Source: Escherichia phage vB_EcoM_MM02
Reading direction: 5' to 3' (one strand)
DNA length: 64,000 bases
Sequence record: MK373784.1
Part shown: positions 1 through 64,000 of the stretch, in pieces
Position numbering within the stretch: position 1 is the first letter of the stretch
How the letters are laid out: every line of letters starts with the position of its first letter
Notes under the pieces: model-generated
Seen by the model: only the letters and a program-made list of their open reading frames with translations
What the model was told of the DNA's origin: nothing
The model's database searches: none
Made by a program: the position numbers and the translations under genes

Positions 1-1
1 A

Positions 2-633
<632 letters not shown>

Positions 634-634
<1 letters not shown>

Positions 635-864
635 TGGACGATTTAATTCAAGCTATTAAATCAAACGACCTCGTTGCTACTCGAAAGTTTTTTGAAAGTG
701 CAATGGCAGAAAAAACGGTTCGTTTGATTGAAGCACGCAAAGCAGAAATCGCTTCTCAATTTTTGATTGAAGGCGAAGAACCTGAAGAAGAAAAGAAAGC
801 TTCGGAAGACGACGCTGATGAAGGCGATGACGACGAAGACGAAGATGATGAGGACGACGAATAA
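634..864 (+). CDS. 67: prohead core protein gp67
   Basis: 76 aa with poly-acidic C-terminus ([12 protein letters not shown]); position between 20 and 68. Confidence 0.8.
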
Positions 865-1289
865 TGTATCTTATCCCTGAATCTTATGAATTGGTACTCG
901 AAAATGTCGAAGCACTTATTCCTGAAGCACAGGGCCGAATCGATGCATTGTCTTCTGCTCTCGATATTGACGATATAAATACTATTATCGAGAACATGCT
1001 TGAAACTGAAACGGATTTAGCTGTTGCAATGGCTTCCATTATTAATGAAGAACAGTTAAATGAGTTTATCGTTAAACATGTTTCTTCTCGTGGTGAAGTC
1101 ACCCGCACTAAAGACCGTAAAACTCGTGAACGTAACGCGTTCCAAACAACTGGTCTTTCTAAAGCAAAACGTAGACAAATCGCTCGTAAGGTCGTTAAAG
1201 CTAAAAAAGCTAACCCTTCAGGCCAAGTTAAAGGCTTGCGTAAGCGTAAAAAAGCTCTTAAACGTCGTAAAGCATTAGGATTAAGCTAA
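864..1289 (+). CDS. 68: prohead core protein gp68
   Basis: 141 aa, basic C-terminus; synteny; ATGA start/stop overlaps on both sides. Confidence 0.8.
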
Positions 1290-1930
1290 TGAATAAACCC
1301 GAGTTACTTATTGAAACTTGGGGTCAACCCGGTGAGATTATTGATGGCGTTCCAATGTTGGAATCTCATGATGGAAAAGATTCTGGCTTAAAACCAGGGC
1401 TTTATATAGAAGGTATTTTTCTTCAGGCAGAGGTTGTTAACCGAAATAAACGTTTATATCCTAAACGCGTTTTGGAAAAAGCAGTAAGTGACTATATTAA
1501 AGAACAAGTCGCAACCAAACAAGCCCTTGGAGAATTAAACCATCCACCTCGTGCAAATGTTGACCCTATGCAAGCCGCTATCATTATTGAAGATATGTGG
1601 TGGAAAGGAAACGATGTATATGGACGTGCTAGAATTATTGAAGGCGACCATGGTCCCGGTGATAAATTAGCTGCTAATATACGAGCTGGTTGGATTCCAG
1701 GTGTTTCCTCTCGTGGTCTTGGTTCTTTAACCGACACCAATAAAGGGTACCGTATCGTGAACGAAGGATTTAAATTAACCGTCGGTGTAGATGCCGTATG
1801 GGGACCTTCTGCTCCAGATGCTTGGGTTACTCCTAAACAAATATCAGAATCAGAAAATTCGGTGGAAATCACCAAAAACAGTGCTGATGAAGCATTTAAA
1901 GCTCTCGCAGAGAGTTTAAAAGCATTATAA
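1289..1930 (+). CDS. 21: prohead core scaffold protein and protease gp21
   Basis: 213 aa, size and position as T4 gp21. Confidence 0.85.
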   Translation: MNKPELLIETWGQPGEIIDGVPMLESHDGKDSGLKPGLYIEGIFLQAEVVNRNKRLYPKRVLEKAVSDYIKEQVATKQALGELNHPPRANVDPMQAAIIIEDMWWKGNDVYGRARIIEGDHGPGDKLAANIRAGWIPGVSSRGLGSLTDTNKGYRIVNEGFKLTVGVDAVWGPSAPDAWVTPKQISESENSVEITKNSADEAFKALAESLKAL

Positions 1931-1933
1931 ATA
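1926..1933 (+). promoter_or_regulatory. T4-type late promoter TATAAATA (gene 22)
   Basis: Exact TATAAATA ~30 bp upstream of ATG 1964. Confidence 0.6.
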
Positions 1934-1963
1934 ATAATGTAATCTAAACCACAGGACACTAAA

Positions 1964-2776
1964 ATGATCAAAGAACAACTTTTGAAAGAAGCTCAGAACA
2001 TCGAGACTTCAGTTGCTCTTAATAGTGTTTTCGAATCAGTAGAACTGTCTCCGGACGTTAAAGCTAATTTCAGCACTGTATTCGAAGCCACCGTTAAGCA
2101 GGAAGCAGTCAAACTGGCTGAATCTCATATCAAAGCCATCGCCGAAAAAGCCGAAGAAGAAGTTGAAAAGGCTAAAGAAGATGCTGAAGAGAAAGCTGAT
2201 AAAAAATTGGCTGAACAAGCTTCTAAATTCCTAGACCATCTTGCAAAAGAATGGCTCGCAGAAAACCAAATCGCAGTTGATAAAGGCATTAAAGCTGATT
2301 TGTTCGAATCCATGCTTGGTGGTCTGAAAGAACTGTTTGTTGAACATAACGTTGTTGTTCCAGAAGAATCTGTAGATGTTGTAGCAGAAATGGAAGAAGA
2401 GCTGGCCGAACATAAAGAAGAAACCGCTCGTTTGTTCGAAGAAGTTACCAAACGTGATGCATATATCAATTACGTTCAGCGTGAAACCGCTATTAATGAA
2501 AGCGTAAAAGACCTGACTGAATCTCAGAAAGAAAAAGTTATTGGCCTGGTTGAAGGTATGGATTATTCTGACGCATTTGGTACTAAGTTAACTGCTATTG
2601 TAGAAATGGTTAAAGGTTCTACTAAAGAAGAAGCCGCTATTACCGAAAGTATAAATACAGTTGACAATGACGCTGCCGGTCTTAATTTTATTGCCGAAGC
2701 AGTTGACACTACCACAACTCAGGTAGAACAGAATTCTAATGTAAGTTTATATGCGAAAGTCGCATCTCGTTTCTAA
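1964..2776 (+). CDS. 22: prohead core scaffold protein gp22
   Basis: 270 aa, acidic coiled-coil-like protein; late promoter TATAAATA just upstream. Confidence 0.85.
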   Translation: MIKEQLLKEAQNIETSVALNSVFESVELSPDVKANFSTVFEATVKQEAVKLAESHIKAIAEKAEEEVEKAKEDAEEKADKKLAEQASKFLDHLAKEWLAENQIAVDKGIKADLFESMLGGLKELFVEHNVVVPEESVDVVAEMEEELAEHKEETARLFEEVTKRDAYINYVQRETAINESVKDLTESQKEKVIGLVEGMDYSDAFGTKLTAIVEMVKGSTKEEAAITESINTVDNDAAGLNFIAEAVDTTTTQVEQNSNVSLYAKVASRF

Positions 2777-2793
2777 TTTAAAGGTTAACACAA

Positions 2794-4362
2794 ATGACTA
2801 CTATCAAAACTAAAGCTCAGCTCGTAGACAAATGGAAAGAACTGCTGGAAGGTGAAGGCCTGCCGGAAATCGCTAATAGCAAGCAGGCTATTATCGCTAA
2901 AATCTTCGAAAACCAGGAAAAAGATTTCGAAGTATCCCCTGAATATAAAGACGAGAAAATCGCTCAGGCATTTGGTTCTTTCTTGACCGAAGCTGAAATT
3001 GGTGGTGACCATGGTTATAATGCTCAGAACATCGCAGCAGGTCAAACCTCTGGTGCAGTAACCCAAATTGGGCCGGCAGTTATGGGTATGGTTCGTCGTG
3101 CTATTCCTAATCTGATCGCTTTTGATACTTGTGGTGTTCAGCCTATGAACAGCCCGACCGGTCAGGTATTTGCTCTCCGTGCAGTATATGGTAAAGACCC
3201 TATCGCTGCTGGCGCTAAAGAAGCTTTCCATCCGATGTATGCTCCAGATGCGATGTTCTCTGGTCAGGGTGCTGCTAAGAAATTCCCAGCTCTGGCTGCT
3301 GACACTACTACTGTTGTAGGTGATATCTATACTCACTTCTTCCAAGAAACTGGTACTGTATATCTGCAAGCTTCTGCTGTCGTAACACTTGATTCTGGTG
3401 CAACTGATGCAGCTAAATTAGATGCAGAAGTTAAGAAACAAATGGAAGCTGGTGCACTGGTAGAAATCGCTGAAGGTATGGCTACTTCTATCGCTGAACT
3501 CCAGGAAGGTTTCAACGGTTCTACCGATAACCCATGGAATGAAATGGGCTTCCGTATCGATAAACAAGTTATCGAAGCTAAATCTCGCCAGCTGAAAGCT
3601 GCTTACTCTATCGAATTAGCACAAGACCTCCGTGCAGTACACGGTATGGATGCTGATGCTGAACTGAGCGGTATTCTGGCTACAGAAATTATGCTAGAAA
3701 TCAACCGTGAAGTTGTTGATTGGATTAACTACTCTGCACAGGTTGGTAAATCTGGTATGACCCTGACTCCGGGTTCTAAAGCTGGTGTATTTGACTTCCA
3801 GGACCCGATTGATATCCGTGGTGCTCGTTGGGCCGGTGAAAGCTTTAAATCTCTGTTGTTCCAGATTGATAAAGAAGCAGTTGAAATTGCTCGTCAAACC
3901 GGTCGTGGTGAAGGTAACTTCATTATCGCTTCCCGTAACGTAGTTAACGTACTGGCTTCAGTTGATACTGGTATTTCTTACGCTGCACAGGGTCTGGCTT
4001 CTGGTTTTAATACCGACACTACTAAGTCTGTATTTGCCGGTGTACTTGGTGGTAAATACCGCGTATACATCGACCAGTATGCTAAACAGGATTACTTCAC
4101 CGTTGGTTACAAAGGCGCTAACGAAATGGATGCAGGTATTTACTATGCTCCTTACGTTGCACTTACCCCGCTGCGTGGTTCCGATCCTAAGAACTTCCAG
4201 CCGGTAATGGGCTTTAAAACTCGTTACGGTATCGGTGTTAACCCGTTTGCTGAAAGTTCCCTGCAGGCTCCAGGTGCTCGCATCCAGTCCGGTATGCCAT
4301 CTATCCTGAACAGCCTTGGTAAGAACGCTTACTTCCGCCGTGTATATGTAAAAGGCATCTAA
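2794..4362 (+). CDS. 23: major capsid protein gp23
   Basis: 522 aa; N-terminus and body read as near-identical to T4 gp23 from memory (..LPEIANSKQAIIAKIFENQEKDF..). Confidence 0.95.
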   Translation: MTTIKTKAQLVDKWKELLEGEGLPEIANSKQAIIAKIFENQEKDFEVSPEYKDEKIAQAFGSFLTEAEIGGDHGYNAQNIAAGQTSGAVTQIGPAVMGMVRRAIPNLIAFDTCGVQPMNSPTGQVFALRAVYGKDPIAAGAKEAFHPMYAPDAMFSGQGAAKKFPALAADTTTVVGDIYTHFFQETGTVYLQASAVVTLDSGATDAAKLDAEVKKQMEAGALVEIAEGMATSIAELQEGFNGSTDNPWNEMGFRIDKQVIEAKSRQLKAAYSIELAQDLRAVHGMDADAELSGILATEIMLEINREVVDWINYSAQVGKSGMTLTPGSKAGVFDFQDPIDIRGARWAGESFKSLLFQIDKEAVEIARQTGRGEGNFIIASRNVVNVLASVDTGISYAAQGLASGFNTDTTKSVFAGVLGGKYRVYIDQYAKQDYFTVGYKGANEMDAGIYYAPYVALTPLRGSDPKNFQPVMGFKTRYGIGVNPFAESSLQAPGARIQSGMPSILNSLGKNAYFRRVYVKGI

Positions 4363-4386
4363 TCTTAATTGATTAAATCTTATTTT

Positions 4387-4404
4387 GGGAGACTTCGGTC
4401 TCCC
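4387..4404 (+). terminator. intrinsic terminator after gene 23 (UUCG tetraloop + T-run)
   Basis: gggagac-ttcg-gtctccc followed by attttt. Confidence 0.7.
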
Positions 4405-4414
4405 ATTTTTGGTT

Positions 4415-4684
4415 TTATTTCTGTGCAATTTCGATGTAAGTTTTCAAAATATTTTGCCAATTAGGCATACCTTCTTGGACATATGCCGGAGAACCGTCTT
4501 TGTTTTTGAATGATGCAAGTTTATCAGTGGCCCAATAGCCTTTAGCTCGAGCTTCAGAATCAATTTTCATCCATACTTTGTTGAAGGCATTACCATTAAC
4601 TTTTGCACCATATTTTTCTACTAACTTAACTGCTTCAGCTTCCAGAACTTTTAAAGTATCTCGTAAGAAACGTGCTTTAGTCAT
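4415..4684 (-). CDS. hypothetical early protein, 89 aa, opposite strand between genes 23 and 24
   Basis: ATG 4682-4684, SD GAGGAG, early-type promoter upstream (GTTTAC -35 at ~4739-4744); occupies the T4 segD position. Confidence 0.5.
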   Translation of the reverse strand: MTKARFLRDTLKVLEAEAVKLVEKYGAKVNGNAFNKVWMKIDSEARAKGYWATDKLASFKNKDGSPAYVQEGMPNWQNILKTYIEIAQK

Positions 4685-4715
4685 TTTGTTTACTCCTCTG
4701 TAGTTGATAAGTCTA

Positions 4716-4744
4716 TAGTATCACATACCAAATACGTTGTAAAC
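4716..4744 (-). promoter_or_regulatory. early promoter (GTTTAC-N17-TACTAT)
   Basis: Sigma70-like elements upstream of 89-aa ORF. Confidence 0.45.
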
Positions 4745-4750
4745 AATCTT

Positions 4751-4758
4751 TATAAATA
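4751..4758 (+). promoter_or_regulatory. T4-type late promoter TATAAATA (gene 24)
   Basis: Exact TATAAATA ~28 bp upstream of ATG 4786. Confidence 0.65.
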
Positions 4759-4785
4759 ATCTATATCACATAAGGAAAAAATGCA

Positions 4786-6069
4786 ATGAGTAAAATCCAA
4801 AAATTATTGCGTGAATCTACAACGTCTACTAGCAACTCAATCGGTCGCCCAAATCTCGTTGCTTTGACTCGCGCTACGACTAAATTAATATATTCTGACA
4901 TTGTAGCAACACAAAGAACTAATCAACCTGTTGCTGCTTTTTATGGTATCAAATATCTTAACCCAGATAACGAATTCACATTTAAAACCGGTGCTACTTA
5001 TGCTGGCGAAGTTGGATATGTAGACCGAGAAAAAATTACTGAACTCACAGAAGAATCAAAAGTCACACTAAATAAAGGTGATTTTTTCAAATATAATAAT
5101 ATCGTCTATAAAGTGTTAGAAGATACACCATTTGCAGATATTCAAGAAAGTGATCTAGAATTAGCTCTTCAGATTGCAGTCGTTCATTTAAAGGTACGGT
5201 TATTTTCAGATGCAGCGGTAACAAGCAAATTTGAAAGCTCTGATAGCGAAATTTCTGATGCAAGATTCCAGATTAATAAATGGCAAACTTCAGTCAAATC
5301 TCGTAAACTTAAAACTGGCCTCACGGTTGAATTAGCGCAAGATTTGGAAGCGAATGGATTTGATGCCCCTAACTTCTTAGAAGATTTGCTTGCTACTGAA
5401 ATGGCTGATGAAATTAATAAAGATATTCTTCAGTCTTTAATTACTGTATCGAAACGTTATAAAGTTACTGGAATTACTGACACCGGATTTATTGACTTGA
5501 GCTATGCATCCGCTCCAGAAGCAGGTCGTTCATTATATCGAATGGTGTGTGAAATGGTATCACACATTCAAAAAGAGACAACTTATACTGCAACGTTTTG
5601 TGTAGCCTCAGCTCGTGCAGCTGCTATTCTTGCTGCTTCTGGTTGGTTAAAACATAAGCCAGAAGATGACAAGTATCTTTCACAAAATGCTTATGGATTC
5701 TTGGCAAATGGATTACCTCTTTACTGCGATACCAACAGTCCGTTAGATTATGTTATTGTGGGTGTTGTAGAAAATATCGGCGAAAAAGAAATTGTAGGGT
5801 CCATCTTTTATGCTCCATACACTGAAGGAGTAGATTTAGATGACCCGGAACATGTTGGTGCATTTAAAGTTGTAGTTGATCCAGAAAGCTTGCAACCGTC
5901 TATCGGATTATTGGTTAGATATGCTTTATCAGCAAATCCTTACACAGTAGCAAAAGACGAAAAAGAAGCGAGAATAATTGATGGTGGGGACATGGATAAA
6001 ATGGCAGGACGTTCAGACTTGTCTGTTTTACTCGGTGTTAAATTGCCTAAAATTATTATAGATGAATAA
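4786..6069 (+). CDS. 24: capsid vertex protein gp24
   Basis: 427 aa; late promoter TATAAATA at 4751-4758; synteny after 23. Confidence 0.9.
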   Translation: MSKIQKLLRESTTSTSNSIGRPNLVALTRATTKLIYSDIVATQRTNQPVAAFYGIKYLNPDNEFTFKTGATYAGEVGYVDREKITELTEESKVTLNKGDFFKYNNIVYKVLEDTPFADIQESDLELALQIAVVHLKVRLFSDAAVTSKFESSDSEISDARFQINKWQTSVKSRKLKTGLTVELAQDLEANGFDAPNFLEDLLATEMADEINKDILQSLITVSKRYKVTGITDTGFIDLSYASAPEAGRSLYRMVCEMVSHIQKETTYTATFCVASARAAAILAASGWLKHKPEDDKYLSQNAYGFLANGLPLYCDTNSPLDYVIVGVVENIGEKEIVGSIFYAPYTEGVDLDDPEHVGAFKVVVDPESLQPSIGLLVRYALSANPYTVAKDEKEARIIDGGDMDKMAGRSDLSVLLGVKLPKIIIDE

Positions 6070-6080
6070 ACAAAAAAAAA

Positions 6081-6096
6081 GGGACCTTACGGTCCC
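6081..6096. terminator. bidirectional terminator between gene 24 and rnlB
   Basis: A9 - gggacc ttac ggtccc - T5. Confidence 0.7.
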
Positions 6097-6103
6097 TTTT
6101 TCG

Positions 6104-7102
6104 TTATGATACTAATTCAATCCATGCAGGACGCAGAACATCTTGCACCATTCGGACTAATTCTTTCTTAACAAGATTCGGATTATCGGATGATGTTAAT
6201 ACAATACCTTCACGAGAAGTTTCTTCCAGAATATCTTGAACAGTCAATCCCATCACTTTGCCAAAATCTTTTGGCGTTACAGTCCCAATCTTAGAAATCA
6301 CATTATTAACACGGTTTAATGTAACATAACAAGCTAGGACATCAAGCAAGTTTTTGTCAATTTCGGTTAATGGAACCTGAGTTTTAATAGGCTTATCAGA
6401 CTTTTTCTTTTCACTGAATTTAGAGTTCTTACACTTAATAGCTACACGAGTACCGTTTGGCAGCCATTTAGGGAAACAAGGCTTCAGAACATAACCTTCT
6501 GCCGTATTATCGCCAATAACATTAGCATCAAATACGCAATTATTTGCTTCGACAAGGTCTTCCGATGCCGTGGCGTTATAAGCGGCTAAGACAGAATCAA
6601 GGTCGTTTGGAATCATGATAAGAGCATCAAATGTGCCACGACCAAGCATTGGTGCCATTTTAAAACCGAATTCATTACAGAAATCTTGCATTTCGTAATC
6701 GGTCAAATACGTATTATCACCACTTTCTGTATTGATAAGGATATCGAACACATAAAAATCTTTTTCACCGTAGTCAACACCTTTCTGGATTCCACCACCA
6801 GCGAATTCACCAAAGACCTGATATGATACAGCTCGAGAACTACCCATTACTTCTTGAACGTTTTTAATAGCTTTATCATACTTCTTGAGTACAATTTCAT
6901 AACCATAAAAATCTTCTGCTGGAAGAATAGGGCCTGTGCGCTTGGCGCATGTGACGTTGTCACGTTCAATTATTAACGAGAAGTTAGTCCCATGGATTTT
7001 CTCACGTGCTACCCAAACACCAGTAGTCAAACCATTAGTGTAGAGTTTTTCAATAAACTTAGAGTTGTAGTGGTTTTCAAGACTGCTGTATTTCTTAAAC
7101 AT
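6104..7102 (-). CDS. rnlB: RNA ligase 2 (Rnl2)
   Basis: 332 aa; nucleotidyltransferase motif KIHGTN near N-terminus; position after gene 24 as T4 24.1/rnlB. Confidence 0.85.
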
Positions 7103-7221
7103 AAATCACCATTATAAATAATAATATCAAAATAATTAGCAGAGACTCTGTCTCTGACCAGATGTTTAATTTGAATGGATAGAACCTAGATTCATTATAC
7201 CATCAAAAAATGTAAAGCATA

Positions 7222-7473
7222 TTAGAACTTGATTTCTATCCAATGACCATCACGCTGGTCGTGATTAATTTTGTACTGAAAGCCGTTATCACGAAGCCAT
7301 TGACCGACTTGTTCAGTTATAGTTAAATCGTTCTTTGACGGGTAGTATGTGAATTGTGTCTGGCCTTTGTCAGCGGCTTTCTCTGCCATCACAGAGAAGT
7401 TAGTAATAAAATCACTCAACAAATTAGCTTTAGTGGCCAGTGCCCTTTCTCTTAATTCCTGTGCAAAACTCAT
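7222..7473 (-). CDS. hypothetical protein, 83 aa
   Basis: ATG ORF in T4 24.2/24.3 position. Confidence 0.45.
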   Translation of the reverse strand: MSFAQELRERALATKANLLSDFITNFSVMAEKAADKGQTQFTYYPSKNDLTITEQVGQWLRDNGFQYKINHDQRDGHWIEIKF

Positions 7474-7664
7474 TTCTTCACCTTTTTGTTAATCAAACGT
7501 TTACGGTATACAACTTTTTCTTTTGCTTTAAACTTTGACCGAGCTGTCTCGGCTTTAGTCCATAGTAATCCAACTTCTTTAGGTTGTAAACCAATTTTTT
7601 GAGCAATTTCTACGAATGAAAATCCCGCCTCATGTAATGTATAAACTTCAACTTCAGCTCTCAT
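7470..7664 (-). CDS. small hypothetical protein with possible helix-turn-helix
   Basis: ORF track starts at TTG 7670; in-frame ATG at 7664; FSFVEIAQKIGLQPKEV segment is HTH-like; basic C-terminus. Confidence 0.4.
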   Translation of the reverse strand: MRAEVEVYTLHEAGFSFVEIAQKIGLQPKEVGLLWTKAETARSKFKAKEKVVYRKRLINKKVKK

Positions 7665-7745
7665 AATCAATCCCGTATTATTTGGTTTGTGCCATTATAT
7701 ACATCAATCTCAAGTTGTGTTTTGTATGCTTTAAAAACGAAGAAA

Positions 7746-7759
7746 GGGGCCGAAGCCCC
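7746..7759 (-). terminator. terminator after hoc
   Basis: ggggc-cgaa-gcccc; minus strand followed by U-rich run. Confidence 0.6.
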
Positions 7760-7765
7760 TTACGA

Positions 7766-8896
7766 TTATGGATATGTATAGATGATACCAGTTTCCAAAG
7801 CAGTTTTATGGATGATGTATCCATTACGTGATTCTTGAACATCAACTTCCGGATAGTCTTTCATCATCTTCTGAAGAGTGTAACGATGCAGGTAGTATTT
7901 ACTATCTGGATCTTCAGTTTTCCAATCTTTACCTTCTTCAGTCATTTTTTGGATTTCATCCATAACCCACCAACCGCACCAGATGTAAGCCGAAGTACGA
8001 TGTGGAAGAGGATGAACATAAGGTAGTTCACCTTCTGGTTCTGGAGCAACTTTATCAGTCACTTGGACTTGACCTTCTGCTGTAATAGTTTTGCTATCAT
8101 AATCAGTAGCAGTAACAGTTGCAGTAACTTCAATAGTTTGACTTCCAATAGATGAGGTATCAACGGTATATACATTAGTTGACCCTTCTACAGGAGAAGA
8201 ATCTTTCTTCCATGAATACGCAATTTGCGCTTCTTCTGGAGCATCCGTAACATTAGCCGTAAATGTAGCCGAAGCATCTTGCTGAACGTTAATAGAAGGA
8301 GGAGTCAATGTAACCTGTGGATTCATTGTCTTCTTATTAACCGTTAATGATACTTCATTCGAAGTAACTTCCTTTGCATCATAATCTGTCGCAGTTACTT
8401 GGGCTACACATTTAATTCTTTTTACTCCACTTGTAGTTGGAGTATAGCTAAATGTAGAGTTAGTTTCTCCACCAACCTGTGAATCATCTACATACCACTG
8501 ATACGTAGCAGACGCTCCAGCTGGTTGAGAAGCTAAGGCAGCAGTAAATTGAACTGGGGTTCCAATTACTCCAGCTGAAGGACTAGCAGGAGTTACGGCT
8601 AAGGTAGTCGTCTGTGTCTTATTTTGAACTGTGATAGTTGTAGTAGCTTCTGCTGTTTCAGCGTCAGTATCAGGAATAGTATTTGTTGCAACAACTTTAA
8701 TTGTTTTTGTTCCAGCAGGTCCTTTTAACACGTAATCAAAAGTTTCTGCTGATCCTTCTTGGGGAGCATCGTCTACACTCCATGCATAGGTAATAGTTCC
8801 ACCTCCAGTTTCACCACTGGGAGTAGCAGTAAACTGCTTAGTCTCATCTATAACTCCAGTAGATGTTTTAGGAGTTATATCAACTGTAAAAGCCAT
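7766..8896 (-). CDS. hoc: Hoc, highly immunogenic outer capsid protein
   Basis: 376 aa, repeated Ig-like beta-rich segments; position between 24.x and inh. Confidence 0.8.
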   Translation of the reverse strand: MAFTVDITPKTSTGVIDETKQFTATPSGETGGGTITYAWSVDDAPQEGSAETFDYVLKGPAGTKTIKVVATNTIPDTDAETAEATTTITVQNKTQTTTLAVTPASPSAGVIGTPVQFTAALASQPAGASATYQWYVDDSQVGGETNSTFSYTPTTSGVKRIKCVAQVTATDYDAKEVTSNEVSLTVNKKTMNPQVTLTPPSINVQQDASATFTANVTDAPEEAQIAYSWKKDSSPVEGSTNVYTVDTSSIGSQTIEVTATVTATDYDSKTITAEGQVQVTDKVAPEPEGELPYVHPLPHRTSAYIWCGWWVMDEIQKMTEEGKDWKTEDPDSKYYLHRYTLQKMMKDYPEVDVQESRNGYIIHKTALETGIIYTYP

Positions 8897-8905
8897 AAGT
8901 TATCC

Positions 8906-9574
8906 TTATTTTAATGTTACGAAAGAAGAATTACGAGTTTCACGAATTAGAACTGATCCATCGCGATTAATATAATAAATTAAGCTAAATAATGTTTGGT
9001 GAGCAGAAGCGTGAACAAAACTGGTTGGACGAGATTTCCAATCTGGGGTTTCGGCTATCCATTGATAAATCCACCAAGGAACAGTAACATATCCTGGGGC
9101 TTTGCCTAATTTAATGAGTGTAGGACTAAAATTTTCAGGCAGAACAAATTTTACTTCTTTATTTACCTCTGGATCAGGCTCTTTTTCAGATTCAACAACC
9201 TGAGTAATTGCTTCTTCGAATTTATCATGGTCGAATTCTTTTTCTTGTTCGACAACTTCTAATACTTCAACTTGTTCTGTTGGAGAATCAAACAACAGAA
9301 TAGCTTCTTCTTTAACTTCTTCGTTGGTGAAATTAACACCGTCCGCATCATCTGCGGCAGTAATTAAATCGGTGATAGATAATCCATCGGTTTCAGGTAA
9401 TGGTTCATCAGCCAGTGCGTTAAGAGCTTCTTCGATATCAATAACAATATTATCGAATGATTTTGTTTTCTTAACACTAATGCCAAATTGTTCCGCATAT
9501 TCAAACAGTTTAGCTTTGGCTTCCTTTTTATCAGAAAGAGCACGTAACTCTTCAATATAGTCTTTATCGATCAT
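8906..9574 (-). CDS. inh: Inh-like protein (inhibitor of prohead protease)
   Basis: 222 aa, acidic; synteny between hoc and uvsW. Confidence 0.6.
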   Translation of the reverse strand: MIDKDYIEELRALSDKKEAKAKLFEYAEQFGISVKKTKSFDNIVIDIEEALNALADEPLPETDGLSITDLITAADDADGVNFTNEEVKEEAILLFDSPTEQVEVLEVVEQEKEFDHDKFEEAITQVVESEKEPDPEVNKEVKFVLPENFSPTLIKLGKAPGYVTVPWWIYQWIAETPDWKSRPTSFVHASAHQTLFSLIYYINRDGSVLIRETRNSSFVTLK

Positions 9575-9587
9575 GATATTTCCTCAT

Positions 9588-9595
9588 TATAAATA
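9588..9595 (+). promoter_or_regulatory. T4-type late promoter TATAAATA (uvsW)
   Basis: Exact TATAAATA ~30 bp upstream of ATG 9625. Confidence 0.6.
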
Positions 9596-9624
9596 TAACT
9601 ATATTTATTACATGGTAATTTGAC

Positions 9625-11139
9625 ATGACTGACATTAAAGTACATTTTTATGATTTTAGTCACGTGCGCATTGAATGCGACGAAAGTACGTTTTACGAAC
9701 TTCGTGACTTTTTTAGCTTTGAAGCCGATGGGTACAAATTCAACCCTCGTTACAAATATGGGCAATGGGATGGTAGAATTCGACTTTTAGATTACAACCG
9801 TTTGTTACCATATGGACTTGTAGGACAAATAAAAAAGTTCTGTAACAATATGAGTTATTCTGTATGGATTGACCCTAAAATCTTTGAGACTGAAGACCTT
9901 ACCAGGGAAGATTTTGACGCATGGCTTTCTAAACAAGAAATTTATTCAGGCAACGCCAAAATCGAACCACATTGGTATCAAAAAGATGCAGTATATGAAG
10001 GACTAGTTAATCGTCGTCGAATTTTAAACCTTCCGACATCAGCAGGTAAATCACTAATCCAAGCACTTTTAGCTCGGTATTATCTAGAGAACTATGAAGG
10101 TAAAATTCTCATTATCGTCCCTACAACAGCATTGACAACCCAGATGGCTAATGATTTTGTTGATTATCGCTTGTTTAGTCATTCGATGATTAAGAAAATT
10201 GGCGGTGGTGCCGATAAAGCGGACAGAGCTAAAAACGACGCTCCAATTATTGTTGGCACATGGCAAACGGTAGTTAAGCAGCCTAAAGAATGGTTCTCTC
10301 AGTTCGGTATGATGATGAACGATGAATGCCACTTAGCAACAGGCAAAAGTATTTCTTCAATCATCTCAGGATTAAATAATTGCATGTTCAAATTTGGTTT
10401 ATCTGGCTCATTAAGAGACGGAAAAGCCAATGTAATGCAGTACGTAGGTATGTTCGGCGAAATCTTCCGTCCTGTTAGCACGTCTAAATTAATGGAAGAT
10501 GGACAGGTAACTGAGCTTAAGATTAATAGTATTTTCCTTCGTTATCCAGACGAATTCGCCACCAAATTAAAAGGTAAAACATACCAAGAAGAAGTTAAAA
10601 TTATTACTGGACTAAAACGACGTACAAAGTGGATTGCTCAACTTTCAGTCAAATTGGCTAAGAAAGACGAGAACGCCTTTGTAATGTTTAAACACGTTAC
10701 ACACGGTAAAGAAATATTTGAAGCTATTAAAGAGCTTGGATACGAAAAAGTTTATTACGTATCAGGTGAAGTTGATACTGAAACACGTAACGCGCTTAAA
10801 GTCATGGCAGAAAATGGTAAAGGCATTATTATTGTCGCATCATATGGAGTATTCTCTACTGGTATTTCAGTCAAGAATCTTCATCATGTTATTTTTGCCC
10901 ATGGTGTTAAATCAAAAATTATCGTACTTCAAACCGTAGGTCGTGTGCTTCGCAAGCATGGTTCTAAATCTGTTGCTACAGTTTGGGATCTCATCGACGA
11001 TGCAGGTGTAAAACCTAAATCATTAAATACTAAAAAGAAGTATACTCATCTTAATTACTTGTTAAAACACGGTATTGATCGTATCCAACGTTACGCTGAT
11101 GAGAAATTTAACTATGTAATGAAAACAATTAATTTATAA
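9625..11139 (+). CDS. uvsW: UvsW DNA/RNA helicase
   Basis: 504 aa; SF2 helicase motifs (LPTSAGKS Walker A, DECH box); late promoter TATAAATA at 9588-9595. Confidence 0.9.
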   Translation: MTDIKVHFYDFSHVRIECDESTFYELRDFFSFEADGYKFNPRYKYGQWDGRIRLLDYNRLLPYGLVGQIKKFCNNMSYSVWIDPKIFETEDLTREDFDAWLSKQEIYSGNAKIEPHWYQKDAVYEGLVNRRRILNLPTSAGKSLIQALLARYYLENYEGKILIIVPTTALTTQMANDFVDYRLFSHSMIKKIGGGADKADRAKNDAPIIVGTWQTVVKQPKEWFSQFGMMMNDECHLATGKSISSIISGLNNCMFKFGLSGSLRDGKANVMQYVGMFGEIFRPVSTSKLMEDGQVTELKINSIFLRYPDEFATKLKGKTYQEEVKIITGLKRRTKWIAQLSVKLAKKDENAFVMFKHVTHGKEIFEAIKELGYEKVYYVSGEVDTETRNALKVMAENGKGIIIVASYGVFSTGISVKNLHHVIFAHGVKSKIIVLQTVGRVLRKHGSKSVATVWDLIDDAGVKPKSLNTKKKYTHLNYLLKHGIDRIQRYADEKFNYVMKTINL

Positions 11140-11151
11140 GGGCTTCGGCCC
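11140..11151 (+). promoter_or_regulatory. intercistronic GC hairpin (UUCG loop) without U-tract between uvsW and uvsW.1
   Basis: gggc-ttcg-gccc directly followed by SD AGGAG and ATG. Confidence 0.4.
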
Positions 11152-11164
11152 TTAGGAGATAAAA

Positions 11165-11395
11165 ATGGTACTTGAATTTAAACAATTTTTATACGAAGCA
11201 TCTATTGACGAATTCATGGGTAAAATTGCTAGTTGTCATACCCTAGAAGGGCTTGAAGAATTGGAAGCTTATTATAAGAAACGTATAAAAGAAACGGAAT
11301 TAAAAGATACAGATGATATTTCTGTCAGGGATGCCTTAGCAGGTAAGCGTGCCGAACTTGAAGGCGATGATGAGGATGTGGAAGAAGACTTCTAA
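11165..11395 (+). CDS. uvsW.1: UvsW.1-like small acidic protein
   Basis: 76 aa ORF directly after uvsW, SD AGGAG. Confidence 0.65.
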   Translation: MVLEFKQFLYEASIDEFMGKIASCHTLEGLEELEAYYKKRIKETELKDTDDISVRDALAGKRAELEGDDEDVEEDF

Positions 11396-11455
11396 TTAAA
11401 AAAAAGGGCCCTTCCAAAAAGGTTGGGCCAAAAACCATAGGCAAAAAAGGTAACA

Positions 11456-11623
11456 CTATAGTAAAAGTTGGGTTTCGTTCAATTGCTCTTCTGAACTTTC
11501 TGAAACCGGCAATTGTTGGACATAATTATAACAAGGACCAGGATGTGCTGGACCTTTGTCTGTTTCAACAACCAATGCAGAATCGATTGGAGTTTTACAG
11601 ACAACACAAATCTTATCTGACAT
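11456..11623 (-). CDS. small hypothetical protein, 55 aa
   Basis: ATG 11621-11623 with strong SD AGGAGG; below 60-aa ORF-track cutoff; hand-translated MSDKICVVCKTPIDS... Confidence 0.4.
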   Translation of the reverse strand: MSDKICVVCKTPIDSALVVETDKGPAHPGPCYNYVQQLPVSESSEEQLNETQLLL

Positions 11624-11655
11624 GATTGCCTCCTAAGTTGAAATTACATATCTAT

Positions 11656-11880
11656 TTATACAACTCTCATATGCATATCAATGCCCATATCTTTAGAATA
11701 AAAATATTCATCAAGATATCCGGCAAATTTTCCTTTAATATAAAGGACGTCTTCACCACACGGGTGGTCTGCCAGGATACGAATATCCTGACGACGTAGA
11801 CGATACTTTTCCATTAAGAATTTAATTTCAGTTTCAAATTCTTCGTCATTATTAAAGGCATCTTCAATTGAATAACGCAT
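11656..11880 (-). CDS. hypothetical protein, 74 aa
   Basis: ATG 11878-11880 overlaps uvsY stop; T4 uvsY.-1 position. Confidence 0.5.
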   Translation of the reverse strand: MRYSIEDAFNNDEEFETEIKFLMEKYRLRRQDIRILADHPCGEDVLYIKGKFAGYLDEYFYSKDMGIDMHMRVV

Positions 11881-12293
11881 TATTGCCCCGCTTCAAATTC
11901 TCGCATATCCTGGATATGTTTAAGTGCAAAACTACGAGACTTAACTGCGTCAAGTGCACCACTACAGAACTCAAGTAAAATTCCCCAGTATTGTAAAGTA
12001 GTCTCTATTTTAAGCACATCTTTATCTGCAGCCAGGACAGTTTTCATTTCAGATTTCTCGTATCGGTCCATACTGAATTCATCACCGTCACCTCGTCCCG
12101 AGTAGTAGTCTAATCTTGCTTTTAGAGCAGTTTTCTTCTGAGTCTCTATACGCAACATTTCTTTACGAATAAATGAGTGCTTACGTAGCCATTTGCTGTA
12201 TAACTTAACATTATTCGCCGTCTCATATTGCAACTTTGTCATATCAATAGCTAAGTCTGCGTCTAACTCTTCCTGTAAATCTTCCAGCTTCAT
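11880..12293 (-). CDS. uvsY: UvsY recombination mediator
   Basis: 137 aa, same length as T4 UvsY; long identical stretches (LDYYSGRGDGDEFSMDRYEKSEMKTV). Confidence 0.9.
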   Translation of the reverse strand: MKLEDLQEELDADLAIDMTKLQYETANNVKLYSKWLRKHSFIRKEMLRIETQKKTALKARLDYYSGRGDGDEFSMDRYEKSEMKTVLAADKDVLKIETTLQYWGILLEFCSGALDAVKSRSFALKHIQDMREFEAGQ

Positions 12294-12372
12294 AATATTC
12301 TCTCTTTAACTAATAATCTCCCGGCTGTATCGGAAGGACCTAAAACCATTATACATAGGTCGCCTTGAAGCA

Positions 12373-12771
12373 TTACACTCTATTGCTTGACGCTAACTGA
12401 AGTTTAATTTGTTCAATATCGTCAGGGTTGTCTACGACCGAAAATCTAATCTCTACTATAACCGTATAGTCATCATATACTGGCGTTACACTTACAGAAA
12501 GTTTGTCGATGCGTGGCTCATAGTTACGAACAGCTGCCTGGATATTACGCTCAATCGTATCGGCTGTAAGTGGTGTCATGTTCTCGAAAAGTTCATCGAC
12601 CAAATCACATCCAAATTCAGGGTCGAAGGGGCGTGAGCCTTTTCTAGTTGTCACTATACCAAGAAGACTATTTTTAATAGAACGAAGTCCTACAGAACGA
12701 GCAACGTCCTTGTTCCAATCCATACGCATTTCTGGATCGATATCTGAATAAAGTTTATTGATATTAGACAT
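12373..12771 (-). CDS. 25: baseplate wedge protein gp25
   Basis: 132 aa; synteny 25-26-51-27-28-29. Confidence 0.85.
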   Translation of the reverse strand: MSNINKLYSDIDPEMRMDWNKDVARSVGLRSIKNSLLGIVTTRKGSRPFDPEFGCDLVDELFENMTPLTADTIERNIQAAVRNYEPRIDKLSVSVTPVYDDYTVIVEIRFSVVDNPDDIEQIKLQLASSNRV

Positions 12772-13397
12772 TATAGTAACTCAAAGAATTCTTTGAGGCC
12801 TCGTATTGTGTGAACGTGTGACGCCCCACATTTGGGACATTTAATAGGGGTTGCCAGATAAATTGACGGCGATACTAAAAGATTTTTAATATTGATCATG
12901 TCATCTTCTGTTATAAGGCCGTAAAGGTCGTTTATTTCTGCTTCAGTTAAATCTTCAACAGGGATGGACTCTCCATTGACAAAAACGGCCTCAATACATG
13001 AAGCAATCATTAATGCGATATTTTTATCGTCAAATAATTTAGGTTGACGGAACTTAATTTTAATACCGCTGAACGAATACCAGGGATCGGCCTGTTCATC
13101 TAATTGAGTGTGCAATAAATTCATATAGACTTGAAATGAATGCCCACAGGAACAATTCCAGGTGTGTTCTTGATTCACTTCACCTAATGAATGGGCCCAC
13201 AGATTTACCAACAATAGCTCGGCTTCTTGTTTAGTCAAGTTTTTAGCGTTAGAGCAATTAGTGATAATATTGTTCACTGCTGATTCAATAGTACCGGTAG
13301 CCCGTGCACCTATGAGTCCTAAATATTCTTTTAAAGTAAAGGCTCTACAATTCACTTCTTTATCGCCTAAACGTACGGTAAACGTATATTTGTACAT
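12771..13397 (-). CDS. 26: baseplate hub protein gp26
   Basis: 208 aa; SD AAGGAG; divergent from gene 51 across a palindromic late promoter. Confidence 0.8.
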   Translation of the reverse strand: MYKYTFTVRLGDKEVNCRAFTLKEYLGLIGARATGTIESAVNNIITNCSNAKNLTKQEAELLLVNLWAHSLGEVNQEHTWNCSCGHSFQVYMNLLHTQLDEQADPWYSFSGIKIKFRQPKLFDDKNIALMIASCIEAVFVNGESIPVEDLTEAEINDLYGLITEDDMINIKNLLVSPSIYLATPIKCPKCGASHVHTIRGLKEFFELL

Positions 13398-13415
13398 GTT
13401 AACTCCTTTATTGTG

Positions 13416-13427
13416 TATTTATAAATA
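13416..13427. promoter_or_regulatory. palindromic bidirectional late promoter TATTTATAAATA (genes 26 and 51)
   Basis: 12-bp perfect palindrome containing TATAAATA on both strands between divergent genes 26 and 51. Confidence 0.55.
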
Positions 13428-13444
13428 ATAGAAAAGGAGTAATT

Positions 13445-14197
13445 ATGGCTAATATAATTCGTTGTAAATTACCGGATGGTGTTCATCGTTTTAAGCCGTT
13501 CACCGTAGCGGATTATAGAGACTTTTTACTAGTTAGAAATGATATCGAACATCGTTCGCCGCAAGAACAAAAAGAAATAATTGCCGATCTGATTGATGAT
13601 TATTTTGGCGAGTACCCTAAAACATGGCAACCATTTATATTCCTGCAAGTTTTTGCAGGCTCTATAGGCAAAACAAAAGTTCCCGTTATTTTCACTTGCC
13701 CTAAATGCTCTAAAGAAAAAACTGCACCATTTGAGATATATCAAAAAGAACTAGTCGAACCTGAACTTGATGTTGCTGGTATAAAAATACGTTTTTCTTT
13801 CCCTGAAAAGTTTTATGACAACAAGGCATTAATGATAAGTGAAAACATAAAAGAAATATATTATAATGATGAATGGTACCCATGGAATGATTTGACTGAA
13901 GAGAACCAAATCCAAGTAATAGAAGCAATAGACATTGACTCGCTCGAGAAGGTTATTGCTTCTATGAATCCTATTAATTTGACCCTTAGATTAGGTTGTT
14001 GTGAACGACATGTTAAAACATATACTGATATCTTAGAGGTTTTTAAATTGTTAGTTAACCCTGATGAGATTTTTACATTCTATCAGATAAACCATTCACT
14101 GGTAAAGAGTCAATACACATTGGATTCTATTATGCAAATGATTCCTGTTGAACGTGGTATTGCTTTAACATTAGTAGAAAAGGACCATAAAAAATGA
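13445..14197 (+). CDS. 51: baseplate hub assembly protein gp51
   Basis: 250 aa; late promoter TATAAATA 13420-13427, SD AAGGAG. Confidence 0.8.
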
Positions 14198-15366
14198 AAG
14201 TATTCCAACGTCCAGGATATCCTAACTTAAGCGTTAAATTATACCAAGATTATTCGGCTTGGCAAGAAAATAGATACGTTGAACTCGCGGCAACAATAAC
14301 AACTTTAACCATGCGAGATTCGTTATATGGAAGAAATGAAGGGATTCTTCAATTTTATGACACTAAAAACATCCACACTAAAATGGATGGTAGACAGATA
14401 GTCCAAATCTCTGTTTCAAATTCAAACACACCTCTCCAAGTTAGAACTCGAATTTACGGATGCAGACATTATTCTGTGTCTGTGGACTCAAAAGGTGACA
14501 ATATTATTGCAATTGAGCTTGGAACAATACATTCTATAGAGAACCTTAAATTTGGGCGTCCATTCTTCCCGGATGCAGGCGAATCTATACGTGAAATGTT
14601 AGGTGTCATATACAAAGACCGTGCGTTAATTACTCCGCCAATAAACACTATTAATGCTTATGTTCCTGATATCCCTTGGACAAGCACATTTGATGATTAT
14701 TTGGCATATGTCAGAGAATTAGGACTTGCTACAGCGAGTGATAAGTTCGTATTCGTATGGCAAGATATTTTAGGCGTAAACATGATTGACTACGATACTC
14801 TTATTGGTCAGGAAGGCATTAAGATGATTGTAGGTGAGCCAAATACTGTAGGTCAGTATATTCAAGAGCTTGAGTATCCATTAGTATGGGATTTTACCTG
14901 GATGACTAAAGCCAACCAATTTACAAGAGACCCTATTAAAAACGCCACAATATTCGCCCATTCATTTTTAGATACATCTATTCCGGTTATTGTTACAGGT
15001 GATGGTGATAATGCTATTCTTGTGTCAAGATCCGGCGGATATTCCGAAATGACCTATCGTAATGGATTTGAAGAAGCAAGTCGTCTTCAGACAATGGCTC
15101 AATATGACGGATATACTAAATGCACTACTACAGGCAATTTTAACATAACGCCTGCTACTAAAATTATATTTGTTGACCAAAAGAACCAATTCAAATCCGA
15201 ATTTTACGTAGATGAAGTTATTCATGAGTTATCAAATAACAACTCACAAACTCATCTGTACATGTTTACCAACTCAATGGTGTTAGAACCTGTTAACCCA
15301 GTTAAGGTTAAAAATGAACTTAAATCTGATTCTACCTCTAAAGAAAATAATTCTACCACAATCTAA
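14194..15366 (+). CDS. 27: baseplate hub protein gp27
   Basis: 390 aa; ATGA overlap with gene 51. Confidence 0.85.
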
Positions 15367-15847
15367 TAAAAAGGTAATGATTCCCAAATTAGGGCTCAAA
15401 CATTATAATCTTTTAAAGGACGTTAAAGGCCCTGATGAAAACATGAAAATCTTAGCTGATTCTATTTGTAAAAATATGAGTCCCGCAGATTTTGATTTTG
15501 CATGTCTACACATATTGGAATTTAATAACAAACTTAAGTCTGAAGTTGAAAAAGACGGATTCACTTATAAACTAGATGACGTCTATGTATGCCAACGAAC
15601 AGAATTCCAATTCCAAGGTAATACTTTTTATTTTAGACCCCCAGGCAAATTTGAACAATTCGCTACAATCAGTGAAATGCTATCAAATTGCTTAATAAAA
15701 GTTAATGACGAAGAGAAAGAAATTTCTTTCCTTGAGATGCCTGCTTTTGTAATCAAATGGGCAGAAGACCTTTCGACAACTATTGCTATTCCAGGCCCTA
15801 ATGGTCCTATTAAGGGTGTAGCAGAAATTATTGGATTGCTTGAATGA
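15314..15847 (+). CDS. 28: baseplate hub distal subunit gp28
   Basis: 177 aa; overlaps 3' end of gene 27. Confidence 0.8.
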
Positions 15848-17671
15848 AACCTGAAGAAATGAAATCCATGCGTAGAAATAAGGTCATTGCCGATAATAAA
15901 CCACAAAAAGTAGCTGCAACAGCAGCTACCGATTCATTAGAAGCATTGAATGACATTTCATCAAAACTAGACGATGTCCAAGCCGCGTCTGAACTCACAT
16001 CACAAAGTGTAGAAGATAAAGGCAATGGAATCATTGAATCAATTGGAGACTTAAAGAATTCGACAGATAATACAAGGCAATGGAATCATTGAATCAATTG
16101 GAGACTTAAAGAATTCGACAGATAATACTGCTGAAGGCACAGAGCTTATCGCAGAAGTTATTGAAAAACAAACTGAAGTCACTAAAAGTATAAACGAAGT
16201 TTCTAGTGCAATAAGCTCTAAGTTAGACCGATTAGCTACATTATTAGAGCAAAAATTACAAACATCTACCGCTATTCAAAATACAGGAGGCACCTCTCTT
16301 GAAGTAATTGAGAACGCAATACCTGTTAAAGTGGTTGAGAATGAAACTTCTGATGAGTTGTTTAAAGCATTCCCTACACCTGAAAAGATTGATAATAAGC
16401 CAGACGAAGATTTCTTCCCAGCACCGGTTCAAGAAAGTGCTAATTCTACTTCCGATTCTAAAGGCGGAATTAGCTTTAAATTGAGCGATAAAATTGCAAT
16501 GCTCACCAAAACAGTTCAAACCGGGTTTAATAAATCAATATCAATTTCAGACAGAATTGCTGGAATGCTTTTCAAATACACTATAACGGCTGCTATTGAA
16601 GCAGCAAAAATGGCCGCACTTATTCTTGGTATTGTTATCGGTATTGATTTATTGATAGTCCATTTCAAATATTGGACAGACAAGTTCACTTCTGCCTGGG
16701 ATTTATTTGATGAAAACTTTACTAAATTCTCTGACGAAGCTAAAGAGTGGGGTAAATTCTTAAGTGATATATTCACTTCTATTGACTCTATAAAACAATT
16801 GTGGGAAGCTGGAGACTGGGGTGGTTTAACCGTTGCTATTGTCAAAGGTGTAGGAACAGCATTAATGAATTTAGGTGAACTAATTCAATTAGGAATGGCT
16901 AAACTCTCCGCGTCTATATTGCGTGCTATAGGTTTTGGTGATACCGCTGACGAAATAGAAGGACGTGCTTTGGAAGGATTCCAAGAAACTACTGGGAACA
17001 AATTAAAGAAAGAAGACCAAGAGAAAGTCGCTAAATATCAAATGAAGCGTGACGATGGGGAATTAGGAACCGTTTCTAAAGGCCTTGATATGTTACAACG
17101 TGGCAAAACATTCGTTACTAACTGGGTTCGTGGTAATGACAATAAAGAAGAGTTTAGTACAAGCGATGAGCGTGCTGCGGAATCAGCAAAATTAAAAGAG
17201 TTACCTGAAGAGGAGCGTAAAGAGGCGTATATAAAAGCTAATGAAACTCGTGCGGCACTGGTTAGATTTGAGGATTATATCGATAAAATCGATATGACTA
17301 ATCCAGAAAATGCTAAAAACGTCGAGAAGTCTTATGCTGATTTAAGTAAACTTATTAAAGACCCTGAACTTAATAAAACTCCTGTTGTTAAAAAGGAATT
17401 AGATGCTAGATTTGAAAAGCTAAATAATAAAATGGCTGAAGCCAAAAAGGCTCAGACCACAGTTAAGCCTGAATCTTCGTCTAAATCTCCGGAAGCAAAA
17501 CAAGTTCAGTCAATAGAGAAAGGACGTGCTTCTGAATCTAAACAACAGCAACCGGTAGCGGCGATTAGTAACACAAATAATGTCGTCAAAAAGAATACCG
17601 TAGTCCAGAATATGACCCCTGTAACAAGTACAACGGCTCCTGGAATTTTCCATGCCACCGGTGTTAATTAA
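15844..17671 (+). pseudogene. 29: gene 29 (baseplate hub / tail-length determinator) interrupted by +1 frameshift from a 55-bp tandem duplication
   Basis: Frame-1 ORF 15844-16092 ends at TGA (..DNTRQWNH*); frame 2 open from copy 2 to 17671; removing one copy gives a single 591-codon ORF. Confidence 0.85.
16019..16128 (+). repeat. perfect direct tandem duplication, 2 x 55 bp (16019-16073 and 16074-16128)
   Basis: Both copies read aaggcaatggaatcattgaatcaattggagacttaaagaattcgacagataatac. Confidence 0.95.
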
Positions 17672-17679
17672 GGATTATT

Positions 17680-18789
17680 ATGATTAGTGTAAAAGAAATA
17701 GTAGTAGATGCAAAGGATTTAAATAAAGCAATCCCAGTCACAGAAAGTGCTGGGCAAAGCACTAAAACCGAAACAACTACTAAAACTTATGTTGCTCAAT
17801 TTCCTACAGGAAGAGCAGCCGGAAATGACTCCACAGGAGACTTCCAGGTAACAGACCTTTATAAGAATGGATTATTATTTACCGCGTACAATATGTCTGC
17901 ACGCGATTCAGGATCCCTCAGGAATTTACGTCCGGCATACGCCGGGACTTCATCTAACGGTATCATATCAGATTTAACTGATAATGTGAAAGATGCAGTG
18001 ACTAAATTCTCTAATGGGTTGCTTCCTGCTGGAGCTAATAAATCAACCATAAATAAAACTCCTGTTGCTAATATACTTTTGCCACGTTCCAAATCTGACG
18101 TTGATACAACTTCACATCGTTTTAATGATATCGGTGATAGTCTTATTACTAAAGGTGGAGGTACTGCTACGGGTGTTTTAAGTAACATTGCTTCTACTGC
18201 AGTCTTTGGTGCATTAGATTCTATTACCCAAGGGCTTATGGCCGATAATAACGAACAGATTTATACGACTTCTCGTAGTATGTATGGCGGTGCTGAGAAC
18301 CGTACTAAAGTCTTTACATGGGATTTAACTCCGCGTTCAACTGAAGACCTTATGGCTATTATAAACATTTACCAGTATTTTAACTATTTCTCATATGGTG
18401 AGACCGGTAAATCACAGTACGCCCAAGAGATTAAAAGTTATTTAGACGAATGGTACCGTTCAACGTTTATTGAGCCTATGACGCCAGATGATGCAGTAAA
18501 AAATAAGACATTGTTTGAAAAGATTACTGCGTCATTAACAAATGTATTAGTTGTAAGCAACCCTACAATTTGGATGGTTAAAAACTTTGGTTATACGTCT
18601 AAATTTGATGGATTAACTGACGTATTTGGTCCATGTCAAATTCAAAGCGTACGTTTTGATAAAACTCCAAATGGACAATTTAATGGTCTCGCTGTTGCTC
18701 CTAACTTACCATCAACATTTACGTTAGAGATAACAATGCGAGAAATTATTACATTAAACCGTTCTTCACTTTATGCGGGGACTTTCTAA
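17680..18789 (+). CDS. 48: baseplate tail tube cap gp48
   Basis: 369 aa; synteny after gene 29. Confidence 0.85.
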   Translation: MISVKEIVVDAKDLNKAIPVTESAGQSTKTETTTKTYVAQFPTGRAAGNDSTGDFQVTDLYKNGLLFTAYNMSARDSGSLRNLRPAYAGTSSNGIISDLTDNVKDAVTKFSNGLLPAGANKSTINKTPVANILLPRSKSDVDTTSHRFNDIGDSLITKGGGTATGVLSNIASTAVFGALDSITQGLMADNNEQIYTTSRSMYGGAENRTKVFTWDLTPRSTEDLMAIINIYQYFNYFSYGETGKSQYAQEIKSYLDEWYRSTFIEPMTPDDAVKNKTLFEKITASLTNVLVVSNPTIWMVKNFGYTSKFDGLTDVFGPCQIQSVRFDKTPNGQFNGLAVAPNLPSTFTLEITMREIITLNRSSLYAGTF

Positions 18790-19751
18790 TGTACTCTTTA
18801 GAAGAATTTAATAACCAAGCTATAAATGCAGATTTCCAACGAAACAATATGTTTAGTTGTGTATTTGCTACTACACCGTCGACCAAATCGTCTTCACTAA
18901 TTTCGTCAATTGGTAGTTTTGCTTATAATAACTTAGGGTTGGATTCAGATTGGCTAGGATTGTCTCAAGGTGATATCAATCAGGGCGTAACAACCCTGAT
19001 TACAGCAGGAACACAGAAATTAATTCGAAAATCAGGTATAAGTAAATACCTGATTGGAGCAATGAGTCAACGTACGGTACAAAGCTTGTTAGGTGAGTTC
19101 ACAGTAGGAGCTTATCTGATAGACTTCTTCAATATGGCATATAATAATACAGGTTTAATGATTTATTCTGTAAAAATGCCTGAGAACCGATTATCTTATG
19201 AAACGGATTTCAACTATAACTCACCGAACATCCGAATTACCGGCCGTGAAATGGACCCGTTAGTAATAAGCTTTAGAATGGATTCTGAAGCATCTAACTT
19301 TAGAGCAATGCAAGACTGGGTAAACTCGGTCCAAGACCCTGTAACAGGTCTTCGCGCTTTACCACAAGACGTCGAAGCAGATATTCAGGTTAATTTACAC
19401 GCACGAAATGGTTTACCACATACCGCTGTCATGTTCACCGGATGTATTCCTGTTAGTGTCTCTTCTCCTGAGTTAACGTATGATGGTGATAATCAGATAA
19501 CAGTTTTTGATGTAACATTTGCTTATCGCGTTATGCAATCAGGTGCTGTAAATAGACAGGCTGCTTTAGAATGGCTGGAATCAGGACTTATTAGTAGTGT
19601 TTCAGGAATGTTTGGAAATAATCAGAATGATTCTGGACTAGGAAGTGCAGTATCAAGACTTTCTAGATTAGGTGGGACTGCTGGTGGTGTGTCTAATATA
19701 AACACATTGACAGGTGTGGTGAATTCTGCGTCAAGAGTTTTAGGACTATAA
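18789..19751 (+). CDS. 54: baseplate tail tube initiator gp54
   Basis: 320 aa; ATGA-type overlap with 48. Confidence 0.85.
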   Translation: MYSLEEFNNQAINADFQRNNMFSCVFATTPSTKSSSLISSIGSFAYNNLGLDSDWLGLSQGDINQGVTTLITAGTQKLIRKSGISKYLIGAMSQRTVQSLLGEFTVGAYLIDFFNMAYNNTGLMIYSVKMPENRLSYETDFNYNSPNIRITGREMDPLVISFRMDSEASNFRAMQDWVNSVQDPVTGLRALPQDVEADIQVNLHARNGLPHTAVMFTGCIPVSVSSPELTYDGDNQITVFDVTFAYRVMQSGAVNRQAALEWLESGLISSVSGMFGNNQNDSGLGSAVSRLSRLGGTAGGVSNINTLTGVVNSASRVLGL

Positions 19752-19757
19752 GAAAAA

Positions 19758-19774
19758 GGGAGACGTTGTCTCCC
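19758..19774. terminator. bidirectional terminator-like hairpin between gene 54 and downstream minus-strand ORF
   Basis: aaaaa-gggagac..gtctccc-ttt. Confidence 0.55.
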
Positions 19775-19783
19775 TTTAGGGGT

Positions 19784-20077
19784 TTATTTACGGAATGAAA
19801 GGAATGCTGGTGCTCGGAACGGAGTATCATCTTTAGAGTATTTAACTAATACGACCATTGGTACCTCTGTTTCTAAATGACCTGTCACTACACCGATAAA
19901 AATTTGATCAGTGTGCTCAGGGTCACGAAAGTTTTTAAGAGGTTCCATAGCAATATGGAATGCACCTGGGAATACTCGATTCAATTCGTCAATCACAGCT
20001 TCGTTAAAAACATCATCCGCTGGGATAGCATCTTCAACTACTAGTTCTTGACCATTAAAGCGAAGCATAGATTTCAT
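19784..20077 (-). CDS. hypothetical protein, ~97 aa, downstream of alt
   Basis: ATG 20075-20077 with SD GAGGAA; ORF-track upstream extension would precede the early promoter at ~20107-20136. Confidence 0.5.
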   Translation of the reverse strand: MKSMLRFNGQELVVEDAIPADDVFNEAVIDELNRVFPGAFHIAMEPLKNFRDPEHTDQIFIGVVTGHLETEVPMVVLVKYSKDDTPFRAPAFLSFRK

Positions 20078-20106
20078 AACGTTTTCCTCATGTTGTTGAT
20101 GGGATG

Positions 20107-20136
20107 ATAGTATCACACATCCATGTGTTTGTAAAC
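20107..20136 (-). promoter_or_regulatory. early promoter candidate (GTTTAC -35)
   Basis: Upstream of 19784-20077; -35 overlaps alt stop codon. Confidence 0.4.
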
Positions 20137-22223
20137 TATCCTTGGACAAATTTAAACGGAACTGATTCTAAATCCATTAAAGATGCTAACAATTTCAAAC
20201 CTTTAGGTGCACTAGTTTTTTCTACAAATGAGGCAAAAGATACCGGCTCATCCGATTCGATTTCACCCGTCATAGCAACCACCTCGCCTGTTTCCATGAG
20301 AACATCACCATCATAAATGACGGCTTCATCCAACTGGTCTGAGGACATGACTTCAGCTTGAATAAATTTAAGGTTGGATTCTAAACCTGCACCGGTGTCA
20401 GATGACGCATCTGTAATTTTATTTATCTGCAAGAGAATGCCTCTAGGCAAAATAATTTCTTGCTCATTAGGGTGATTACTCAACTGTCCTGGATAAATCA
20501 CGTTAACTTTATGGGCGCCATCGATAGCCCATCCAACGTTAACACGGATTTGTTCTGGTGCATGCATAGCTGTTCTTACTTGACTAGGAGAAATAGTAAC
20601 ACCTTCGTCATTATTGTCAATGTTAAGCTCTTTGCGAACTTCTTCAGGAGCAAGTCCAAGGGCAACGTTCTCTTTAAACCCACCGAAAATAATAGGAGCT
20701 AGTGAAGTGGAAACATAGTTTCTGAAGTAGAATACCTTATTTTTAACCATTGCTTCGTAAATAGGCATTCTGATAGACTGAGCTCTATATAACGTTAGTC
20801 CTTCAGGTAAACGGTCTCCATTTAAAAACGCCGAATCAAGACCATCAATAGCGCGTTTAACTTCATCTTCATCCGCAACATCGTAAAAATCTGGTTTATA
20901 ACGACCTAACAACATATTATTGATATCTGTATATGCAGAAGAGGCATATTCACGAATAGCTCGTTTTTCAGCAACAGAGTATTGTTTAGGGTCCCGATTC
21001 ATTGTTATATTAAAGGTGCCTCTAGCCGATTCTCGGGCATAAGTATACATCACATTAGACAAGAACGCTGATTTACTTTGTTTCCAAGTTCTTTCAGATA
21101 CTTCAGCTAAAACGTCGTCAGGCAGTTGGAAATTATCACGTCTAAAATCTTCAAACCATTCGTCTTTAATAGAGTCTGCAATTTCATTTGCAGTTTCAAC
21201 AAAAGCAGCTAATGCTTTAACAGATGTTGTTTTTTCAGTTTTAATTTTCTTAGCAAACTTTTCTAAAGTCGGCTTAATAACACTACCATAAGAAACTTCA
21301 TCGGCAAATTTAAAGGATTCATCAATACGATTATAAATCTTATTTTCGATATCAGCAACTAAAGTGCCTTTTGCTGTGGATGATGCTTGGGCTAGTACGA
21401 TTTCATATGCTTCAGGAAGTAATTCGGCTGTAGCTGGGCCGCTAACTTCTTTAGCAGAATTTTCGTATTTCTGGAATAACTCACCTTCTTGTCGGTCAGC
21501 TTCTAAAGATTGACTTGCTGCAATAGCACGACGAGAAATTTTGGTGCGAGCAATAACAGGCTTATCTTTACGTTTTTCTTCTACCGCGGCAATAGAACCA
21601 GCGATAGCAGTTTCTTTGGTAACCGTTTCGCCAGTCTTTTTACTCACATAAACTTCGCCAACATCAGAATCTACTTTCGTGTACAACTCTGTGTTAATGT
21701 TAGGGATGCCTTTAATATCTTCAATGTTGGCATTTTTACGAACCATCATCACATAGGTGTGTTTACCTGTGAATTGATACATTGCCGACAATACTTTAAA
21801 ACGACCACCGGTTTTAGTAGAAACTAAACGAGCAAGAAGAGTTTGAAGCTGTTGTCCACGTCCTTTCAATTTCTTGGTAGGGAATCGGAACAGAACTGCA
21901 TCCATACGAAGAGCTTTAACTTGTTCATATACTGTATTGAAAATGGTGTTGATTGCATCAATAGGAGCAGGACCAAGGCCATTTTTCAATTCAGCGAGAT
22001 TACCCTTTTCAGACAGACTCATAATAACAACATGAGCGTATTTGTCGCCAAGTTTAACTTGTTTTACAGCGTCGCCTTCGGAAAGGTAAGAGAATAAACG
22101 AACTACAATATTTGTATCGATATCACCAATTTTCCAGACTTGTGGAACTTTAGCTTTAGGGTTCAAATTGACGACAGGAAGACTGCCTTCAGATTCAAAC
22201 ACTTCATTTAATTGTTCAGACAT
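20136..22223 (-). CDS. alt: Alt ADP-ribosyltransferase (head-packaged)
   Basis: 695 aa; ART-type motifs (LYRAQS, YVSTS, QEIILPRG); position between 54 and DNA ligase. Confidence 0.8.
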   Translation of the reverse strand: MSEQLNEVFESEGSLPVVNLNPKAKVPQVWKIGDIDTNIVVRLFSYLSEGDAVKQVKLGDKYAHVVIMSLSEKGNLAELKNGLGPAPIDAINTIFNTVYEQVKALRMDAVLFRFPTKKLKGRGQQLQTLLARLVSTKTGGRFKVLSAMYQFTGKHTYVMMVRKNANIEDIKGIPNINTELYTKVDSDVGEVYVSKKTGETVTKETAIAGSIAAVEEKRKDKPVIARTKISRRAIAASQSLEADRQEGELFQKYENSAKEVSGPATAELLPEAYEIVLAQASSTAKGTLVADIENKIYNRIDESFKFADEVSYGSVIKPTLEKFAKKIKTEKTTSVKALAAFVETANEIADSIKDEWFEDFRRDNFQLPDDVLAEVSERTWKQSKSAFLSNVMYTYARESARGTFNITMNRDPKQYSVAEKRAIREYASSAYTDINNMLLGRYKPDFYDVADEDEVKRAIDGLDSAFLNGDRLPEGLTLYRAQSIRMPIYEAMVKNKVFYFRNYVSTSLAPIIFGGFKENVALGLAPEEVRKELNIDNNDEGVTISPSQVRTAMHAPEQIRVNVGWAIDGAHKVNVIYPGQLSNHPNEQEIILPRGILLQINKITDASSDTGAGLESNLKFIQAEVMSSDQLDEAVIYDGDVLMETGEVVAMTGEIESDEPVSFASFVEKTSAPKGLKLLASLMDLESVPFKFVQG

Positions 22224-22263
22224 AGTGTTTTCCTTTTAGTAATAATTTATATTTATGCCAAAA

Positions 22264-22279
22264 AGAGCCCGAAGGCTCT
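22264..22279 (-). terminator. terminator-like hairpin downstream of 22279-22467
   Basis: agagcc-cgaa-ggctct; minus strand followed by T-run. Confidence 0.5.
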
Positions 22280-22467
22280 TAATCCACAATCGGAAGCAAA
22301 GTACGATAAACTTCAAAATTATAGCCTTTTTCGTACTTATCGAAATTGTCCATAAAAATATGATAGGAATCGTTATTAGGAAAATCTAATATAATCTGAG
22401 AGCAAGAGGTGGAAACATCTCCACCATCCTTCTTAGCTACAATAACTGTTTCTAAATAAGCTTTCAT
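22279..22467 (-). CDS. small hypothetical protein, ~62 aa
   Basis: ORF track starts at GTG 22488; ATG at 22465-22467 overlaps ligase stop. Confidence 0.4.
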   Translation of the reverse strand: MKAYLETVIVAKKDGGDVSTSCSQIILDFPNNDSYHIFMDNFDKYEKGYNFEVYRTLLPIVD

Positions 22468-23960
22468 TATAAACCTGTCTGGGACCACGGTCCAAATACG
22501 TCTTCAAACGAATCCGCTTCTGTTTTATCAAAACGGAACCCTTTAATAATTGGGAGGAAAATACCTACAGTACCTTCACGGCCTTTAGAATGAACCCAAC
22601 CATTACATTCACAATCAGCGATACGTCCAATTAATTTACCTTCACGAGCTTCGGTCATTAATCGTTCACGGTCTAAATCATGACGCTCGTCTAAAGGAAT
22701 AAGAACCTTTACACCGTCAACTGTTTTATGAGTTGTATCTTTAAAACCTGAACCGCAATCGGTTGTAATACGACGACAACGTGATACGAGTTCGACACCA
22801 CCTAATTTGTTAGGGTCTTTAGAGTGTTCATAGTATCCTACAACTTCTAAAGCGATATCAATAACTTCTTTAAATTTAATTAGGTTCTTAGAACGTTTGT
22901 TTTCCCAATATGAATCACGGTTTTTAAGGATAATACCTTCAAGACCTTGGTCAACATATTTTTTATAAACCACTTTAGCTTCGTCAAGATTACGAACTAA
23001 CTGATTTTCAATTGGCTCAATTCGTTTAAAGCCTTCGGCCATATTTTCAAGAGCAGCAAAACGAACATCGTATTTCTGACCTTTAATTTTGCCATCAGAA
23101 TAGACTTCATCTAAAGGAACATAGTCCCAGGCTTGAAGAACCATACCTTCCGCTTCTTTAGGAGAAATAGTCCCTTGAAGAGATTTATTTGCTAAACCGT
23201 TTGAAGTGCTACGGTCCGCAACTTGTACTTCTTCGGATTCTTCATTATCACCAAATAAGAACGACAGATCATTTCCTGAGCTCACAGCCTTTTTAATATC
23301 AAATGAATGGTAAACTAATTCACCGTCGATTAAAACCCCATTAGGGTGTCTTTCACGAGCTTCTTTAGTCATTTCCATTAGTTCATCCGCTAATAGGGTA
23401 AGACCATGGTATTCATTACCAGCACGAGAAAAGAATTGAACACCATCATCGCGAACTTCAGCGAAACAACGAGCGCCGTCTGCTTTTAATTGGGCAAATG
23501 CAGGCCATTTAATATTTTTAGTAATCAATTTCTCATCATATGCAGATGCTAACATCTGTGGCTGCAATTGAATAAGTCCAGGCCACACCTTATTCGCGAT
23601 AGACACTGAAGCACCTACTTCAAGGTCTCGCATCATTACACGACGAAGGACTTCTACATCATCAGGTTTACCGTCAGCGATATAACCCATGAGCTCTTTA
23701 ATTGCAGCATTACCAGTGAGTTTACGAGTGGCTAATGTGAACTCAATAAAATCCAACATGTCATCTAATTCAAGAAGACCATATGCTTGAGACCTTTCAC
23801 CTGGTCCTGGCCATTTCTTAATATAATACTGGATACCGCGTGCATATGTTAAACGATACACACGTTCAAGTAATTTGTTGTCCTTATTTTTCTTAAGGAT
23901 TTCTTGTTTTGTTTTAGTAGAACCGATCGCAGCTATTTGGTTTAAAATATCTAAAATCAT
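22467..23960 (-). CDS. 30: ATP-dependent DNA ligase gp30
   Basis: 497 aa; N-terminus MILDILNQIAAIGSTK and C-terminal CECNGW...FEDVFG match T4 DNA ligase pattern; KADGAR adenylation motif. Confidence 0.9.
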   Translation of the reverse strand: MILDILNQIAAIGSTKTKQEILKKNKDNKLLERVYRLTYARGIQYYIKKWPGPGERSQAYGLLELDDMLDFIEFTLATRKLTGNAAIKELMGYIADGKPDDVEVLRRVMMRDLEVGASVSIANKVWPGLIQLQPQMLASAYDEKLITKNIKWPAFAQLKADGARCFAEVRDDGVQFFSRAGNEYHGLTLLADELMEMTKEARERHPNGVLIDGELVYHSFDIKKAVSSGNDLSFLFGDNEESEEVQVADRSTSNGLANKSLQGTISPKEAEGMVLQAWDYVPLDEVYSDGKIKGQKYDVRFAALENMAEGFKRIEPIENQLVRNLDEAKVVYKKYVDQGLEGIILKNRDSYWENKRSKNLIKFKEVIDIALEVVGYYEHSKDPNKLGGVELVSRCRRITTDCGSGFKDTTHKTVDGVKVLIPLDERHDLDRERLMTEAREGKLIGRIADCECNGWVHSKGREGTVGIFLPIIKGFRFDKTEADSFEDVFGPWSQTGL

Positions 23961-24226
23961 TTGATGTCCTCGATTTTGGTTACGGTTCTATTATAAGCCA
24001 CTTCATCTAGAAGCGATTTCAACGTTTTCTGATAAGTGGTAATCCATTTACCGAGCCCTTCAACATAGTATTCTGAAATGTAGATGAACCCTTGTTCAAC
24101 ACACTCTTTAAATATTTCTGCGTCTTTTACTGAACGAAATAAGGGCCAGTCTCGAAAGAACATGTTAACGTGACCGTAGTCACGCGTTGTGTTTTTGCCA
24201 TCTGTAATATCATGAACTACAAACAT
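23957..24226 (-). CDS. hypothetical protein, 89 aa (30.1 position)
   Basis: ATG ORF overlapping ligase start. Confidence 0.45.
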   Translation of the reverse strand: MFVVHDITDGKNTTRDYGHVNMFFRDWPLFRSVKDAEIFKECVEQGFIYISEYYVEGLGKWITTYQKTLKSLLDEVAYNRTVTKIEDIK

Positions 24227-24235
24227 AATTGACCC

Positions 24236-25060
24236 TTAACAATTTATAGACCAAGTCCATTTAGACGAATCTAAAGGAAAGTTTTGAATCGTCCACCACG
24301 GCTGCATATCAGTTGGTCCTGGGGTTCGCCAGGTATATGGAGTACGTGTTGTCGAGGGGCCACCAATTTGATTAGGCCATGCACCTGGACTTGTTGCACC
24401 AGATTCTTTAAGCAAATCCGCCAATCGTTTTAAAAGGTCTTCATGATCTGAATCTGAATTATTCTTAGGCAGAACCAAACGAGATTCAATATCATCCCAT
24501 GTGTGTACACGTTGTGCAGTGCGAGGAATATCATCACGTTCACCACGAGCCAACCAATAAATCGGTACATTAAGAATTTCTGCCGCATGGTCACAATGAT
24601 GAGCTAAATCGTCAACGTAACAAATTACGTTATATTTTGTTTTAGCTAGTTCGAATAATTGTTCCTTTGAAGAATCATGACCACACATCATTACTTCAGA
24701 GAAAGCGCCTGGGAACAAAGCATTCAAATTAAATTGTCTATTCAATCGAGCATCAATTGAATCACCTAGCGCCGTCACGGCTACAAAATTATAGTCTTCT
24801 TTTAGTTTATTGATAACTCGAAGAGCATCAGAATAAGGCGCTAAGTAACGAATAAAATCAGAGCTATTATATTTTTCTATTAATTGTTTACCAAGGTTAT
24901 CGTCGGTATTGAACAGTTTACCAGGAGAAATAAATTTTTCGTCCTGAATCATTTTTAAAATATGTTCTAATGGAAGGTTATATTTTTGGGCAAAATAAGG
25001 AAGTCCAGATTGCCAGCTTAAACATACACCATCAATATCAGTCAAAATAGTAGGCTTCAT
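24236..25060 (-). CDS. HAD-superfamily hydrolase-like protein (30.2 position)
   Basis: 274 aa; N-terminal DIDGV (HAD motif I); Trp/Pro-rich C-terminal tail. Confidence 0.5.
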   Translation of the reverse strand: MKPTILTDIDGVCLSWQSGLPYFAQKYNLPLEHILKMIQDEKFISPGKLFNTDDNLGKQLIEKYNSSDFIRYLAPYSDALRVINKLKEDYNFVAVTALGDSIDARLNRQFNLNALFPGAFSEVMMCGHDSSKEQLFELAKTKYNVICYVDDLAHHCDHAAEILNVPIYWLARGERDDIPRTAQRVHTWDDIESRLVLPKNNSDSDHEDLLKRLADLLKESGATSPGAWPNQIGGPSTTRTPYTWRTPGPTDMQPWWTIQNFPLDSSKWTWSINC

Positions 25061-25524
25061 AAAGAGTCTCTTAATAGGTTTAACACGTCAATAAATTCAT
25101 CTTCAGTTAGTATTGTATCATCTTTTGTTAGGTGGCTGGCCATGCTGTGCTTCAAAATTTTTCCTTTAGAGGCTTGTAAGGCATCGCGAAACCCCTTGTT
25201 TTGGATCGCGGCTTCAAAATATGCATTTGTGTATAATTCTTTCCACGCTTCAGAGTATCTTGAAAATGGAACTCCTAACCAGAAGAGAGTCCCACGGTCC
25301 TGAGCTCTTGCGTAAGACCTTCCAGCTTGCTGTGCAACCAATCCAGACAACCCAAATATACGTCTTTGTTGTTCAACATTTTTCACCTTACATCCTTGGA
25401 GAAATCCTTCAAGACCTCCGAATTGAATACCATCCATAACAAAAGGCCATTGAGCAAAGTTACTTAATGCACATGACGGCCACTTGAAATTACTTCTTAT
25501 TTCTAATTCAGACATCTTTAACAC
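25057..25524 (-). CDS. NADAR / YbiA-like (DUF1768) domain protein
   Basis: LSNFAQWP segment aligns with YbiA FSNFAAWP; ~150 aa; likely start at ATG 25515 rather than GTG 25524. Confidence 0.55.
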   Translation of the reverse strand: MLKMSELEIRSNFKWPSCALSNFAQWPFVMDGIQFGGLEGFLQGCKVKNVEQQRRIFGLSGLVAQQAGRSYARAQDRGTLFWLGVPFSRYSEAWKELYTNAYFEAAIQNKGFRDALQASKGKILKHSMASHLTKDDTILTEDEFIDVLNLLRDSL

Positions 25525-25726
25525 TTATAATTTCAACATCAGCCCAATGTCCGTATCCAGGTATACGGTCTTCGATAGATAAATTTCTGTCATTTTTAGG
25601 CATTTTAATTGACGTAACGTATGGTTCTAAACGGTTTTCCGCGTAATATGGAAAAACGTCGGTTACACGATAAGTAACTTCAATCATTTCCGTACCAAAC
25701 AATTTCTGGATTAATTTATTCAACAT
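25508..25726 (-). CDS. hypothetical protein, 72 aa
   Basis: ATG ORF in 30.x cluster. Confidence 0.4.
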   Translation of the reverse strand: MLNKLIQKLFGTEMIEVTYRVTDVFPYYAENRLEPYVTSIKMPKNDRNLSIEDRIPGYGHWADVEIISVKDV

Positions 25727-25913
25727 GTTTCAACCCTTTAATAGGAGATAACTCTTTACCCATACGTATGTCAGAAGTCCCATCAACCCATTGAACAGCA
25801 TACGCTTCATTGATAATTCCAGCGGCAGTTTTAAATTCTTTGAGAACTTTAAAAATCATCCCAGGGATTCCAACACCTTTTAATTGGACTGTTTGTGCTA
25901 TTAAAAATTTCAT
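25716..25913 (-). CDS. hypothetical protein, 65 aa
   Basis: ATG ORF in 30.x cluster. Confidence 0.4.
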   Translation of the reverse strand: MKFLIAQTVQLKGVGIPGMIFKVLKEFKTAAGIINEAYAVQWVDGTSDIRMGKELSPIKGLKHVE

Positions 25914-25967
25914 ATTTTTCCACTTACTAAAGAAATCATTATACTCTAATCCGTCCTTGGATGTACA

Positions 25968-26582
25968 CTACTTAATGAAATTAATTTCTACCGGATGAAC
26001 AACAGGTTGAGCAGTGATATATTGAGTAATTGCTTTCATGACTAGAGCTTCAGAACCAGGATTTTTCTCAACGAATTCACGTGCTAGGTTATGAGCTTCG
26101 AGTTCACTCAATAAACCGGAACGCTGGCATCCACGGTCTTGAGTACCCTGTTCAGATAAAAGGACTACTACATATTTTTCATCGTCGTATGGCTTAGCCA
26201 GTTGAGCAAATGTTCCTTTACTTCCAAAAGGAGAGTTATGTCGCCACATCACGCCGTGAGGAGTTTCAACCTTCGTATATTCGTGCGGTCCATTTTTCTT
26301 AGTTTCTTGATGTGGAACTTCATAGACTTTAGGGTTAGGACATTCAATAAAATGCTCATCTAAATCGGTCGAGAATATTAAAGTAAAACAATTACTGAAT
26401 TTACCAACACCGGCCTGATAAATTTTACCTTCAGAAGTTCTAATTTCACAAACCGAGCCGGCATCAGTAACTTCTAAAACTTCAAAAGGCTCGATAAGGT
26501 CATATGAGAACATGTTTTTAAGGCGTGGAGTAATATCCCCATTTTTAAAATTCATTTTATAAAAAGTATTAACTTTAAACAT
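25968..26582 (-). CDS. hypothetical protein, ~204 aa
   Basis: ORF track starts at TTG 26612 inside a hairpin; ATG 26580-26582 with SD GAGGAAA. Confidence 0.5.
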   Translation of the reverse strand: MFKVNTFYKMNFKNGDITPRLKNMFSYDLIEPFEVLEVTDAGSVCEIRTSEGKIYQAGVGKFSNCFTLIFSTDLDEHFIECPNPKVYEVPHQETKKNGPHEYTKVETPHGVMWRHNSPFGSKGTFAQLAKPYDDEKYVVVLLSEQGTQDRGCQRSGLLSELEAHNLAREFVEKNPGSEALVMKAITQYITAQPVVHPVEINFIK

Positions 26583-26594
26583 AATTTCCTCAAT

Positions 26595-26610
26595 GGGAGC
26601 CGAAGCTCCC
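26595..26610 (-). promoter_or_regulatory. intercistronic GC hairpin without U-tract, just 5' of SD of 25968-26582
   Basis: gggagc-cgaa-gctccc. Confidence 0.4.
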
Positions 26611-26617
26611 AATTAAT

Positions 26618-26983
26618 TTAGATATCAAATTCGTTAAGAACTACATCAAAGATTGCTTCGAGATGTTCAGGTTTAGCTCGGTTACTCAGGATATGACGAA
26701 TCCAAGATTTAACCAGAAGTTTACGATTAACACCATTCCAGCAAGGATGAGTACCTAAATCACGCTGACGGAAATCATCATCTAATGCAATTTTAAAATT
26801 TGAACCTTCCATCGTGATTGAAACCGTGATACCATTTTCAAATCGCATATAAACGTAATTAGGAGTCATGCACTGTTCGATTTCACAAACTGTACCGTTT
26901 TCGTGTTTCCATAAGCAAATAACTTCAGAAGAACCAGCAATACCGTTAGAAACATATTTACGTTCGAAGTTGGTGTAGTTCAT
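26618..26983 (-). CDS. hypothetical protein, 121 aa
   Basis: ATG ORF; early promoter with 8-bp inverted repeat upstream. Confidence 0.5.
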   Translation of the reverse strand: MNYTNFERKYVSNGIAGSSEVICLWKHENGTVCEIEQCMTPNYVYMRFENGITVSITMEGSNFKIALDDDFRQRDLGTHPCWNGVNRKLLVKSWIRHILSNRAKPEHLEAIFDVVLNEFDI

Positions 26984-27013
26984 TTTATTCTCCAGATGTT
27001 TAAGTTGTTTGTT

Positions 27014-27053
27014 GGTACAGGTCTATAATAACATAACCTGTACCAAAGTAAAC
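27014..27053 (-). promoter_or_regulatory. early promoter with embedded 8-bp inverted repeat
   Basis: Minus strand GTTTAC-N17-TATTAT; arms GGTACAGG (27014-27021) and CCTGTACC (27037-27044) flank the -10. Confidence 0.5.
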
Positions 27054-27057
27054 TGTT

Positions 27058-27426
27058 TTATGCAACTTTAATCCAATTGTCTAAATTTAAAACACCTTTG
27101 GCTTTCATTTTTTCTATCAGGTTATCTGCTGTAATGCGTCCATTTTGATACCATGTAACATCTTCAGAGTAACCAGTTTCTTCGTCAACATATGTTTCTG
27201 AACGAATTTTACCGGTAATAATAGTTTTTAATTCGTATGTGTCACCTGTGAAAAAGTTTGCTAACACAATTTTCCAAGAGAAATCATCAGAAGGACCTTC
27301 AGGGGTCATACAACCTACGAACTCAAATTGCTCTTTGTATAACATCCACTGGAATTCTTTAATTTCGATAGCTTTATAACCATCGTGGTCTTTACATTTG
27401 ATGTATGAGTTCAGATTGATTTTCAT
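27058..27426 (-). CDS. hypothetical protein, 122 aa
   Basis: ATG ORF; early promoter upstream; shares CMTP motif with 26618-26983 product (weak, possible paralog). Confidence 0.5.
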   Translation of the reverse strand: MKINLNSYIKCKDHDGYKAIEIKEFQWMLYKEQFEFVGCMTPEGPSDDFSWKIVLANFFTGDTYELKTIITGKIRSETYVDEETGYSEDVTWYQNGRITADNLIEKMKAKGVLNLDNWIKVA

Positions 27427-27468
27427 TTTGTTCTCCAGGTTGTTTTATTGATTAGATGGTACAAGTCT

Positions 27469-27497
27469 ATAGTAACACATCCTACAGGAGAGTAAAC
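27469..27497 (-). promoter_or_regulatory. early promoter (GTTTAC-N17-TACTAT)
   Basis: Upstream of 27058-27426. Confidence 0.45.
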
Positions 27498-27533
27498 ATC
27501 TTTTTAAACTTTTTCTGCCCTAAACGCACAAAA

Positions 27534-27551
27534 GGGAGACCGAAGTCTCCC
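27534..27551 (-). terminator. terminator after small basic protein gene
   Basis: gggagac-cgaa-gtctccc; minus strand followed by tttt. Confidence 0.6.
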
Positions 27552-27556
27552 TAAAA

Positions 27557-27736
27557 TTATGCAACAACCTTTCCAAAACGAGAAGCATCATCTCGAAGAA
27601 CTGCACGTGCTCTGCGCATGATCTTCTCAACTGTTTGATTAATACGAGAGTTCGACCCACGCTTGTATCCAGCGCGTTTAGAGGTACCATCAACTTTCTT
27701 TTCAACTGCTTTCTTTGCTTTAGCTTGTTTTGCCAT
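27557..27736 (-). CDS. small basic hypothetical protein, 59 aa (30.9 position)
   Basis: Hand-translated MAKQAKAKKAVEKK...; ATG 27734-27736; terminator hairpin directly downstream. Confidence 0.45.
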   Translation of the reverse strand: MAKQAKAKKAVEKKVDGTSKRAGYKRGSNSRINQTVEKIMRRARAVLRDDASRFGKVVA

Positions 27737-28031
27737 TATAAATTCTCTTTAAATGAAAATGCAGGACTTATTGACATTGCCTGCGCAAGCCCTCAAGGGG
27801 AACATAGGTTTTGGATATTTAACGACAGGATAACCATAAACCCGTCATCATACCAACCACGACTTAGACAGATAACCTTTTTCTGACGCGTGATAGTACA
27901 AAATACATTCAAGAGGTACACCGTAAAACTGCCGGGGCCTTAAAACTATAATGATTCGCAAATCATTAATCAGACAGTTCGACGGCTCCTCGATTTTCTA
28001 GCCGCACTTAAGGTAGCGAATCACCTAAAAC

Positions 28032-28280
28032 TTATTTAAGGGTAATAACAAAATGACGTACTGCTTTACGAGCTGCAGAAGCCAAAGGCTTAGCATATTT
28101 CAGTTCATCTTTTGCTTCCAGTTCAGAGGCCAAAGCTGCCTGTACCGGGTTCAGATGTTTGAAATAATGCAGGATTTCCAGTGCTTCGGCTTCAACATCA
28201 ATCGACGCGCCGTAGTTTTCGTGACCGTTATTCCATGCGTTTCGTTGCAGTTCAAGAGCGTGTTGTAATTGTTTAATCAT
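28032..28280 (-). CDS. rIII: rIII lysis-inhibition accessory protein
   Basis: 82 aa, same length as T4 rIII; position adjacent to gene 31. Confidence 0.7.
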   Translation of the reverse strand: MIKQLQHALELQRNAWNNGHENYGASIDVEAEALEILHYFKHLNPVQAALASELEAKDELKYAKPLASAARKAVRHFVITLK

Positions 28281-28404
28281 TTTAAATTCTCAATTCGAGA
28301 TAATATTTAGTAGCCACGTTCGTCTGAATTTCACCTTCTTTCGACAAGTCTCTCAGTTGTAGGCTACCGCTTAGAAGAGTGTTCTCTTCATATAGTTATT
28401 TATA

Positions 28405-28737
28405 TCACTTATAAAGACACGGAATAGCTTTATAGTGGCATGTTACGAATTTCTGTTTAATTTCTTTAGGTTGTTTAAGTCCCAAAGCCACAAATGGATG
28501 TGGAACATTTCGAATTTGTCCAACTGGTAGTGGAGTCAAATCACCGACTTCAACAAAACCTTCAGGAACATCAGGACCTACAGAATGAACTACACATAGT
28601 TCAGGAACTTCACCTTGAACACGTTTACCAATCACAAGTCCTGATTCGGTAACTTCTTCATCACCTGCTTGAGCGGGTTCAGAAACCAGAATGACATATT
28701 CACCAACAGCACGAATTGGGAGTTGTACTTCAGACAT
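28405..28737 (-). CDS. 31: gp31 co-chaperonin (GroES-like)
   Basis: 110 aa; MotA-box middle promoter upstream. Confidence 0.8.
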
Positions 28738-28767
28738 CTTATTTCCTTGTTGTTTGACGATAGATTA

Positions 28768-28792
28768 ATAATACCATACTATTCGTAAAGCA
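28768..28792 (-). promoter_or_regulatory. MotA-dependent middle promoter candidate upstream of gene 31
   Basis: Minus strand reads TGCTTTA (MotA box), 12-bp spacer, TATTAT. Confidence 0.5.
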
Positions 28793-28794
28793 TA

Positions 28795-29091
28795 TTACAT
28801 AAGAAGCAAACGTTCTACCGGAGTACCATCAACCGAAATTACTTTATCAAGGCGGAAAGAACGCCACTGACCTAACTTGGTATCGAATGCTCGAACTGAT
28901 TCACGAGGTTCAGAACGAACTTCTGTTGCCGGATTGTTATTTTCATATTTGACTTCAAGTTCATCGCGCGAAGCAAACATAGTGCGTACCTCACCGTTAG
29001 CCTTTTCAAATACAACACAATGAACGCCTACAGACAGAATAGTTTTAATACGTTCACGAAGAACCATAGTTTCTTGTTCAGTTAAAATCAT
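28795..29091 (-). CDS. hypothetical protein, ~98 aa (31.1 position)
   Basis: ORF track starts at GTG 29103; in-frame ATG at 29089-29091. Confidence 0.45.
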   Translation of the reverse strand: MILTEQETMVLRERIKTILSVGVHCVVFEKANGEVRTMFASRDELEVKYENNNPATEVRSEPRESVRAFDTKLGQWRSFRLDKVISVDGTPVERLLLM

Positions 29092-29092
29092 A

Positions 29093-29674
29093 TTATTCAC
29101 CACAAAAGTTTCGGATTTGTTCCCAATTCAGAGAACGAAGATTATTACGAGAGTACTGAATTACTTCAATACCGGCTTGTTTTAGAATGTCTGCCCAATT
29201 TTCAGGAGATCTGTCATATAATTCTGCGTATACAACCTTTTTAATACCTGACTGTGTAATAGCTTTAGTGCAATCAGGACACGGAGAAAGCGTAGTATAT
29301 AACGTAGCACCTTCAATAGAATTACCTTTACGAGCTGCAAACAAAATTGCATTCAGTTCCGCATGGATTTCGTTATTAGCAGACCATGCACTATGAGCGG
29401 CCCGATGTTCTTTAGCCAAAACAAAATTATCTGCCCGTCCAAATGCTGTAGTGCCTTCTTTATGCCCAGCAACGATGACCGGGCTTGGTTTATTCTTCAA
29501 CCAACCGTTTTCGGATGCATGTTCGCAACAGTTTGTACCACCTGAAGGAGAGCCATTATAACCTGTAGAAATAATGCGTCCATCTTTTTCAATGACGGCG
29601 CCAACTTTCCATGAACAACATTTTGATTCTTGAGAAATCAGATATGCAATCTGAAGGTATGTGCTAGCTTTCAT
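29093..29674 (-). CDS. cd: dCMP deaminase
   Basis: 193 aa; zinc-binding HAELNAI and SPCPDC motifs; N-terminus matches T4 Cd pattern. Confidence 0.9.
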   Translation of the reverse strand: MKASTYLQIAYLISQESKCCSWKVGAVIEKDGRIISTGYNGSPSGGTNCCEHASENGWLKNKPSPVIVAGHKEGTTAFGRADNFVLAKEHRAAHSAWSANNEIHAELNAILFAARKGNSIEGATLYTTLSPCPDCTKAITQSGIKKVVYAELYDRSPENWADILKQAGIEVIQYSRNNLRSLNWEQIRNFCGE

Positions 29675-30666
29675 TATTGAACCTTATTAATATAAGTTAA
29701 CAGCTCTTTAGTTTGTTCCCAACTGATGCACGCATCGGTAACGGAAACGCCATAGGACATATTATCAGAAATTTTTTGATTTCCTTCATGTAGGAATGAT
29801 TCTATCATAATTCCTTTGACCAAATCATTAGCTGCTAAATTTTTACCAATACCAATTTGATTGCTATAATGTCCATCAGCGTTTGCATGGCTACAGTCAA
29901 CCATTACATAATGATTCAGACCTACTGCACTTGCTTTGTTAGAAGCTTCTTGAATATCAGAAGAATGATAGTTCGGGCCGTTGGTCCCGCCACGCAATAC
30001 GATATGCGTATTCTGATTACCTTCAGCTTCAACAATGCCTACAGTACCATCGACGTCCATACCCATATACCGATGAGGCCAGGCGGCACTATACATCGCG
30101 TCTGTAGCTACTTTAATAGAACCATTGGTTGCGTTCTTGAAGCCTACGCACATCGGTAGACCTGAAGCAATTTCACGATGTGTCTGACTTTCAGTCGTAC
30201 GGGCGCCAATAGCAACCCATGAGAAAATACCAGAAAGATACTTAATCGTGAATGGGTCTAATACTTCAGTTGCTAATGGAAGTCCCATACGTAGAAGTTT
30301 ACGACACAATGTTCGTGCAACTATAAGACCGTGGTTCATATCAAAACTTCCGTCAAGATATGGATCATTTACAAGACCTTTCCAACCTACGGTAGTTCGA
30401 GGCTTTTCAAAATAAACGCGCATCACTAACAGAACATTAGGAAGACGAGTTTGAAGTTCAGCCAGACGTTTGCCGTATTCAACAGCAGCAATAGGGTCAT
30501 GAATTGAACAAGGACCTACAACAATAAGTTTGCGTGGGTCTTCACCATTCATAATCGAATTAACTTGTTCGCGATGAGAAGCCACTTGTGATGCGTAAGC
30601 TTCCGACAAAGGAATAATCTCGGCCAGTTCTTTTGGAGAAATAAGTTTTCCGACGACAGGTAACAT
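29674..30666 (-). CDS. 3-deoxy-D-arabino-heptulosonate 7-phosphate (DAHP) synthase, class I (AroG/F/H-like)
   Basis: 330 aa; VVGPCSIHDP, RVYFEKPRTTVGWKGL, GARTTESQTHRE, VMIESFLHEGNQ align along E. coli AroG; stop overlaps cd ATG. Confidence 0.85.
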   Translation of the reverse strand: MLPVVGKLISPKELAEIIPLSEAYASQVASHREQVNSIMNGEDPRKLIVVGPCSIHDPIAAVEYGKRLAELQTRLPNVLLVMRVYFEKPRTTVGWKGLVNDPYLDGSFDMNHGLIVARTLCRKLLRMGLPLATEVLDPFTIKYLSGIFSWVAIGARTTESQTHREIASGLPMCVGFKNATNGSIKVATDAMYSAAWPHRYMGMDVDGTVGIVEAEGNQNTHIVLRGGTNGPNYHSSDIQEASNKASAVGLNHYVMVDCSHANADGHYSNQIGIGKNLAANDLVKGIMIESFLHEGNQKISDNMSYGVSVTDACISWEQTKELLTYINKVQ

Positions 30667-30674
30667 AACAATCC

Positions 30675-30863
30675 TTAGGAGATATAAACAGATTCTGATT
30701 CAACAATACCTTTAACCGGATTAGACAGGCTAAGTTGGTAGTGCTCAGATTTATGACCATTCTCGATAGTAATGAGATAGCTCTCATTATAGTGTTCCAT
30801 ATACTCGAGTTGCTTCAACAAGACCATCACTGCATAATTTAAGATTAGTAATTTGGTCACCAT
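30675..30863 (-). CDS. possible small ORF (start uncertain)
   Basis: Overlaps 30787-31023 ORF by ~77 bp; internal ATGs at 30827/30800 lack good SD. Confidence 0.2.
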   Translation of the reverse strand: MVTKLLILNYAVMVLLKQLEYMEHYNESYLITIENGHKSEHYQLSLSNPVKGIVESESVYIS

Positions 30864-31023
30864 CTTTAGGATTAACGATTATGAGAAAAGAACGTGGAGA
30901 TTCTTGAATAACTCGTAATGTTGCATCTTGGAAACGTTCAGACACTTTATTGATGAGTGCTTGAGCAAATTCTTTTACTTTAATCTGAAATTCGTGTACT
31001 GTAATTGGGTTTTCACTTAGCAT
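30787..31023 (-). CDS. hypothetical protein, 78 aa
   Basis: ATG ORF with early promoter upstream (~31052-31081). Confidence 0.45.
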   Translation of the reverse strand: MLSENPITVHEFQIKVKEFAQALINKVSERFQDATLRVIQESPRSFLIIVNPKDGDQITNLKLCSDGLVEATRVYGTL

Positions 31024-31043
31024 TTCTATTTCCTCATTTGTTG

Positions 31044-31081
31044 GTAGAGTTATAGTATCACAACTCTACCATGTTGTAAAC
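31044..31081 (-). promoter_or_regulatory. early promoter with 8-bp inverted repeat
   Basis: GTTTAC -35; arms GTAGAGTT / AACTCTAC around the -10 region. Confidence 0.45.
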
Positions 31082-31083
31082 CA

Positions 31084-31359
31084 TTAAATTGCTTTGCATT
31101 CAATTTTTTGTGTACCGAAATTGATATCACATTGGATAACTAAATCGCCGTCAAGATCAAATACCACTATGACGTGTGCAGACCCAGGGAGAAGAGTAAT
31201 AGCAATAGAATCTACTTGGCCTGGGAGCAAAGCATTGAGTACATGAGTTAGTTGAGCATGAACTCTGAGTTCGGCTGCATTATCAAGCACTTCAAACATA
31301 TTATTAGCAATAATCTGACTGAAGACTACCTTTACAATTTCAGAATAAGTTGGGAACAT
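31084..31359 (-). CDS. hypothetical protein, 91 aa
   Basis: ATG ORF in cd-pseT interval. Confidence 0.45.
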   Translation of the reverse strand: MFPTYSEIVKVVFSQIIANNMFEVLDNAAELRVHAQLTHVLNALLPGQVDSIAITLLPGSAHVIVVFDLDGDLVIQCDINFGTQKIECKAI

Positions 31360-31366
31360 AATTACC

Positions 31367-31591
31367 TCAGTGTACAGTATTTACTTTAACTCGAACAACA
31401 AATCGCTCGGTCGGTTCACCTACAGGAACAAACTCTACATGATATTCGCCTTTGTAACGAGTATTCAGATCATTACGAATTTCGGTAAGCTTGTTGATTA
31501 ATGTAGAACTCATATTAAGTCCCACTAGTTTACGAAGCATTTTGTATGCTTCATCTTCGATTTCATGATGTTTATCGTACATAGTTTTCAT
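31367..31591 (-). CDS. hypothetical protein, 74 aa
   Basis: ATG ORF in cd-pseT interval. Confidence 0.45.
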   Translation of the reverse strand: MKTMYDKHHEIEDEAYKMLRKLVGLNMSSTLINKLTEIRNDLNTRYKGEYHVEFVPVGEPTERFVVRVKVNTVH

Positions 31592-31763
31592 TTAACCATT
31601 CAATTGCCTGGTCGACGTTATCAAATATACCACCGTCCAAACGTTCTTCATGCTCATAGTCCAGCACATCAATACCGAACTGTCCATTTACTAAAGGCCA
31701 GGCTACAAACAAATATTCTTTATGCTGTTCGATGGCCTCAATCACTTCATATAATCGTTTCAT
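31572..31763 (-). CDS. hypothetical protein, 63 aa
   Basis: ATG ORF directly downstream of pseT. Confidence 0.4.
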   Translation of the reverse strand: MKRLYEVIEAIEQHKEYLFVAWPLVNGQFGIDVLDYEHEERLDGGIFDNVDQAIEWLNENYVR

Positions 31764-32850
<1,087 letters not shown>

Positions 32851-32851
<1 letters not shown>

Positions 32852-33150
32852 TATTTTATTCCTAAGAAAGTTTCAAGAATATGAATGTTGTGCTCGCGCC
32901 GGTCTTTATTAATTTCAGCAACGTTTTTATTAATTGACGTACTTCTAACGTTTGAAGAAATAAATTTAATCATATGACTTTTGAGTTGTTGCAAATCCAA
33001 CCCTTTTTCTTTAGCAGCTTTACGAAGAGCTTTACCTGCTTCATCTAGTGCCTTTGCTGCATCTTCATCATAATTGTCAAGTGACATTCCACGACAGATA
33101 TCAATATACTCATCAGAACGTTTGATGTAATTCTCTAGTAATGTTTTCAT
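32851..33150 (-). CDS. hypothetical protein, 99 aa
   Basis: ATG 33148-33150, SD GAGGAAA, early promoter upstream. Confidence 0.45.
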
Positions 33151-33175
33151 TTAGATTTCCTCAATTATCCAACGA

Positions 33176-33209
33176 GAGCATTATACTCTGCTCCCAAGAG
33201 TTTGTAAAC
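33176..33209 (-). promoter_or_regulatory. early promoter cassette, family A (TATAAT inside GAGCA/TGCTC inverted repeat)
   Basis: Near-identical to cassette at 61422-61456. Confidence 0.5.
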
Positions 33210-33433
33210 TATTTTACTAAAGATTCAATATACTCATGAAGAGCTTTAGTCGCTACTGCCCACTTGTTTTGGTATTCATTTTTCAGATTAGCACGAGACT
33301 GAACTAACAAGCGGTCATTAGTCGGAGGCAAAGATTCTAATCGTTGAATCTGGCGTCCATAAATCATAGCCGCCATTTCAGATTCATAGATAAGCCCTTT
33401 AAGGTACTCGTGTTGTTCTTTAGTCATTGACAT
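33209..33433 (-). CDS. hypothetical protein, 74 aa
   Basis: ATG ORF downstream of spanin pair. Confidence 0.45.
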   Translation of the reverse strand: MSMTKEQHEYLKGLIYESEMAAMIYGRQIQRLESLPPTNDRLLVQSRANLKNEYQNKWAVATKALHEYIESLVK

Positions 33434-33714
33434 TTTTCCTCTTTTAAACCACTACGATAATAACATAACATAGTCTTCTGGTCATGTACATATCTTTTTA
33501 CGTCGTTTAACCAGATACGAAATTCTTGAGAGTCTTCAAATGGCATTCCAACCCACGGATTACCATCAATAACCTTTACTTGCCATTTCTGGTTGTATTC
33601 GGAAATAGGCGTAGGCCATGAAGGATGTAAAGTTTCTTTAGGGCTTACTGGCACATCCTGAGTACATCCAACTAGGAGACCAATAGATAATACAGCCACA
33701 GTTAATTTAATCAT
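33424..33714 (-). CDS. outer-membrane spanin (o-spanin) lipoprotein, pseT.2-like
   Basis: 96 aa; signal peptide with lipobox LLVGC; directly downstream of i-spanin candidate. Confidence 0.6.
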   Translation of the reverse strand: MIKLTVAVLSIGLLVGCTQDVPVSPKETLHPSWPTPISEYNQKWQVKVIDGNPWVGMPFEDSQEFRIWLNDVKRYVHDQKTMLCYYRSGLKEEKCQ

Positions 33715-34067
33715 TCTGAGAGCTTCCTGAGGTCTTCTGCAAAGGAATCGAAGGACCTGTTGATTTGTTTTTCGACCAATCCTGGCTTACTTGCCACCAC
33801 GTTCTTCTTCTTCGAATCCTGACGGAGCTTTTCATTTTCAGCCTTAAGTTGGTCAACTAAAACACGGTTCTTATAAGTCATTTCTTCGATTGACTGATAT
33901 TGAATCTTGAAGTCGTCTAATACTTTAGCATTGTTTTTAGCAGTCTCTTTAACAGAAGCCAATTCAGTATTCAGCGAATCGACTTTATGGTTCAGAAATG
34001 CTATTGTTACAGTAGCAACAACTGCAAAAGCTGCCACTACAATATATGATGCATTTACTTTAAGCAT
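33711..34067 (-). CDS. inner-membrane spanin (i-spanin), pseT.3-like
   Basis: 118 aa; N-terminal TM helix (IVVAAFAVVATVTIAFL) then coiled-coil region. Confidence 0.6.
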   Translation of the reverse strand: MLKVNASYIVVAAFAVVATVTIAFLNHKVDSLNTELASVKETAKNNAKVLDDFKIQYQSIEEMTYKNRVLVDQLKAENEKLRQDSKKKNVVASKPGLVEKQINRSFDSFAEDLRKLSE

Positions 34068-34555
34068 GTTTGAATAATCTCAATGATTTCGTCTCGGGAT
34101 AATCCATTGATAAGAACTGTTTTAGGCCCGTCAGTTTGGATTTTGTATGATTCAAACAATACACACAACTCTTCTGCTGTATGATATGGACTTGAAATTC
34201 CGAGACGGTTGAATTTGTCGGTAAGAGGGTCGCAAATAATGTAGAATTTTATACCTGCGATATGTACGTTTGGTTGACTAATGTTAATGAACACATTAGC
34301 GTCATATTTAGTCAAATTGTTTTGAAGAAATTCTACCATGGCATTAACTGCTTCCGGCATCGCTTCGCGTTTCTCTTCAGCGTATCGGGTTGAATACTCT
34401 TTTTGTTTTACTTTCTTTTTAAGATTTTTGGCCAGTGTAACACGGAGGTCAGTAAGATAACCAACTGGACGGCCTTTCTTAAAGACTCGGATTCCGTCAG
34501 TTGTGTCTCCAAAAGCGGTTACGACCATATCATTAGTAATCAATTGCATATTCAT
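34055..34555 (-). CDS. alc: Alc-like protein (transcription inhibitor on cytosine DNA)
   Basis: Position between spanins and rnlA; trimmed to ATG 34553-34555 with SD GAGGAG gives 166 aa; ORF-track start 34618 lies inside the promoter. Confidence 0.55.
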   Translation of the reverse strand: MNMQLITNDMVVTAFGDTTDGIRVFKKGRPVGYLTDLRVTLAKNLKKKVKQKEYSTRYAEEKREAMPEAVNAMVEFLQNNLTKYDANVFINISQPNVHIAGIKFYIICDPLTDKFNRLGISSPYHTAEELCVLFESYKIQTDGPKTVLINGLSRDEIIEIIQTCLK

Positions 34556-34585
34556 AATTTTCTCCTCGTGTTGTTGATAAAAGCC

Positions 34586-34615
34586 ATAGTAACACCATCC
34601 TTGGTGTTTGTAAAC
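34586..34615 (-). promoter_or_regulatory. early promoter upstream of alc
   Basis: GTTTAC -35 at 34610-34615; -10 TACTAT. Confidence 0.45.
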
Positions 34616-34617
34616 CA

Positions 34618-35751
<1,134 letters not shown>

Positions 35752-35797
35752 TCAGTTAGTTTTTTTAAATTGTACCACAATCCTTGTGGTATGTAAA

Positions 35798-36208
35798 CTA
35801 CTTTTTCTTATGTTGGATATTCCAAGGCGGGTTGAACTTTTTGATAAAAAGCGGTTCTTCAAGGTCCATTGTTGCGATGGTCATTGAACCAAGTTCGTTG
35901 GTGACTGAAAGGTCAAAACATTGGCGGGCCCAGAATTCAACCTTTTTGCCTTGCATTAAGGCATCCAAAATCATAAGTGATTTTCTTGAATCTGAAGTCT
36001 GGTCTTTTCGATTTATGGCTGTTCGATAATAGTTAATGCGTTTCTTTAAATTCTTGGTTTTACCAATATACACAAGTTCGTCATCTATAGCAATAACATA
36101 TATGACATTTTTCTTATTAGGGACATCAACTGTTTTAATTGTTGCATCTTCTAATAGCTCCAATTCTGTATATTTAATAAAGGAATATTCGGCGGCGATA
36201 TCTTTCAT
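35798..36208 (-). CDS. denA: endonuclease II (GIY-YIG)
   Basis: 136 aa; GIY-YIG-like VIYVIAID...LVYIGKTKNLKKRINYY. Confidence 0.8.
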   Translation of the reverse strand: MKDIAAEYSFIKYTELELLEDATIKTVDVPNKKNVIYVIAIDDELVYIGKTKNLKKRINYYRTAINRKDQTSDSRKSLMILDALMQGKKVEFWARQCFDLSVTNELGSMTIATMDLEEPLFIKKFNPPWNIQHKKK

Positions 36209-36216
36209 AATAAAGT

Positions 36217-36230
36217 GGGACCGAAGTCCC
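36217..36230 (-). promoter_or_regulatory. intercistronic GC hairpin without U-tract between nrdB and denA
   Basis: gggac-cgaa-gtccc immediately upstream of denA start. Confidence 0.4.
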
Positions 36231-36234
36231 GTCC

Positions 36235-37413
36235 TTAGAAATATTTTTTGTATGAATTGATTACATTTTGGTCTACATCATTATCAATTTGTGCGACAAG
36301 ATAAGAACTGATTTCAACTTCTTGTGGGGCTGCTTGAACCAAATCAGAGTTCAAATACTCACGAATCCATGGAATAGGATGACGAGTTGATACGTCTTTA
36401 AGAGGACATGGCAGACCACAACTACGCATACGAGACACGGTAAGATAATCCACAAATTCACTTAGGATTTTAACATTTAGACCTGGAAGAGCACCATCTT
36501 TAAACAAGTGTTCAGCCCATTCTTTTTCTTGAGCGTTAACTTCCATGAAAATATCAACTGCTTCTTGTTCACACTCTTGAGCAATTTTGACCCATTCATC
36601 ACTGTCTTCGCCATCTTGTAAAGCACGAATAATATATTGAGTACCCTTGAGGTGGAGTTGTTCGTCACGAGCAATGAACTTCATAATCTTTGCATTGCCT
36701 TCCATAATTTCCATATTTTTATGGAAGTTAAAGGTACATGCAAATGATACGTAAAAACGAATAGCTTCTAAGGCATTAATAACGTGCAAACAGAGGTAAA
36801 GAGATTTCATTAGCTCACGCTTCCAATATGTCTCATGCTCAATAGCATCTTCAATAACGTCTTCGTCTGCATTAATTTCTTTTTGGTATTCGATATCAGC
36901 TTTAGCGTTTTCCCAATAACGAGCTTTAACCAGAACATCATCATAATATCGTCCGATAGATTCGGCACGCTTCATAATAGCTTCATCTAATACAATCTCA
37001 TCAAACACCTTCGATGGATCTGTATAAAGATTTCGCATAATATGAGTATATGAACGAGAGTGAATAGTTTCACTGAAAGTCCATGTAGCAACCCATGTAT
37101 CTAATGAAGGGTCTGAAAGCAATGACATAAGTACCGCAGATGGTGCTCTACCTTGGATAGAATCTAATAATGATTGATACTTAAGGTTGTTGGTAAAGAT
37201 GTCCTGTTGGAACTGTGGAAGCTTATTAAACTGGGCCGAATCCAACATCAAGTTTACTTCCTCGGGACGCCAAAAGAACGAGAGCTGCTTTTCGATAAGC
37301 TCTTCAAAAACTTTATGACGCTGAATATCATACCGTGCGAGGCCAAGACCAGAACCAAAGAACATCGGTTCATTCAAAACATCGACTTGTTGTGTGTTAA
37401 AAACTGTACTCAT
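36235..37413 (-). CDS. nrdB: ribonucleotide reductase small subunit, uninterrupted
   Basis: ORF track starts at GTG 37425; ATG 37411-37413 gives MSTVFNT..., matching the T4 NrdB N-terminus from memory. Confidence 0.9.
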   Translation of the reverse strand: MSTVFNTQQVDVLNEPMFFGSGLGLARYDIQRHKVFEELIEKQLSFFWRPEEVNLMLDSAQFNKLPQFQQDIFTNNLKYQSLLDSIQGRAPSAVLMSLLSDPSLDTWVATWTFSETIHSRSYTHIMRNLYTDPSKVFDEIVLDEAIMKRAESIGRYYDDVLVKARYWENAKADIEYQKEINADEDVIEDAIEHETYWKRELMKSLYLCLHVINALEAIRFYVSFACTFNFHKNMEIMEGNAKIMKFIARDEQLHLKGTQYIIRALQDGEDSDEWVKIAQECEQEAVDIFMEVNAQEKEWAEHLFKDGALPGLNVKILSEFVDYLTVSRMRSCGLPCPLKDVSTRHPIPWIREYLNSDLVQAAPQEVEISSYLVAQIDNDVDQNVINSYKKYF

Positions 37414-37467
37414 TATATTTCTCACTTAGTTATTAACTCATCCATGAGTAAATTATAATAAAAAGTC

Positions 37468-39723
37468 TTAAAGCTTACAAGCAGAACAATCTTCTGCTTT
37501 AGGTGTTTCTAATTCATAGTCGTCTGTACCAGACCCATCACGAGTGTTATGATAGTAGAGGTTTTTTCCGCCAAAGTACCAGAAGTAAAGCAGATCGTCA
37601 AGCATTACTGACATTGGCACTTTACCTTTCTCAAATACTGCAGGGTCATAGTAAGTATTAGCAGAAGCAGATTGGCACACCCATTTCAACATGATAGCAA
37701 CTTGGGTCAAATAAGGTTTATTACCTTTCTTAGCAAGTTTCCACGCGTAGTCGTAAAGACTCATGTTATGTTCGATATTAGGAACAACCTGTCGGAAGTT
37801 GCCTTCTTTAGATTCTTTAATACTTACTGGACCACGTGGTGGCTCAATCCCGTTTGTAGAGTTTGATACTTGACTGCTTGACTCACAAGGCATGAGTGCA
37901 GACAACGTTGAGTTACGAATTCCATGTTCTTTGAGTTCAGCTCGAAGTTCTTCCCAGTCACAGACGTAGTTCGGGGCTGCGATTTGGTCAATCTTTTTAT
38001 TGTACCAGTCGATAGGTAATTCGCCTCTAGACCATTTAGTGTCTGAATAATACTCGCAACATCCTTTTTCTTTGGCGAGTTTGATTGAAGCTTTGATAAG
38101 GCCATATTGCAATCTCTCAAACAATTCATGAGTCAAATCGTTAGCGTCTTCATATGAAGCGAAGTTAGAAGCTAACCATGCGGCATAGTTCGTCACACCA
38201 ACACCGAGGTTTCGACGCTTTTTAGCTTTTAAAGCTTCCGGAACCGGATAATCTTGATAGTCTAGCAGGTTATCAAGTGCACGTACTTGTACTTCAGCAA
38301 GTTCATTAATTTTATCTTGGTCTTGCCAATCAAATTTATCTAATACAAAAGCAGATAATGTGCATAAACCAATTTCAGCATCAGGACCATTCACATCATT
38401 AGTTGGAATAGCGATTTCACAACATAAGTTACTCTGACGAATTGGAGCTTTTTCACGAATAAACGGAGTGTAGTTATTCGTGTTATCAACAAACTGTGGA
38501 TAAATTCGAGCAGTGCCAGAACGTTCAGTCATGAACAATTCAAAGAGTTCTAGTGCTTTGATTCTTTTCTTTCTGATTGTTGGGTCTTTTTCAGCTTTCT
38601 CATAAAGCTCACGGAATTTATCTTGATCTTCAAAGAACGAGTAGTACAGTTCGCCTGACATTTCGTGAGGGCTAAATAAAGTAATATAATCATTTTTACC
38701 AAGGCGTTCCATCATAAGGTCATTAATCTGAATTCCGTAGTCCATATGTCGAATACGGTTTTCATCCACACCTTTGTTATTTTTCAGAACTAATAGGTTC
38801 TCTACTTCTAAGTGCCACATCGGATAATACGCTGTAGCAGCACCACCACGAATACCACCTTGAGAACAAGATTTTACTGCAGTTTGGAAATGTTTCCAGA
38901 ATGGAATAACACCCGTATGTCGAACTTCACCCATACCGATCTTAGAACCTTCTGCACGAAGCATACCAACGTTGATACCAATACCAGCTCGTTTAGAAAT
39001 ATATTCAATAATTGATGCTGAAGTTTTGTTAATAGATTTTAACGAATCACCGGCTTCAATAACTACACAACTAGAGAACTGGCGAGTTGGAGTACGAGCA
39101 CCTGCCATAATTGGGGTTGGCAATGAAACTTGATGAGTAGAAACGGCATCATAAAAACGAATAATATGTTTCAAACGGTCATGAGTTTCGTCTTGGTGTA
39201 AGGCCATGCCAATAGCCATGATAGCAAACTGGGGAGTTTCATAAATCTTCCCAGTTGTTTTATCTTTAACTAGATATTTTTCTTTAAGCTGCATAGCACC
39301 AGCATAAGTCAGGTCAAAGTCTCGTTCATGTTTAATCTGTGAATCGAGATAAATGATTTCTTCTGCTGAATATTGAGACAACAGCTCAGGGTCATATTTG
39401 CCTTCATTAACACAATAAGAAATATGGTCGATAAAAGCAGGCGGTTCAAACTGCCCATATACATCTTTACGAAGTGCAAACATTAGCCCTTTGGCGGCGA
39501 CATACTGATAATCAGGTTCTTCGACAGAAATCGAGTTAGCTGCAACTTTAATACAAATCTTCTGGATATCTTTGGTGCTCATCCCGTCGACAAGATGGGT
39601 CTTAATTTCTTCGTACAATTCATATGGGTCAATTTGTGTTCCTTCACATTGCCAAGTTAAGACTTGAATAATTTTCTGTGCATCAAAATTTTGGGATACA
39701 CCACTGCTCTTAGTTACTTGCAT
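37468..39723 (-). CDS. nrdA: ribonucleotide reductase large subunit
   Basis: 751 aa; class Ia RNR active-site region (NLCCEI) and C-terminal CSACKL. Confidence 0.9.
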   Translation of the reverse strand: MQVTKSSGVSQNFDAQKIIQVLTWQCEGTQIDPYELYEEIKTHLVDGMSTKDIQKICIKVAANSISVEEPDYQYVAAKGLMFALRKDVYGQFEPPAFIDHISYCVNEGKYDPELLSQYSAEEIIYLDSQIKHERDFDLTYAGAMQLKEKYLVKDKTTGKIYETPQFAIMAIGMALHQDETHDRLKHIIRFYDAVSTHQVSLPTPIMAGARTPTRQFSSCVVIEAGDSLKSINKTSASIIEYISKRAGIGINVGMLRAEGSKIGMGEVRHTGVIPFWKHFQTAVKSCSQGGIRGGAATAYYPMWHLEVENLLVLKNNKGVDENRIRHMDYGIQINDLMMERLGKNDYITLFSPHEMSGELYYSFFEDQDKFRELYEKAEKDPTIRKKRIKALELFELFMTERSGTARIYPQFVDNTNNYTPFIREKAPIRQSNLCCEIAIPTNDVNGPDAEIGLCTLSAFVLDKFDWQDQDKINELAEVQVRALDNLLDYQDYPVPEALKAKKRRNLGVGVTNYAAWLASNFASYEDANDLTHELFERLQYGLIKASIKLAKEKGCCEYYSDTKWSRGELPIDWYNKKIDQIAAPNYVCDWEELRAELKEHGIRNSTLSALMPCESSSQVSNSTNGIEPPRGPVSIKESKEGNFRQVVPNIEHNMSLYDYAWKLAKKGNKPYLTQVAIMLKWVCQSASANTYYDPAVFEKGKVPMSVMLDDLLYFWYFGGKNLYYHNTRDGSGTDDYELETPKAEDCSACKL

Positions 39724-39810
39724 ATATTCCTCAGTATAGGTTGATAGACATTACTCCAAACGGGATAGTATTTATCCCGTTAATTTATTATACACTTTTA
39801 AACTGAAGCG

Positions 39811-40065
39811 TTAATTATCCTCAGCAATAATTTCTTCGTATTCTTTAGGTGTCAAGACTGTGATATTGAAATAAACCAACGGTTCTTTTTCTATACCGAA
39901 TCCACCACAAAATTCACGATATTCATAAATTCGTTCATGTGAATAACAAATGAATCGTTCACCTTTAACTGTGATTTCACTATTTGGTGAAGGGATATCC
40001 AGTTCACTTGGATTTTTCATTTCAAAAATTGTGGTGCCATATGAATTAATAAAACGTAAAATCAT
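39811..40065 (-). CDS. hypothetical protein, 84 aa
   Basis: ATG ORF between td and nrdA. Confidence 0.45.
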   Translation of the reverse strand: MILRFINSYGTTIFEMKNPSELDIPSPNSEITVKGERFICYSHERIYEYREFCGGFGIEKEPLVYFNITVLTPKEYEEIIAEDN

Positions 40066-40066
40066 T

Positions 40067-40927
40067 TTATACCGCCATTTTAGCTTTGATAGCTGGATGA
40101 GATTCGTAATTTTTAAGAACGAAATCAGAATGTGTCATCGTTCCAGTAACCCAGTCCATTTGGATTTTTGTAGGCCAATTCTCAAAATTACTAGGCCAAT
40201 TAATTTCAAGAGAACATAACTCTTTAGGTTCACGACGAAGAACTTCTTTGCATTGTTCTACATGATTGCTGTAGATATGCGTGTTGCCGCCTGAGAACAC
40301 TAAATCACCTGGGATAAGGTTACACATCTTCGCTACAATATGCGTCAAGGCAGCGTACGAGGCAATGTTGAATGGCAGGCCCAAGAAAACATCTACACTG
40401 CGTTGATACCATTGTAAATCAAGATGCCCATTACGCACATTAAATTGATAGAACATATGACAAGGAGGAAGAGCCATTTGGTCAATTTCGGCAGGGTTCC
40501 ATGCAGAAACTATTTGACGACGATCATTAGGAAGAGCTTTAATACGGTCGATAGTTTTGACCAATTGGTCTACACCACCAAAATCACGCCATTGCTTACC
40601 ATAAATAGGACCAAGTTCGCCGCTATGATATCCAAGGTCTTTTGCCTGATTTTCATAGTTGTCGTCCCAAATAGTTTTACCTTGAATAAGACTACCATGA
40701 GTACGAATACGCAAATCATTAACATTGGTAGAACCAGACATGAACCACAGTAACTCGGCAATACAAGCTTTCCATGCTAATTTCTTAGTTGTTACTGCAG
40801 GGAATCCTTTAGTCAGATCCCAACGTAATTTAGTTCCGAACAGGGCAATAGTGCCGGTGCCTGTACGGTCGTCTGTTTCGTAGCCATTTTCTAGGATATC
40901 ATTAATCAGGTATTGGTATTGTTTCAT
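40067..40927 (-). CDS. td: thymidylate synthase, uninterrupted
   Basis: 286 aa, same length as T4 Td; ThyA-type segments (LPPCHMFYQF, MALPPCH). Confidence 0.95.
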   Translation of the reverse strand: MKQYQYLINDILENGYETDDRTGTGTIALFGTKLRWDLTKGFPAVTTKKLAWKACIAELLWFMSGSTNVNDLRIRTHGSLIQGKTIWDDNYENQAKDLGYHSGELGPIYGKQWRDFGGVDQLVKTIDRIKALPNDRRQIVSAWNPAEIDQMALPPCHMFYQFNVRNGHLDLQWYQRSVDVFLGLPFNIASYAALTHIVAKMCNLIPGDLVFSGGNTHIYSNHVEQCKEVLRREPKELCSLEINWPSNFENWPTKIQMDWVTGTMTHSDFVLKNYESHPAIKAKMAV

Positions 40928-41511
40928 TTATAAACGCTCTCAGTAATTTCGGTGAGTTCATCGATTCTGTAGTAATGAGATTCTACCATAGAACGTTGAA
41001 GCATAATATCTTGGACGAAATCTTTATCAAGTTGAACATCGGAATTAACACGACATTTCTTAATGATTTTAGTCATCACGATTTCATCGGCATAAGGCAG
41101 TGCTTGTTTAAGTAGAGCAGGACCGCCGATAACAGATACATTAACATGTTCAGTAGAAAGTTTAAACGGTACATCAGTTGCAGGGCTAAACAGGTTAATT
41201 TCACCACCTGTTACCAAGGTAATAAATTCAGATTGGGTGATATAGAACCGTGCAAGTTCATCAGTTTTAGTCCTAGGCAGTTTTCTGGCCATATCAGTGA
41301 CAACCACATGAGTACGATCTGGGAGTAGACGAGGTAATGATGCAAAAGTCTTAGCACCCATAACCATTACAGTGTTTTTAGTGCGAGCAACAAAGTTACT
41401 CATATCTTGTTTGATATGCTTCCATGGAAGTCCATCACCTAATCCAAAAGCATATTCCAGTTTATCATCAACTGTTTTAGATGGTGCGCATGCGAATACT
41501 AATTTAAGCAT
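40924..41511 (-). CDS. frd: dihydrofolate reductase
   Basis: 195 aa; DHFR-like GLGDGLPW; ATGA overlap with td. Confidence 0.9.
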   Translation of the reverse strand: MLKLVFACAPSKTVDDKLEYAFGLGDGLPWKHIKQDMSNFVARTKNTVMVMGAKTFASLPRLLPDRTHVVVTDMARKLPRTKTDELARFYITQSEFITLVTGGEINLFSPATDVPFKLSTEHVNVSVIGGPALLKQALPYADEIVMTKIIKKCRVNSDVQLDKDFVQDIMLQRSMVESHYYRIDELTEITESVYK

Positions 41512-41752
41512 TTTTAAGTCCTTTAATAACTTTTTGGATTTGTGATTTAGACGAAACTAGTTCTGTCTGAATTTCCAAACCATCGGTTTGGTCAAATGTT
41601 GTAACACAAACGCGAGGTTTTGTTGTGTATCGCCCAGACAAATCAAATGCGTCGCCAATGAATTCGGCCAAATCCGAATGGTCTAAATTAACTGAAGTAT
41701 AAACTTCATATCCGACATCAGCGCCTTGAGAGTATTCAACAACAACATTCAT
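41504..41752 (-). CDS. hypothetical protein, 82 aa
   Basis: ATG ORF between frd and 32. Confidence 0.45.
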   Translation of the reverse strand: MNVVVEYSQGADVGYEVYTSVNLDHSDLAEFIGDAFDLSGRYTTKPRVCVTTFDQTDGLEIQTELVSSKSQIQKVIKGLKNA

Positions 41753-41754
41753 AA

Positions 41755-42066
41755 TTATTTCCTCAGATTTTTCTTAACAACTTTCCAATCAACTTTAAAC
41801 GATTCAACATCAGAGTGGTGAATCCAGAATCCTGCACTTTCACCATCTTCGTAGAGTGGACATCCATCACATTCTTCGTTCCAACCCATTTCACGTAAAG
41901 CTTCTTCAGCTTGTTCAAGGAGTTCAGCGTCTTTACCGACGATGTTGAAGTACCATTTACCTCTAACTTCAGAATCTTTGATGCTCTGTCGTTGCAATCT
42001 CATTTTATTCTCCTTCACTTTTGATTTGATAGGGCTACTATAACATAACCCTATCTGATTGTACAC
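41755..42066 (-). CDS. hypothetical protein, 103 aa
   Basis: ATG ORF between frd and 32. Confidence 0.45.
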   Translation of the reverse strand: MYNQIGLCYSSPIKSKVKENKMRLQRQSIKDSEVRGKWYFNIVGKDAELLEQAEEALREMGWNEECDGCPLYEDGESAGFWIHHSDVESFKVDWKVVKKNLRK

Positions 42067-42458
42067 TACTTTTTAAAAGTTTTTTGCAAAAGTTCGATGA
42101 TTTCGTCGACGTTGGTTTCATCTACGATACAATGGATTTTTGTTACACCTAAAGCTATACCTTCGTTAGTAGGTTGAGGCTTTACTATATCTACCTCAGT
42201 AAAGTATTTGAACTCGTCAGGATAAATCTCAAAATAAGTTTCAATTTCACCACCGGCAGAACATACAGTACCATCTTCCATAGTTACACTTACTACGTTT
42301 GACGTATCGCTATCATAATCAGGTTCCATTCCGTTTACAACAAAACTAGGCCCGTGGAGTTCAATCAATTTTAACATCTTAGCGTTATTGTGTGGTGCTT
42401 CTTGAACAAAGTCATCTTTAAATAAAGGGTTAATGATATAAGATTTTCCGATTTCCAT
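42066..42458 (-). CDS. hypothetical protein, 130 aa
   Basis: ATG ORF, SD GAGGAAA, early promoter upstream. Confidence 0.45.
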   Translation of the reverse strand: MEIGKSYIINPLFKDDFVQEAPHNNAKMLKLIELHGPSFVVNGMEPDYDSDTSNVVSVTMEDGTVCSAGGEIETYFEIYPDEFKYFTEVDIVKPQPTNEGIALGVTKIHCIVDETNVDEIIELLQKTFKK

Positions 42459-42487
42459 TTTGATTTCCTCATGTTGTTGATAGGTCT

Positions 42488-42516
42488 ATACTAACACATC
42501 CAGGGAAGAAGTAAAC
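42488..42516 (-). promoter_or_regulatory. early promoter (GTTTAC-N17-TAGTAT)
   Basis: Upstream of 42066-42458. Confidence 0.45.
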
Positions 42517-42547
42517 AACTTTTTCGGCAATTTACAGATACTCAAAA

Positions 42548-42565
42548 GGGAGACCGAAGTCTCCC
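42548..42565 (-). terminator. terminator after gene 32
   Basis: gggagac-cgaa-gtctccc; minus strand followed by ttttgag. Confidence 0.65.
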
Positions 42566-42571
42566 AATTTA

Positions 42572-43474
42572 TTATAAACCAGCTAACAGGTCATCGAGGT
42601 CGCCATCATCAGAGGATGAGGTAGAGCTCATGAAGTCATCTTCAGTTTTTGCAGAACTAAAGGCTTCCATGTCTTTATCAAAATCGTCAAGGTCAGAAGC
42701 AACTTTATCTGCAACAGAAGCTGCTGCGGCTGCTGCACCACCAAGAGCGGCAGTACCAAGAACCTTAGCGAAAGATTCATTTAATTTTTCAAAGGATTTG
42801 AACTGGTCTTTAGCCGTCAAAGTAGTAAGGTCTACCATCTGGTCATATAGTTCTTTCTGGAATGCTTCATCATTAATACGAGGAATTTCAGATTGACCCA
42901 AGAATTTAGATTCGTCATAGTTGCTAAAACCGGAAACCTGCTTAGCTTTCAGAACGAAGTTGGCACCTTCAAACGGACAAGTAACATCAACTGGAGTTTC
43001 ACCCATTTCGGTATCAACAGCAATCATTGCATTGATTTTGTCCCAAATCTTTTTACCGAAACGATATTTAAATACTTTACCTTCGTTATCTGGAGCTTGA
43101 GGGTCTTTAACAACCAGAATATTAGCCCAATAAGAAGTTTTACGTTTCAGTTGAGAATATTCATTTTTGTTGGTATTGTACAGGTCATTTTTACTAATGT
43201 ACTGACATACAGGACAAGAGTCATAATCACCATGTGTAGAAGAGCAATTTTCAATATACCATTTACCATTTTTCTTGAAACCGTGGTTAACAAGAATTGC
43301 AAATGGTAGTGCATCATCAGTTTTTGCTGGCAAGAAACGAATTACCGCTTGACCATTACCGGATGCATCTAGCTTCAGCTTCCATTCGCCTTTATCTTCT
43401 GAAGAGAAACCTTTGTTACCATTCAGTTTAGCCATTTGAGCAGCGAGGTCAGCAGTAGATTTACGTTTAAACAT
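42572..43474 (-). CDS. 32: single-stranded DNA-binding protein gp32
   Basis: 300 aa; N-terminus [23 protein letters not shown] and acidic Ser/Asp-rich C-terminus as T4 gp32. Confidence 0.95.
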
Positions 43475-43592
43475 GGATTATTACCTTTTATTTAGATTAT
43501 TTAATTTATTTACAGTTGGTTGCTACGACACTTATACCTCGTAGCTGGTATGATTTATTTATAAAGTAATTTTAACACACAAGAAATAAAGC

Positions 43593-44246
43593 TTAATACT
43601 TACATGATTTGATTGTTTCTATGAACAATTTCTTAGCAACATTTCCATCGATTTGAAGTATTTTTCGATATGCCTTTAATTTGGTAGAATAATTTTGCCA
43701 GACTAAGTTATCGGTGAGTTCGTCGTGCTTATCTATAATATTCAAAAACGAGTCCAACAATAAGAAAGTTTCAAATGAAATTATATTGCTTTGTAGCAAT
43801 TTAAATATGTAGCTCGACTGAACGTTGTTATTATAATCAAATATCTCTTGAAGCGCACTAACTTCAACTTTCTTACTGAAATAGTAGATGTTACGTACGT
43901 CTTCAGCAAACGTCTCCTTGGCTTGTTTGAGACGTCCAATATATTCCCTATAGAAAACTAATGCATCAGCGTCTGATATCTCACCAATCCATGCGTCTTG
44001 GTTAGCAACTAAGTTGCTTATGAATATCAAGGTGAGTTCCTTCAATTTATATTTCTCTGCTAGTTTTTCAAAGAAATATTTATCTCGGCGTTTTTGATAC
44101 GCATTATCCGAAACACGCATGCACCAGTTATATTTGATTACGTCATACCGACCATTAAAATGTTGTTTGCACATCAAGTATAGTTTGTATACCGATTTTC
44201 CGTTAATATAACGTTCTCCATCAGGAGGCATGCGTATTTTAATCAT
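43593..44246 (-). CDS. 59: helicase loader gp59
   Basis: 217 aa, same length as T4 gp59; synteny. Confidence 0.85.
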   Translation of the reverse strand: MIKIRMPPDGERYINGKSVYKLYLMCKQHFNGRYDVIKYNWCMRVSDNAYQKRRDKYFFEKLAEKYKLKELTLIFISNLVANQDAWIGEISDADALVFYREYIGRLKQAKETFAEDVRNIYYFSKKVEVSALQEIFDYNNNVQSSYIFKLLQSNIISFETFLLLDSFLNIIDKHDELTDNLVWQNYSTKLKAYRKILQIDGNVAKKLFIETIKSCKY

Positions 44247-44581
44247 AATAAGAAATCTAACGTATTAGTTTTTTCACCACGAGCAACTGATGGGCGAAGC
44301 ATGTTTTCGTCAATTGCTTCGCTTGTAATTTTTTCAACAATTCCTGTAGGAATAAATTTAGCAAATTGTGTTTCTGGAATAGAATTTTCTTCCAAGAAAG
44401 CAGTTGTTGCTTCTAAATAAGACATACCAAATTGTTCAACCATGGATTCGATAATGAATCCGTTTTCTTGTCGGTCAAGCAATTTAGCGATATCATCTTT
44501 ATCGTGTTTTACTGCTAATTCTTGTTCAGATAAACCGGCCTCATCAACCGGTTTAATATCACTTAGTGAAAACTGTGTCAT
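44243..44581 (-). CDS. 33: late transcription accessory protein gp33
   Basis: 112 aa, same length as T4 gp33; synteny. Confidence 0.8.
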   Translation of the reverse strand: MTQFSLSDIKPVDEAGLSEQELAVKHDKDDIAKLLDRQENGFIIESMVEQFGMSYLEATTAFLEENSIPETQFAKFIPTGIVEKITSEAIDENMLRPSVARGEKTNTLDFLL

Positions 44582-44846
44582 AAAGCTCGACTACCTCTTC
44601 GTTTTCAGCTTCAAATTGGTCACGAGCGTCTTTATGATAAAGAGCTAACAAACGATTAAACATTTTTCCATCGACACCAAGCTCTTCTTTAGCACGAGTA
44701 CGAATGTCTTTAATCAGTTCATTATAACCAGAAATTTTAAGTTTGTTATCGGAAGCTTCCTTGACTAGTTTAGCCAGTTCTTCACCATGCACATCTTGAT
44801 TAAATTCAACTGCTTCTTTCTTAGCCATGTTTACCTCAGAATTCAT
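44559..44846 (-). CDS. dsbA: DsbA-like dsDNA-binding protein
   Basis: 95 aa ORF between 33 and rnh. Confidence 0.65.
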   Translation of the reverse strand: MNSEVNMAKKEAVEFNQDVHGEELAKLVKEASDNKLKISGYNELIKDIRTRAKEELGVDGKMFNRLLALYHKDARDQFEAENEEVVELYDTVFTK

Positions 44847-45753
44847 TAATTACACTTGTTAATTTAGAAAGACCAGATTTTACAAAGTATGAATAAATCT
44901 TGCCTTTAGGTTGTTGTTTATATGAGTTATAATACTCTATAATGGTTGAAGCAATATTATCAGGGATATAATCAAAATCAATGAGAACCAAATTTTCTTG
45001 ATACCGTTTATATTCTTCAGCACTTAATAATACTTCAGCTTGAGAACGGTCGTTAGCAATTGCTTCAATAATTGATGTTTTCATGCTTGGAGTTCGTTCA
45101 CCATCAACTCTGGTAAACCAGAAGTCGCCACGAACTCGAACAGATGCAACACCATCCTTACGGTCACCTTTAAGAATTTTAGTCATGCAATCAATTTCAG
45201 CAGAACCGTTCTTAATTTTAACCCATTTTTTCTGTGGTGGCGACCACTGTTTGACATTAGGGTATTTGTGTAATTGTGTAAAGTCACCATCTGATGCAAC
45301 AATACATACTTTATGTCCAGCTAATGACAAATATTTAGTTAATACACCGATATGGTCATCCGCTTCATACTTGTCAATATCCATTACAACGTATGGCATG
45401 TATTTCTTAATCTCATCAACAACTTGATGGAGTGCAGTAAAATATCCTTCCCAATCCCACTTTGAAGCTTCACGATCGGTTTTACGATTTTTCTTGTAAT
45501 AGTAAGCAAAATCACGTCGCCAATAACCTGAAGTAGCATTATCCATACACAATACAAATTTTGTATAGCCTTGCTTACGGAACATCACTACGTTTTTACG
45601 AATTGAGTTCAAGATTACATGACGAACCATTGGAACAGTAATTTTATCGCCGTCTTCAAAGTTGTTTAATGCGGCTGCCAATGCAATGTTACTAAAGTCG
45701 GCAAGTGCAATACCTTCTTTGTAATCTTCATCCAACATCATTTCTAAATCCAT
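44836..45753 (-). CDS. rnh: RNase H (5'-3' exonuclease, FEN family)
   Basis: 305 aa, same length as T4 RNase H; long identical stretches (YWRRDFAYYYKKNR, DGDFTQLHKYPNVKQWSP). Confidence 0.9.
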   Translation of the reverse strand: MDLEMMLDEDYKEGIALADFSNIALAAALNNFEDGDKITVPMVRHVILNSIRKNVVMFRKQGYTKFVLCMDNATSGYWRRDFAYYYKKNRKTDREASKWDWEGYFTALHQVVDEIKKYMPYVVMDIDKYEADDHIGVLTKYLSLAGHKVCIVASDGDFTQLHKYPNVKQWSPPQKKWVKIKNGSAEIDCMTKILKGDRKDGVASVRVRGDFWFTRVDGERTPSMKTSIIEAIANDRSQAEVLLSAEEYKRYQENLVLIDFDYIPDNIASTIIEYYNSYKQQPKGKIYSYFVKSGLSKLTSVINEF

Positions 45754-45785
45754 ACGAACCTCTTGTTCAGTTAGTCAACTTGACT

Positions 45786-45815
45786 ATAGTAACACACTCA
45801 TTTGAAAGCGTAAAC
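45786..45815 (-). promoter_or_regulatory. early promoter upstream of rnh
   Basis: GTTTAC -35; palindrome AGTCAAGTTGACT just downstream of -10. Confidence 0.45.
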
Positions 45816-45818
45816 TGG

Positions 45819-45826
45819 TATAAATA
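45819..45826 (+). promoter_or_regulatory. T4-type late promoter TATAAATA (gene 34)
   Basis: Exact TATAAATA ~30 bp upstream of ATG 45857. Confidence 0.65.
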
Positions 45827-45856
45827 AGTATTATTGAAACAATAAAGGAAAAACGA

Positions 45857-48800
45857 ATGGCCGACATCAAACGTAAGTTCAGAGCCGAAGACGGTCTGGA
45901 CGCCGGTGGCGACAAGATTGTTAACGTAGCATTAGCCGACCGTACAGTAGGTACTGATGGCGTAAACGTTGACTTCCTGGTACAAGAAAACACCGTTCAA
46001 GTATATGATTCTACGCGTGGATATAACAAAGGATTTGTTGTTCTTTATGACAACCGTTTATATCAAGCAATAAATGATATCGTGTCTCCTTCCGGGGCAT
46101 TTAACCTTTTACAATGGCGTGCAGTTCGTACTGATGCACAATGGATAACTGTCGCTTCTGGGACTTATCAACTTTCTTCAGGTGAATCTATTTCGGTTAA
46201 CACTGGTGCCGGCAATGATATGGTTTTCACGTTGCCAAATACGCCGGTTGATGGTGATACTGTTGTTTTGGCTGATATTGGTGGAAGAACCGGGACAGTT
46301 AAAGTACAGATTAACGCGTCTGTGCAGAGTATTTTAAACTTTAGAGGTGAACAGGTTCGTACAGTTTTAATGACGCGTCCGCGTTCACAACTATTGTTTG
46401 TGTTTAGTAATCGTTTGTGGCAGATGTATATTATCGATTATGGTAAAGAATCAATCACTGTTACACCTGCGACACCATATCAAGCACAAGCAAATGATTT
46501 TATCGTTCGTCGTTTTACTAGTGCAGCACCAATCAACATTACACTTCCACGTAATGCTAACAACGGTGATATAATCCACCTAGTTGATTTAGATAAATTA
46601 AACCCACTGTATCATACAATTGTTAAAACATTTGATGATACAACGTCTATTGGTGAAGTCGGGACTCATATTGCCGAAGGCAGAAATGACTCTGACGCGT
46701 TTTTTGTTTTTGATGCTGCAAGTAGTTTATGGCGTATATGGGAAGGCGACCAGAAATCGCGTCTTCGTATTATCCGTGCGGATTCAAATATTCGTCCAAA
46801 TGAAGAAGTTCTTATTTTTGGCACAAATAACGCTACGGCTGGAACTATTAATCTTACGCTGCCTACAGGAATTTTGAGTGGTGACACTGTTAAAATTTCA
46901 ATGAACTACATGCGTAAAGGCCAAACAGTAAAAATTAAAGCTGCCGAAGGTGATACAATTGCTTCTTCTGTTGCATTGCTTCAGTTCCCTAAACGTTCTG
47001 AATATCCACCTGATGCTCAATGGGTCTCTGTTACTGAACTAGAATTCAATGGCACTACTTCATATGTTCCTGTATTAGAATTAGCGTATATCGAAGACAC
47101 TGTTGCTGGTACAAGTTATTGGGTTGTTCAACAAAACGTCCCAACTGTAGAACGTGTCGATGCTGGAACTGATACAACTAGAGCTCGTGTAGGTGTTATT
47201 GCTCTTGCTACTCAAGCGCAAGCAAATGTTGATTTAGAGAATACTCCAGCTAAAGAAGTGGCTATTACTCCTGAAACGTTGGCAAATCGTACAGCAACTG
47301 AAGCTCGACGTGGTATCGCTAAAATTGCTACAACAGCACAAGTTAACCAGAATTCCACAGCATCATTTGTGGACGATACTATTGTTACGCCTAAAAAACT
47401 AAATGAGCGTACAGCAACTGAAACTCGTCGCGGTCTTGCTGAAATTGCTACTCAGGCCGAAACCGATGCTGGTCTTGATGACACAACGATTATTACACCT
47501 AAGAAATTGCAGGCACGTCAGGGCTCTGAAACACTATCTGGTATAGTTAAATATGTATCAACTACTTCTGCTACTCCTGCTGAAACTCGTGGGGCCGCAG
47601 GCACTAACGTTTATAATAAAACCGTAAATAATTTAACTATTTCTCCTAAAGCCCTTGACCAATATAAAGCAACTTATGCTCAACAAGGTGCAGTAATTTT
47701 AGCTGTTGATAGTGAAGTAATTGCTGGACAATCTCAAGCAGGTTATTCTCATGCTGTAGTAACTCCTGAAACACTACATAAGAAAACTTCTACTGATGGA
47801 CGTATTGGTTTAATTGAAATTGCTACGCAAGCAGAAACTAATGCTGGGACTGATTATACACGTGCAGTAACGCCTAAGACGTTAAATGATAGGAAAGCTA
47901 CGGAAGGATTATCCGGCATAGCCGAACTTGCTACGCAAGTCGAATTTGATACTGGAACTGATGATACTCGTATCTCGACTCCACTGAAAATTAAAACTCA
48001 TTTTGATTCTTCTGACCGTACCAGTGTTAATTCTGATTCCGGACTTATTGAAGAAGGAACCTTGTGGAACCATTATACTCTTGATATTTCTAAAGCAAAT
48101 GAAACACAACGTGGTACACTTCGCGTAGCGACCCAGGCAGAATCTAATGCAGGAACTTTAGATGATGTTCTTATTACTCCTAAAAAGCTTTTAGGGACTA
48201 AGTCCACTGAAACGTCTGAAGGCGTAATTAAGGTTGCTACTCAGGCTGAAACTGTAACAGGAACTTCTGCTAATACTGCTGTATCTCCTAAGAATTTAAA
48301 ATGGATTGTCCAGAACGAACCAACATGGGCTGCTACTACTGCAATAAGAGGTTTTGTTAAAACTTCATCTGGTTCAATTACATTCGTTGGTAATGATACA
48401 GTCGGTTCTACCCAAGATTTAGAACTGTATGAGAAAAATAGCTATGCGGTATCACCATATGAATTAAACCGTGTATTAGCAAATTATCTGCCGTTAAAAG
48501 CAAAAGCTGTAGATAGTAATTTATTGGATGGTCTAGATTCATCTCAGTTCATTCGTAGGGATATTGCACAGACGGTTAATGGTTCACTAACCTTAACCCA
48601 ACAAACGAATCTGAGTGCCCCTCTTGTATCATCTAGTACTGCTACGTTTGGTGGTTCAGTTTCGGCAAATAGTACATTAACTATTTCTAACTCTGGAACA
48701 GCTACTCGACTGATTTTTGAAAAAGGACCTCAGACCGGAACAAATCCTGCTCAAACTATGACTATCAGAGTTTGGGGAAATGAATTTGGTGGTGGTTCAG

Positions 48801-49732
48801 ATACAACACGTTCTACTGTATTTGAAGTTGGCGATGAAACATCTAATCACTTTTATTCTCAACGTAATAAAGCTGGGAATATAACGTTTAGCATTAATGG
48901 TACTGTGATGCCAATAAATATTAACGCTTCAGGCACGTTAAATGCGAATGGCGTTGCAACATTTGGTCGTTCAGTTACAGCCAATGGTGAATTCATTAGC
49001 AAGTCTGCAAATGCTTTCAGAGCAATTAGTGGTGATTACGGATTCTTTATTCGCAATGATGGCGGCAGCACATATTTTATGCTTACTGCATCTGGTGATC
49101 AGACCGGTGGATTTAATGGATTACGTCCATTATCAATTAATAATCAATTCGGTCAAGTTACGATTGGTGAAAGCTTAATCATTGCCAAAGGTGCTACTAT
49201 AAATTCAGGCGGTTTAACTGTTAACTCGAGAATTCGTTCTCAGGGTACTAAAGCATCTGATTTATATACCCGTGCGCCAACATCTGATAATGTAGGATTC
49301 TGGTCAATTGATATTAACGATTCAGCCACTTATAACCAGTTCCCAGGTTATTTTAAAATGGTTGAAAAAACTAATGAAGTGACTGGGCTTCCATACTTAG
49401 AACGTGGCGAAGAAGTTAAATCTCCTGGTACACTGACTCAGTTTGGTAACACACTTGATTCACTTTACCAAGATTGGATTACTTATCCAACAACCCCAGA
49501 AGCACGTACAACCCGTTGGACTCGTACATGGCAGAAAACTAAAAATTCTTGGTCAAGTTTTGTTCAAGTATTTGATGGGGGTAACCCTCCTCAGCCATCT
49601 GATATTGGTGCTTTACCTTCTGATAATGCAACAATCGGAAACTTGACAATAAGGGATTTCTTAAGGATTGGTAATGTCCGCATTATTCCAGACCCTGTGA
49701 ATAAATCTGTTAAATTCGAGTGGATTGAATAA
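45857..49732 (+). CDS. 34: long tail fibre proximal subunit gp34
   Basis: 1291 aa; late promoter TATAAATA 45819-45826; internal repeats around an (I/V)ATQAE motif. Confidence 0.9.
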   Translation: MADIKRKFRAEDGLDAGGDKIVNVALADRTVGTDGVNVDFLVQENTVQVYDSTRGYNKGFVVLYDNRLYQAINDIVSPSGAFNLLQWRAVRTDAQWITVASGTYQLSSGESISVNTGAGNDMVFTLPNTPVDGDTVVLADIGGRTGTVKVQINASVQSILNFRGEQVRTVLMTRPRSQLLFVFSNRLWQMYIIDYGKESITVTPATPYQAQANDFIVRRFTSAAPINITLPRNANNGDIIHLVDLDKLNPLYHTIVKTFDDTTSIGEVGTHIAEGRNDSDAFFVFDAASSLWRIWEGDQKSRLRIIRADSNIRPNEEVLIFGTNNATAGTINLTLPTGILSGDTVKISMNYMRKGQTVKIKAAEGDTIASSVALLQFPKRSEYPPDAQWVSVTELEFNGTTSYVPVLELAYIEDTVAGTSYWVVQQNVPTVERVDAGTDTTRARVGVIALATQAQANVDLENTPAKEVAITPETLANRTATEARRGIAKIATTAQVNQNSTASFVDDTIVTPKKLNERTATETRRGLAEIATQAETDAGLDDTTIITPKKLQARQGSETLSGIVKYVSTTSATPAETRGAAGTNVYNKTVNNLTISPKALDQYKATYAQQGAVILAVDSEVIAGQSQAGYSHAVVTPETLHKKTSTDGRIGLIEIATQAETNAGTDYTRAVTPKTLNDRKATEGLSGIAELATQVEFDTGTDDTRISTPLKIKTHFDSSDRTSVNSDSGLIEEGTLWNHYTLDISKANETQRGTLRVATQAESNAGTLDDVLITPKKLLGTKSTETSEGVIKVATQAETVTGTSANTAVSPKNLKWIVQNEPTWAATTAIRGFVKTSSGSITFVGNDTVGSTQDLELYEKNSYAVSPYELNRVLANYLPLKAKAVDSNLLDGLDSSQFIRRDIAQTVNGSLTLTQQTNLSAPLVSSSTATFGGSVSANSTLTISNSGTATRLIFEKGPQTGTNPAQTMTIRVWGNEFGGGSDTTRSTVFEVGDETSNHFYSQRNKAGNITFSINGTVMPININASGTLNANGVATFGRSVTANGEFISKSANAFRAISGDYGFFIRNDGGSTYFMLTASGDQTGGFNGLRPLSINNQFGQVTIGESLIIAKGATINSGGLTVNSRIRSQGTKASDLYTRAPTSDNVGFWSIDINDSATYNQFPGYFKMVEKTNEVTGLPYLERGEEVKSPGTLTQFGNTLDSLYQDWITYPTTPEARTTRWTRTWQKTKNSWSSFVQVFDGGNPPQPSDIGALPSDNATIGNLTIRDFLRIGNVRIIPDPVNKSVKFEWIE

Positions 49733-49740
49733 GAGGTATT

Positions 49741-50868
49741 ATGGAAAAATTTATGGCTAAGTTTGGACAAGGATACGTCCAAACGCCATTTTTATCGGAA
49801 AGCAATTCAGTACGATTTAAATTAAGCATAGCGGGCTCTTGCCCGCTATCAACATCTCCTGCTTATATTAAGTTCCAGGATAATCCACTTGGGTCCCAGG
49901 TTTTTTCCGTTGGATTAAACGTTCGTGTAATAAATCCTACAACGGGTGCAGTAGTTGAATCTAAGACATATAATTTCTCTACTGAAAACGACGCCACGTC
50001 AAGTGCATTTGTTACTTTCATGGACACATATGCTTCAAATTTTATATTTGCTCTTGTTACTAACGCTAAAACAAACTTTCCGCCAGAAGTTCTTGCATGG
50101 TTTAATAAAGCCGGAAGTTCTGCTATTCCATTAGCTCAACAAGTTTTAAATATAGTGGACATTTCTTATTCGGCATTTTATATTTCTGGTAAGAATGCTA
50201 TAGCACTAGAACATATTAAGTATAGTAATAAGAAAACTTCAACCGACTATAGTACACCACTTGATGTTGTGTACGACACGATCGATGATATTGGTGCTAC
50301 CGGCTTCCCTAGTCGTACGTACGAATCGACAGACACATTTTTATCTGCTGTTGGAGGTACTAATAATGAAATTAAAAGGATGCCTACAACATCCATTATT
50401 ACACCTCTCGCTGGGTATAAATTGAAGCCTGGAGATTTCCTTTATATGAAATTCCAACTAATTGCCGATGCTGATTTGTTAGCACAAGGGACGACACGAC
50501 TTTCTATTCGTTTCTTTAAATCTCCTTCTACTTCACCTATTTCATTTAAGGATATAAACTTTGATGGGGCTGCAGGTGAATGGAAGATATATGAAGACTA
50601 CATAGAAATTCCTGCTGGTGCTGACGGGTTCACGATTTATTGTTATCGTACAGCTCCAGTCGGGCAAGGTGGATTAAGAAACGTTATATTTACTGAAGTA
50701 TCATGTAATGGAAGCGTTTCAAAACCTGCCGAGTTTGGTATAAATGGTATTCGTGTAAATTATGTTTCAGAATCTTTAAGTGCTCCAGACATAATGACAT
50801 TACCTACTCAATCTTCAACTGATACTGGTAAGGTATTTGGACAAGAATTTAAAGAAGCATCAGAATAA
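49741..50868 (+). CDS. 35: long tail fibre hinge gp35
   Basis: 375 aa; synteny. Confidence 0.85.
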   Translation: MEKFMAKFGQGYVQTPFLSESNSVRFKLSIAGSCPLSTSPAYIKFQDNPLGSQVFSVGLNVRVINPTTGAVVESKTYNFSTENDATSSAFVTFMDTYASNFIFALVTNAKTNFPPEVLAWFNKAGSSAIPLAQQVLNIVDISYSAFYISGKNAIALEHIKYSNKKTSTDYSTPLDVVYDTIDDIGATGFPSRTYESTDTFLSAVGGTNNEIKRMPTTSIITPLAGYKLKPGDFLYMKFQLIADADLLAQGTTRLSIRFFKSPSTSPISFKDINFDGAAGEWKIYEDYIEIPAGADGFTIYCYRTAPVGQGGLRNVIFTEVSCNGSVSKPAEFGINGIRVNYVSESLSAPDIMTLPTQSSTDTGKVFGQEFKEASE

Positions 50869-50873
50869 ATTTA

Positions 50874-50891
50874 GGGAGACTTCGGTCTCCC
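50874..50891 (+). terminator. terminator after gene 35
   Basis: gggagac-ttcg-gtctccc + attttt. Confidence 0.7.
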
Positions 50892-50898
50892 ATTTTTG

Positions 50899-50906
50899 TA
50901 TAAATA
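50899..50906 (+). promoter_or_regulatory. T4-type late promoter TATAAATA (gene 36)
   Basis: Exact TATAAATA after gene 35 terminator, ~25 bp upstream of ATG 50932. Confidence 0.6.
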
Positions 50907-50931
50907 TGGGTATACATATAAGGAGACAACT

Positions 50932-51597
50932 ATGGCCGATTTAAAAGCTGGTAGTACAACTGGCGGTGCCGTTATATGGCATCAAGGTAATTTCCCTTTA
51001 ATGCCAGCAGGTGATGACGTCCTGTATAAAACGTTTAAACTCTATTCAGAATATAATAAACCACAGGCAGCTGATAACGATTTCGTTTCTAAAGCAAATG
51101 GTGGTACTTACGCTTCAAAGGTAACATTTAACAGTGGCGTGCAAATACCATATGCTATAAACAATACAAACCAAAGCGGTATTTTTCCTGGTAACGGTGA
51201 TGCAGCTACTTTTGTTACAGCAAATATTGATATTGTTTCATGGTACGGTATTGGTTTTAAATCATCACAAGGAACAGCTGGTAGAACTGTAGTAATCAAT
51301 ACACGTAATGGTGATATTAATACAAAAGGCGTTGTGTCGGCAGCTGGTCAAGTAAGAAGCGATGCGACTTCTCCTATAGCAGCGAATGATCTCACAAGAA
51401 AAGATTATGTTGATGGACGAATAAATATTGTTACGGATAACGCAAATTCCCGTGTATTGCGTAAAGGCGATACCATGACTGGTACTTTAACAGCACCAAA
51501 CTTTTTCTCACAGAATCCGGCGTCTGAGGCTAATCATGTTCCTCGTTTCGACCAGATTGTAATTAAAGATTCTGTTCAAGATTTCGGCTATTATTAA
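50932..51597 (+). CDS. 36: long tail fibre distal connector gp36
   Basis: ORF track begins at TTG 50896; ATG 50932 with SD AAGGAG and late promoter 50899-50906 gives 221 aa. Confidence 0.85.
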
Positions 51598-51605
51598 GAG
51601 GACTT

Positions 51606-54600
51606 ATGGCTACATTAAAACAGATACAATTTAAAAGAAGCAAAGTGGCAGGAGTTAATCCTACTGCAGCACAATTAGCCGAAGGCGAATTAGCGATAAA
51701 CTTAAAAGACCGAACTCTTTTTACTAAAGATGACCTCGGTAATATTATTAGCCTAGGCTTTGCTAAGGGTGGGGATATTAACGGTAATGTAACTCAAACT
51801 GGTGATTATTTACAAAACGGCACGTATAATCTCAATGGAAATCAGTTTGTTTATGCAGGAAAATACATTGAATTTTTACCTAAAACCACTGGAAATGGCG
51901 CTTGGGCTAACCAACATTCGAATAAAGCCCCTATCTTTACAGATTTAAGTTCAACTACTTCTGTTTCAGAATACCATCCACTGATTAAACAACGCTATAA
52001 AGATGGAACTTTTTCTGCTGGTACATTAGTAAACGAAGGTAGTTTTAAATTCCATTATATTGATGAAACCGGGACTTCAAAATACTGGACTTTTAATCGA
52101 AACGGTAATTTTCAAGTTGATTCCGGAAGTTTATTAGTATCTAATGGATATTTAGTTACTCAAAGTAATATTGAAACTAAAGCTGGTTCTTTAATTGGTC
52201 CTAAAGTTATTACCAAAAATATCAATGTGAGCACTAAATCTTGGGACACTAATATTGATACTGCATATGATTTAGTTTCATTACCGACTTGGCACTATAC
52301 TCCAACCGAAACAGATTTGGATACTAATGGTATAAACTACCTTCGTAAATTCCGCGGACATGTTTCTTCTGCTATTTTCCATGAAGTTGCTGATGCTCGT
52401 TCAGGTAAACCACAGAATATTTCGTATTGGACGGGACGTAATGCCGAAGTTTATCAATGGTCTTATACCACAGATGGGCGTATGTCTGTTGCTAATTCGA
52501 TAGGTATAGGTCTTGCTGATGTTGGTGACCAAGGACGTTATCCATTGGTTTCGTTTGGTAAAGGTATTGCAATTGGTGACAATGATACTGGTATTAAATG
52601 GGTTCGTGACGGCGTTATTGATTTGATTGCTAACGGGGTTTCGACCGGTACAATAAACAGTACTGGTGTTAATAGTACAAAGAAATTAACAGTTGGGTAT
52701 AGCCGTGATTCTGGATCTACTTGGGATTATCCGAATACCAACCAGGCAATGTTCAGCGCTAGAACAGAAGTTGATGGTAATAATAACGGTGATGGTCAAA
52801 CTCACATTGGTTATAGTTCTAATGCTAAGATGTATCATTATTTCCGTGGCGCTGGCCGCATGGCCATCAGCATGGGTGAAGGTCTTATTGTCGAACCAGG
52901 AATTCTTGATATTAAAACCGGTTCAAATTCGTTAAATTTGCGTGCTGATGGTACCATCGCTTCTGTTCAAACGTTAAAACTTAATAATGGATTATATTTT
53001 AATGGTGATGGAACTAATGCTTCTCTAATTTTTAAAGCAGCTTCAGGTATTGATGGTACTAAGCAAATTTTGTGGGAAGGCGGTACTCGTGCAGGTCAGA
53101 ACAAAAGTTATGTGACCGTGAAAGCATGGGGTAACTCATTTAATGCTACTGGTGATAAAGCTCGAGAAACCGTATTTGAGGTTTCTGATGGCCAAGGTTA
53201 TTATTTCTATTCTCAACGCGTAGCTCCGACCGGTTCTGAAACTACAGGCCCTGTTGTAACTCAGTTCAATGGACAGGTTAATGCTAGAGGAAGCTTAATA
53301 ACCGACGGAAGTCTTAGAGTTAACGGATTAAGCACTCTAGTTGGCAACGTTACAATGAATAATGGATTGTTTGTTCAAGGTGGTGCCTCAATTACCGGAC
53401 AGGTTAAAATTGGCGGGACTGCTGATGCTTTCCGTATTTACGATGCTGAATATGGTGCTATTTTCCGTCGTTCTGAAGATAAGTTTTATATTATCCCTAC
53501 ACCTAAAGATACAGGTGAATCTGGCGGTATTTCCAACCTTCGACCATTTACCATGACATTAAGCACTGGTAAAATGGAATTTAAACACGATGTTGGTATG
53601 GGCGATAATGGTTCAGGTGGGAGTATTCTTTTTGTAGATAATACTAATAAAGCTACTACTAATAATGGGCGTATTATTGTTAATATGGCGTCAGATGCTA
53701 TTGTTTTGAACGCCCCTAACCAAGAATCATCTAACTTTATTCAAGGACGTAAAGCCAATGTAACCAAATGGTACCTTGGTATTGGCGATGGCGGCAACGT
53801 CGTTCGTATGCACAACTACACGTATGCGCATGGAATAGCTTTAAACTCTGATTCTGTTGATATCACTAAACCATTGAAAGTTGGTTCTATCCAGTTAGGT
53901 ACGGACGGTAACATCACTGGCGGTACTGGTAACTTTGCCAACTTGAACACCACAATAAATAACCTTAAGACGGATATCGTCTCAAGTTATCCAATTGGCG
54001 CTCCGATTCCTTGGCCTACTGATACACCTCCTGAAGGTTATGCCATCATGGAAGGTCAAACATTTGATGTCGACTTGTATCCTAAGTTAGCTGCAGTGTA
54101 TCCTTCCGGCTCTCTGCCTGATATGCGCGGTCAGACGATTAAAGGTAAACCATCCGGACGTGCAGTATTAAGTACAGAAGCAGATGGTGTTAAGTCACAT
54201 AGCCATAGTGCAAGTGCATCAAGCACAGATTTGGGTACTAAGACCACTTCTAGTTTTGATTACGGAAGCAAAACGACTTCAAGCTTTGATTATGGTACTA
54301 AGACCAGTAATACCACTGGCAACCATAACCATACAGTGAGTGGTAATACTAGTTCCGCTGGTGCGCACCAACACGCGCGTTCAGGTCCTCAGATACAAGC
54401 CGGCATACCCAATAACATATTCTATGACGGATATAATAGTGTAGGTGCAAACGCCAACGCTAAATTCACTGGAACCGTGAACGGTGCTACTGCAGGGTCG
54501 AATATAGCCAAAACTTCTTCAGACGGTGCCCACACCCATAGTTGGTCAGGAACTACTAGCGCTACTGGTAACCATGCTCATACTGTGGGTATTGGTGCTC

Positions 54601-54743
54601 ATACCCATTCGGTAGGTATTGGTGCTCATTCTCATACTGTTGCAATTGGTTCCCATGGACATACAATAACTGTAAATGCCACAGGAAATACAGAAAACAC
54701 AGTTAAAAACGTTGCTTTTAACTATATCGTTCGTTTAGCATAA
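51606..54743 (+). CDS. 37: long tail fibre distal subunit / receptor-binding protein gp37 (T4-type)
   Basis: 1045 aa; C-terminal His-box repeats ([28 protein letters not shown]) and TTSSFDYG repeats. Confidence 0.9.
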
Positions 54744-54749
54744 GGAGAA

Positions 54750-54763
54750 GGGACTTCGGTCCC
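54750..54763 (+). terminator. terminator-like hairpin between genes 37 and 38
   Basis: gggac-ttcg-gtccc + tttttat; sits between an AAGGAG and the gp38 ATG. Confidence 0.6.
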
Positions 54764-54773
54764 TTTTTATAAT

Positions 54774-55325
54774 ATGAAACTCTATCACTATTATTTTGAC
54801 ACTAAAGAATTTTACAAAGAAGAAAATTATAAACCATTAAAAGGCGTAGGATTTCCGGCTCATTCGACACCAAAAAAACCTTTAGACCCTAAAGAAGGCT
54901 ATGCTGTTATATTTGATGAACGCGAGCAAGAATGGGTATATGTTGAAGACCATCGCGGAAAAACAGTATGGACTTATGATAAGCAAAAAATTGTTATTGA
55001 CACTCCAGGTGCTCTTCAAAATGTCACTACAGAAGAACCAGGTGAATTTGACCTTTGGACTGACGACGGGTGGAAGGAAGATGAAGCGTATAAGCGGGTA
55101 GTTCAACGTGATAAGAAAATTCATGAACTCTATAAATTATTCAGTGTTTTAAGTTCTCTTATTGATGCAGAGGTTGCTAATAGAGAAGAAAAACGAAAAT
55201 TTAAAGAGCTCAAAAAATTCTTTGCCCTTTTAGAAAAACATGAACATCTTGGCGGCGAATTCCCTAAATTCCCTGACCTTGAAAGCAAATCACTTGTTAA
55301 ACGAATTATAAATATCTTTAAGTAA
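54774..55325 (+). CDS. 38: tail fibre assembly chaperone / adhesin gp38
   Basis: 183 aa; N-terminus M-K-x-YHYYFDTKEFYKEENYKP as T4 gp38. Confidence 0.8.
   Translation: MKLYHYYFDTKEFYKEENYKPLKGVGFPAHSTPKKPLDPKEGYAVIFDEREQEWVYVEDHRGKTVWTYDKQKIVIDTPGALQNVTTEEPGEFDLWTDDGWKEDEAYKRVVQRDKKIHELYKLFSVLSSLIDAEVANREEKRKFKELKKFFALLEKHEHLGGEFPKFPDLESKSLVKRIINIFK
55307..55314 (+). promoter_or_regulatory. T4-type late promoter TATAAATA (holin t)
   Basis: Exact TATAAATA ~20 bp upstream of ATG 55335. Confidence 0.6.
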
Positions 55326-55334
55326 GGAGGTATT

Positions 55335-55994
55335 ATGGCAACACCAAAAGTGTCATTTTCGCCTAGTGATATTCTATTTGGGTTGCTAGATCGTATTTTC
55401 AAAGATAACGCTACTGGAAAGGTTTTAATGTCACGAGTAGCGGTAATTATTCTTTTGTTCCTAATGGCACTAATATGGTACAAAGGAAGTATTTTGCTGG
55501 ATTATTATGTAAGATCTAAGTATGATACTTATACTGAAATAATCCAAAAAGAACGAGCTTTACGTTTTGAATCTGCGGCTCTAGAACAACTGCAAATAGT
55601 TCATATCTCATCTGGTGCAGATTTTAGTGCTGTGTATTCTTTCAGACCTAAAAACTTAAATTATTTCGTCGACCTTATAGCTTATGAAGGCAAACTGCCT
55701 AGCACAATTTCTGAAAAGTCCCTTGGGGGATTCCCGGTGGATAAAACGGCCAATGAATATATAATTCATTTAAGTGGCCGTCATTTCTCGTCTAAATCAG
55801 AATTTGCATTTTTGCCTACAAAATCTAAAACTGCCGAACTTTCTTATATGTATAGTTGTCCATACTTTAATTTGGATAACATCTATGCTGGAACTGTGAC
55901 GATGTATTGGTATAAGGGGAATAATATACTTGAGGAAGATCGCTTAGCGGCTATATGCAACCAAGCGGTCCGAATACTAGGAAGGGCTAAATAA
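55335..55994 (+). CDS. t: holin T
   Basis: 219 aa; N-terminal TM segment then large periplasmic domain; long identity blocks with T4 T; late promoter 55307-55314. Confidence 0.9.
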   Translation: MATPKVSFSPSDILFGLLDRIFKDNATGKVLMSRVAVIILLFLMALIWYKGSILLDYYVRSKYDTYTEIIQKERALRFESAALEQLQIVHISSGADFSAVYSFRPKNLNYFVDLIAYEGKLPSTISEKSLGGFPVDKTANEYIIHLSGRHFSSKSEFAFLPTKSKTAELSYMYSCPYFNLDNIYAGTVTMYWYKGNNILEEDRLAAICNQAVRILGRAK

Positions 55995-56267
55995 TTAGTT
56001 GTTAGAATACATCGCTAAATGACGATAAATATTTTCAAAACCTTCATTGAATTCACTAATCAGTGTTTTCTTTTCTTCGGCAGTTAAATTTGTAATTAGT
56101 TTTCTAAAAGAATTCTGATTTAGCTGCCGACCATCTTTTTTAATTCCAATCTCATTCAAGAATCCGATGAAACTTGCTCGGTCTTCAACAATATCTTCCC
56201 TAGAGAATTTAATCAAAATAGAAGCAATAGTAATAATTTCACGTACGATTTCAATGTCTTTATTCAT
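55995..56267 (-). CDS. asiA: AsiA anti-sigma70 factor
   Basis: 90 aa; VREIITIASILIKFSREDIVE and NQNSFRK match T4 AsiA pattern. Confidence 0.9.
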   Translation of the reverse strand: MNKDIEIVREIITIASILIKFSREDIVEDRASFIGFLNEIGIKKDGRQLNQNSFRKLITNLTAEEKKTLISEFNEGFENIYRHLAMYSNN

Positions 56268-56313
56268 AACGTTTTATTCATTCCACTTAATTGATATGAG
56301 TATAGTACCATTA

Positions 56314-56475
56314 TCAGTGTTGATTGTAAACGGCTTTTTCTACGCTTTTAACGTAATTGGTGTAGTCTTCCTGTTCATACGAGTGTAAGACCAAGAATTG
56401 AACTAATAGTTCATTATAGACTAAAGCCTCACGCTCACGTTCGGCCTCTACTACGTTCTGAAGATTATGACTCAT
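56314..56475 (-). CDS. small hypothetical protein, ~53 aa
   Basis: ORF-track N-terminal extension overlaps next gene; ATG 56473-56475 with SD AAGGAA. Confidence 0.35.
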   Translation of the reverse strand: MSHNLQNVVEAEREREALVYNELLVQFLVLHSYEQEDYTNYVKSVEKAVYNQH

Positions 56476-56764
56476 ATTGTTCCTTATAACTATCAATGTA
56501 GTCCTGTATGTCGAAGAATGACATTTCATATTCTAGGACATTAAGAGCCCGTTCTTCAGTATAGTCAGAACCAAAGACGATAGTGATTTCACCGGGCTTC
56601 ATGTGATTGAAATCGACACTAAAAGGAATACGAGAACATACTTCGTCTGCCATATCTACGATAACACTACGACACACTTCTCGGTTAACCTGATAAAGCT
56701 CTGCAAGTTCTTCACATCGAATAACAAGTTCAGTGGCAGGATTTTCTTTGATTTTAGTAAGCAT
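56465..56764 (-). CDS. acidic small protein, possible Arn (anti-restriction) homolog
   Basis: 99 aa, strongly acidic; one gene downstream of asiA where T4 has arn; identity not verified. Confidence 0.35.
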   Translation of the reverse strand: MLTKIKENPATELVIRCEELAELYQVNREVCRSVIVDMADEVCSRIPFSVDFNHMKPGEITIVFGSDYTEERALNVLEYEMSFFDIQDYIDSYKEQYES

Positions 56765-56838
56765 AGTCTTTACCCTTATGTTTTTGTTTGCGTTTAGATT
56801 GAAGTTCTGATTTCTTCTTGTCCTTATGGACAGAAGCC

Positions 56839-57066
56839 TTATTGAAATCGTGTTTTGCTACAAGATTGTTCATAATGATTTATAACCTCATTTAAACATT
56901 TGTCTGTGAAAGAAAACTTTTTAGCCACAGAACATTCGATAATGTGCTCTTTCAAATCTTTAGAGTCAGTATAACCCATCTCAGTAATAAAGTGGCGAAT
57001 TAAAGCTTTATTCTTATCATTAACAGAATTAAAATAATCTGCTTTAGAATCAATTATTCTCATCAT
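56839..57066 (-). CDS. hypothetical protein, 75 aa
   Basis: ATG ORF in arn-motA island. Confidence 0.4.
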   Translation of the reverse strand: MMRIIDSKADYFNSVNDKNKALIRHFITEMGYTDSKDLKEHIIECSVAKKFSFTDKCLNEVINHYEQSCSKTRFQ

Positions 57067-57331
57067 CTAATTTCCTTAATTGATATTGCAACGAGCTAAT
57101 AATTTCTTCGTTCATTTTAATATACATGTCGCGCAAGAAAGGTTTTAACCCATCACGAATAATTGCTAACGTATCACCTTTACATAAATTAACCAAATAA
57201 GGATGGTCTAAAGCATCCCAACCAGGCTGATTAGCATACATACCATAATTTTCTTCCATCATAGCATTCAGGCGTTTGATATGATTAATGTGGGCTTCAA
57301 TAGCATCAATCTGGAGTTGTTTAAGATTCAT
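57050..57331 (-). CDS. hypothetical protein, 93 aa
   Basis: ATG ORF in arn-motA island. Confidence 0.4.
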   Translation of the reverse strand: MNLKQLQIDAIEAHINHIKRLNAMMEENYGMYANQPGWDALDHPYLVNLCKGDTLAIIRDGLKPFLRDMYIKMNEEIISSLQYQLRKLDDENN

Positions 57332-57792
57332 TAGTAAAGGTCCTCAGAGTAAAGTTCTTTTTCATTACCACCACGTTCAATACGTACTTGTCCAGCGTAA
57401 GTTGCAATAATCATTGCTTCTTCACGTGTCCAATAATTACTATACTGGTCAATAAACCCTTGGTCATCATCACAAACTTGTTGAGTAACTAATTGAGGTT
57501 TAACTACATCTAAAACTTCTGCCATATCTTTAGAATAATGACGAGCACCTGGAATAATAAGAGTTCGTCCATCTTTTAATTTAAAACGGTTGGCTGCGCA
57601 GACAATTCGTCGTTGATACTTTTGGTTTTCATCCCAATACAGAGTCTGCCAACAGATTTCAGGAACTTCATCTAAAACATTTTGTTCTGTATATTCACCA
57701 CCGTAAGAAGCTAATTTAGCAGCCAGACTTTCCGGAGTCTCACGCGACAAAGCTTTATCTAACAGAGCTAAACGTTCTTTAAAAGTTTTCAT
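57331..57792 (-). CDS. hypothetical protein, 153 aa
   Basis: ATG ORF in arn-motA island. Confidence 0.45.
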
Positions 57793-58139
57793 TTAAACCA
57801 TCCTTTAATACGTTGCCAAATAGATTTTTGTGCTTGTTTATTTACACCAATCGAACGAATAACCGGTTGTGACTGCTGATATTCTTTATAATCTTCTTTA
57901 TAGATTTCGTAAGCTGCATCAACAAATGAACTGATCGCTGCCATGTAGTTTTTACGAAGGCCAAATGGCGCGTCATTATTTTCACGAATAACCGTATATT
58001 GACCTGCTTTAATCTTTACAATTGTCCCTAAATAAGCCCCGTGGTACCAAATATCCCATCCTTCCTGAGTAGGTTCTGCACATTTACGAAGTTCGTTAAT
58101 AATATTCAGCTTATTCATTATGTATTCCTCACAGTACAT
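57789..58139 (-). CDS. hypothetical protein, 116 aa
   Basis: ATG ORF overlapping motA 3' end. Confidence 0.45.
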
Positions 58140-58761
58140 TAGTTACAAGGGTAATGATTTCTTTGGACACATTAGGGAAGTCAATGTAAGTATATTTACC
58201 ACCGATTTTAATCTTAACATCATTTTCAAGAGAAGTAAACAGCTTTGATTCAGTTTCTGACATGTTGTATGCAAAGATTCTAAGAGCGCCATCTCGACGA
58301 ATTTCGATCTGACGAATACCTAGAACTCGTTTTGCAAATCGAACTTCTAAGTTACTACGGTTTTCACCAATTTCTTTAACTTCAACTTTATCTTTAATAT
58401 TTTCAAAAACAAAGTTTGCTAGTTCATGCATTTCAGGAGTAACTCCACGTGCTTTTCTGGTGTTACGTTTTTGAAGAAGTTCTGGAGCATTTTCTTGAGC
58501 AAATAGGTCTGCAGCTTTTTGGATAATATCCATTGCTTCGCCTGTTGCTACAAGTCCATCACCGGATTTTTCGACTAAACCTTTCTTAATCAATACACCA
58601 ATGTTAGAGTTAACAACTGATGCATTGTATTCTGCTTCCAGAGCTTCACGGACATTGGCAGCAGTGGTGAAGTTGTTCTTAATGATATAAACCATTATTG
58701 CAGCAGTTTTTTCATTCAGAGCGTTTTCAGAAGCTTTGATGATGTAAGTAACTTTAGACAT
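58129..58761 (-). CDS. motA: MotA middle-transcription activator
   Basis: 210 aa; N-terminus MSKVTYIIKAS and VVNSNIGVLIKKGLVEKSGDGL match T4 MotA pattern. Confidence 0.85.
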   Translation of the reverse strand: MSKVTYIIKASENALNEKTAAIMVYIIKNNFTTAANVREALEAEYNASVVNSNIGVLIKKGLVEKSGDGLVATGEAMDIIQKAADLFAQENAPELLQKRNTRKARGVTPEMHELANFVFENIKDKVEVKEIGENRSNLEVRFAKRVLGIRQIEIRRDGALRIFAYNMSETESKLFTSLENDVKIKIGGKYTYIDFPNVSKEIITLVTNVL

Positions 58762-58798
58762 TTTATTTCTCCAAATTAGTATTTGTTTTGATAGGTCT

Positions 58799-58827
58799 AT
58801 AATATCATGTTTGAAGCAAAAGTAAAC
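58799..58827 (-). promoter_or_regulatory. early promoter cassette, family C, upstream of motA
   Basis: GTTTAC-N17-TATTAT with embedded TGCTTCA; duplicated at 59121-59149. Confidence 0.5.
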
Positions 58828-58865
58828 TTTATTTTGGGCTCTTTTTCCAAAAGCCCTGGTAAAAT

Positions 58866-59081
58866 TTACAAACTCATTTCTTTAATAAGGCTAATAAGTT
58901 TTGCCTTTTTAGAACGAAGCTTTTCTAAATGATGTCCATTTGAACCGCGAACCACTAAAGAATTGATTTCAACTTCTAAGAAATTTAATTCTTCAACAAG
59001 TGCTTTACGGGGAGCATTCATACCAGGTTTAACTTTACCGAAACGAGTAGTTGTGTTTTGGGTTAATTTCATTTTAGACAT
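58866..59081 (-). CDS. hypothetical protein, 71 aa
   Basis: ATG 59079-59081; shares near-identical promoter and 5' leader with motA. Confidence 0.45.
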   Translation of the reverse strand: MSKMKLTQNTTTRFGKVKPGMNAPRKALVEELNFLEVEINSLVVRGSNGHHLEKLRSKKAKLISLIKEMSL

Positions 59082-59120
59082 TTTATTTCTCCAATTTGGT
59101 TGTTTTGTTTTGATAGGTCT

Positions 59121-59149
59121 ATAATATCATGTTTGAAGCACGTGTAAAC
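59121..59149 (-). promoter_or_regulatory. early promoter cassette, family C, upstream of 71-aa ORF
   Basis: Near-identical copy of motA promoter and leader. Confidence 0.5.
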
Positions 59150-59175
59150 TGTTTTGTGAGGAAAAAATGCACAAA

Positions 59176-59191
59176 GGGAGCCGAAGCTCCC
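59176..59191 (-). terminator. terminator downstream of gene 52
   Basis: gggagc-cgaa-gctccc; minus strand followed by U-rich tract. Confidence 0.55.
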
Positions 59192-59267
59192 TAATCATGT
59201 TTGTCCAACCAATATAGCCAAATCACTAGTACAGCTATTGCACCGAGAAATCCTAAGGCTAGGGCAC

Positions 59268-60593
59268 TCAAAGTGCCTCCAAGTCTTTAGTGTACTCTGT
59301 CACAACATCAGTAGACTTCCAATACTCATTTTCTTCTTTCTTAGCTTTAGCTTCTTCTGCTAGTTTACGTGCTTCGTCGGAAGTGATATGGAAGATGTTA
59401 AGACCTACCAGTTTATCGACATGTTCTTTATACATTTCGATTTGTGCTAGCTCTTCAGTCAAAGCTTTACGAGTCTTGCCCTGAATCACAATTTCACCTG
59501 TAATAACTTTTTTGATGAAGTGTGCCTTAGCAAAAGCAAGTTTAAATGCTTTTTCAGATTCAAGGATTTTATTGTCAATACGTTTCTGAACGTAAGTCTT
59601 ACGGACTTCAACAAAATCTTTGATTAAGTCCACTACGTTATCGTAGACCGCTAATTTACCCTTTTCATTAATCACTGTGATGTTTTGTGAACGACGTTCG
59701 ATGAGACTAAAATCTTTCATGATTTTTTCATGACGTAGCTCTTCATCATCAGGAAGCGAGTACTCTTTACGGAACTTCACCTTAAACCCAAAGCCGTGTT
59801 CACCGCAATCATCTTCCCATGAGATTAGACCTTTGTCTTCCAACGGGTCAAGAACCTTACTCACATACGTTTCACGGTCGAATTTATATGGGATTTCAGT
59901 TATCTGCATTTGAGTGCGAGATGTGAACTTATACGTTCCGTGAATCTCATAACGCCCATCAACTTCATGTACTTCACCACGGAATTCCGGGAATTCAACT
60001 TTTGGCTTAGTGACATTTTTACCTTGAAGAGCTTGTAATACAGCCTTTTTGACTGATTTAAAACTATGAGGCAGAATATTTGTTGCGTAACCGGTTGCAA
60101 TACCAGAGACGCCATTCAAAAGAACTGTCGGAATAATAGGAAGATAGAATTTTGGTGGAATATGTTCTTTATCTTCATGAGCTGGAGCATATTCAGTGTC
60201 TTTATATACGTTATAGAAATTTTTACTTACACGAGCAAAAATATAACGAGATGCTGCAGCTTTTTGGACTGTTCTAGAACCAAAGTTGCCTTGGCCATCT
60301 AACAGTGGATAGTTGTTGTTCCATGTGTTGGCCATCAATGCACCTGCATCTTGTGCAGAAGATTCACCATGGTGATAACCTAAATCTGCAACACCGCCTG
60401 CAATTGACGCAAGTTTATGAAATTTTTCTTTATTACCACGAGCCAAATCTAACGCGCGATGAACCACAAAACGTTGAACCGGCTTAAATCCATCAATCAT
60501 GTTTGGGATTGCACGGTTTTCAACGGTGTACATCGCATATGCTAAGGCTTCGTTATCAATAATACTTTTTAGATTACGAGAATTCAATTGCAT
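59268..60593 (-). CDS. 52: DNA topoisomerase II medium subunit gp52
   Basis: 441 aa; type II topoisomerase A-subunit-like N-terminus (AIPNMIDGFKPVQRFVV). Confidence 0.9.
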   Translation of the reverse strand: MQLNSRNLKSIIDNEALAYAMYTVENRAIPNMIDGFKPVQRFVVHRALDLARGNKEKFHKLASIAGGVADLGYHHGESSAQDAGALMANTWNNNYPLLDGQGNFGSRTVQKAAASRYIFARVSKNFYNVYKDTEYAPAHEDKEHIPPKFYLPIIPTVLLNGVSGIATGYATNILPHSFKSVKKAVLQALQGKNVTKPKVEFPEFRGEVHEVDGRYEIHGTYKFTSRTQMQITEIPYKFDRETYVSKVLDPLEDKGLISWEDDCGEHGFGFKVKFRKEYSLPDDEELRHEKIMKDFSLIERRSQNITVINEKGKLAVYDNVVDLIKDFVEVRKTYVQKRIDNKILESEKAFKLAFAKAHFIKKVITGEIVIQGKTRKALTEELAQIEMYKEHVDKLVGLNIFHITSDEARKLAEEAKAKKEENEYWKSTDVVTEYTKDLEAL

Positions 60594-60597
60594 ATTT

Positions 60598-60738
60598 TCA
60601 CCATATTAATGAACGAATAACCATTATAACATCTGAAATGAAAAGCACTACTTGGATTAGCCCAAACATCACACCGTAGTACAGAACCGTAAGCAACAAC
60701 AAGAGCCCGAAGGCTCCTGCTAAGATTTTCTTAATCAT
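60598..60738 (-). CDS. small hydrophobic peptide, 46 aa
   Basis: Hand-translated MIKKILAGAFGLLLLLTVLYYGVMFGLIQVV...; one predicted TM helix; stop 4 nt before gp52 ATG. Confidence 0.35.
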   Translation of the reverse strand: MIKKILAGAFGLLLLLTVLYYGVMFGLIQVVLFISDVIMVIRSLIW

Positions 60739-60884
60739 TACTCGCCTTTTAACACGTTAAGAAGAGCTAAGACCGCTAAGGTACCTTGTGATACGGCCTG
60801 TTGAAATACTGTTGTTTCGCCTGTAACTAAAGTGTTAACGAATAAAAACGACCAACACAGCAATGCAATAATCCATGCTATCAT
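60738..60884 (-). CDS. small hydrophobic peptide, 48 aa
   Basis: Hand-translated MIAWIIALLCWSFLFVNTLV...; stop overlaps start of previous peptide. Confidence 0.35.
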   Translation of the reverse strand: MIAWIIALLCWSFLFVNTLVTGETTVFQQAVSQGTLAVLALLNVLKGE

Positions 60885-60936
60885 TTTAATTACCTCAAAA
60901 ATAAATTAAAGGCCCAACTTAATAGGCCTATATAAA

Positions 60937-61383
60937 TTAGTAACTCTGCAGAATGAATTTGAAATTATCAGCCAGAAGACGGTTCATTTCAGTGAGTGTT
61001 TGATATTCTGATGTATGGTTGCGAGTGAATGCCAGAGCCAATTGACCTTTACCATAACCAGTGGTCAGTGGTTTCATGTTCTTAGCTGCAACAAAGATTA
61101 CATCATATTCAATATTGTTAGTGCCCATGGTACGGGCTAGTTGCGAACGGCCTTGTCGAATGTGAGAAAGAATTGCATCCAACCCTTGTTTAGAACGTTG
61201 ACGTCCTACAAAGAATCGTGCTGCTACTTGACGCCAATCAGATGAACCTTTAACAAAGAAGTAAAAACCTTCACGAGAACGAAACTCTTTAGAAACTTCG
61301 GAACCGTATTCGCCATTACGAACTACTGCAACAACTTCACCACCAACTGCCAGAAGGTCTTTACGAGTTAAATATTTGGACAT
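60937..61383 (-). CDS. ndd: Ndd nucleoid-disruption protein
   Basis: 148 aa; [12 protein letters not shown]...[14 protein letters not shown] and C-terminal [13 protein letters not shown]...LADNFKF as T4 Ndd. Confidence 0.8.
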
Positions 61384-61421
61384 GCTAATTTCCTCAATTG
61401 ATTAATGTTTTTGTAATCCAT

Positions 61422-61456
61422 GAGAGCATTATACTCTGCTCTCAAGAGTTTGTACA
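61422..61456 (-). promoter_or_regulatory. early promoter cassette, family A, upstream of ndd
   Basis: TATAAT flanked by 7-bp arms GAGAGCA / TGCTCTC. Confidence 0.5.
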
Positions 61457-61459
61457 ATT

Positions 61460-61660
61460 TTATTCGGCTATATCAGAACGTTCAAAAAGCTCTTCAACAG
61501 TTAAACATTCAGTGTCATCTTCAATAAAGAATCGAGTCCAACACGTTGGGGCGATACAGTTATGAGTTTGTCCGGCGATAGAAGCTACACGAATAAGCTG
61601 CTGACCGTTATTCAGAACAAATTTTTCACCAATTTCAACATCTTTAAAAAGCTTAGCCAT
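61460..61660 (-). CDS. hypothetical protein, 66 aa
   Basis: ATG ORF with SD GAGGAA and promoter cassette upstream. Confidence 0.4.
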   Translation of the reverse strand: MAKLFKDVEIGEKFVLNNGQQLIRVASIAGQTHNCIAPTCWTRFFIEDDTECLTVEELFERSDIAE

Positions 61661-61680
61661 TTTGTGTTCCTCATGTTTAA

Positions 61681-61718
61681 GTAGGACTACTATACCATAA
61701 TCCTACCGTGATGTAAAC
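61681..61718 (-). promoter_or_regulatory. early promoter cassette, family B
   Basis: GTTTAC -35; arms GTAGGA / TCCTAC; paralogous to 62194-62230. Confidence 0.45.
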
Positions 61719-61910
61719 AATTAAATTACATTAAAATATGTTAAAGCCAACCATGTTCCAGTGAACGAACATGCGATGTAAAACCACGCATCACAAATTG
61801 TTCTTAGTACAATAAGAAGTGCATTTTTCATAAGTACCTCAACACAATTGAAAATATTATACAAATCATTGGGATACTAAGCAACCATATTCCTATCCAC
61901 ATTTTAGAGC

Positions 61911-62174
61911 TCATATCTCAACTTCCGCGAGTTCCATATATCCTTTGTTGATAACCTCTTTAAGGTCTTTAGAAAGAATAACACCAAAATGGTCGTTCAT
62001 ATGTCCGTTAACTAAACGAGTTATTTCGGCTTCAGATGACATATAAGGCACGTCCGAGTCCCAGTGAGATAGGCCTAAATGGGTATAAATCATCCCTTCG
62101 TCATCTGCAGTGTTGTACATTGAAACAAATTCGCCTGTTACTTTATGTTTTGCGTAGAAAAATTTAAATTTCAT
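61911..62174 (-). CDS. hypothetical protein, 87 aa
   Basis: ATG 62172-62174, SD AGAGGA, promoter cassette upstream. Confidence 0.45.
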   Translation of the reverse strand: MKFKFFYAKHKVTGEFVSMYNTADDEGMIYTHLGLSHWDSDVPYMSSEAEITRLVNGHMNDHFGVILSKDLKEVINKGYMELAEVEI

Positions 62175-62193
62175 GATGTTATCCTCTTTTAGA

Positions 62194-62230
62194 TAGGACT
62201 ACTATATCATAGTCCTACTTAGTTGTAAAC
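62194..62230 (-). promoter_or_regulatory. early promoter cassette, family B
   Basis: GTTTAC -35 at 62225-62230; 8-bp arms TAGGACTA / TAGTCCTA. Confidence 0.45.
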
Positions 62231-62242
62231 ACTTTTGTGAAA

Positions 62243-62800
62243 TTAAAGATGAAGATACCACCCGTTGTAGTTGCTCTTGCGGACGATTTTCTTTAGGTCT
62301 TCATGGTCTCCCACGAACTTTATAGAATAAGAGAAGACGTCAGGTGAGGTTTCTTTGACATCTAATATAATAATGCAATCTGCGACTCGATGATTCAAGA
62401 AGGGCCCTATGTTGATTCCGTTGCCACCCGGATAATCACCACCGTATCCTGTGGTAACCGAAATCCATTTCGAATCCATCTGATGGGTCTTTACTTCTAC
62501 GCGTAGACCACAGTACTTAGGATGAGCTAAAACGTCCCATGCATACGTGTATGGGTCTTCTACGTCTTCATTACCTTTATTAACATATCCGTCTAGCCAA
62601 TTTGCTACTACATACTCTGCAAAGACTGCAACCTTACAACGTCGAACAACGTCTTCTTTTATTTGACCTGGATCTTGTTTCAACGAGTACCGAGCAGTAT
62701 CAGCGATCTTAACCTTCATTTCGCTAGTCAAAAACTCATTCGACAGGATAAATGTCGGAAGACTCTTCAGCCTCAACAGTCCCAAGTTCGTCTTTACCAT
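62243..62800 (-). CDS. denB: possible endonuclease IV (DenB)
   Basis: Position between ndd.x and rIIB; trimming ORF track (62863) to internal ATG 62798-62800 gives 185 aa. Confidence 0.5.
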   Translation of the reverse strand: MVKTNLGLLRLKSLPTFILSNEFLTSEMKVKIADTARYSLKQDPGQIKEDVVRRCKVAVFAEYVVANWLDGYVNKGNEDVEDPYTYAWDVLAHPKYCGLRVEVKTHQMDSKWISVTTGYGGDYPGGNGINIGPFLNHRVADCIIILDVKETSPDVFSYSIKFVGDHEDLKKIVRKSNYNGWYLHL

Positions 62801-63023
62801 AGATACCTCTAATGTGTAGTTCGCCAAAATAAATGCGGTCACCTTCTTCAAGATATTCTGCATCTACCGGTGGGATTTCAATAACAACTTCGTCACATTC
62901 TAACCAGCCATAGTGTGCATCACCTGGGTGTTTTACCAATTTAGCGCAATACACTGATTTACATTTATGATGGCCGCGAAGATTAGCGATTTTGGATTCT
63001 GATACGTCAAATGGATGAATCAT
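62736..63023 (-). CDS. hypothetical protein, 95 aa
   Basis: ATG ORF between denB and rIIB. Confidence 0.4.
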   Translation of the reverse strand: MIHPFDVSESKIANLRGHHKCKSVYCAKLVKHPGDAHYGWLECDEVVIEIPPVDAEYLEEGDRIYFGELHIRGIYGKDELGTVEAEESSDIYPVE

Positions 63024-63043
63024 AATTACCCCTAAAGAAAAAA

Positions 63044-63059
63044 GGGGACCGAAGTCCCC
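63044..63059 (-). terminator. terminator after rIIB
   Basis: ggggac-cgaa-gtcccc; minus strand followed by T6. Confidence 0.65.
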
Positions 63060-63064
63060 AATTA

Positions 63065-63991
63065 TTATTCTGCAAATAATTCAGTAACGTCTGAAATTAC
63101 TTCGTAACGACAAGTACGCATCTTAGCATCGCCATAGTCAACTGGGATAGATACAACATCACGTGGATGAACTTTAACCTTAACAACTTTATCTGAGCTA
63201 GAACCAAAGTGGCGAATATAAGATTTAGCACAAACGTGGAGACCGCGAGAACAGGTTTGAGTATCATCGTCGTTAACTCGAGTACGAGGCATTGAAACAA
63301 CTTTACCTGGGGAGTTATCAAATGTACCACTATAGCAGTCTAAATAGTCCTTACGAACTACTTTCCACGCATAGAAATGACCGTCTTCAGTGATTTCAAT
63401 ATCGTTTGCAACCAAGAAGTCGAATAAACGTTGTACAGCTTTTTCGCTTGGGTTTTCTAACAGGTTTTCAAGGAATGGCAGATAGAATTTAAAGTCTTCA
63501 CCTTTTTCCATAGAATCAATAATACGATTAACCAGGCCAGAACGAATCTCTATACCTTGATAAAATAAACTACCACCTTCAATAACAACATTACCGTCAA
63601 CAAACTTACTAATAGCTTTCTTGATGTTAATAAGTTCGACAGCTTTACTAAGGTTTCCTGCGACCAGATTAGCTTTAATTTCTTCAAAATTTGCATGACT
63701 TGATGGAGTCGCATTGTATGCTACGCGTCCTTCAATAATTGAAATAAATTTAGATGACGCATTCCATACGATTTCAGGACGATGGCCGCCGATAATAGGT
63801 TCATCATTTTCTGGAACTTCTTCAACTTTCGAAGTCTCATCTTCGGCTTTAAAATTCTTAACAATCTTACGAAGAGTATCTGTTGAAATGTCGAAGTAAT
63901 CAGCAATTTCCCGACGGGTCCATTGACCTGATTCAACCAGTCTGTAAGCTTCTAACTGTTCTTCTTTGGACAAGCATTTGATATTGTACAT
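63065..63991 (-). CDS. rIIB: rIIB membrane-associated protein
   Basis: 308 aa; N-terminus MYNIKCL and long blocks (DFLVANDIEITEDG.FYAWKVVR, CSRGLHVC.KSYIRHFGSS) as T4 rIIB. Confidence 0.85.
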   Translation of the reverse strand: MYNIKCLSKEEQLEAYRLVESGQWTRREIADYFDISTDTLRKIVKNFKAEDETSKVEEVPENDEPIIGGHRPEIVWNASSKFISIIEGRVAYNATPSSHANFEEIKANLVAGNLSKAVELINIKKAISKFVDGNVVIEGGSLFYQGIEIRSGLVNRIIDSMEKGEDFKFYLPFLENLLENPSEKAVQRLFDFLVANDIEITEDGHFYAWKVVRKDYLDCYSGTFDNSPGKVVSMPRTRVNDDDTQTCSRGLHVCAKSYIRHFGSSSDKVVKVKVHPRDVVSIPVDYGDAKMRTCRYEVISDVTELFAE

Positions 63992-64000
63992 AATGTTTCC

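Follow-up and report, generated by a model that had tools for sequence, protein, structure and literature searches.

The product of gene 29, gp29, is both the tail tape measure and a component of the hub, and the tail tube polymerises around it, with the C-terminus bound to the gp27 hub and the N-terminus reaching as far as the neck (PMC3004832; PMC12929629). Genetic studies assign gp29 the role of a ruler (cited in PMC12929629). Tape measure variants that alter the length of the tail are represented by T4 gp29 and lambda gpH, and the locus described here resembles them in that a duplication lies within a tape measure gene. According to the genetic literature, in-frame changes in the length of T4 gp29 are reportedly tolerated and alter the length of the tail. 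However, the known viable tape measure variants are in frame, whereas the duplication described here is out of frame and would abolish the protein. Another system that can be compared with the locus is the programmed frameshift of lambda G/GT, with which it shares the presence of two overlapping frames in the tail-assembly gene region. The lambda sites are conserved −1 slippery heptamers located upstream of the tape measure gene, whereas gene 29 as recorded here would need a +1 shift, has no slippery sequence and shows an arrangement that is found in no relative.

A further likeness is to the k-length terminal overlap left by SPAdes and metaSPAdes (CheckV; Philipson et al., 2018), which, as in the present case, is a perfect repeat with the length of a standard k. 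When the template is circular, the contig retains a terminal repeat whose length is exactly k, and among 751,567 contigs the lengths of terminal direct repeats peak at 55, 77, and 99 bp (CheckV, PMC8116208, Extended Data Fig. 3b). The canonical k set comprises 21, 33, 55, 77, 99, and 127 (Lui et al., 2021, PMC8172020). The repeat in gene 29 has a length that is one member of this set and, at the same time, one of the documented artefact peaks. Moreover, the default k values of metaSPAdes, and those of SPAdes for short reads, go up to 55. The likeness extends to the template, since the genome is one that assembles as a circle, and the repeat is absent here from all relatives: being circularly permuted and terminally redundant, T4-type genomes assemble without natural ends, and the related records begin at many different points. 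The difference is that the repeat in gene 29 is internal and tandem, so that rotation or re-joining without trimming is needed to account for its position.

A Perfect Tandem Repeat Within Gene 29

The window analysed here is a stretch of 64,000 nucleotides from the sequence record MK373784.1 of Escherichia phage vB_EcoM_MM02. It represents a segment of a Mosigvirus (T4-type) genome that reaches from gene 20 to rIIB, and over 24 kb it shares 98.6% identity with vB_Eco_mar005P1 and Shigella phage JK45. In the phage collection searched, 98.6% was the best match, and searches of complete E. coli genomes and of plasmids did not recover the sequence either. The gene 29 locus contains the following features:

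15844..17671, plus strand: gene 29 (tape measure / baseplate hub) locus; Pfam PF25671, PHROG 1283
15844..16092, plus strand: truncated gene 29 frame as recorded, 82 aa
16019..16073, plus strand: repeat copy 1, inside gene 29 at native codons 59-77; a single copy is present here in relatives (alignment)
16055..17671, plus strand: downstream open frame, which holds the remaining part of gene 29 (native residues 59-590)
16074..16128, plus strand: repeat copy 2; no match to a junction-spanning 33-mer in viral, metagenome, or genome collections

Two identical 55-bp copies had already been described at this site in the initial annotation, and a direct comparison of 16019-16073 with 16074-16128 confirmed that 55 of 55 bases are the same, so that the copies form a base-perfect tandem pair. 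Tandem Repeats Finder, applied to the window, likewise returned a period of 55 with 2.0 copies, 100% matches and a score of 220, and this array is the sole long perfect array that the program found in the window. The identity extends by zero bases into the flanks, both on the left and on the right, and the length is therefore exactly 55. At the junction the sequence reads ...GATAATAC followed directly by AAGGCAATGG..., with the boundary between the copies at 16073/16074. The number of perfect 55-bp tandem repeats expected by chance in 64 kb is about 64000 x 4^-55, which is effectively never, and the repeat cannot have arisen by chance. An assembly break induced by repeated sequence is ruled out as well, since the 55-mer has no 15-mer in common with the rest of the window.

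The other exact direct repeats of at least 25 bases in the window are a 37-bp pair and a 25-bp pair, and there are no more. The copies of the 37-bp repeat (58782-58818 and 59104-59140) are 322 bp apart and are located between motA and gene 52, where the repeat amounts to a duplication of the regulatory/RBS segment upstream of motA. It flanks an optional ORF of 71 aa on the minus strand (58866-59081) that has no Pfam match. This insert is absent from mar008P4, and a 71-aa ORF is present at the same site in AV110 (segment 14092-14307). The ORF looks like a small cassette that is shuffled via the repeated promoter-proximal sequence.

Reading Frames of Gene 29

Gene 29 is flanked by genes 28 and 48 in the baseplate hub cluster 25-26-51-27-28-29-48-54, which is the same arrangement as in the annotated relatives, and its start overlaps the stop of gene 28 (ATGA, 15844-15847), likewise as in relatives. 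In the record, the frame runs from the ATG at 15844 into a TGA at 16090-16092, as had been noted before, and yields an 82-aa product that ends in ...DNTRQWNH, with 79 residues matching the gp29 of a relative and the last three being out of frame. This apparent frameshift results from the length of the repeat, because 55 is 1 modulo 3. The second frame had been described as open from copy 2 to 17671; its end is indeed at this position, but its start is not in copy 2, as the frame already opens at 16055 inside copy 1. A usable start is missing from this frame, in which the first canonical one is a GTG at 16331 that lacks a Shine-Dalgarno sequence. When one of the copies is removed, gene 29 becomes an ORF of 1773 nt, encoding 590 aa plus the stop, and thus has precisely the 591 codons that the initial annotation had arrived at; a single uninterrupted ORF of ~590 codons is therefore lacking in the gene as recorded, but is present once the gene is collapsed to one copy. 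The identification of the gene as that of T4 gp29 was also correct, since the collapsed ORF matches the Pfam profile PF25671 (T4_Tape_measure) over positions 3-590 of 590 (E = 5e-226). A further match is to PHROG 1283, “baseplate hub subunit and tail length” (E = 7e-229). With the frame shifted after codon 79, gene 29 would be left as a null allele, and such an allele is implausible as the consensus of a propagated phage, because the tail tube is built around gp29 as tape measure and hub.

A phage could escape this consequence if the duplication were real and tolerated, with gp29 being produced either by a +1 (or −2) frameshift within 16055-16092 or in two pieces by reinitiation after the TGA at 16090, yet this is extremely improbable. 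The frames overlap by ~38 nt, so that one +1 shift would suffice for a full-length protein, a rare AGG codon is located inside the overlap, and in-frame changes in gp29 length are said to be tolerated. If the +1 shift were true, the tape measure would be ~18 residues longer, and by either route this would be the first T4-type tape measure found to be split or recoded in nature. However, the zero-frame codons from 16054 to 16087 are AAG AAT TCG ACA GAT AAT ACA AGG CAA TGG AAT CAT, and none of these codons (16054-16089) re-pairs in the +1 frame. An RF2-type CUU-UGA, an X XXY YYZ or a similar motif was not found when the sequence of the frame overlap was read, and a search of 15000-18000 against Rfam at the gathering threshold returned no match, hence no known stimulatory RNA element. 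With respect to reinitiation, no canonical start occurs in frame before the GTG at 16331, which is 240 nt downstream and lacks a Shine-Dalgarno sequence, and no in-frame start is close enough to be served by the AGGAGG at 16285-16290. Furthermore, it is not credible that a recoding signal arose by chance from a perfect duplication that is unique among relatives, and the two-frame arrangement is not conserved, as the frame is single and unbroken in all 151 records and in 10 further assemblies. Frameshifting and reinitiation are thus rejected on sequence grounds (no re-pairing codons, no motif, no usable start). The initial annotation had considered programmed frameshifting unlikely because no slippery site was seen, and this judgement is strengthened by the absence of a re-pairing codon, of an Rfam element and of any relative with the duplication. 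Nothing indicates that the gene 29 duplication exists in virions.

Gene 29 in Related Phages

In the 151 related Mosigvirus records with a match to 15600-16600, the aligned span is 946 bases throughout, not 1001, and falls into two pieces, which indicates that each of them has one copy. The same holds for independent assemblies from Logan, ENA, and NCBI that encode the exact gp48 of the window, where gp29 is intact with 590 aa in 10 of 10 cases. The 33-mer across the copy-copy junction had no match in the viral, metagenome, and genome contig collections, and the truncated 82-aa product has no exact protein on record. In these searches, the 55-bp duplication is private to this sequence. An independent assembly of the same strain was not found via the exact gp48 and gp38 sequences: the contigs that share gp48, when tested at the DNA level, are only ~98% identical to the window, i.e., they are relatives, and 0 of the contigs that share gp38 encode the gp37 allele of the window.

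The gene for gp37, the distal long tail fibre protein (51606-54743, 1045 aa), is strongly divergent from the closest relative over the region 51796-54520, in which only patches of 83-89% identity are found. Neither for gp37 nor for gp34 was an exact protein match found on record, so that the receptor-binding allele of the window is new to the collections searched. Other differences to the closest relative, mar008P4, concern accessory genes. On the minus strand, 29674-30666 codes for a DAHP synthetase I family protein of 330 aa (Pfam PF00793, E = 7e-75), adjoining the dCMP deaminase gene, and this accessory metabolic gene of a T4-type phage is located on ~1.1 kb that is absent from mar008P4. 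Conversely, the nrdA.1 ORF of mar008P4 (a 112-aa open frame, ~295 bp) has no counterpart in the window, where ~85 bp of unrelated sequence is found at 39732-39818.

In an alignment with 12 relatives, the collapsed gene 29 is gapless and has 2-9 amino acid differences, and the synonymous differences far exceed the nonsynonymous ones; with mar007P3 (LR027383.1), for example, there are 15 synonymous and 2 nonsynonymous codon differences. This gapless and mostly synonymous divergence shows that gene 29 has undergone no decay, and the event must therefore be very recent or not biological. The other indels relative to mar008P4 (LR027386.1) that are not a multiple of three are all intergenic or compensated within a few bases, and gene 29 is the sole split gene among the annotated genes of at least 100 aa in the window. 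Within the 64 kb, no lesion other than the 55-bp duplication breaks a frame. Sequence quality that is poor in general is ruled out, as there are no further frame-breaking indels in the 64 kb.

A very recent event could be a real 55-bp tandem duplication in gene 29, present in a defective sub-population or in a non-viable genome that was caught as the consensus. Such a duplication could arise by replication slippage or illegitimate recombination, and it could have reached the consensus through a mixed or metagenomic sample or through complementation by co-infecting wild-type phage. Tandem duplications do occur in T4-type phages, and the intact appearance of gene 29 fits a very recent event. Moreover, an artefact and a real recent duplication predict an identical sequence, and the sequence alone fits the one as well as the other. 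Nevertheless, a real duplication is rather unlikely, since there is no biological reason for a length that exactly equals an assembler k, and a null allele of the tape measure and hub cannot dominate a propagating lysate. In addition, the junction is found in 0 of more than 160 related genomes and assemblies and in no scanned collection, and the record bears signs of rotation after assembly. No microhomology was seen in the sequence at the junction, which also speaks against a real duplication, although this is weak evidence, as ~56% of random junctions likewise have none.

Assembler k and Rotation of the Record

The signs of rotation are located at the end of the window, which comprises the following feature:

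63401..64000, plus strand: window end, the 5' part of rIIB just before rIIA, equal to the conventional end of T4-type records

An alignment of these last 600 bases places base 64000 of the window on the very last base of at least eight related records (MK373774, MK373775, MK327934, MK327933, MK962756, MK962757/NC_054940, OR525701, and MK373782), and the same end corresponds to coordinate 105883 of LR027386.1, between rIIB and rIIA. Since the window ends exactly at the rIIB/rIIA map origin, the record has been rotated after assembly. A circularly permuted genome has no natural ends, and an end on this exact base therefore indicates that the circle was re-joined and re-cut. Neither the coincidence of the window end with the conventional map origin nor that of the repeat length with an assembler k had been part of the initial annotation.

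With a probability of roughly 85%, the 55-bp duplication is a finishing artefact, namely an untrimmed k = 55 overlap that was made internal by rotation to the T4 start. This figure and the confidence expressed for the other readings are separate judgements and need not sum to one. In the proposed sequence of events, short reads of the circularly permuted, terminally redundant genome would assemble as a circle, which the de Bruijn assembler would cut at an arbitrary point, in this case within gene 29. The resulting linear contig would be written with identical first and last k bases, so that k = 55 would give a 55-bp terminal overlap. Subsequently, the contig would be re-circularised and rotated to the rIIA start / rIIB end, according to the T4 convention, with one copy of the overlap left untrimmed. 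The former contig ends would then lie side by side as an internal, perfect tandem repeat of 55 bp. Either of the copies could be regarded as the extra one, and the original ends of the contig would have met at 16073/16074. In a variant of this mechanism, two contigs that are adjacent in the graph and share k bases would be concatenated without trimming, with the same outcome. The assembler was presumably set to k = 55, and the real phage presumably has one copy and an intact gp29. Of the three readings offered initially, namely a sequencing or assembly artefact, a defective variant and a non-viable genome, the first gains support from the match to k = 55, from the rotation and from the existence of a documented class of overlaps.

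Artefacts of another kind are very unlikely to be the source. A chimera formed during library preparation or amplification, an error in long-read consensus or polishing, or imperfect end-trimming by a long-read circulariser can each produce local duplications at contig ends or in the consensus, and duplicated contig ends are described for Circlator. However, errors of these kinds do not favour any particular length and rarely yield base-perfect copies, and the remaining 64 kb lacks the frame-breaking indels that are typical of noisy long-read assemblies. By contrast, the exact 55 bp point towards a k-mer graph.

An overlap of similar appearance is present in a sister record, that of the closest relative mar008P4 (LR027386.1), where bases 1-127 are an exact 127-bp match to bases 167647-167773. 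This record begins at an arbitrary point, within Vs.4, and resembles an unrotated raw contig. The overlap belongs to the same class of artefact as that proposed for gene 29, an untrimmed terminal overlap of the SPAdes type, so that the record is 127 bp too long, and rotation of the record would yield an internal 127-bp tandem repeat. A terminal overlap was also looked for in LR027383.1, where none was found. The presence of an overlap in the one record and its absence from the other indicate that the artefact occurs commonly in these deposits, though not in every one.

Two further deposits, LR027387.1 and LR027390.1, also have a length of 167773 and may share the 127-bp overlap. Another record of unusual length is OM632671.1 (Escherichia phage BEU50), which is unannotated and, with 193,190 bp, exceeds the other Mosigvirus records (164-173 kb) by ~24 kb; it may contain a concatenated or redundant segment.

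Consequences for Annotation and for the Phage

As an untrimmed overlap, the second copy would make the record 55 bp too long, and automated annotation would call gene 29 a pseudogene or two fragments. Such misannotation could mislead comparisons of gene content, completeness checks for phage therapy, and screens for pseudogenes or recoding. A cheap quality filter is therefore suggested, in which perfect tandem or terminal repeats of exactly 21, 33, 55, 77, 99, or 127 bp are flagged in phage and plasmid records; LR027386.1, with its 127-bp terminal overlap, also fails such a filter. For the phage itself, the duplication is almost certainly not a real biological feature, and its gene 29 is almost certainly normal.

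Follow-up and report, generated by a model that had tools for sequence, protein, structure and literature searches.

[quoted passage not shown] Chimeras between RB69 and T2 or T4 placed the DarTG1 resistance of the latter two in the 3' part of gene 30.3; once adfN is deleted, neither T4 nor T2 forms plaques on DarTG1 cells, and supplying the gene ectopically gives full rescue of RB69, whose own allele is inactive owing to a frameshift that deletes the last 15 residues, i.e. the C-terminal helix (PMC11825919). The function of T4 AdfN is likewise impaired by E36A, K43A and C-terminal truncation, and the purified protein strips ADP-ribose from DarT1-modified DNA, which the E36A protein does not (PMC11825919). 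In vitro, T4 gp30.3 hydrolyses guanosine-ADPr and not thymidine-ADPr, as does every NADAR tested (PMC11125620). Transposon insertions that disrupt 30.3/adfN disappear specifically when the host carries DarTG1 (2025 bioRxiv preprint, transposon sequencing), and the deletion phenotype is restricted to such hosts, the gene being non-essential on E. coli K-12 (PMC11825919; 2025 bioRxiv preprint). Both DNA de-ADP-ribosylation and the requirement for plating on DarTG1 cells have been demonstrated for the T4 and T2 alleles only.

A simple hydrolase model is nevertheless incomplete, for T4 AdfN fails to neutralise DarT1 when the E. coli cell is uninfected, and it rescues the non-T-even phages T5 and Bas25 only weakly. 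The authors of that work infer that an additional T-even factor is required for full AdfN activity.

Here, I show that a Tequatrovirus-type phage carries what is, judged by its sequence, the orthologue and intact counterpart of T4 30.3 (adfN). The window, i.e. the whole 64,000-nucleotide stretch of Escherichia phage vB_EcoM_MM02 that was analysed (MK373784.1), encodes a protein which aligns with T4 gp30.3 (NP_049816) at 95% identity, without gaps and over all 152 residues. The seven substitutions, read from window to T4 (K11R, V60A, E89P, I120V, M125I, H128G and D139A), all fall outside the positions that are invariant in the family set, which comprises 60 full-length homologues from a large protein database. 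The two genes are 88.5% identical in nucleotides, their codon differences being 38 synonymous and 7 non-synonymous, a ratio which indicates strong purifying selection on the frame. Recent recombination was considered as the source of such a T4-like gp30.3 and rejected, since at this nucleotide identity and with this number of synonymous changes purifying selection fits the data and recent transfer does not. The flanking genes are also those of T4 30.3, with 30.2, 30.1 and 30 on one side and 30.4 and 30.5 on the other.

Indeed, the order alt, alt.1, 30, 30.1, 30.2, 30.3, 30.4, 30.5 is common to the window and T4 (Table 1). All these genes lie on the minus strand and transcription runs toward lower coordinates, in the order 30.4, 30.3, 30.2, 30.1, 30 (ligase); 30.3 is therefore upstream of the ligase gene. 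The initial annotation had put it three genes downstream, of which the three genes stand, whereas "downstream" is true of the map coordinates alone. A scan of 22000..29500 for promoters and terminators returned no more sites than shuffled controls. Over the 2.7 kb surrounding adfN, identity to Escherichia phages vB_EcoM_KAW3E185, WFL6982, F31 and others is 99%.

Relative to T4, the interval 20136..27426 is strongly mosaic. Protein identity is 95% for gp30.3 and 92% for gp30.7, lower for the ligase (64%), 30.2 (69%), 30.1 (58%), 30.4 (53%) and 30.5 (64%), and lowest for 30.8 (37%) and Alt (about 36-42%). For the 214-aa ORF that precedes 30.7 and 30.8 in the block, neither tblastn against the T4 locus nor Pfam gave a match, and this ORF looks like a cassette exchanged within the phage's own lineage. 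As listed, the GTG-start ORF of alt.1 shares 22 nt with the 3' end of the ligase gene, where the ligase stop lies. The ligase ORF itself counts 497 aa in the window, against 487 aa for the T4 ligase CDS (1464 nt).

The minus-strand ORF that contains adfN reads without interruption through 25057..25524 and would yield 155 aa counted from the GTG at 25524, the span originally proposed. The ORF is real; its start, however, is likely the ATG at 25515, from which 152 aa are read, because the resulting length (459 nt) equals that of annotated T4 gp30.3, because the published catalytic numbering (E36/K43) fits only from that ATG, and because 30.4 and 30.3 then overlap by 8 nt at the 30.4 stop (ATGTCTGA), as they do in T4. 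The N-terminus of the 152-aa protein reads MSELEIRSNFKWPSCALSNFAQWPFVMDG. The three additional in-frame codons are the final sense codons of 30.4 in another frame, and are probably not translated within gp30.3. T4 also has, overlapping in another frame, an annotated gene 30.3' (75 aa), the window equivalent of which (25152..25379, minus strand) lies inside adfN; stops split this frame into pieces of 34 and 24 aa. Close relatives thus do not conserve 30.3', which is probably no real gene.

The family signal of the window protein is far beyond chance. It matches Pfam PF08010 (Phage_30_3) with E=2e-69 and 232 bits (cut-off 36) over 138/138 profile positions, and homologues occur in 1510 phage records. 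In PHROGs it falls into phrog_652, which has no function assigned, and a search of NCBIfam gave no match. The initial annotation had named a NADAR/YbiA-like protein on the strength of an LSNFAQWP segment, which indeed occupies residues 17-24 when numbered from the ATG and is paired with FSNFAAWP in the alignment to E. coli YbiA (PDB 2b3w). Its suggested profile search gave a divided answer: the window protein has no match to the Pfam NADAR family (PF08719, DUF1768) at E<=1, PF08010 capturing it instead, whereas 23 of the 60 homologues do match PF08719 (best E=1.5e-7), so that the NADAR link holds at the family level. Searched with phmmer against the PDB, the protein retrieved YbiA alone, with a weak pairwise E=0.6, and the 60-sequence family profile likewise hit E. 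coli YbiA only among solved structures (E=0.008). An AlphaFold2 model computed on the 60-sequence alignment (pLDDT 93.3, pTM 0.87) has three NADAR structures as its sole significant neighbours, the same three that Foldseek puts first, and the predicted fold is thus that of NADAR. The direct sequence routes being weak alone, the assignment needed both the fold search and the count of family members matching PF08719, and on these two it is upheld: the window protein is a member of the NADAR superfamily, in the phage gp30.3 clade (PF08010).

The residues that matter to catalysis are in place. The E-x2-[FY]-Q-x2-K helix, which carries the Glu and Lys that contact ADP-ribose, is present, with E36, G37, F38, Q40 and K43 invariant across the 60 homologues, and the seven-residue spacing of E36 and K43 is that of E88 and K95 in the E. 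coli C7 NADAR. Concerning the last beta-strand, the literature describes a Glu in the YbiA family, an Asp in the DarG1/BC4488 family and a His in gp30.3-type phage NADARs; in the window protein H123 sits at the end of this strand (120-122 in the model). The C-terminal helix is intact and the same as that of T4 but for D139A. The window allele, then, retains all the features that the T4 experiments found important.

Table 1. Features of the adfN locus in the window (aa, amino acids; codons numbered from the ATG at 25515)
Feature	Position	Strand	Basis
alt, ADP-ribosyltransferase	20136..22223	-	Pfam ADPrib_exo_Tox, E=6e-28
alt.1	22279..22488	-	Pfam PF24647 'Phage blade protein', E=9e-29
DNA ligase (gene 30)	22467..23960	-	ORF
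30.1	23957..24226	-	DUF3045
30.2, directly downstream of adfN	24236..25060	-	ORF; phrog_420, E=3e-78
adfN / gene 30.3 CDS, predicted NADAR-fold DNA ADP-ribosylglycohydrolase	25057..25515	-	likely start ATG 25515; stop TGA 25057-25059
adfN codons 138-152, C-terminal alpha-helix	25060..25104	-	T4 alignment; model helix 138-151
adfN codon 123 (His), phage-clade substitute for the last-strand catalytic Glu/Asp	25147..25149	-	invariant in 60 homologues
adfN codons 36-43 (E-G-F-L-Q-G-C-K) with catalytic Glu36 and Lys43	25387..25410	-	aligned to EHYFQAQK of YbiA
30.4, directly upstream of adfN	25508..25726	-	ORF; phrog_2042, E=2e-35; same arrangement in T4
Three additional in-frame codons, GTG-TTA-AAG	25516..25524	-	sequence; T4 annotation begins at the equivalent ATG
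30.5	25716..25913	-	gene order as in T4
214-aa ORF at the place of the T4 95-aa gene 30.6	25968..26612	-	phrog_17531 (no function assigned), E=3e-146

Taken together, the window gene is very probably a functional adfN, whose product acts early to remove DarT1-made guanine ADP-ribose from phage DNA so that replication can proceed. The protein would be a free-standing small NADAR-fold enzyme produced early in infection, at a time when the host DarT1 toxin would ADP-ribosylate guanines of the replicating phage DNA. Through Glu36, Lys43 and His123 it is expected to cleave the N-glycosidic bond between ribose and guanine; ADP-ribose would be freed, a replicable template restored, and the phage might thereby evade the abortive DarTG1 defence. 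In the window allele itself I observed orthology and synteny with T4 30.3, the fold, purifying selection, the conserved catalytic residues and an intact C-terminus, and its enzymatic activity and DarTG1 phenotype are predicted by analogy with the 95%-identical T4 protein. For the latter, the reversal of DarT-type guanine ADP-ribosylation as a counter-defence, which the initial annotation had put forward, has been established experimentally (PMC11825919). This reading is hence supported and at the same time already known, the activity of AdfN and its role against DarTG1 having been published for T4 gp30.3.

The additional T-even factor postulated for T4 AdfN draws attention to 30.2, the ATG of which overlaps the adfN stop (ATGA). 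In its N-terminal ~195 aa, D8-x-D10-G11, T96, K132 and D151 are invariant in nine orthologues; such a DxDG plus Thr/Lys/Asp pattern is typical of HAD phosphohydrolases, and the protein may be regarded as putatively HAD-like. Profile evidence is faint, as Pfam HAD_2 is matched at a sub-threshold E=0.014, one orthologue matches NT5C with E=0.1, and the nine-sequence profile found nothing significant in the PDB. Pro, Trp and Tyr abound in the C-terminal ~80 aa, which vary greatly between phages in both length and sequence. In Straboviridae-type loci 30.2 adjoins gp30.3 and the ligase gene or is located at most about 1.2 kb downstream of them, and one may thus imagine that it potentiates AdfN, or processes its product, within a 30.3-30.2(-30) module for DNA de-ADP-ribosylation and repair. 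Ordinary T-even synteny would, on the other hand, produce the same linkage, the 2025 transposon preprint (bioRxiv) does not mention 30.2, and I regard the proposal as improbable. A general module joining 30.2, ligase and alt to gp30.3 was rejected: in a tblastn search of the window neighbours against 80 viral loci, the linkage was confined to T-even and close Straboviridae loci, and most of the loci with about 40% identity lacked it.

A functional adfN directed against DarT1 has to be weighed against other uses of the same fold. A comparative study of 2022 noted that T4-like phage NADARs are found among early genes beside ADP-ribosyltransferases (PMC9503650), and the window protein might accordingly trim the ADP-ribosylation that the phage's own Alt, ModA and ModB attach to proteins or RNA of the host, and so tune the takeover programme. 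The initial annotation had likewise pointed to Alt in the same cluster, and alt is in fact nearby, at a distance of ~3 kb within that minus-strand block. The target residue of Alt-type enzymes is arginine. Most distant phages, however, lack alt, ligase and 30.2 within 6 kb of their gp30.3 homologue, so that the proximity to alt reflects ordinary T-even synteny rather than a conserved module. The guanosine preference of the tested NADARs, T4 gp30.3 included (PMC11125620), and the restriction of the adfN deletion phenotype to DarTG1 hosts, with the gene dispensable on E. coli K-12, also speak against such trimming. The early suggestion of it is left without support, and I consider this function very unlikely; no test of a NADAR on a protein substrate is reported in the NADAR literature cited here.

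Just as doubtful is an N-glycosidase of the metabolic YbiA type, which would act not on DNA but on small molecules such as intermediates of the riboflavin pathway or soluble ADPr-derived immune signals. YbiA is the top sequence match among solved structures and the first or second structural match, and the 2022 survey proposed that phage NADARs favour ADPr derivatives of low molecular weight (PMC9503650). Yet an invariant His takes the place of the last-strand Glu that defines the YbiA family, the published phylogeny sets the T4-type clade nearest the DarG1 antitoxins, and the T4 protein has been directly shown to de-ADP-ribosylate DNA (PMC11825919, PMC11125620). The window protein may still have a small-molecule side activity beside its main role on DNA. 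Finally, although natural inactive alleles such as the RB69 frameshift do occur and several database entries are truncated or fused, a decayed copy retained by synteny alone is hardly conceivable for a gene with a full-length frame, an intact C-terminal helix, all the catalytic residues and strong purifying selection relative to T4.

The functional adfN favoured here is the published gene and thus brings no novelty, its fold, its chemistry and its role in the arms race with DarTG1 having appeared between 2023 and 2025. It adds little new biology, and its practical value is one of annotation. The label "hypothetical protein" is carried by all 15 near-identical phage records among the matches listed, and by most of 40 records sampled from the 1510 homologue-bearing ones. 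Because the adfN allele is intact, the window phage is predicted to plate on E. coli carrying DarTG1; the group to which it belongs includes isolates described for therapy. A call made from a short motif, with the sequence alone in hand, proved correct in this case.

Compared with the known systems, the window protein departs from the DarG1 NADARs (the BC4488 family, with the Geobacter lovleyi NADAR, PDB 8bat, and the E. coli C7 NADAR) in having the His instead of the Asp on the last strand and in lacking, at 152 aa, the N-terminal extension of DarG1 proteins. No DarT toxin adjoins adfN in the window, its neighbours being 30.4 and 30.2 and the nearest ADP-ribosyltransferase Alt. With neither an adjacent toxin nor the extension, it is an orphan antitoxin-like enzyme and not a DarG1; along the same line, the T4 protein, unlike the DarG1 antitoxins, cannot serve as an antitoxin in uninfected cells. 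From E. coli YbiA (PDB 2b3w), whose housekeeping role lies in riboflavin metabolism and whose gene belongs to a LexA-regulated operon, it is separated by an identity of only about 18-22% and by the Glu that YbiA has in place of His. The NADARs of T5-like phages and Vequintavirinae, AdfN(Bas32) and AdfN(Bas60), share the anti-DarTG1 role and the guanine specificity of the T4 type, but belong to other NADAR clades, were acquired independently, and do not depend on T-even infection; the T4-type protein, by contrast, requires a further T-even factor. The closest counterpart is T4 gp30.3 (AdfN) itself: seven conservative or surface-type substitutions and a 30.3' frame kept in T4 only set the two apart, and they have in common the length of 152 aa, the position between 30.4 and 30.2 with overlapping starts and stops, E36, K43, H123 and the C-terminal helix.

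What the first reader, a model, noticed from the sequence alone, without database searches (positions are those of the whole stretch)
29674..30666. Full-length class-I DAHP synthase (AroG-like) translationally coupled to dCMP deaminase
The 330-aa ORF aligns along its length with E. coli AroG as I remember it, including the RVYFEKPRTTVGWKGL signature that separates DAHP synthases from KdsA. It is intact, has its own SD, and its stop overlaps the cd ATG. I do not recall this gene in T4, where small cd.x ORFs occupy the site. Hypothesis: boosts or de-regulates shikimate/chorismate flux during infection, possibly feeding pABA/folate for the adjacent td and frd. A role in a sugar-precursor route for DNA hypermodification cannot be excluded.
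Basis: partly seen in the sequence, partly recalled or inferred. Interest (0 to 1): 0.75.

Follow-up and report, generated by a model that had tools for sequence, protein, structure and literature searches.

The report
Phage DAHP synthase lacking feedback site
A T4-like coliphage carries an intact copy of the enzyme that opens the aromatic (shikimate) pathway; the gene is already annotated in many phage genomes, but its amino-acid "off switch" looks eroded, and it occurs only in phages whose DNA-modification module contains an enzyme family that uses the pathway product prephenate.

Summary
Window 29674-30666 (-) encodes a 330-aa type I-alpha DAHP synthase. It has its own Shine-Dalgarno sequence, and its stop overlaps the dCMP deaminase start (TAATG).

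The gene is not new. The window is a Mosigvirus, an identical protein is deposited (phage moskry), about 139 phage records carry it, and PHROG 5045 names it.

- **Closest relative:** it is nearer AroF (51%) than AroG (47%). It belongs to a phage-only clade (bootstrap 100/100).
- **Catalysis:** all metal, PEP and E4P residues are conserved, and the AF2 model matches DAH7PS structures at TM 0.96.
- **Feedback site:** the inhibitor site is eroded clade-wide. About 11 N-terminal residues are missing, AroG P150/Q151 are I/K, and S180 is P. I predict feedback-insensitivity; this is not tested.
- **Origin:** RB69 lacks the gene. Here it is a 1094-bp cassette with a recombination scar.
- **Context:** td and frd lie 9.4 kb away and are not adjacent.
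- **New lead:** the gene occurs only in T4-like genera whose arabinosyl-5-hydroxycytosine module encodes a U32-family protein. In most of these genera, though not Mosigvirus, a chorismate mutase sits next to it. Cellular U32 enzymes are prephenate-dependent, O2-independent hydroxylases. DAHPS may therefore supply prephenate for anaerobic cytosine hydroxylation. This is inferred only.

The parts
29674..30666 (-). DAHP synthase CDS (330 aa), type I-alpha, phage-only short clade
   Evidence: ORF. Pfam, NCBIfam and PHROG 5045 matches. PDB AroF E 6e-105. Catalytic residues C53, H260, E289, D311, R83, K88-T91, R156, K177 and R225 are conserved. AF2 pLDDT 93.4, TM 0.96 to DAH7PS structures.
30672..30676 (-). 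Shine-Dalgarno AAGGA, 5 nt upstream of the ATG
   Evidence: Read directly from the sequence.
29672..29676 (-). TAATG stop/start overlap of DAHPS and cd
   Evidence: Read directly from the sequence. The same junction type joins cd.2 and cd in RB69.
29093..29674 (-). dCMP deaminase (cd), 193 aa, the downstream gene
   Evidence: PF00383 E 1.6e-26. Annotated as cd in homologous records.
31052..31080 (-). T4 early-type promoter (GTTTACA ... TG-n-TACTAT) upstream of cd.2. It probably drives cd.2, DAHPS and cd.
   Evidence: Consensus scan and sequence. The same site is annotated as an early promoter in phage SA79RD. Function is not shown.
30787..31023 (-). cd.2 homologue (DUF7320, 78 aa), resident gene upstream of the cassette
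   Evidence: PF24005 E 7e-35. 97% DNA identity to RB69 up to window position 30772.
29678..30771 (-). 1094-bp cassette, absent from RB69, that carries the DAHPS gene
   Evidence: blastn against RB69. The flanks are 96-97% identical, and the 19-bp RB69 junction matches on both sides of the cassette. An empty site is seen in about 11 Mosigvirus-level records and an occupied site in about 139.
30678..30782 (-). Remnant 3' end of a foreign cd.2 gene at the cassette's upstream edge. It is the C-terminal half of the 62-aa ORF 30675-30863.
   Evidence: DUF7320 positions 43-76, E 2e-6. The peptide SYLITIENGHK...SVYIS resembles the cd.2 C-termini of Kanagawavirus and Marfavirus rather than the resident cd.2.
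30778..30787 (-). Duplicated, slightly diverged cd start (ATGAGAGCTA) at the left junction of the cassette
   Evidence: Compared with ATGAAAGCTA at 29674-29665 and with the RB69 junction.
40067..41511 (-). td (thymidylate synthase) and frd (DHFR). Context only; they lie 9.4 kb upstream.
   Evidence: PF00303 E 2.5e-97 and PF00186 E 3e-21.

Best explanation
The gene encodes a catalytically competent type I-alpha DAHP synthase (PEP + erythrose-4-P -> DAHP). It belongs to a clade found only in T4-like phages.

It is probably transcribed early, from the promoter upstream of cd.2, together with cd. This is inferred.

Compared with cellular AroF/G/H, the clade has lost the elements that bind the feedback inhibitor:
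- About 11 N-terminal residues are missing.
- The Pro-Gln pair (AroG P150/Q151) is Ile-Lys.
- The inhibitor-binding Ser (AroG S180) is Pro.

The enzyme should therefore keep feeding the host's shikimate pathway even when Phe, Tyr and Trp are plentiful and the host isoenzymes are shut down. This is inferred, not assayed.

The most likely use of the extra chorismate is prephenate. Every phage genus that carries this DAHPS also carries a U32-family protein inside its arabosyl-5-hydroxycytosine DNA-modification module. In most genera an AroQ chorismate mutase lies directly after it with an overlapping stop/start, though not in Mosigvirus. Cellular U32 enzymes (UbiU/V, TrhP, RlhA) carry out O2-independent hydroxylations that consume prephenate as the oxygen donor.

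The proposal is that DAHPS, with or without a phage chorismate mutase, is the supply line for a prephenate-dependent reaction of the phage U32 protein. That reaction would most plausibly be anaerobic C5-hydroxylation of cytosine nucleotides. It would back up the O2-requiring flavin 5-hydroxy-dCMP synthase.

My confidence in each step is: enzyme identity about 0.95, feedback insensitivity about 0.65, prephenate/U32 purpose about 0.35.
For: **Identity and catalysis.**

**Inhibitor site.**
- The changes are listed. They are shared by all 24 phage-clade representatives and by none of the six cellular or other non-clade sequences displayed in the same alignment.
- AroG P150L and S180F are feedback-resistant. 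Q151/Q152 and S180/S181 bind the inhibitor's main chain (PMC9529685).

**Phage-only clade.**
- Monophyletic in 100/100 bootstraps.
- Divergent members also sit on T4-like contigs, between pseT and cd in one of the two cases examined.

**Long residence.** The gene lies in the pseT-cd interval in Mosigvirus, Kanagawavirus, Marfavirus, Winklervirus and Bragavirus.

**Early promoter.**

**U32 protein.**
- PF01136 E 7e-11 and 3e-11, both above the cutoff.
- 221 phage records carry it, all at 80% identity or more. The organism counts enclose those of the DAHPS clade.
- The window's near-identical relatives carry both genes.

**Chorismate mutase.**
- CM_2 is above Pfam's cutoff in four genera and lies between U32 and the ThyA-homologue with overlapping stops and starts.
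- 51 records carry it.
- It aligns with the E. coli TyrA chorismate mutase domain.

**U32 chemistry.** Prephenate is the oxygen donor for O2-independent hydroxylation by the U32 family (PMC10990095).

**O2 dependence of the known route.** The phage 5-hydroxy-dCMP synthase uses flavin and O2. RB69 gp50 (the U32 protein) has no assigned role (PMC13326640).

**Host ecology.**
- Table 1 of PMC13326640 lists no U32 counterpart for the Acinetobacter or Rhizobium glyco-5hoC phages, and no such phage appears among the listed U32 rows. Those hosts are aerobes, from my own knowledge.
- The Mosigvirus phiC120 carries the anaerobic ribonucleotide reductase.

**Demand.** There are about 64,000 cytosines per genome.
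Against: - No enzyme assay, knockout or metabolite measurement exists for any part of this.
- The inhibitor pocket is altered rather than deleted. AroF P148, L180 and V221, and the beta-hairpin, are retained. Residual or re-targeted regulation is therefore possible.
- RB69 makes arabinosyl-5hoC without DAHPS (PMC13326640).
- Tegunavirus has U32 and chorismate mutase but no DAHPS between pseT and cd, and the organism counts point the same way genome-wide.
- Mosigvirus, the window's genus, has no detectable chorismate mutase.
- DAHPS lies about 108 kb from the modification module.
- All carriers are related Straboviridae, so the co-occurrence may simply reflect shared ancestry.
- The phage U32 protein is very divergent from TrhP, and its substrate is unknown.
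- The six downstream shikimate enzymes must come from a host whose transcription is shut off.
- He et al. 2026 and Mahler et al. 2025 could not be read and may already address these genes.
Confidence: 0.4

Rival explanations
1. Amino-acid supply. The phage enzyme simply sustains Phe, Tyr and Trp synthesis for the burst of phage protein production after host gene expression stops. It has no connection to DNA modification.
For: - This is the default reading for the first enzyme of the pathway, and the one offered for phage KLB31 (PMC11845039).
- The enzyme is intact and probably expressed early.
- The gene lies far from the modification module.
Against: - When aromatic amino acids are scarce, the host isoenzymes are not inhibited, so a feedback-blind copy adds little. 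When they are plentiful, it is unnecessary.
- This reading does not explain why the gene is confined to U32-bearing genera and absent from T4 and other T4-like phages with the same protein demand.
- It does not explain why those phages also carry a chorismate mutase inside a DNA-modification operon.
Confidence: 0.25
2. Still regulated. The enzyme keeps an allosteric site that binds Tyr weakly or a new ligand such as prephenate, chorismate or a nucleotide. On this reading it is re-tuned rather than deregulated.
For: - The beta6a/6b hairpin and several pocket residues persist: P138, L170, V212, and G202 as in AroF.
- The replacement residues I141, K142 and P171 are themselves invariant across genera, which suggests selection on the pocket rather than decay.
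Against: - The three positions that changed are exactly those whose mutation abolishes inhibition or that bind the inhibitor backbone (PMC9529685).
- The N-terminal arm that closes the site from the partner subunit is absent. The role of that arm is from my own knowledge of the AroG-Phe structure.
Confidence: 0.25
3. Folate supply. Extra chorismate feeds pABA and folate for td and frd.
For: td and frd are encoded on the same strand of the window. Chorismate is the pABA precursor (established pathway knowledge).
Against: - td and frd are 9.4 kb away and are universal in T4-like phages, whereas DAHPS is not.
- T4, which needs folate for both hmC and dTMP, lacks the gene. The carriers replaced the folate-dependent step with a flavin enzyme (PMC13326640).
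- Folate is recycled, not consumed.
- No pab or fol gene was seen in the regions examined.
Confidence: 0.08
4. Carbon re-routing. The enzyme acts as a sink for erythrose-4-P and PEP, pulling the non-oxidative pentose-phosphate pathway toward pentoses needed for nucleotides and for arabinosylation.
For: The carriers need extra pentose, one to three arabinoses per cytosine, taken from ribulose-5-P (PMC13326640).
Against: E4P is normally recycled into pentoses, so draining it lowers the pentose yield (established pathway stoichiometry). This reading does not explain the chorismate mutase or the U32 protein.
Confidence: 0.04
5. Passenger gene. It is a horizontally acquired cassette with no selected function in this phage.
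For: - It is a discrete 1094-bp cassette with a recombination scar, and some Mosigvirus genomes lack it.
- Within-genus dN/dS values are noisy, from 0 to 1.2.
Against: - The ORF is intact in all 212 matching records.
- Catalytic residues are invariant across at least six genera at 58-77% identity.
- It occupies a syntenic position in five genera.
- More than 90% of Mosigvirus records keep it.
Confidence: 0.04

Closest known systems
E. coli AroF (Tyr-sensitive type I-alpha DAHP synthase; PDB 6AGM/6AGL)
   Same: Best sequence match, E 6e-105 and 51% identity. It has the same TIM-barrel with the extra beta-hairpin. The metal ligands and the PEP/E4P residues, including KPRT, are identical. The NJ point estimate places the phage clade next to enterobacterial AroF.
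   Different: The phage protein is 26 residues shorter. It lacks about 11 N-terminal residues, and AroF P151, Q152 and S181 are I, K and P. It also has 7- and 3-residue deletions near the C-terminus. The sister relationship has only 27/100 bootstrap support. The 'Tyr-sensitive' label used in several GenBank records is therefore unsupported.
Engineered feedback-resistant AroG/AroF (P150L, S180F, Q151 variants)
   Same: The phage enzyme naturally carries substitutions at the same positions: P150->I, Q151->K, S180->P. These are the positions where laboratory mutations abolish Phe or Tyr inhibition (PMC9529685).
   Different: The substitutions are natural, combined, and fixed across a whole clade, together with an N-terminal truncation. 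Their effect has not been measured.
PhzC / PaeDAH7PS-PA1901 (type IIB DAH7PS of the phenazine cluster)
   Same: It is a naturally feedback-insensitive DAHP synthase that lacks allosteric elements. It keeps chorismate flowing for a dedicated non-amino-acid pathway when aromatic amino acids are high (PMC6435475). This is the logic proposed here.
   Different: It belongs to an unrelated sequence class (type II, under 10% identity to type I). It is cellular and is encoded inside the cluster it serves. The phage gene is type I-alpha and lies about 108 kb from the module it may serve.
PHROG 5045 and the annotated phage 'phospho-2-dehydro-3-deoxyheptonate aldolase' genes (for example moskry, JS09, APCEc01, phiC120 ORF64, KLB31)
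   Same: These are the same gene. Identity is 100% to moskry, 605 bits to PHROG 5045, and about 139 records are at 95% or more. It is mentioned as a domain or AMG in PMC8022965 and PMC11845039.
   Different: The sequences do not differ. Those sources give only a name or a generic amino-acid hypothesis. In the searchable library none describes the eroded inhibitor site, the cassette scar, or the association with U32 and chorismate mutase.
Dual O2-dependent / prephenate-dependent hydroxylation systems (UbiI/H/F vs UbiU/V; TrhO vs TrhP)
   Same: The proposed phage arrangement would pair a flavin/O2 5-hydroxy-dCMP synthase with a U32 protein next to a chorismate mutase. This mirrors the cellular pairs (PMC10990095 and PMC6599085).
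   Different: No activity has been shown for the phage U32 protein. It is too divergent from TrhP for tblastn to detect. Its cysteine pattern differs from TrhP's, with 13 Cys including a C-terminal CX4CX3CX2C cluster.

Membership tests
Type I-alpha DAHP synthase (aroF/G/H family; PF00793, TIGR00034) | Profile score above the curated cutoffs over the full length | tested here: met
   - PF00793: 251.9 bits against a cutoff of 25.5.
- TIGR00034: 427.2 bits against 173.2.
- NF009395: 454.7 bits against 343.
- Coverage is residues 6-327.
Type I-alpha DAHP synthase | Metal ligands Cys-His-Glu-Asp (AroG C61, H268, E302, D326) | tested here: met
   C53, H260, E289 and D311 are present and invariant in a 52-sequence alignment.
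Type I-alpha DAHP synthase | PEP/E4P-binding residues, including the KPRT motif that separates DAHPS from KDO8P synthase | tested here: met
   R83, K88-P89-R90-T91, G154-A155-R156, K177 and R225 are all conserved. The only other NCBIfam hit is a weak match to the Bacillus-type DAHPS model, and there is no KdsA hit.
Type I-alpha DAHP synthase | (beta/alpha)8 barrel with the beta6a/6b hairpin | tested here: met
   AF2 pLDDT 93.4. Foldseek TM 0.94-0.96 and rmsd 1.4-1.7 Å to N. meningitidis and E. coli DAH7PS. Strands are predicted at 198-203 and 209-214.
Type I-alpha DAHP synthase | Catalyses PEP + E4P -> DAHP | not testable with these tools
   This needs an enzyme assay or complementation of an aroF aroG aroH strain.
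Feedback-regulated isoenzymes AroG (Phe), AroF (Tyr), AroH (Trp) | Isoenzyme-specific profile above the cutoff | tested here: not met
   The AroG model NF006723 scores 363 against a cutoff of 568. The AroH model NF009396 scores 385 against 463. No AroF-specific model was returned.
Feedback-regulated isoenzymes AroG/AroF/AroH | Inhibitor site: N-terminal arm, Pro-Gln (AroG 150-151), Ser180 | tested here: not met
   About 11 N-terminal residues are absent. P150 is I141, Q151 is K142, and S180 is P171. These changes hold across the clade. The functional consequence is inferred from the mutant literature.
KDO8P synthase (KdsA) | KdsA profile match, or KANRS in place of KPRT | tested here: not met
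   There is no KdsA hit in NCBIfam or the PDB. The KPRT motif is present.
Phage auxiliary metabolic gene family PHROG 5045 | Full-length match to the PHROG profile, in a phage genome | tested here: met
   605 bits, covering residues 1-330 against profile positions 8-337 of 341. The window is 99% identical to Mosigvirus genomes.

The most novel reading that the evidence does not exclude
The DAHP synthase would be one arm of a virus-encoded supply line: a feedback-blind DAHPS plus, in most genera, an AroQ chorismate mutase. This line would deliver prephenate to a phage U32-family Fe-S enzyme (RB69 gp50 and its homologues). That enzyme would hydroxylate cytosine nucleotides without O2. Gut and sediment phages of facultative anaerobes could then make arabinosyl-5-hydroxycytosine DNA under anoxia, where their flavin/O2 5-hydroxy-dCMP synthase cannot work. 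This would be a third, and the first viral, example of paired O2-dependent and prephenate-dependent hydroxylation. It would also be the first case of stoichiometric prephenate consumption for DNA synthesis, at about 64,000 hydroxylations per genome.
Probability: 0.3. Interest if true: 0.85.

Novelty: new variant of a known kind. Interest (0 to 1): 0.5.

Why it matters
The gene itself is ordinary and already catalogued. Three things could matter.

- **A natural feedback-resistant enzyme.** If the prediction holds, this is a compact type I-alpha DAHP synthase that combines several known feedback-resistance positions. That is of practical interest for aromatic-compound bioproduction.
- **A direct experiment on an open question.** RB69 gp50 (the U32 protein) has no assigned role, and it is not known how enteric phages build 5-hydroxycytosine DNA without oxygen. 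The genetic association of DAHPS, chorismate mutase and U32 points to an anaerobic versus aerobic comparison of deletion phages, plus 18O-shikimate labelling.
- **A different kind of auxiliary metabolic gene.** It would show a phage re-wiring a host biosynthetic pathway to obtain a co-substrate for DNA chemistry rather than building blocks.

Tried and rejected
1. **TrhP-like gene.** tblastn with E. coli TrhP found no T4-like phage record and nothing in the window. The phage U32 gene was found only through the phiC120 paper and a Pfam scan.
2. **Mosigvirus gp158 (RB69 gp49) as a divergent chorismate mutase.** Rejected. It has no Pfam or NCBIfam hit, BLASTP E is 6.9, and hhalign probability is 0.1%. 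An HMM of the phage chorismate mutases finds nothing in the window.
3. **Within-Mosigvirus dN/dS.** There are only 4-12 substitutions per pair. The comparison set was also biased toward the most divergent proteins, so the result is uninformative.
4. **Origin from host AroF.** The NJ tree places the clade next to enterobacterial AroF, but with only 27/100 support. The sampled set is also biased, being the top 120 hits. The origin is unresolved.
5. **Arabinose precursor role.** Rejected. The published route starts from ribulose-5-P through a phage isomerase, and RB69 arabinosylates its DNA without DAHPS.
6. **E4P-sink idea.** Rejected on stoichiometry.
7. **Literature on experimental work on phage DAHPS.** Five searches returned only two passing mentions. 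A search for an open-access source on the role of the N-terminal arm found none, so that point rests on my own knowledge.
8. **He et al. 2026 (Nat Chem Biol) and Mahler et al. 2025 (Cell Host Microbe).** Neither is held. I cannot exclude that they already discuss U32, chorismate mutase or DAHPS.
9. **Record-level cross-tabulation of DAHPS, U32 and chorismate mutase.** Not possible, because at most 60 rows are listed per search. Co-occurrence rests on organism counts and on representatives I inspected.
Full report
**1. Observation**

The minus-strand ORF 29674..30666 (330 aa) exists as described.
- Its ATG is the first start codon after the upstream in-frame stop, so the N-terminus cannot be longer.
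- An AAGGA Shine-Dalgarno sequence lies 5 nt upstream.
- Its TAA shares one base with the ATG of a 193-aa dCMP deaminase.

The family assignment is unambiguous:

| Test | Result |
|---|---|
| Pfam DAHP_synth_1 | E 6.8e-75 |
| NCBIfam TIGR00034 aroFGH | 427 bits (cutoff 173) |
| NCBIfam NF009395 | 455 bits (cutoff 343) |
| Best solved structure | E. coli AroF 6AGM, E 6e-105 |

There is no KDO8P synthase signal. The AroG- and AroH-specific models fall below their cutoffs. Identity to E. coli AroF, AroG and AroH is 51, 47 and 44%, so 'AroG-like' should read 'AroF-like at most'.

**2. Where the window comes from, and whether the gene is known**

The region is 99-99.5% identical to many Mosigvirus genomes (Straboviridae, Tevenvirinae). 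The protein is 100% identical to that of phage moskry.
- tblastn finds the gene in 212 phage records, 139 of them at 95% identity or more.
- Records name it variously: phospho-2-dehydro-3-deoxyheptonate aldolase, DAHP synthetase, aroF, AroG, or hypothetical.
- It matches PHROG 5045 at 605 bits.
- Two papers mention it in passing. For phiC120 it is listed as a domain (PMC8022965). For KLB31 it is treated as an amino-acid AMG (PMC11845039).
- Five full-text searches found no experimental work.

The existence and name of the gene are therefore already known.

**3. Catalytic machinery**

The following are all conserved and invariant in a 52-sequence alignment:
- the AroG metal ligands C61, H268, E302 and D326;
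- the PEP/E4P residues R92, K97-P98-R99-T100, G163-A164-R165, K186 and R234.

An AlphaFold2 model (pLDDT 93.4, pTM 0.92) superposes on N. meningitidis and E. coli DAH7PS structures at TM 0.94-0.96.

**4. The inhibitor site is eroded**

Relative to AroF/G/H, the phage protein differs in these ways:
- It lacks about 11 N-terminal residues.
- AroG P150 and Q151 are I141 and K142.
- AroG S180 is P171.
- It has 7- and 3-residue deletions near the C-terminus.

All 24 representatives of the phage clade share the truncation, the PFTI(K/R)YL motif (PYTPKYL in the most divergent member) and the GLPM motif. All six cellular or other non-clade sequences shown in the same alignment keep the N-terminal arm, PQ and GLS.

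The literature supports the functional reading (PMC9529685):
- AroG P150L is completely feedback-resistant, and S180F is also feedback-resistant.
- Q151/Q152 and S180/S181 bind the inhibitor's main chain.

That the N-terminal arm of the partner subunit closes the site is from my own knowledge of the AroG-Phe structure. I found no open-access source for it.

Some pocket residues and the beta-hairpin are retained. I rate feedback-insensitivity at about 0.65. The 'Tyr-sensitive' label in several records is unsupported.

**5. Evolution**

*A phage-only clade.* The short proteins form a clade with 100/100 NJ bootstrap support. Its placement beside enterobacterial AroF has only 27/100 support. Divergent metagenomic members also sit on T4-like contigs. 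One of them again shows the order pseT, a small ORF, DAHPS, then cd, with a 4-nt overlap between DAHPS and cd.

*Synteny.* In Kanagawavirus, Marfavirus, Winklervirus and Bragavirus the gene lies in the same pseT-cd interval.

*Presence and absence.* RB69 lacks it, and there cd.2 overlaps cd directly. Yersinia phage TG1 also lacks it in that interval.

*The cassette.* Against RB69 the window shows a 1094-bp cassette (29678-30771).
- The flanks are 96-97% identical, and the 19-bp junction matches on both sides.
- The cassette opens with the 3' end of a foreign cd.2, with the peptide SYLITIENGHK...SVYIS. This resembles Kanagawavirus and Marfavirus cd.2 rather than the resident copy.
- That fragment is joined after a duplicated cd start, ATGAGAGCTA.

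This points to acquisition from a phage that already had the order cd.2, DAHPS, cd. The TAATG overlap with cd is inherited gene packing, not a functional clue.

*Frequency.* About 11 Mosigvirus-level records have the empty site and about 139 have the cassette.

*Selection.* Within-genus dN/dS is uninformative. Conservation of an intact ORF and of all catalytic residues across genera argues for purifying selection.

**6. Expression**

A T4 early-type promoter (GTTTACA ... TACTAT, 31080-31052) lies upstream of cd.2. The same site is annotated as an early promoter in phage SA79RD. Early co-transcription of cd.2, DAHPS and cd is inferred, not shown.

**7. Purpose: the new lead**

*Background from the literature.* RB69-type phages replace cytosine with arabinosylated 5-hydroxycytosine. 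A ThyA-homologue makes 5-hydroxy-dCMP using flavin and O2. RB69 gp50 is left without a clear role (PMC13326640).

*The U32 protein.* The phiC120 paper mentions a peptidase_U32 domain next to sugar genes. I confirmed the following:
- gp159 (equivalent to RB69 gp50) carries PF01136, E 7e-11, above the cutoff. The Entb_45 homologue scores E 3e-11.
- 221 phage records carry it, all at 80% identity or more.

*The chorismate mutase.* Immediately downstream, with overlapping stop and start, and immediately upstream of the ThyA-homologue, lies an AroQ chorismate mutase. This holds in Kanagawavirus, Marfavirus, Winklervirus and Bragavirus.
- CM_2 scores 39.5-44.6 bits against a cutoff of 27.
- 51 records carry it.
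- It aligns with the TyrA chorismate mutase domain.

*What U32 enzymes do.* UbiU/V, TrhP and RlhA perform O2-independent hydroxylations. RlhA makes 5-hydroxycytidine in rRNA. Prephenate is the oxygen donor (PMC10990095; PMC6599085 and PMC5727448).

*Distribution.*

| Group | U32 | Chorismate mutase | DAHPS |
|---|---|---|---|
| Kanagawavirus, Marfavirus, Winklervirus, Bragavirus, EcS1 | yes | yes | yes |
| Mosigvirus | yes | no | yes, in about 93% |
| Tegunavirus | yes | yes | none found |
| T4-type phages | no | no | no |
| Acinetobacter and Rhizobium glyco-5hoC phages | none listed | not tested | not tested |

The T4-type row is inferred from organism counts and listed rows, not from a direct look at T4. 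Organism counts for DAHPS are enclosed by those for U32. The hosts in the last row are aerobes (my own knowledge). The Mosigvirus phiC120 encodes the anaerobic ribonucleotide reductase.

*The proposal.* A feedback-blind DAHPS, with or without a phage chorismate mutase, supplies prephenate for the phage U32 enzyme. The most plausible reaction is anaerobic cytosine hydroxylation. With about 64,000 cytosines per genome the demand would be stoichiometric and large. That would explain why feedback control had to go. The natural precedent for an unregulated DAHPS serving a dedicated pathway is PhzC (PMC6435475).

**8. Caveats**

- Nothing has been assayed.
- All carriers are related, so the co-occurrence may reflect ancestry.
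- RB69 lacks DAHPS, and Mosigvirus lacks chorismate mutase.
- DAHPS lies about 108 kb from the modification module.
- The phage U32 protein is too divergent for TrhP tblastn to detect, and its substrate is unknown.
- In the searchable library no paper combines the U32/prephenate terms with the phage 5hoC terms. However, He et al. 2026 and Mahler et al. 2025 could not be read.

**9. Verdict**

The gene is already annotated. The folate idea is weak and 'adjacent td/frd' is loose. As far as I could check, three points are new:
- the clade-wide erosion of the inhibitor site;
- the cassette scar;
- the association with a U32 and chorismate mutase pair in the DNA-modification module.

Together these give a testable mechanism. 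The overall chain has confidence 0.4.

Noticed in passing
window 29678-30771, with junctions at 30772-30790 and 29659-29677: Relative to the RB69 empty site, the DAHPS gene sits in a 1094-bp cassette. The 19-bp cd.2/cd junction matches on both sides. The upstream copy keeps a degenerate cd start (ATGAGAGCTA), which opens a probably spurious 75-aa ORF (30560-30787).
   Followed up: yes
window 30675-30863 (62-aa ORF; informative part 30678-30782): The C-terminal half of this small ORF is the 3' remnant of a second, foreign cd.2 (DUF7320 positions 43-76). It is closer to Kanagawavirus and Marfavirus cd.2 than to the resident cd.2. It marks the donor lineage of the cassette.
   Followed up: yes
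L016 (phiC120) 15062-16222; L017 (Entb_45) 4989-6161; L018-L020: A Peptidase_U32 protein (equivalent to RB69 gp50) lies inside the arabinosyl-5-hydroxycytosine module. It is 82-89% identical across genera, much better conserved than the DAHPS. It has 13 cysteines, including a C-terminal CX4CX3CX2C cluster. Its function is unassigned in the literature I could read.
   Followed up: partly
L017 6158-6397; L020 3658-3903; L019 3658-4002; L018 4030-4404: An AroQ-type chorismate mutase (CM_2 above the Pfam cutoff) lies between the U32 gene and the 5-hydroxy-dCMP synthase homologue in four genera, with overlapping stops and starts. 51 phage records carry it. Its best NCBIfam match is the M. tuberculosis-type small chorismate mutase (TIGR01808). 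From my own knowledge, that type is activated in cells by binding a DAHP synthase.
   Followed up: partly
L016 14826-15065 (phiC120 gp158, equivalent to RB69 gp49): In Mosigvirus the slot that holds chorismate mutase in other genera is filled by an unrelated 79-aa protein with no detectable family. Mosigvirus therefore has DAHPS and U32 but no phage chorismate mutase.
   Followed up: yes
L024 (Yersinia phage TG1) 8336-10809: Tegunavirus has U32 and chorismate mutase but only small ORFs between pseT and cd, with no DAHPS. DAHPS and chorismate mutase are therefore each dispensable in some lineage, while U32 is constant.
   Followed up: partly
L005 (RB69) 8743-9252 versus window 29093-29674: RB69 cd is annotated as 169 aa, against 193 aa here, although the DNA is collinear at 96%. 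This is either a real C-terminal truncation or one of the RB69 sequencing errors that other authors report for ORFs 46/47 and 52/53.
   Followed up: no
Public records L011, L012, L013, L006 and the hits: Annotation is inconsistent. cd is labelled riboflavin biosynthesis RibD, tRNA-specific adenosine deaminase, or ComEB. The DAHPS is labelled Tyr-sensitive, AroG, putative aldolase, or hypothetical. Phage JK45 is filed under Tequatrovirus, although this region is 99% Mosigvirus.
   Followed up: no
L021 (metagenomic contig, Logan SRR28261677) 6992-9760: A divergent T4-like contig (DAHPS 57% identical, 343 aa) repeats the order pseT, small ORF, DAHPS, cd, with a 4-nt DAHPS/cd overlap. On this contig frd and td lie only about 4 kb upstream.
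   Followed up: partly

Follow-up and report, generated by a model that had tools for sequence, protein, structure and literature searches.

The interval between asiA and motA in Escherichia phage vB_EcoM_MM02 (sequence record MK373784.1) is the form taken in Mosigvirus by the conserved T4-type gene block motA-arn-asiA and carries seven translationally coupled small genes. One of these, ORF2, encodes, with a probability of about 0.75, a highly diverged Arn that would act as a DNA-mimic decoy. ORF2 is assigned to the Arn family because its genomic position, the intermediate sequences that link it to T4 Arn, the profile comparisons and the AlphaFold2 (AF2) model all agree. The window, which is the whole 64,000-nucleotide stretch of DNA analyzed here, comes from a Mosigvirus-type T4-like phage and is 99% identical to AV110 and mar005P1.

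Genes between asiA and motA

Small minus-strand ORFs occupy the entire interval from asiA to motA (Table 1), as had been noticed in an earlier, sequence-only reading of this DNA. That reading counted six of them; there are seven, the short basic ORF3 having been missed or merged. It also listed motA.1 among the T4 counterparts, but in T4 this gene falls outside the interval, its neighbors being motA and gene 52, and it is asiA.1 that lies inside. Colinear homologues of T4 asiA.1, arn.1, arn.2, arn.3 and arn.4 are found by BLASTP in the T4 order. The other ORFs of the island, previously described as having no recognizable motifs, are these five homologues and a DUF7230 peptide.

Every ORF of the island matches a PHROG family (E-values from 4e-22 to 1e-73), and at least 80% of the asiA-motA block is present in 147 phage records. 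The matches and the preservation of the block indicate that the ORFs are real genes; seven genes are annotated here in database records. Of the two genes that bound the island, asiA codes for a protein 73% identical to T4 AsiA, and motA, the upstream boundary and the first gene of the unit, for a protein 51% identical to T4 MotA.

Table 1. Genes and candidate promoters of the asiA-motA region (positions in the window)
Feature	Position	Strand	Description	Remarks
asiA	55995..56267	-	anti-sigma-70 factor, 90 aa	bounds the island downstream; Pfam AsiA, E 2.4e-32
ORF1	56314..56475	-	AsiA.1 homologue, 53 aa, acidic	phrog_5245, E 6.5e-30
ORF2	56465..56764	-	probable divergent Arn-family protein, 99 aa	predicted DNA-mimic anti-restriction decoy
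ORF3	56754..56873	-	39-aa lysine-rich basic peptide (DUF7230 / RB32ORF249c)	Pfam PF23876, E 5.4e-13; phrog_1359, E 3.8e-22
ORF4	56839..57066	-	Arn.1 homologue, 75 aa	phrog_4452, E 3.8e-40
ORF5	57050..57331	-	Arn.2 homologue, 93 aa	phrog_1844, E 8.8e-42
ORF6	57331..57792	-	Arn.3 homologue, 153 aa	most conserved gene of the island
ORF7	57789..58118	-	Arn.4 homologue, 109 aa from ATG at 58118	phrog_1594
motA	58129..58761	-	activator of middle transcription, 210 aa	Pfam MotA_activ, E 2.4e-39; MotCF, E 2.2e-8
Candidate T4-early-type promoter	58799..58826	-	TTTACT-16-TATTAT with TG	upstream of motA
Candidate sigma-70-like promoter	56302..56330	-	TTTACA-17-TACTAT, extended -10 TG	immediately precedes asiA, within the 3' end of ORF1

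The boundaries first given for ORF1 and Arn.4 were longest-ORF readings rather than the likely starts. ORF1 probably begins at 56475 (53 aa) and not at 56529 (71 aa). The shorter form has a Shine-Dalgarno sequence, AAGGAA, 5 nt upstream, and its N-terminus, MSHNL, is common to T4 AsiA.1 (BLASTP E-value 5e-4). The phrog_5245 alignment spans residues 19-71 of the 71-aa reading, and the counterpart in the mar005P1 annotation is 162 nt long. Similarly, a start of Arn.4 at 58118, preceded by the Shine-Dalgarno sequence GAGGAA, is preferred, and the 116-aa reading that extends to 58139 is less likely; the phrog_1594 alignment begins at residue 8 of the longer form, and counterparts in relatives are annotated at 330 nt.

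Dhakavirus, Gaprivervirus and T4 have nearly identical ORFs at the position of ORF3; in T4 the DUF7230 ORF is intact but unannotated. Over the 43 aa that are annotated, ORF4 shares 74% identity with T4 Arn.1, and it matches the TTG-extended T4 arn.1 ORF over its full length. ORF5 is 40% identical to T4 Arn.2 (E-value 4e-20), and ORF7 is 76% identical to T4 Arn.4 over 67 C-terminal residues; a comparison of Arn.4 with the PDB gave chance-level matches only. The functions of arn.1-arn.4 are given as unknown in a 2026 preprint on T2 (bioRxiv 10.64898/2026.06.19.733364).

ORF6 is 83% identical to T4 Arn.3. The Arn.3 family (157 homologues, precomputed Pfam PF26092) has 14 invariant residues, R84, H85, Q111, D115 and R123 among them, with the signature R-H...QGF-D...Y..R, and its core domain is widespread, including in unrelated phages. 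Arn.3 has neither a sequence match nor a significant fold neighbor in the PDB (AF2 model pLDDT 86), and its BFVD matches are all uncharacterized. A cytidine deaminase assignment was rejected, the matches having an E-value of about 2 and a TM-score of 0.2.

Homology of ORF2 to T4 Arn

ORF2 has the asiA.1 homologue on one side and the DUF7230/arn.1 genes on the other, which is exactly the position of arn in T4. The same slot is occupied by its relatives in Dhakavirus and Gaprivervirus (30-35% identity) and by the metagenomic intermediate P0010. ORF2 and T4 Arn share only ~16% of their residues. T4 Arn was not detected by direct BLASTP of ORF2 against the T4 proteins, and no Arn signal was obtained for ORF2 in Pfam, NCBIfam or a phmmer search of the PDB. 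The Pfam DM_Arn family (PF22134) was not matched even at E<=10.

The intermediates bridge this gap. When 1.8 billion representative sequences were searched exhaustively with phmmer, residues 1-91 of ORF2 matched P0010 (91 aa) with an E-value of 5.8e-5, and P0010 can be aligned with T4 Arn end to end (33% identity, pairwise E-value 7e-11). The Dhakavirus/Gaprivervirus protein is 39% identical to the C-terminal 36 residues of Arn (E-value 1e-6). When the ORF2 family profile was run against the PDB, its sole match was 3wx4, the T4 Arn structure (E-value 1.6e-6, 85 of 95 profile positions). The hhalign probability of a match to the T4 Arn family is just 6-7% for a profile made of Mosigvirus-type sequences only, and the homology therefore depends on the intermediates: the probability rises to 79% once the Dhakavirus/Gaprivervirus group is added and to 94% with P0010; moving P0010 to the Arn side gives 96.6%. 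All of these alignments are colinear, with L20, G58, L74 and the D88-Y89 motif in common. T4 Arn and ORF2 also share the C-terminal pattern [KR]-x-G...V-[IV]...[ED]-[ED]-x-x-L...[IL]-[EQH]-D-Y-[IF].

The DM_Arn model has a gathering score of 26 bits. T4 Arn scores 186.7 bits, and P0010 reaches 16 bits (E-value 0.015) over the full profile. Only the T4-type subfamily of Arn is covered by the curated model.

Several other matches of ORF2 were discarded. The tandem dimer of the PP7 coat protein (6n4v, E-value 4.9e-4) owes its score to the summing of two copies of one weak segment, each with an i-E-value of about 5; the single-copy PP7 coat protein gives 0.8. The exhaustive search also returned P0008 and P0009; these surface proteins are long and repetitive, and they are repeat-inflated false positives with 5-10 weak repeated stretches. 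A search of the window for a second Arn-like gene found none.

Predicted structure and charge of ORF2

Structure prediction, which the sequence-only reading had proposed as a check, produced an Arn fold (pLDDT 93.0, pTM 0.78). In a Foldseek comparison with the PDB, 3wx4 was the top match and the only one with an E-value below 1e-3; the two structures superimpose with a probability of 1.00, TM-scores of 0.79/0.80 and an rmsd of 2.4 Å over 97 columns. The model may lean towards the Arn fold, because the AF2 alignment contained eight T4-type Arn sequences and because the 3WX4 entry is older than the AlphaFold2 training. Taken as a whole, the earlier suggestion of an Arn-like protein is borne out by synteny, by transitive and profile homology and by the predicted fold, and finds no support in direct BLASTP or DM_Arn.

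The strong acidity reported earlier for ORF2 is confirmed. The protein contains 21 Asp and Glu versus 9 Lys and Arg residues (net charge -12, pI 4.29) and ranks among the most acidic 3% of the window's ATG-initiated ORFs of 60 aa or more. The Arn subfamilies are all strongly acidic (net charge -9 to -18, pI 4.05-4.55), with the exception of two outlier sequences. T4 Arn (92 aa) is slightly shorter than ORF2 and less acidic (net charge -9), and it lacks the additional acidic C-terminal tail, SYKEQYES, of ORF2. Of the 16 acidic positions of T4 Arn, eight are aligned with acidic residues in ORF2.

Organization and transcription of the block

The arn operons of T2 and T4 have the same genes as the MM02 block, in the same order and with the same tight packing, with motA on their upstream side and asiA.1 and asiA on their downstream side. 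Across the whole MM02 block the start and stop codons of neighboring genes overlap or lie directly next to each other, each gene is preceded by a Shine-Dalgarno sequence, and no credible terminator was found inside; a terminator-like hairpin at 57219-57200 is weak, and the number of such hairpins is within chance expectation. RNA data from T2 show a single transcript from arn.4 to arn (bioRxiv 10.64898/2026.06.19.733364). In MM02 the early-type promoter that precedes motA probably drives the transcription of motA and the seven genes together. This promoter belongs to a repeat of ~84 nt, the second copy of which is located at 59073-59158.

The other promoter in Table 1 comes from a consensus scan, and since promoter-like sites in this region are not more numerous than expected by chance, its assignment relies on its position next to asiA. 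MotA-dependent middle promoters were considered and dismissed. The only minus-strand TGCTTNA in the island (57209-57215) has no correctly spaced -10 element, and the TGCTTCA sequences at 58812 and 59134 are 7 nt from a -10 element, which fits an early-type spacer. An Rfam scan of 55500-59600 returned nothing credible.

The T2 arn operon is controlled by ArcZ and RNase E (bioRxiv 10.64898/2026.06.19.733364). The T2 arrangement, in which the 3' end of arn.2 has an ArcZ site and a spacer with an RNase E site follows, is not preserved in MM02. The 70-nt spacer between arn.2 and arn.1 is absent because these genes overlap by 17 nt, and the site at which ArcZ would pair is degraded (seed duplex of -14.8 kcal/mol, compared to -26.0 kcal/mol in T4) and is not the best site of the operon. 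Further differences are the gap between motA and arn.4 (10 nt in MM02, 133 nt in T4) and the full-length Arn.1 and Arn.4 of MM02, which have canonical ATG starts.

Possible function of ORF2

ORF2 is most likely a DNA-mimic decoy, by comparison with T4 Arn. It would be made early in infection and, imitating DNA, would fill the DNA-binding surfaces of host proteins, thereby protecting phage DNA that is incoming or not yet fully modified. The mechanism is adopted from T4 Arn, which inhibits the McrBC type IV restriction enzyme (the phenotype by which arn was genetically defined), binds H-NS and inhibits the PUA-Cal-HAD defense system. We infer DNA mimicry, dimerization and the identity of the targets of ORF2 from this parallel; as an Arn, the protein would form a homodimer with surface charges that imitate the phosphate backbone of duplex DNA. 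The targets themselves might differ. T2 and T4 Arn are different at three positions and unlike in their inhibition of PUA-Cal-HAD, and one of the three changes, N70S, is enough to abolish this inhibition by T4 Arn; for these reasons function cannot be transferred at 16% identity. Furthermore, Mosigvirus DNA contains arabosylated 5-hydroxycytosine and not glucosyl-hydroxymethylcytosine, so that McrBC is perhaps not the relevant threat.

It is possible, if somewhat unlikely, that ORF2 has retained the Arn fold and changed its target to another host protein, its activity against McrBC being lost or irrelevant. Conceivable targets include type IV or GmrSD-like enzymes and other defenses that sense arabinosylated or 5-hydroxy-cytosine DNA. 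The low identity to T4 Arn, the lack of conservation of half of its acidic positions and the known plasticity of Arn specificity in T2 and T4 all favor such a change. So does the distribution of the gene: the ORF2 type is found mostly in Mosigvirus, the T4 type in Tequatrovirus, the two are nearly mutually exclusive, and these genera modify cytosine differently. On the other hand, the net charge and fold of ORF2 are conserved, and phiD1, which is classified as a Tequatrovirus, bears a Mosigvirus-type arn allele with 100% protein identity. This allele would thus function in a T4-type background, which weakens a strict tie between the type of Arn and arabinosylated DNA. More doubtful is a broader proposal, in which the Mosigvirus-type Arn would constitute a distinct specificity class directed at other defenses and exchanged between genera together with the tail-fiber/holin block, as in phiD1, and in which Arn.3 would represent an uncharacterized fold and be a counter-defense protein, possibly an enzyme.

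That the main role of ORF2 is the relief of H-NS silencing, or another host takeover function exerted beside asiA and motA, is unlikely. The block is framed by two factors of middle transcription, and with about 35% GC here the phage has the AT-rich DNA that H-NS prefers. However, arn was defined by McrBC inhibition, the two roles cannot be separated by sequence, and a DNA mimic may perform both. It is very improbable, and already disfavored by the data, that an unrelated acidic protein has displaced arn and that the fold match is an artifact of the AlphaFold alignment. The missing BLASTP and Pfam signals, the poor score of the Mosigvirus-only profile and the Arn sequences in the AF2 alignment could be read in this way. 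The chain from ORF2 through P0010 to T4 Arn is nevertheless independent of AF2, as are the C-terminal similarity of the Dhakavirus/Gaprivervirus protein, the unique PDB match of the family profile and the end-to-end colinearity with common landmark residues.

Among other phage DNA mimics, T7 Ocr is, like the predicted ORF2 decoy, a small and very acidic early protein, proposed to imitate DNA and thereby to titrate DNA-binding defense proteins. Ocr targets type I restriction-modification enzymes, BREX and RNA polymerase. It has no sequence or fold kinship to ORF2, for which Foldseek returned Arn only.

Implications for the Arn family

The arn operon of T4-like phages is well known, and the asiA-motA stretch is an instance of it. 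As suggested earlier, this stretch is a plausible reservoir of putative host-takeover and anti-defense functions. What is gained is an improved annotation: the subfamily is new, but it belongs to a known kind, and the mechanism is not new. The link between ORF2 and Arn has been missed by standard annotation: the ORF2-type gene is labeled 'hypothetical protein' in about 180 sequenced phage genomes, and the label 'anti-restriction nuclease' is put indiscriminately on the neighboring genes arn.1-arn.4. Recognition of ORF2 as an Arn orthologue would correct these labels. The Arn family now comprises at least four subfamilies with 16-35% identity, and may provide a natural series for finding the residues that determine which targets a DNA mimic recognizes, a question made topical by the unequal inhibition of PUA-Cal-HAD by T2 and T4 Arn.

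Organization of the asiA-motA block

The block of small genes between asiA and motA lies in a 2.9-kb region that shares 99% identity with Mosigvirus phages (e.g. AV110 and mar005P1), and at least 80% of this region is present in 147 phage records. Pfam matches bear out asiA and motA as the flanking genes. The long tail fiber genes, gp38 and the holin gene are located upstream of the block, and topoisomerase gene 52 is located downstream. The interval had been thought to hold six ORFs, but it contains seven minus-strand genes (ORF1 to ORF7 in coordinate order), each assigned to a PHROG family at E values from 4e-22 to 1e-73.

Features of the asiA-motA region of the window
Feature	Coordinates	Strand	Product	Assignment or description
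asiA	55995-56267	minus		Pfam AsiA, E 2.4e-32
Putative promoter upstream of asiA	56330-56302	minus		TTTACA-17-TACTAT
ORF1	56314-56475	minus	53 aa	AsiA.1 homolog
ORF2	56465-56764	minus	99 aa	divergent Arn
ORF3	56754-56873	minus	39 aa	DUF7230 peptide (Pfam, E 5e-13)
ORF4	56839-57066	minus	75 aa	Arn.1 homolog
ORF5	57050-57331	minus	93 aa	Arn.2 homolog
ORF6	57331-57792	minus	153 aa	Arn.3 homolog
ORF7	57789-58118	minus	109 aa	Arn.4 homolog
motA	58129-58761	minus		MotA_activ, E 2.4e-39
Putative T4-early-type promoter upstream of motA	58826-58799	minus		TTTACT-16-TATTAT, extended -10 TG
Direct repeat, about 84 nt	58753-58836, 59073-59158			copies 84-89% identical
Basic ORF	58866-59081		71 aa	
G+C-rich hairpin	59175-59192			UUCG-type loop
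Hydrophobic ORF	59191-59271	minus	26 aa	positional counterpart of T4 motA.1

The block had been delimited as 56314-58139. Two boundaries implied by the sequence-only reading, those of ORF1 and ORF7, are longest-ORF readings. The ATG of ORF1 at 56475 follows AAGGAA and yields MSHNL, the N-terminus of T4 AsiA.1. A 71-aa form of ORF1 is less likely, its start falling within ORF2 and lacking a Shine-Dalgarno sequence. ORF7 probably starts at 58118, with an ATG after GAGGAA, as it does in database annotations. Each of the seven genes is preceded by a Shine-Dalgarno sequence, and adjoining genes abut or overlap (ATGA, TAATG or a 4-35-nt overlap). This arrangement is that of a single translationally coupled unit.

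Comparison with T4

The T4 reference record (NC_000866) lists asiA.1, arn, arn.1, arn.2, arn.3 and arn.4 in the asiA-motA interval. The sequence-only reading was correct in its count of six annotated T4 genes, but its gene list was wrong, because motA.1, which it placed in the island, lies beyond motA. The 26-aa hydrophobic ORF, which occupies the position of motA.1 in the window, overlaps the gene 52 stop codon by 4 nt and also overlaps the G+C-rich hairpin.

In BLASTP comparisons, ORF4, ORF5, ORF6 and ORF7 pair with T4 Arn.1, Arn.2, Arn.3 and Arn.4 (74, 40, 83 and 76% identity, respectively), and ORF1 pairs weakly with AsiA.1 (E 5e-4), leaving ORF2 as the only ORF of the block without a partner among the T4 genes. 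T4 also possesses an intact 39-aa ORF (3581-3700, minus strand) that is absent from the reference annotation. Its product begins MNNLVAKHNFNKASVHKDKKK (complete protein, MNNLVAKHNFNKASVHKDKKKAFKESNRKQKHKGKVYDY) and is a homolog of the DUF7230 peptide encoded by ORF3; the overlap with the arn start codon is 11 nt, as for ORF3 in the window. Together with the BLASTP pairings, this ORF shows that the gene set is common to both phages, with seven genes in identical order between asiA and motA.

T4 arn.1 is annotated as encoding 43 aa, and its frame is open up to a TTG that follows AAGGTG (3675-3893, minus strand). When started at this TTG, T4 Arn.1 has 72 aa and matches the 75-aa Arn.1 of the window from end to end. 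Differences are distributed over the codon positions in a similar way in the extension and in the annotated portion, although this pattern is not decisive. According to a 2026 preprint on the arn operon of T2 (bioRxiv 10.64898/2026.06.19.733364), the "70-nt arn.2-arn.1 intergenic region" contains an RNase E site. In view of the full-length match, this region is probably coding. The target of E. coli ArcZ, CCAGGGAAAU, directly follows the TTG of the extended T4 arn.1.

The frame of T4 arn.4 is open as far as the motA stop codon (4628-4966, minus strand), and the extended frame is homologous to the N-terminal 41 residues of the window Arn.4. With ATA at the position of the ATG start of the window gene, T4 Arn.4 (68 aa) looks either truncated at its N-terminus or initiated at a non-canonical codon.

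ORF2 is a divergent Arn

The strong acidity ascribed to the 99-aa product of ORF2 is borne out by its composition, with 21 acidic against 9 basic residues (net charge -12, pI 4.29), which places it within the most acidic 3% of the window ORFs. No Arn signal was obtained for ORF2 from Pfam, NCBIfam or phmmer against the PDB, and the Pfam model DM_Arn did not match it even at E≤10.

HMMER, run exhaustively with ORF2 against 1.8 billion representative proteins, yielded a further relative with 61% identity and P0010, a metagenomic protein of 91 aa (E 5.8e-5, alignment of residues 1-91), whose gene is directly upstream of an asiA.1-like ORF and asiA. P0010 and T4 Arn can be aligned from end to end at 33% identity (pairwise E 7e-11), and the ORF2-type protein of a Gaprivervirus matches the C-terminal 36 residues of Arn (39% identity, E 1e-6). 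The only match of the ORF2-family profile in the whole PDB is 3WX4, the crystal structure of T4 Arn (E 1.6e-6, 85 of 95 profile positions). In hhalign comparisons with T4 Arn, the probability is 6-7% for Mosigvirus-type sequences alone, 79% with Dhakavirus and Gaprivervirus sequences added, 94% with P0010 added, and 96.6% when P0010 is moved to the Arn side. The alignments are colinear in every case, and the profile-profile result depends on the intermediates.

Structure prediction had been proposed as a check of the Arn-like reading. AlphaFold2 modeled ORF2 with high confidence (pLDDT 93, pTM 0.78); the model has a β-α-α-β-β-α-α topology and superposes on 3WX4 with TM 0.79/0.80 and an rmsd of 2.4 Å over 97 columns (probability 1.00). 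One caveat to this match is that the alignment used for prediction included T4-type Arn sequences. In a Foldseek search of the PDB, 3WX4 is the top match and the sole one below E 1e-3, and the runners-up have TM ≤0.5. Acidity is maintained in nearly all members of the subfamily (net charge -9 to -18). Of the 16 acidic positions of T4 Arn, 8 are also acidic in ORF2. The curated Pfam model does not recognize ORF2, whereas its synteny, its charge, its predicted fold and its transitive homology all place it with Arn. On these four grounds, ORF2 is a divergent Arn-family protein. The Arn-like reading is supported, and the observation behind it is confirmed in part, with its details corrected.

T4-type Arn is found in 485 records of the phage collection, with identities to T4 Arn of no less than 88%, and the ORF2-type protein in 165 records at ≥80% identity and 13 further records at about 30-35%; the two types are nearly mutually exclusive. 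In both of the more distant records examined, one Dhakavirus and one Gaprivervirus, the ORF2-type gene occupies the same slot. Shigella phage sb4 (L006, 1501-1776) has an unannotated T4-type arn, 88% identical to T4 Arn, with an in-frame stop codon; this arn may be a pseudogene.

The arn.1-arn.4 genes

The T2 preprint gives no function for arn.1-arn.4. In many records of relatives, the homologs of these genes are called "anti-restriction nuclease" and the true Arn homolog "hypothetical protein"; the former name spread from gene nomenclature and not from functional evidence. Arn.3 is the most conserved product of the block, with 157 homologs in many phage groups, listed with the precomputed Pfam family PF26092; its core domain recurs across numerous unrelated groups of phages, jumbo phages among them. 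Fourteen residues are invariant, among them R84-H85 and Q111-G112-F113-x-D115. The AlphaFold2 model of Arn.3 (pLDDT 86, core >90) has no structural neighbor in the PDB (best E 0.09, TM 0.18). Its BFVD matches are all uncharacterized phage proteins, with weak matches to "large polyvalent protein associated domain" proteins. Arn.3 is a candidate for a new fold or enzyme.

Transcription and ArcZ control

Promoter-like sites in the AT-rich DNA of this region are no more frequent than expected by chance, so that the assignments of the promoters upstream of motA and asiA both rest on position. Neither a terminator nor a MotA-box middle promoter could be assigned convincingly inside the block. In T2, arn.4 to arn form one abundant transcript, according to the same preprint. 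Each copy of the direct repeat combines an early-type promoter with a Shine-Dalgarno sequence and the initial codons (MSK). The copies are located in front of motA and in front of the basic 71-aa ORF, which has no T4 counterpart at that position.

The ArcZ pairing site reported in arn.2 of T2 is degraded in the window (UUAAGGAAAU, 57050-57075, at the arn.2 3' end and arn.1 start). The predicted ArcZ seed duplex has an energy of -14.8 kcal/mol in the window versus -26.0 kcal/mol in T4, where the arn.2 site is predicted to be the best in the operon. Unlike in T2, for which a spacer between arn.2 and arn.1 was reported, these genes overlap in the window. Control by ArcZ and RNase E is unlikely to be conserved in the window phage.

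Possible role and exchange of the Arn allele

T4 Arn is reported to inhibit McrBC, which attacks non-glucosylated hydroxymethylcytosine DNA, to sequester H-NS as a structural DNA mimic via the H-NS DNA-binding domain, and to inhibit the PUA-Cal-HAD defense by binding to the PUA domain. By inference, ORF2 would likewise act as an acidic decoy expressed early in infection. Three positions distinguish T2 Arn from T4 Arn, and the two proteins also differ in their inhibition of PUA-Cal-HAD, which a single N70S substitution abolishes in T4 Arn. Carrying the target specificity of T4 Arn over to ORF2 is therefore not warranted. The DNA modification provides a further reason, as that of Mosigvirus is arabinosylated 5-hydroxycytosine, not glucosyl-hydroxymethylcytosine.

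Yersinia phage phiD1, although classified as a Tequatrovirus, carries the Mosigvirus-type Arn allele (100% protein identity), which argues against a strict link between Arn type and DNA chemistry. Its locus (L011, 37571-41561) and window 54774-58761 share 95-100% DNA identity from gp38 through arn.2, and 90, 79 and 70% in arn.3, arn.4 and motA, respectively. This drop indicates a recombination junction within the conserved arn.3, and the Arn allele travels together with the tail fiber-holin-asiA block.

Both the operon and the anti-restriction protein are known ones, and the ORF2 type is a divergent subfamily of this protein that had not been recognized before.

Follow-up and report, generated by a model that had tools for sequence, protein, structure and literature searches.

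Probable shuffling of a small gene between two PeSL-type promoter cassettes upstream of motA in Mosigviruses

The closest described counterparts of the locus reported here are the PeSLs (promoter-early stem-loops) of T4-type phages. A PeSL consists of a stem-loop, an early promoter, a Shine-Dalgarno (SD) sequence, and a start codon, as described for RB49 and phi1 (Arbiol et al. 2010, PMC2839356). Small genes without a known function lie between paired PeSLs, through which they are lost or gained; a single chimeric unit then stays in place (PMC2839356). PeSLs of T4 and PST have the promoter consensus TTTACW..TAYWAT (Comeau et al. 2014, PMC4122927); motA, RB69, and JS98 do not occur in that paper.

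The expression signals of T4 provide a second point of comparison. In T4 early promoters, an A-rich region precedes GTTTAC at −36 to −31, and a TGn element and a −10 hexamer follow (PMC1524935, PMC2988021). MotA of T4 is an early product, and its mRNA is cut by RegB within the GGAG of the SD sequence (PMC2988021). The consensus of the RegB/S1 site is GGAGRAYARAA (PMC1702504), and RB69 has a diverged RegB that cuts GGAG (PMC3014915). The MotA box, (a/t)(a/t)(a/t)TGCTTtA, lies 12 ± 1 bp upstream of the −10 hexamer, with GCTT at −30 to −27 (PMC2988021, PMC1524935).

The cassette pair between gene 52 and motA

The window, a 64,000-nt stretch of Escherichia phage vB_EcoM_MM02 (MK373784.1), comes from a Mosigvirus of the RB69-like T4-type group and is 99.9% identical to vB_Eco_NicPhage across the region. 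On the minus strand, the order is gene 52, a stem-loop, repeat copy 2, orf71, a second stem-loop, repeat copy 1, and motA (Table 1). Comparison of these sequences with those of relatives makes it likely that the two copies are PeSL-type cassettes flanking orf71, and that recombination between them shuffles the orf71 unit.

Table 1 Features of the gene 52–motA locus and of the units missing from relatives
Feature	Position	Strand	Basis or detail
Gene 52, DNA topoisomerase II medium subunit, upstream neighbour	59268..60593	−	441-aa ORF; relatives annotate gp52
Upstream stem-loop, AGGGAGC-UUCG-GCUCCCU + UUUGUGCAUUUUUU	59160..59192 (stem 59175–59192)	−	fold −14.7 kcal/mol, z −2.4
Repeat copy 2 (orf71 promoter, leader, start)	59073–59149 (77 nt)	−	pairwise alignment
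Copy 2 promoter elements	−35 GTTTAC 59144–59149; TG 59128–59129; −10 TATTAT 59121–59126; +1 ~59114	−	+1 inferred from spacing
Copy 2 translation signals	GGAG 59089–59092; ATG 59079–59081; TCT AAA down to 59073	−	
orf71, 71-aa protein, phrog_6200	58866..59081	−	ORF list, PHROGs, dN/dS, predicted structure
Inter-gene stem-loop, GGGCUUUU-GGAAA-AAGAGCCC, between orf71 and motA promoter	58836..58856	−	fold −12.2 kcal/mol, z −2.6
Repeat copy 1 (motA promoter, leader, start)	58753–58827 (75 nt)	−	pairwise alignment
Copy 1 promoter elements	−35 GTTTAC 58822–58827; TG 58806–58807; −10 TATTAT 58799–58804; +1 ~58792	−	+1 inferred from spacing
Copy 1 translation signals	GGAG 58769–58772; ATG 58759–58761; TCT AAA down to 58753	−	
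motA, middle-mode transcription activator	58129..58761	−	210-aa ORF; phrog_1345 match, E 4.8e-90
Missing unit, class A	58753..59072 (320 nt)	−	crossover in 22-nt block; empty-site alignments
Missing unit, class B	58782–59103 (322 nt)	−	crossover in 37-nt core; empty-site alignments

Seven features define a PeSL, the seventh being mini-circle formation; of the other six, all of which were examined, five are found here. By sequence, each copy has a sigma-70-type early promoter with −35 and −10 elements, which agrees with the T4 and PST consensus apart from its N16 spacer. A stable stem-loop lies beside the promoter, as in one published subclass where it is upstream of the −35 element. An A/T-rich region precedes the −35 element, and the SD sequence and start codon form the 3′ end. 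Some close relatives have the flanked gene and others do not, and the latter retain a single chimeric cassette where it would be. As to a repeated motif family, the 64 kb hold 15 TTTAC..TAYWAT sites.

Like the RB49 and phi1 PeSLs, the locus has two composite units around a small gene of unknown function, and the published ORFan192 example matches this arrangement. Several details differ. The promoters read GTTTAC/TATTAT, whereas those of RB49 and phi1 are near-perfect TTGACA/TATAAT; the stem-loop is upstream of the −35 element and has no G-run/C-run stem; the homology includes the first three codons of both genes; and one of the flanked genes is motA, an essential master regulator. The T4 and PST units resemble the present ones in their TTTACW...TAYWAT consensus and in their association with indels between close T-even relatives from E. 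coli and Yersinia (PMC4122927), but their spacer is N17 rather than N16.

T4 motA itself follows gene 52; its early promoter contains GTTTAC and TGn, its GGAG SD sequence precedes an A-rich tract, and its product starts with MSK, all as in the window. However, T4 has a single copy, no homolog of orf71, and a different spacer and leader sequence. In Citrobacter phage Moon, a different ORF of the same interval is preceded by a further motA-type promoter that is identical over 21 nt.

The two copies are direct repeats, each spanning the −35 hexamer through codon 3, with a spacing of 320 and 322 nt. They begin with an identical GTTTAC, after which three spacer bases differ (TTT in copy 1, ACG in copy 2). 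An exact block of 37 nt follows, TGCTTCAAACATGATATTATAGACCTATCAAAACAAA, which takes in the remaining spacer, TGn, and the −10 hexamer TATTAT and reaches into the start of the transcript. The leaders then diverge, with TACTAAT in copy 1 and ACAACCAAA in copy 2, including a 2-nt indel. The repeat ends in an exact block of 22 nt, TTGGAGAAATAAAATGTCTAAA, which contains the SD sequence, ATG, and the Ser and Lys codons. In total, ~68 of 77 alignment columns are identical. A preliminary description of this DNA had reported a near-verbatim repeat of promoter, SD sequence, and start codon, and had noted that both proteins begin with MSK. The alignment and the translations agree with it on both points, but its limits for the repeat were 1–3 nt off from those in Table 1.

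Features common to T4-type early promoters and GGAG ribosome-binding sites could by themselves create such a resemblance with no true duplication, and other early-type promoters of the window do carry common GTTTAC, TAYTAT, AGACYT, and TGGAGAA..AAAATG motifs. Against this, the 37-nt and 22-nt blocks each occur twice in the 64-kb window, where shuffled sequences are expected to have none. When all 15 TTTAC-N16–18-TAYWAT sites in the window are taken as a baseline, none of the other 104 promoter pairs has an exact block above 13 nt in common (median 7). The exact blocks thus exceed those of all other promoter pairs, indicating that the similarity extends beyond promoter consensus positions, as first proposed. 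In addition, non-consensus positions of the spacer and leader are identical between the copies, and relatives lack exactly one repeat period, contrary to what generic similarity predicts. We therefore regard mere generic resemblance as extremely improbable.

Predicted expression signals and stem-loops

Both copies carry GTTTAC (TTTACW)-N16-TATTAT with TG at −15/−14, predicted to be a strong sigma-70 early-type promoter. The −35/−10 spacer is 16 nt (TTGACA register), compared with 17 nt in most other early-type promoters of the window. The A/T-rich sequences CACAAAACA and CCCAAAATAAA lie directly 5′ of GTTTAC, and TTGGAGAAATAAAATG, which contains the SD sequence and start codon, is at the 3′ end of both copies. 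The leaders are ~33 nt long and predicted to be unstructured; folding finds no structure that hides the SD sequence (z ~0).

In both leaders, GGAGAAAUAAA agrees with the RegB/S1 consensus at 9 of 11 positions, with mismatches at positions 7 and 8, in a context predicted to be unstructured; the corresponding site in T4 is GGAGAUUAGAA. Both mRNAs may be inactivated together by RegB at this site. These signals make it plausible that motA and orf71 are co-regulated. On infection, equivalent promoters would start transcription of both genes at once, identical ribosome-binding sites would serve their translation, and the common RegB/S1-like site would cause them to be switched off, as well as on, together.

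A stem-loop, absent from the preliminary description, lies just upstream of each copy. The one that follows gene 52 has a U-rich tail, is terminator-like, and is annotated as a rho-independent terminator in the SA79RD record; a terminator scan of the window made no minus-strand call at this hairpin, and its UUUGUGCAUUUUUU tail is plausible. The inter-gene hairpin, also annotated as a terminator in the SA79RD record, is followed by AAAAUAAAG and lacks the U-tract of an intrinsic terminator. In JS98 and VR5, A-U and G-U pairs replace G-C pairs of its stem, and the stem is retained. Rather than a full terminator, this hairpin is probably an attenuator or RNA-stability element. Because the U-tract is absent, motA probably also receives read-through from copy 2, in addition to transcription from its own promoter.

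Related elements are found elsewhere in the window. At ~27.0–27.5 kb, a 122-aa ORF lies between two promoter/leader units that form a similar pair, and the hairpin GGGAGAC-TTCG-GTCTCCC recurs four times.

The spacer of both copies contains a MotA-box-like sequence, TTTTGCTTCA, 7 bp from TATTAT, with GCTT at −25 to −22. We rejected the reading of these promoters as middle promoters, since TGCTTCA is 7 bp from the −10 hexamer and not 12 ± 1 bp. The element GCTT(Y)AAA corresponds to a MotA-box core displaced by ~5 bp towards the −10 hexamer and is found in at least six genera.

Selection on this element, as a misplaced MotA box through which MotA represses its own gene, could also keep the copies identical. 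GCTTnAA occurs at about −25 to −22 in the motA promoters of Mosigvirus, Dhakavirus, Moonvirus, Gelderlandvirus, Karamvirus, and a Klebsiella phage, and T4 has an inverted AAGC at the same position. In accordance, a number of early genes show over-expression when the infecting T4 is motA−, and how early shut-off works has not been fully explained (PMC2988021). However, only 7 bp, and not 12 ± 1 bp, lie between the element and the −10 hexamer, MotA alone is a weak DNA binder (PMC2988021), and selection alone does not account for the identical leader/start block or for the paralog-specific, neutral-looking substitutions. We consider a selected operator to be an improbable source of the identity. 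The operator idea is compatible with recombination between the cassettes, and both could hold. If the cassette did contain a MotA operator, its duplication would place orf71 under the MotA feedback loop as well as the RegB cut, an arrangement we think improbable; orf71 would then be a stoichiometric partner or a modulator of the MotA/AsiA switch.

Occurrence of orf71 and structure of the empty sites

The protein encoded by orf71 matches a PHROGs family of unknown function (phrog_6200) and has no match in Pfam (best E 0.16). A search of 5.8 billion proteins returned eight clusters, all from phage groups of the Mosigvirus/Dhakavirus type. The AlphaFold model (pLDDT 76) consists of a disordered, basic N-terminus and a generic two-helix hairpin, for which Foldseek found nothing better than E 0.8 in the PDB. 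Comparison with the Dhakavirus orthologs gives a dN/dS of 0.20–0.25, indicating that orf71 is a real gene.

The preliminary description had suggested looking for the 71-aa ORF in related phages, and it is indeed present there. By tblastn, orf71 is found in 93 phage records (~76 from Mosigvirus and 17 of the Dhakavirus type), at one place in each. In the window, NicPhage, SA79RD, ECCR664, JS98, and VR5, this place is the gene 52–motA locus, and no transposition of orf71 to another site was seen. In the Dhakaviruses JS98 and VR5, as in the window, the ortholog is between gene 52 and motA. Its synonymous divergence from the Mosigvirus gene (dS ~1.1) is similar to that of motA (dS ~1.0), which suggests that orf71 has been inherited alongside motA since the split of the two genera.

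The same interval has other contents elsewhere. T4 and S16 have a small hydrophobic ORF only; different small ORFs occupy the interval in Klebsiella phage Biddle_MM4, Moon, and CW742. Judged from these sequences, the gene 52–motA interval is a plastic spot across genera.

Within Mosigvirus, roughly half of the ~150–155 records holding the locus are without orf71, although some of the records counted are RefSeq/GenBank duplicates or come from closely related isolates; among the best 60 rows listed, 28 are ORF-less. The ORF-less sequences that were read (about 12, from GenBank phages and two IMG/VR contigs) all lack exactly one repeat period and have a single cassette before motA. They fall into two classes. 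Class A has about ten members: VIPECOMC06, 308Ecol101PP, phiC120, 172859UKE1, JM10, GADS24, S143_2, EP32B, DCP548, and the two IMG/VR contigs. One contig equals phiC120 in both flanks and may not be independent of it. At the class A junction, the copy-2-type leader, AAAACAACCAAATTGGAG, continues up to ATGTCTAAA and is followed by motA, indicating that the crossover took place inside the 22-nt SD-ATG-TCT-AAA block. Class B comprises RB69 and PTK, in which the upstream part of copy 2 (the gene 52 hairpin and the spacer ATA or ATG) is joined to a copy-1-type leader, AAATACTAATTTGGAG. This chimera indicates a crossover inside the 37-nt core. Two junction classes require at least two recombination events. 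Pattern scans of IMG/VR, a collection with few Mosigviruses, returned the two class A contigs, no class B contig, and no ORF-plus contig.

Thus many Mosigviruses are without one repeat unit together with the ORF, and the crossovers map to two positions inside the repeat, which strongly supports the earlier suggestion that the repeat is a substrate for recombination.

Collapse of a 320-bp direct repeat unit is possible in short-read assemblers and would generate ORF-less sequences as artefacts. However, the repeat is only ~75 nt long, which is shorter than typical reads, and unique sequence separates its copies. The empty sites also come from dozens of independent records from many laboratories and show two reproducible junction types, and RB69 was sequenced by Sanger methods. 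Assembly error is thus a very remote explanation for the empty sites.

Pairwise distances between ten sequences were calculated from motA together with the final 601 nt of gene 52. They are small and mosaic, and the ORF-plus and ORF-less genomes interleave on them. RB69 (class B) and phiC120 (class A) differ at 4 nt in motA, and SA79RD (ORF-plus) is equally close to the class A genomes and to the window. The interleaving suggests repeated events, or recombination between co-infecting phages.

Recombination between the cassettes

Copies within a genome resemble each other in features that distinguish the genera. Both copies carry TGCTTC and TATTAT in Mosigvirus, and both carry TGCTTT and TACTAT in Dhakavirus. 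The spacer has TTC in both copies of JS98 and TTA in both copies of VR5, and in SA79RD the spacer of copy 2 has TTT, matching copy 1. Agreement of the copies within genomes, while the genera differ, indicates concerted evolution.

In JS98 and VR5, only the promoter core (−35 to ~+10) is duplicated, and the leaders and start regions differ. The 22-nt identity from the SD sequence to codon 3 is found in all Mosigviruses, where the orf71 product begins with MSK, and is absent in Dhakavirus, where it begins with MNK. The identity of the start codon region is therefore a Mosigvirus-specific homogenisation and not an ancient feature. It looks like a recent homogenisation from these alignments, and on this reading the event altered a residue of the orf71 protein (MNK to MSK).

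The relatives show that the cassettes act as direct repeats for homologous recombination. Sequence is exchanged between them, resulting in concerted evolution, and a crossover deletes, or in reverse inserts, the orf71 unit of 320–322 bp, leaving one chimeric cassette before motA. The mechanism is most likely the modular shuffling by PeSLs seen in RB49/phi1, T4/PST, and KVP40/nt-1.

The single cassette might instead be ancestral in Mosigvirus, with orf71 and a second cassette acquired recently from a co-infecting phage, in the form of a mobile PeSL module or a mini-circle. In favour of this, the PeSL model works in both directions (PMC2839356), the spacer and leader differences between copies 1 and 2 would suit separate sources, the class A empty sites are numerous and have an unbroken copy-2-type cassette, and other genera hold different small ORFs between gene 52 and motA. 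However, the Dhakavirus ortholog at the same locus, with a synonymous divergence equal to that of motA, points to vertical inheritance, and the chimeric cassette of RB69 and PTK is best explained by a crossover in an ancestor with two copies. Recent insertion is therefore unlikely. Whether by deletion or by insertion, the repeat-mediated mechanism is the same.

Recombination between the proposed cassettes also has a parallel outside the PeSLs. In the classical rII deletion studies of T4, recombination between direct repeats of tens of nucleotides, either homologous or slipped, reportedly removed the intervening DNA and one copy of the repeat. Unlike those repeats, the ones upstream of motA are predicted to be functional regulatory modules, and both the occupied and the empty form would stay correctly expressed.

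Shuffling of the PeSL type has already been described for T4-type phages, and this locus adds a clear new case without altering the present view of how T4-type phages work. For phage engineering, the junction of gene 52 and motA offers an insertion site that is tolerated in nature and brings early expression signals with it, although constructs placed between the repeats are expected to be lost by recombination. As an instance of natural PeSL shuffling, the locus is unusually well resolved. Among ~150 near-identical genomes, both the occupied form and two distinct empty forms are common, each crossover can be placed with a precision of a few nucleotides, and exchange between the copies appears to have rewritten the N-terminus of a protein. 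The sequences further suggest that the promoter and start codon of motA, an essential gene, can serve as a recombination joint without loss of expression.

The GCTT element of motA-type promoters

The GCTT(Y/A)AA(A) element found in the promoters of both repeat cassettes, the duplicated promoter and leader segments of motA and orf71, is kept at about -25 to -22 in the motA promoters of Mosigvirus, Dhakavirus, Moonvirus, Gelderlandvirus, Karamvirus, and a Klebsiella phage; the T4 motA promoter carries an inverted AAGC in its place. Compared with the MotA box of middle promoters, the element of the motA promoters is displaced by about 5 bp. The heptamer TGCTTYA is over-represented in the window (57 observed versus 25 expected). 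In one further early-type promoter, GTTTAC-GCTTTCAAATGAGTGTGT-TACTAT, the GCTT is positioned as a MotA box; judging from its sequence, this promoter may be a combined early/middle promoter.

Features of the window discussed in this part
Feature	Coordinates	Strand	Remark
GCTT(Y/A)AA(A) element	58811-58818 and 59133-59140	-	-35/-10 spacer of both cassette promoters
Early-type promoter	45786-45814	-	GCTT at -30 to -27
26-codon hydrophobic ORF (MSALALGFLGAIAVLVIWLYWLDKHD)	59191-59271	-	TTG start; overlaps TGA stop of gene 52
Tetraloop of gene-52 hairpin	59181-59184		TTCG or CGAA among Mosigviruses
Second early promoter and leader cassette pair (TATAGACYTGTACCA...CTGGAGAAnAAAATGA)	26984-27057 (downstream) and 27427-27560 (upstream)	-	related to each other
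122-aa ORF	27058-27426		between the second cassette pair
18-nt UUCG hairpin	~4385, 27529, 42548, 50870	both	at least four occurrences
55-bp tandem duplication	16019-16128	+	2 x 55 nt
ORFs at the duplication	15844-16092 and 16331-17671		broken reading frame

Hairpins and a small ORF at the end of gene 52 and elsewhere

The 26-codon ORF at the end of gene 52 is preceded by GGAGG, 4 nt upstream of its start codon, and is conserved in the Mosigvirus alignment. T4 MotA.1 (49 aa) and S16 gp174.1 (45 aa) are its analogues by position and composition, with no sequence similarity shown. In the NicPhage annotation, an ORF on the opposite strand takes its place.

Mosigviruses differ in the loop of the gene-52 terminator hairpin: some carry TTCG, others the reverse complement CGAA, and EP32B carries TTCGAA. 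The loop state varies independently of the junction class, which denotes the crossover block in Mosigviruses lacking orf71. From the sequences, the TTCG/CGAA variation looks like recurrent loop inversion through intra-hairpin template switching.

A close likeness of this terminator, GGGAGAC-TTCG-GTCTCCC-TTTTGTGC, lies before the upstream cassette of the second pair. In the downstream cassette of that pair, the -10 box is bracketed by an inverted repeat, GGTACAGG ... CCTGTACC. In addition, an 18-nt hairpin with a UUCG tetraloop, GGGAGACTTCGGTCTCCC, recurs across the window in A/T-rich, intergenic-looking contexts, and appears to constitute a family of dispersed terminator hairpins.

The 55-bp duplication in the baseplate hub region

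The two copies of the 55-bp tandem duplication are 100% identical. The site is annotated in relatives as the genes for the baseplate hub / tail length determinator (gene 29) and the baseplate hub distal subunit. A 501-nt query over the duplication corresponds to 446 nt in the 12 best-matching relatives listed, indicating that these relatives lack it. An insertion of this length, 55 nt, causes a frameshift, and the ORFs at this site are split in the window. Either the duplication is an artefact of sequencing or assembly, or it is a mutation that disrupts an essential gene.

The gene 52-motA interval in other phages

In Escherichia phage ECCR664 (OL631257), orf71 is one nucleotide short in an A-run (tctaaaaggc versus tctaaaaaggc) and the locus is without annotation; this 134-kb genome is probably a Mosigvirus whose assembly is incomplete or of low quality.

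In Citrobacter phage Moon, the same interval contains a motA-type promoter, AACCGTTTACATCCGCTTTAA, twice (21 nt identical; positions 1032 and 1687 of the sequence read, minus strand), the upstream copy of which drives the unrelated small ORFs CPT_Moon287/286. Moon and the window have a design in common, a duplicated motA-type promoter in the gene 52-motA interval, but differ in the cargo.
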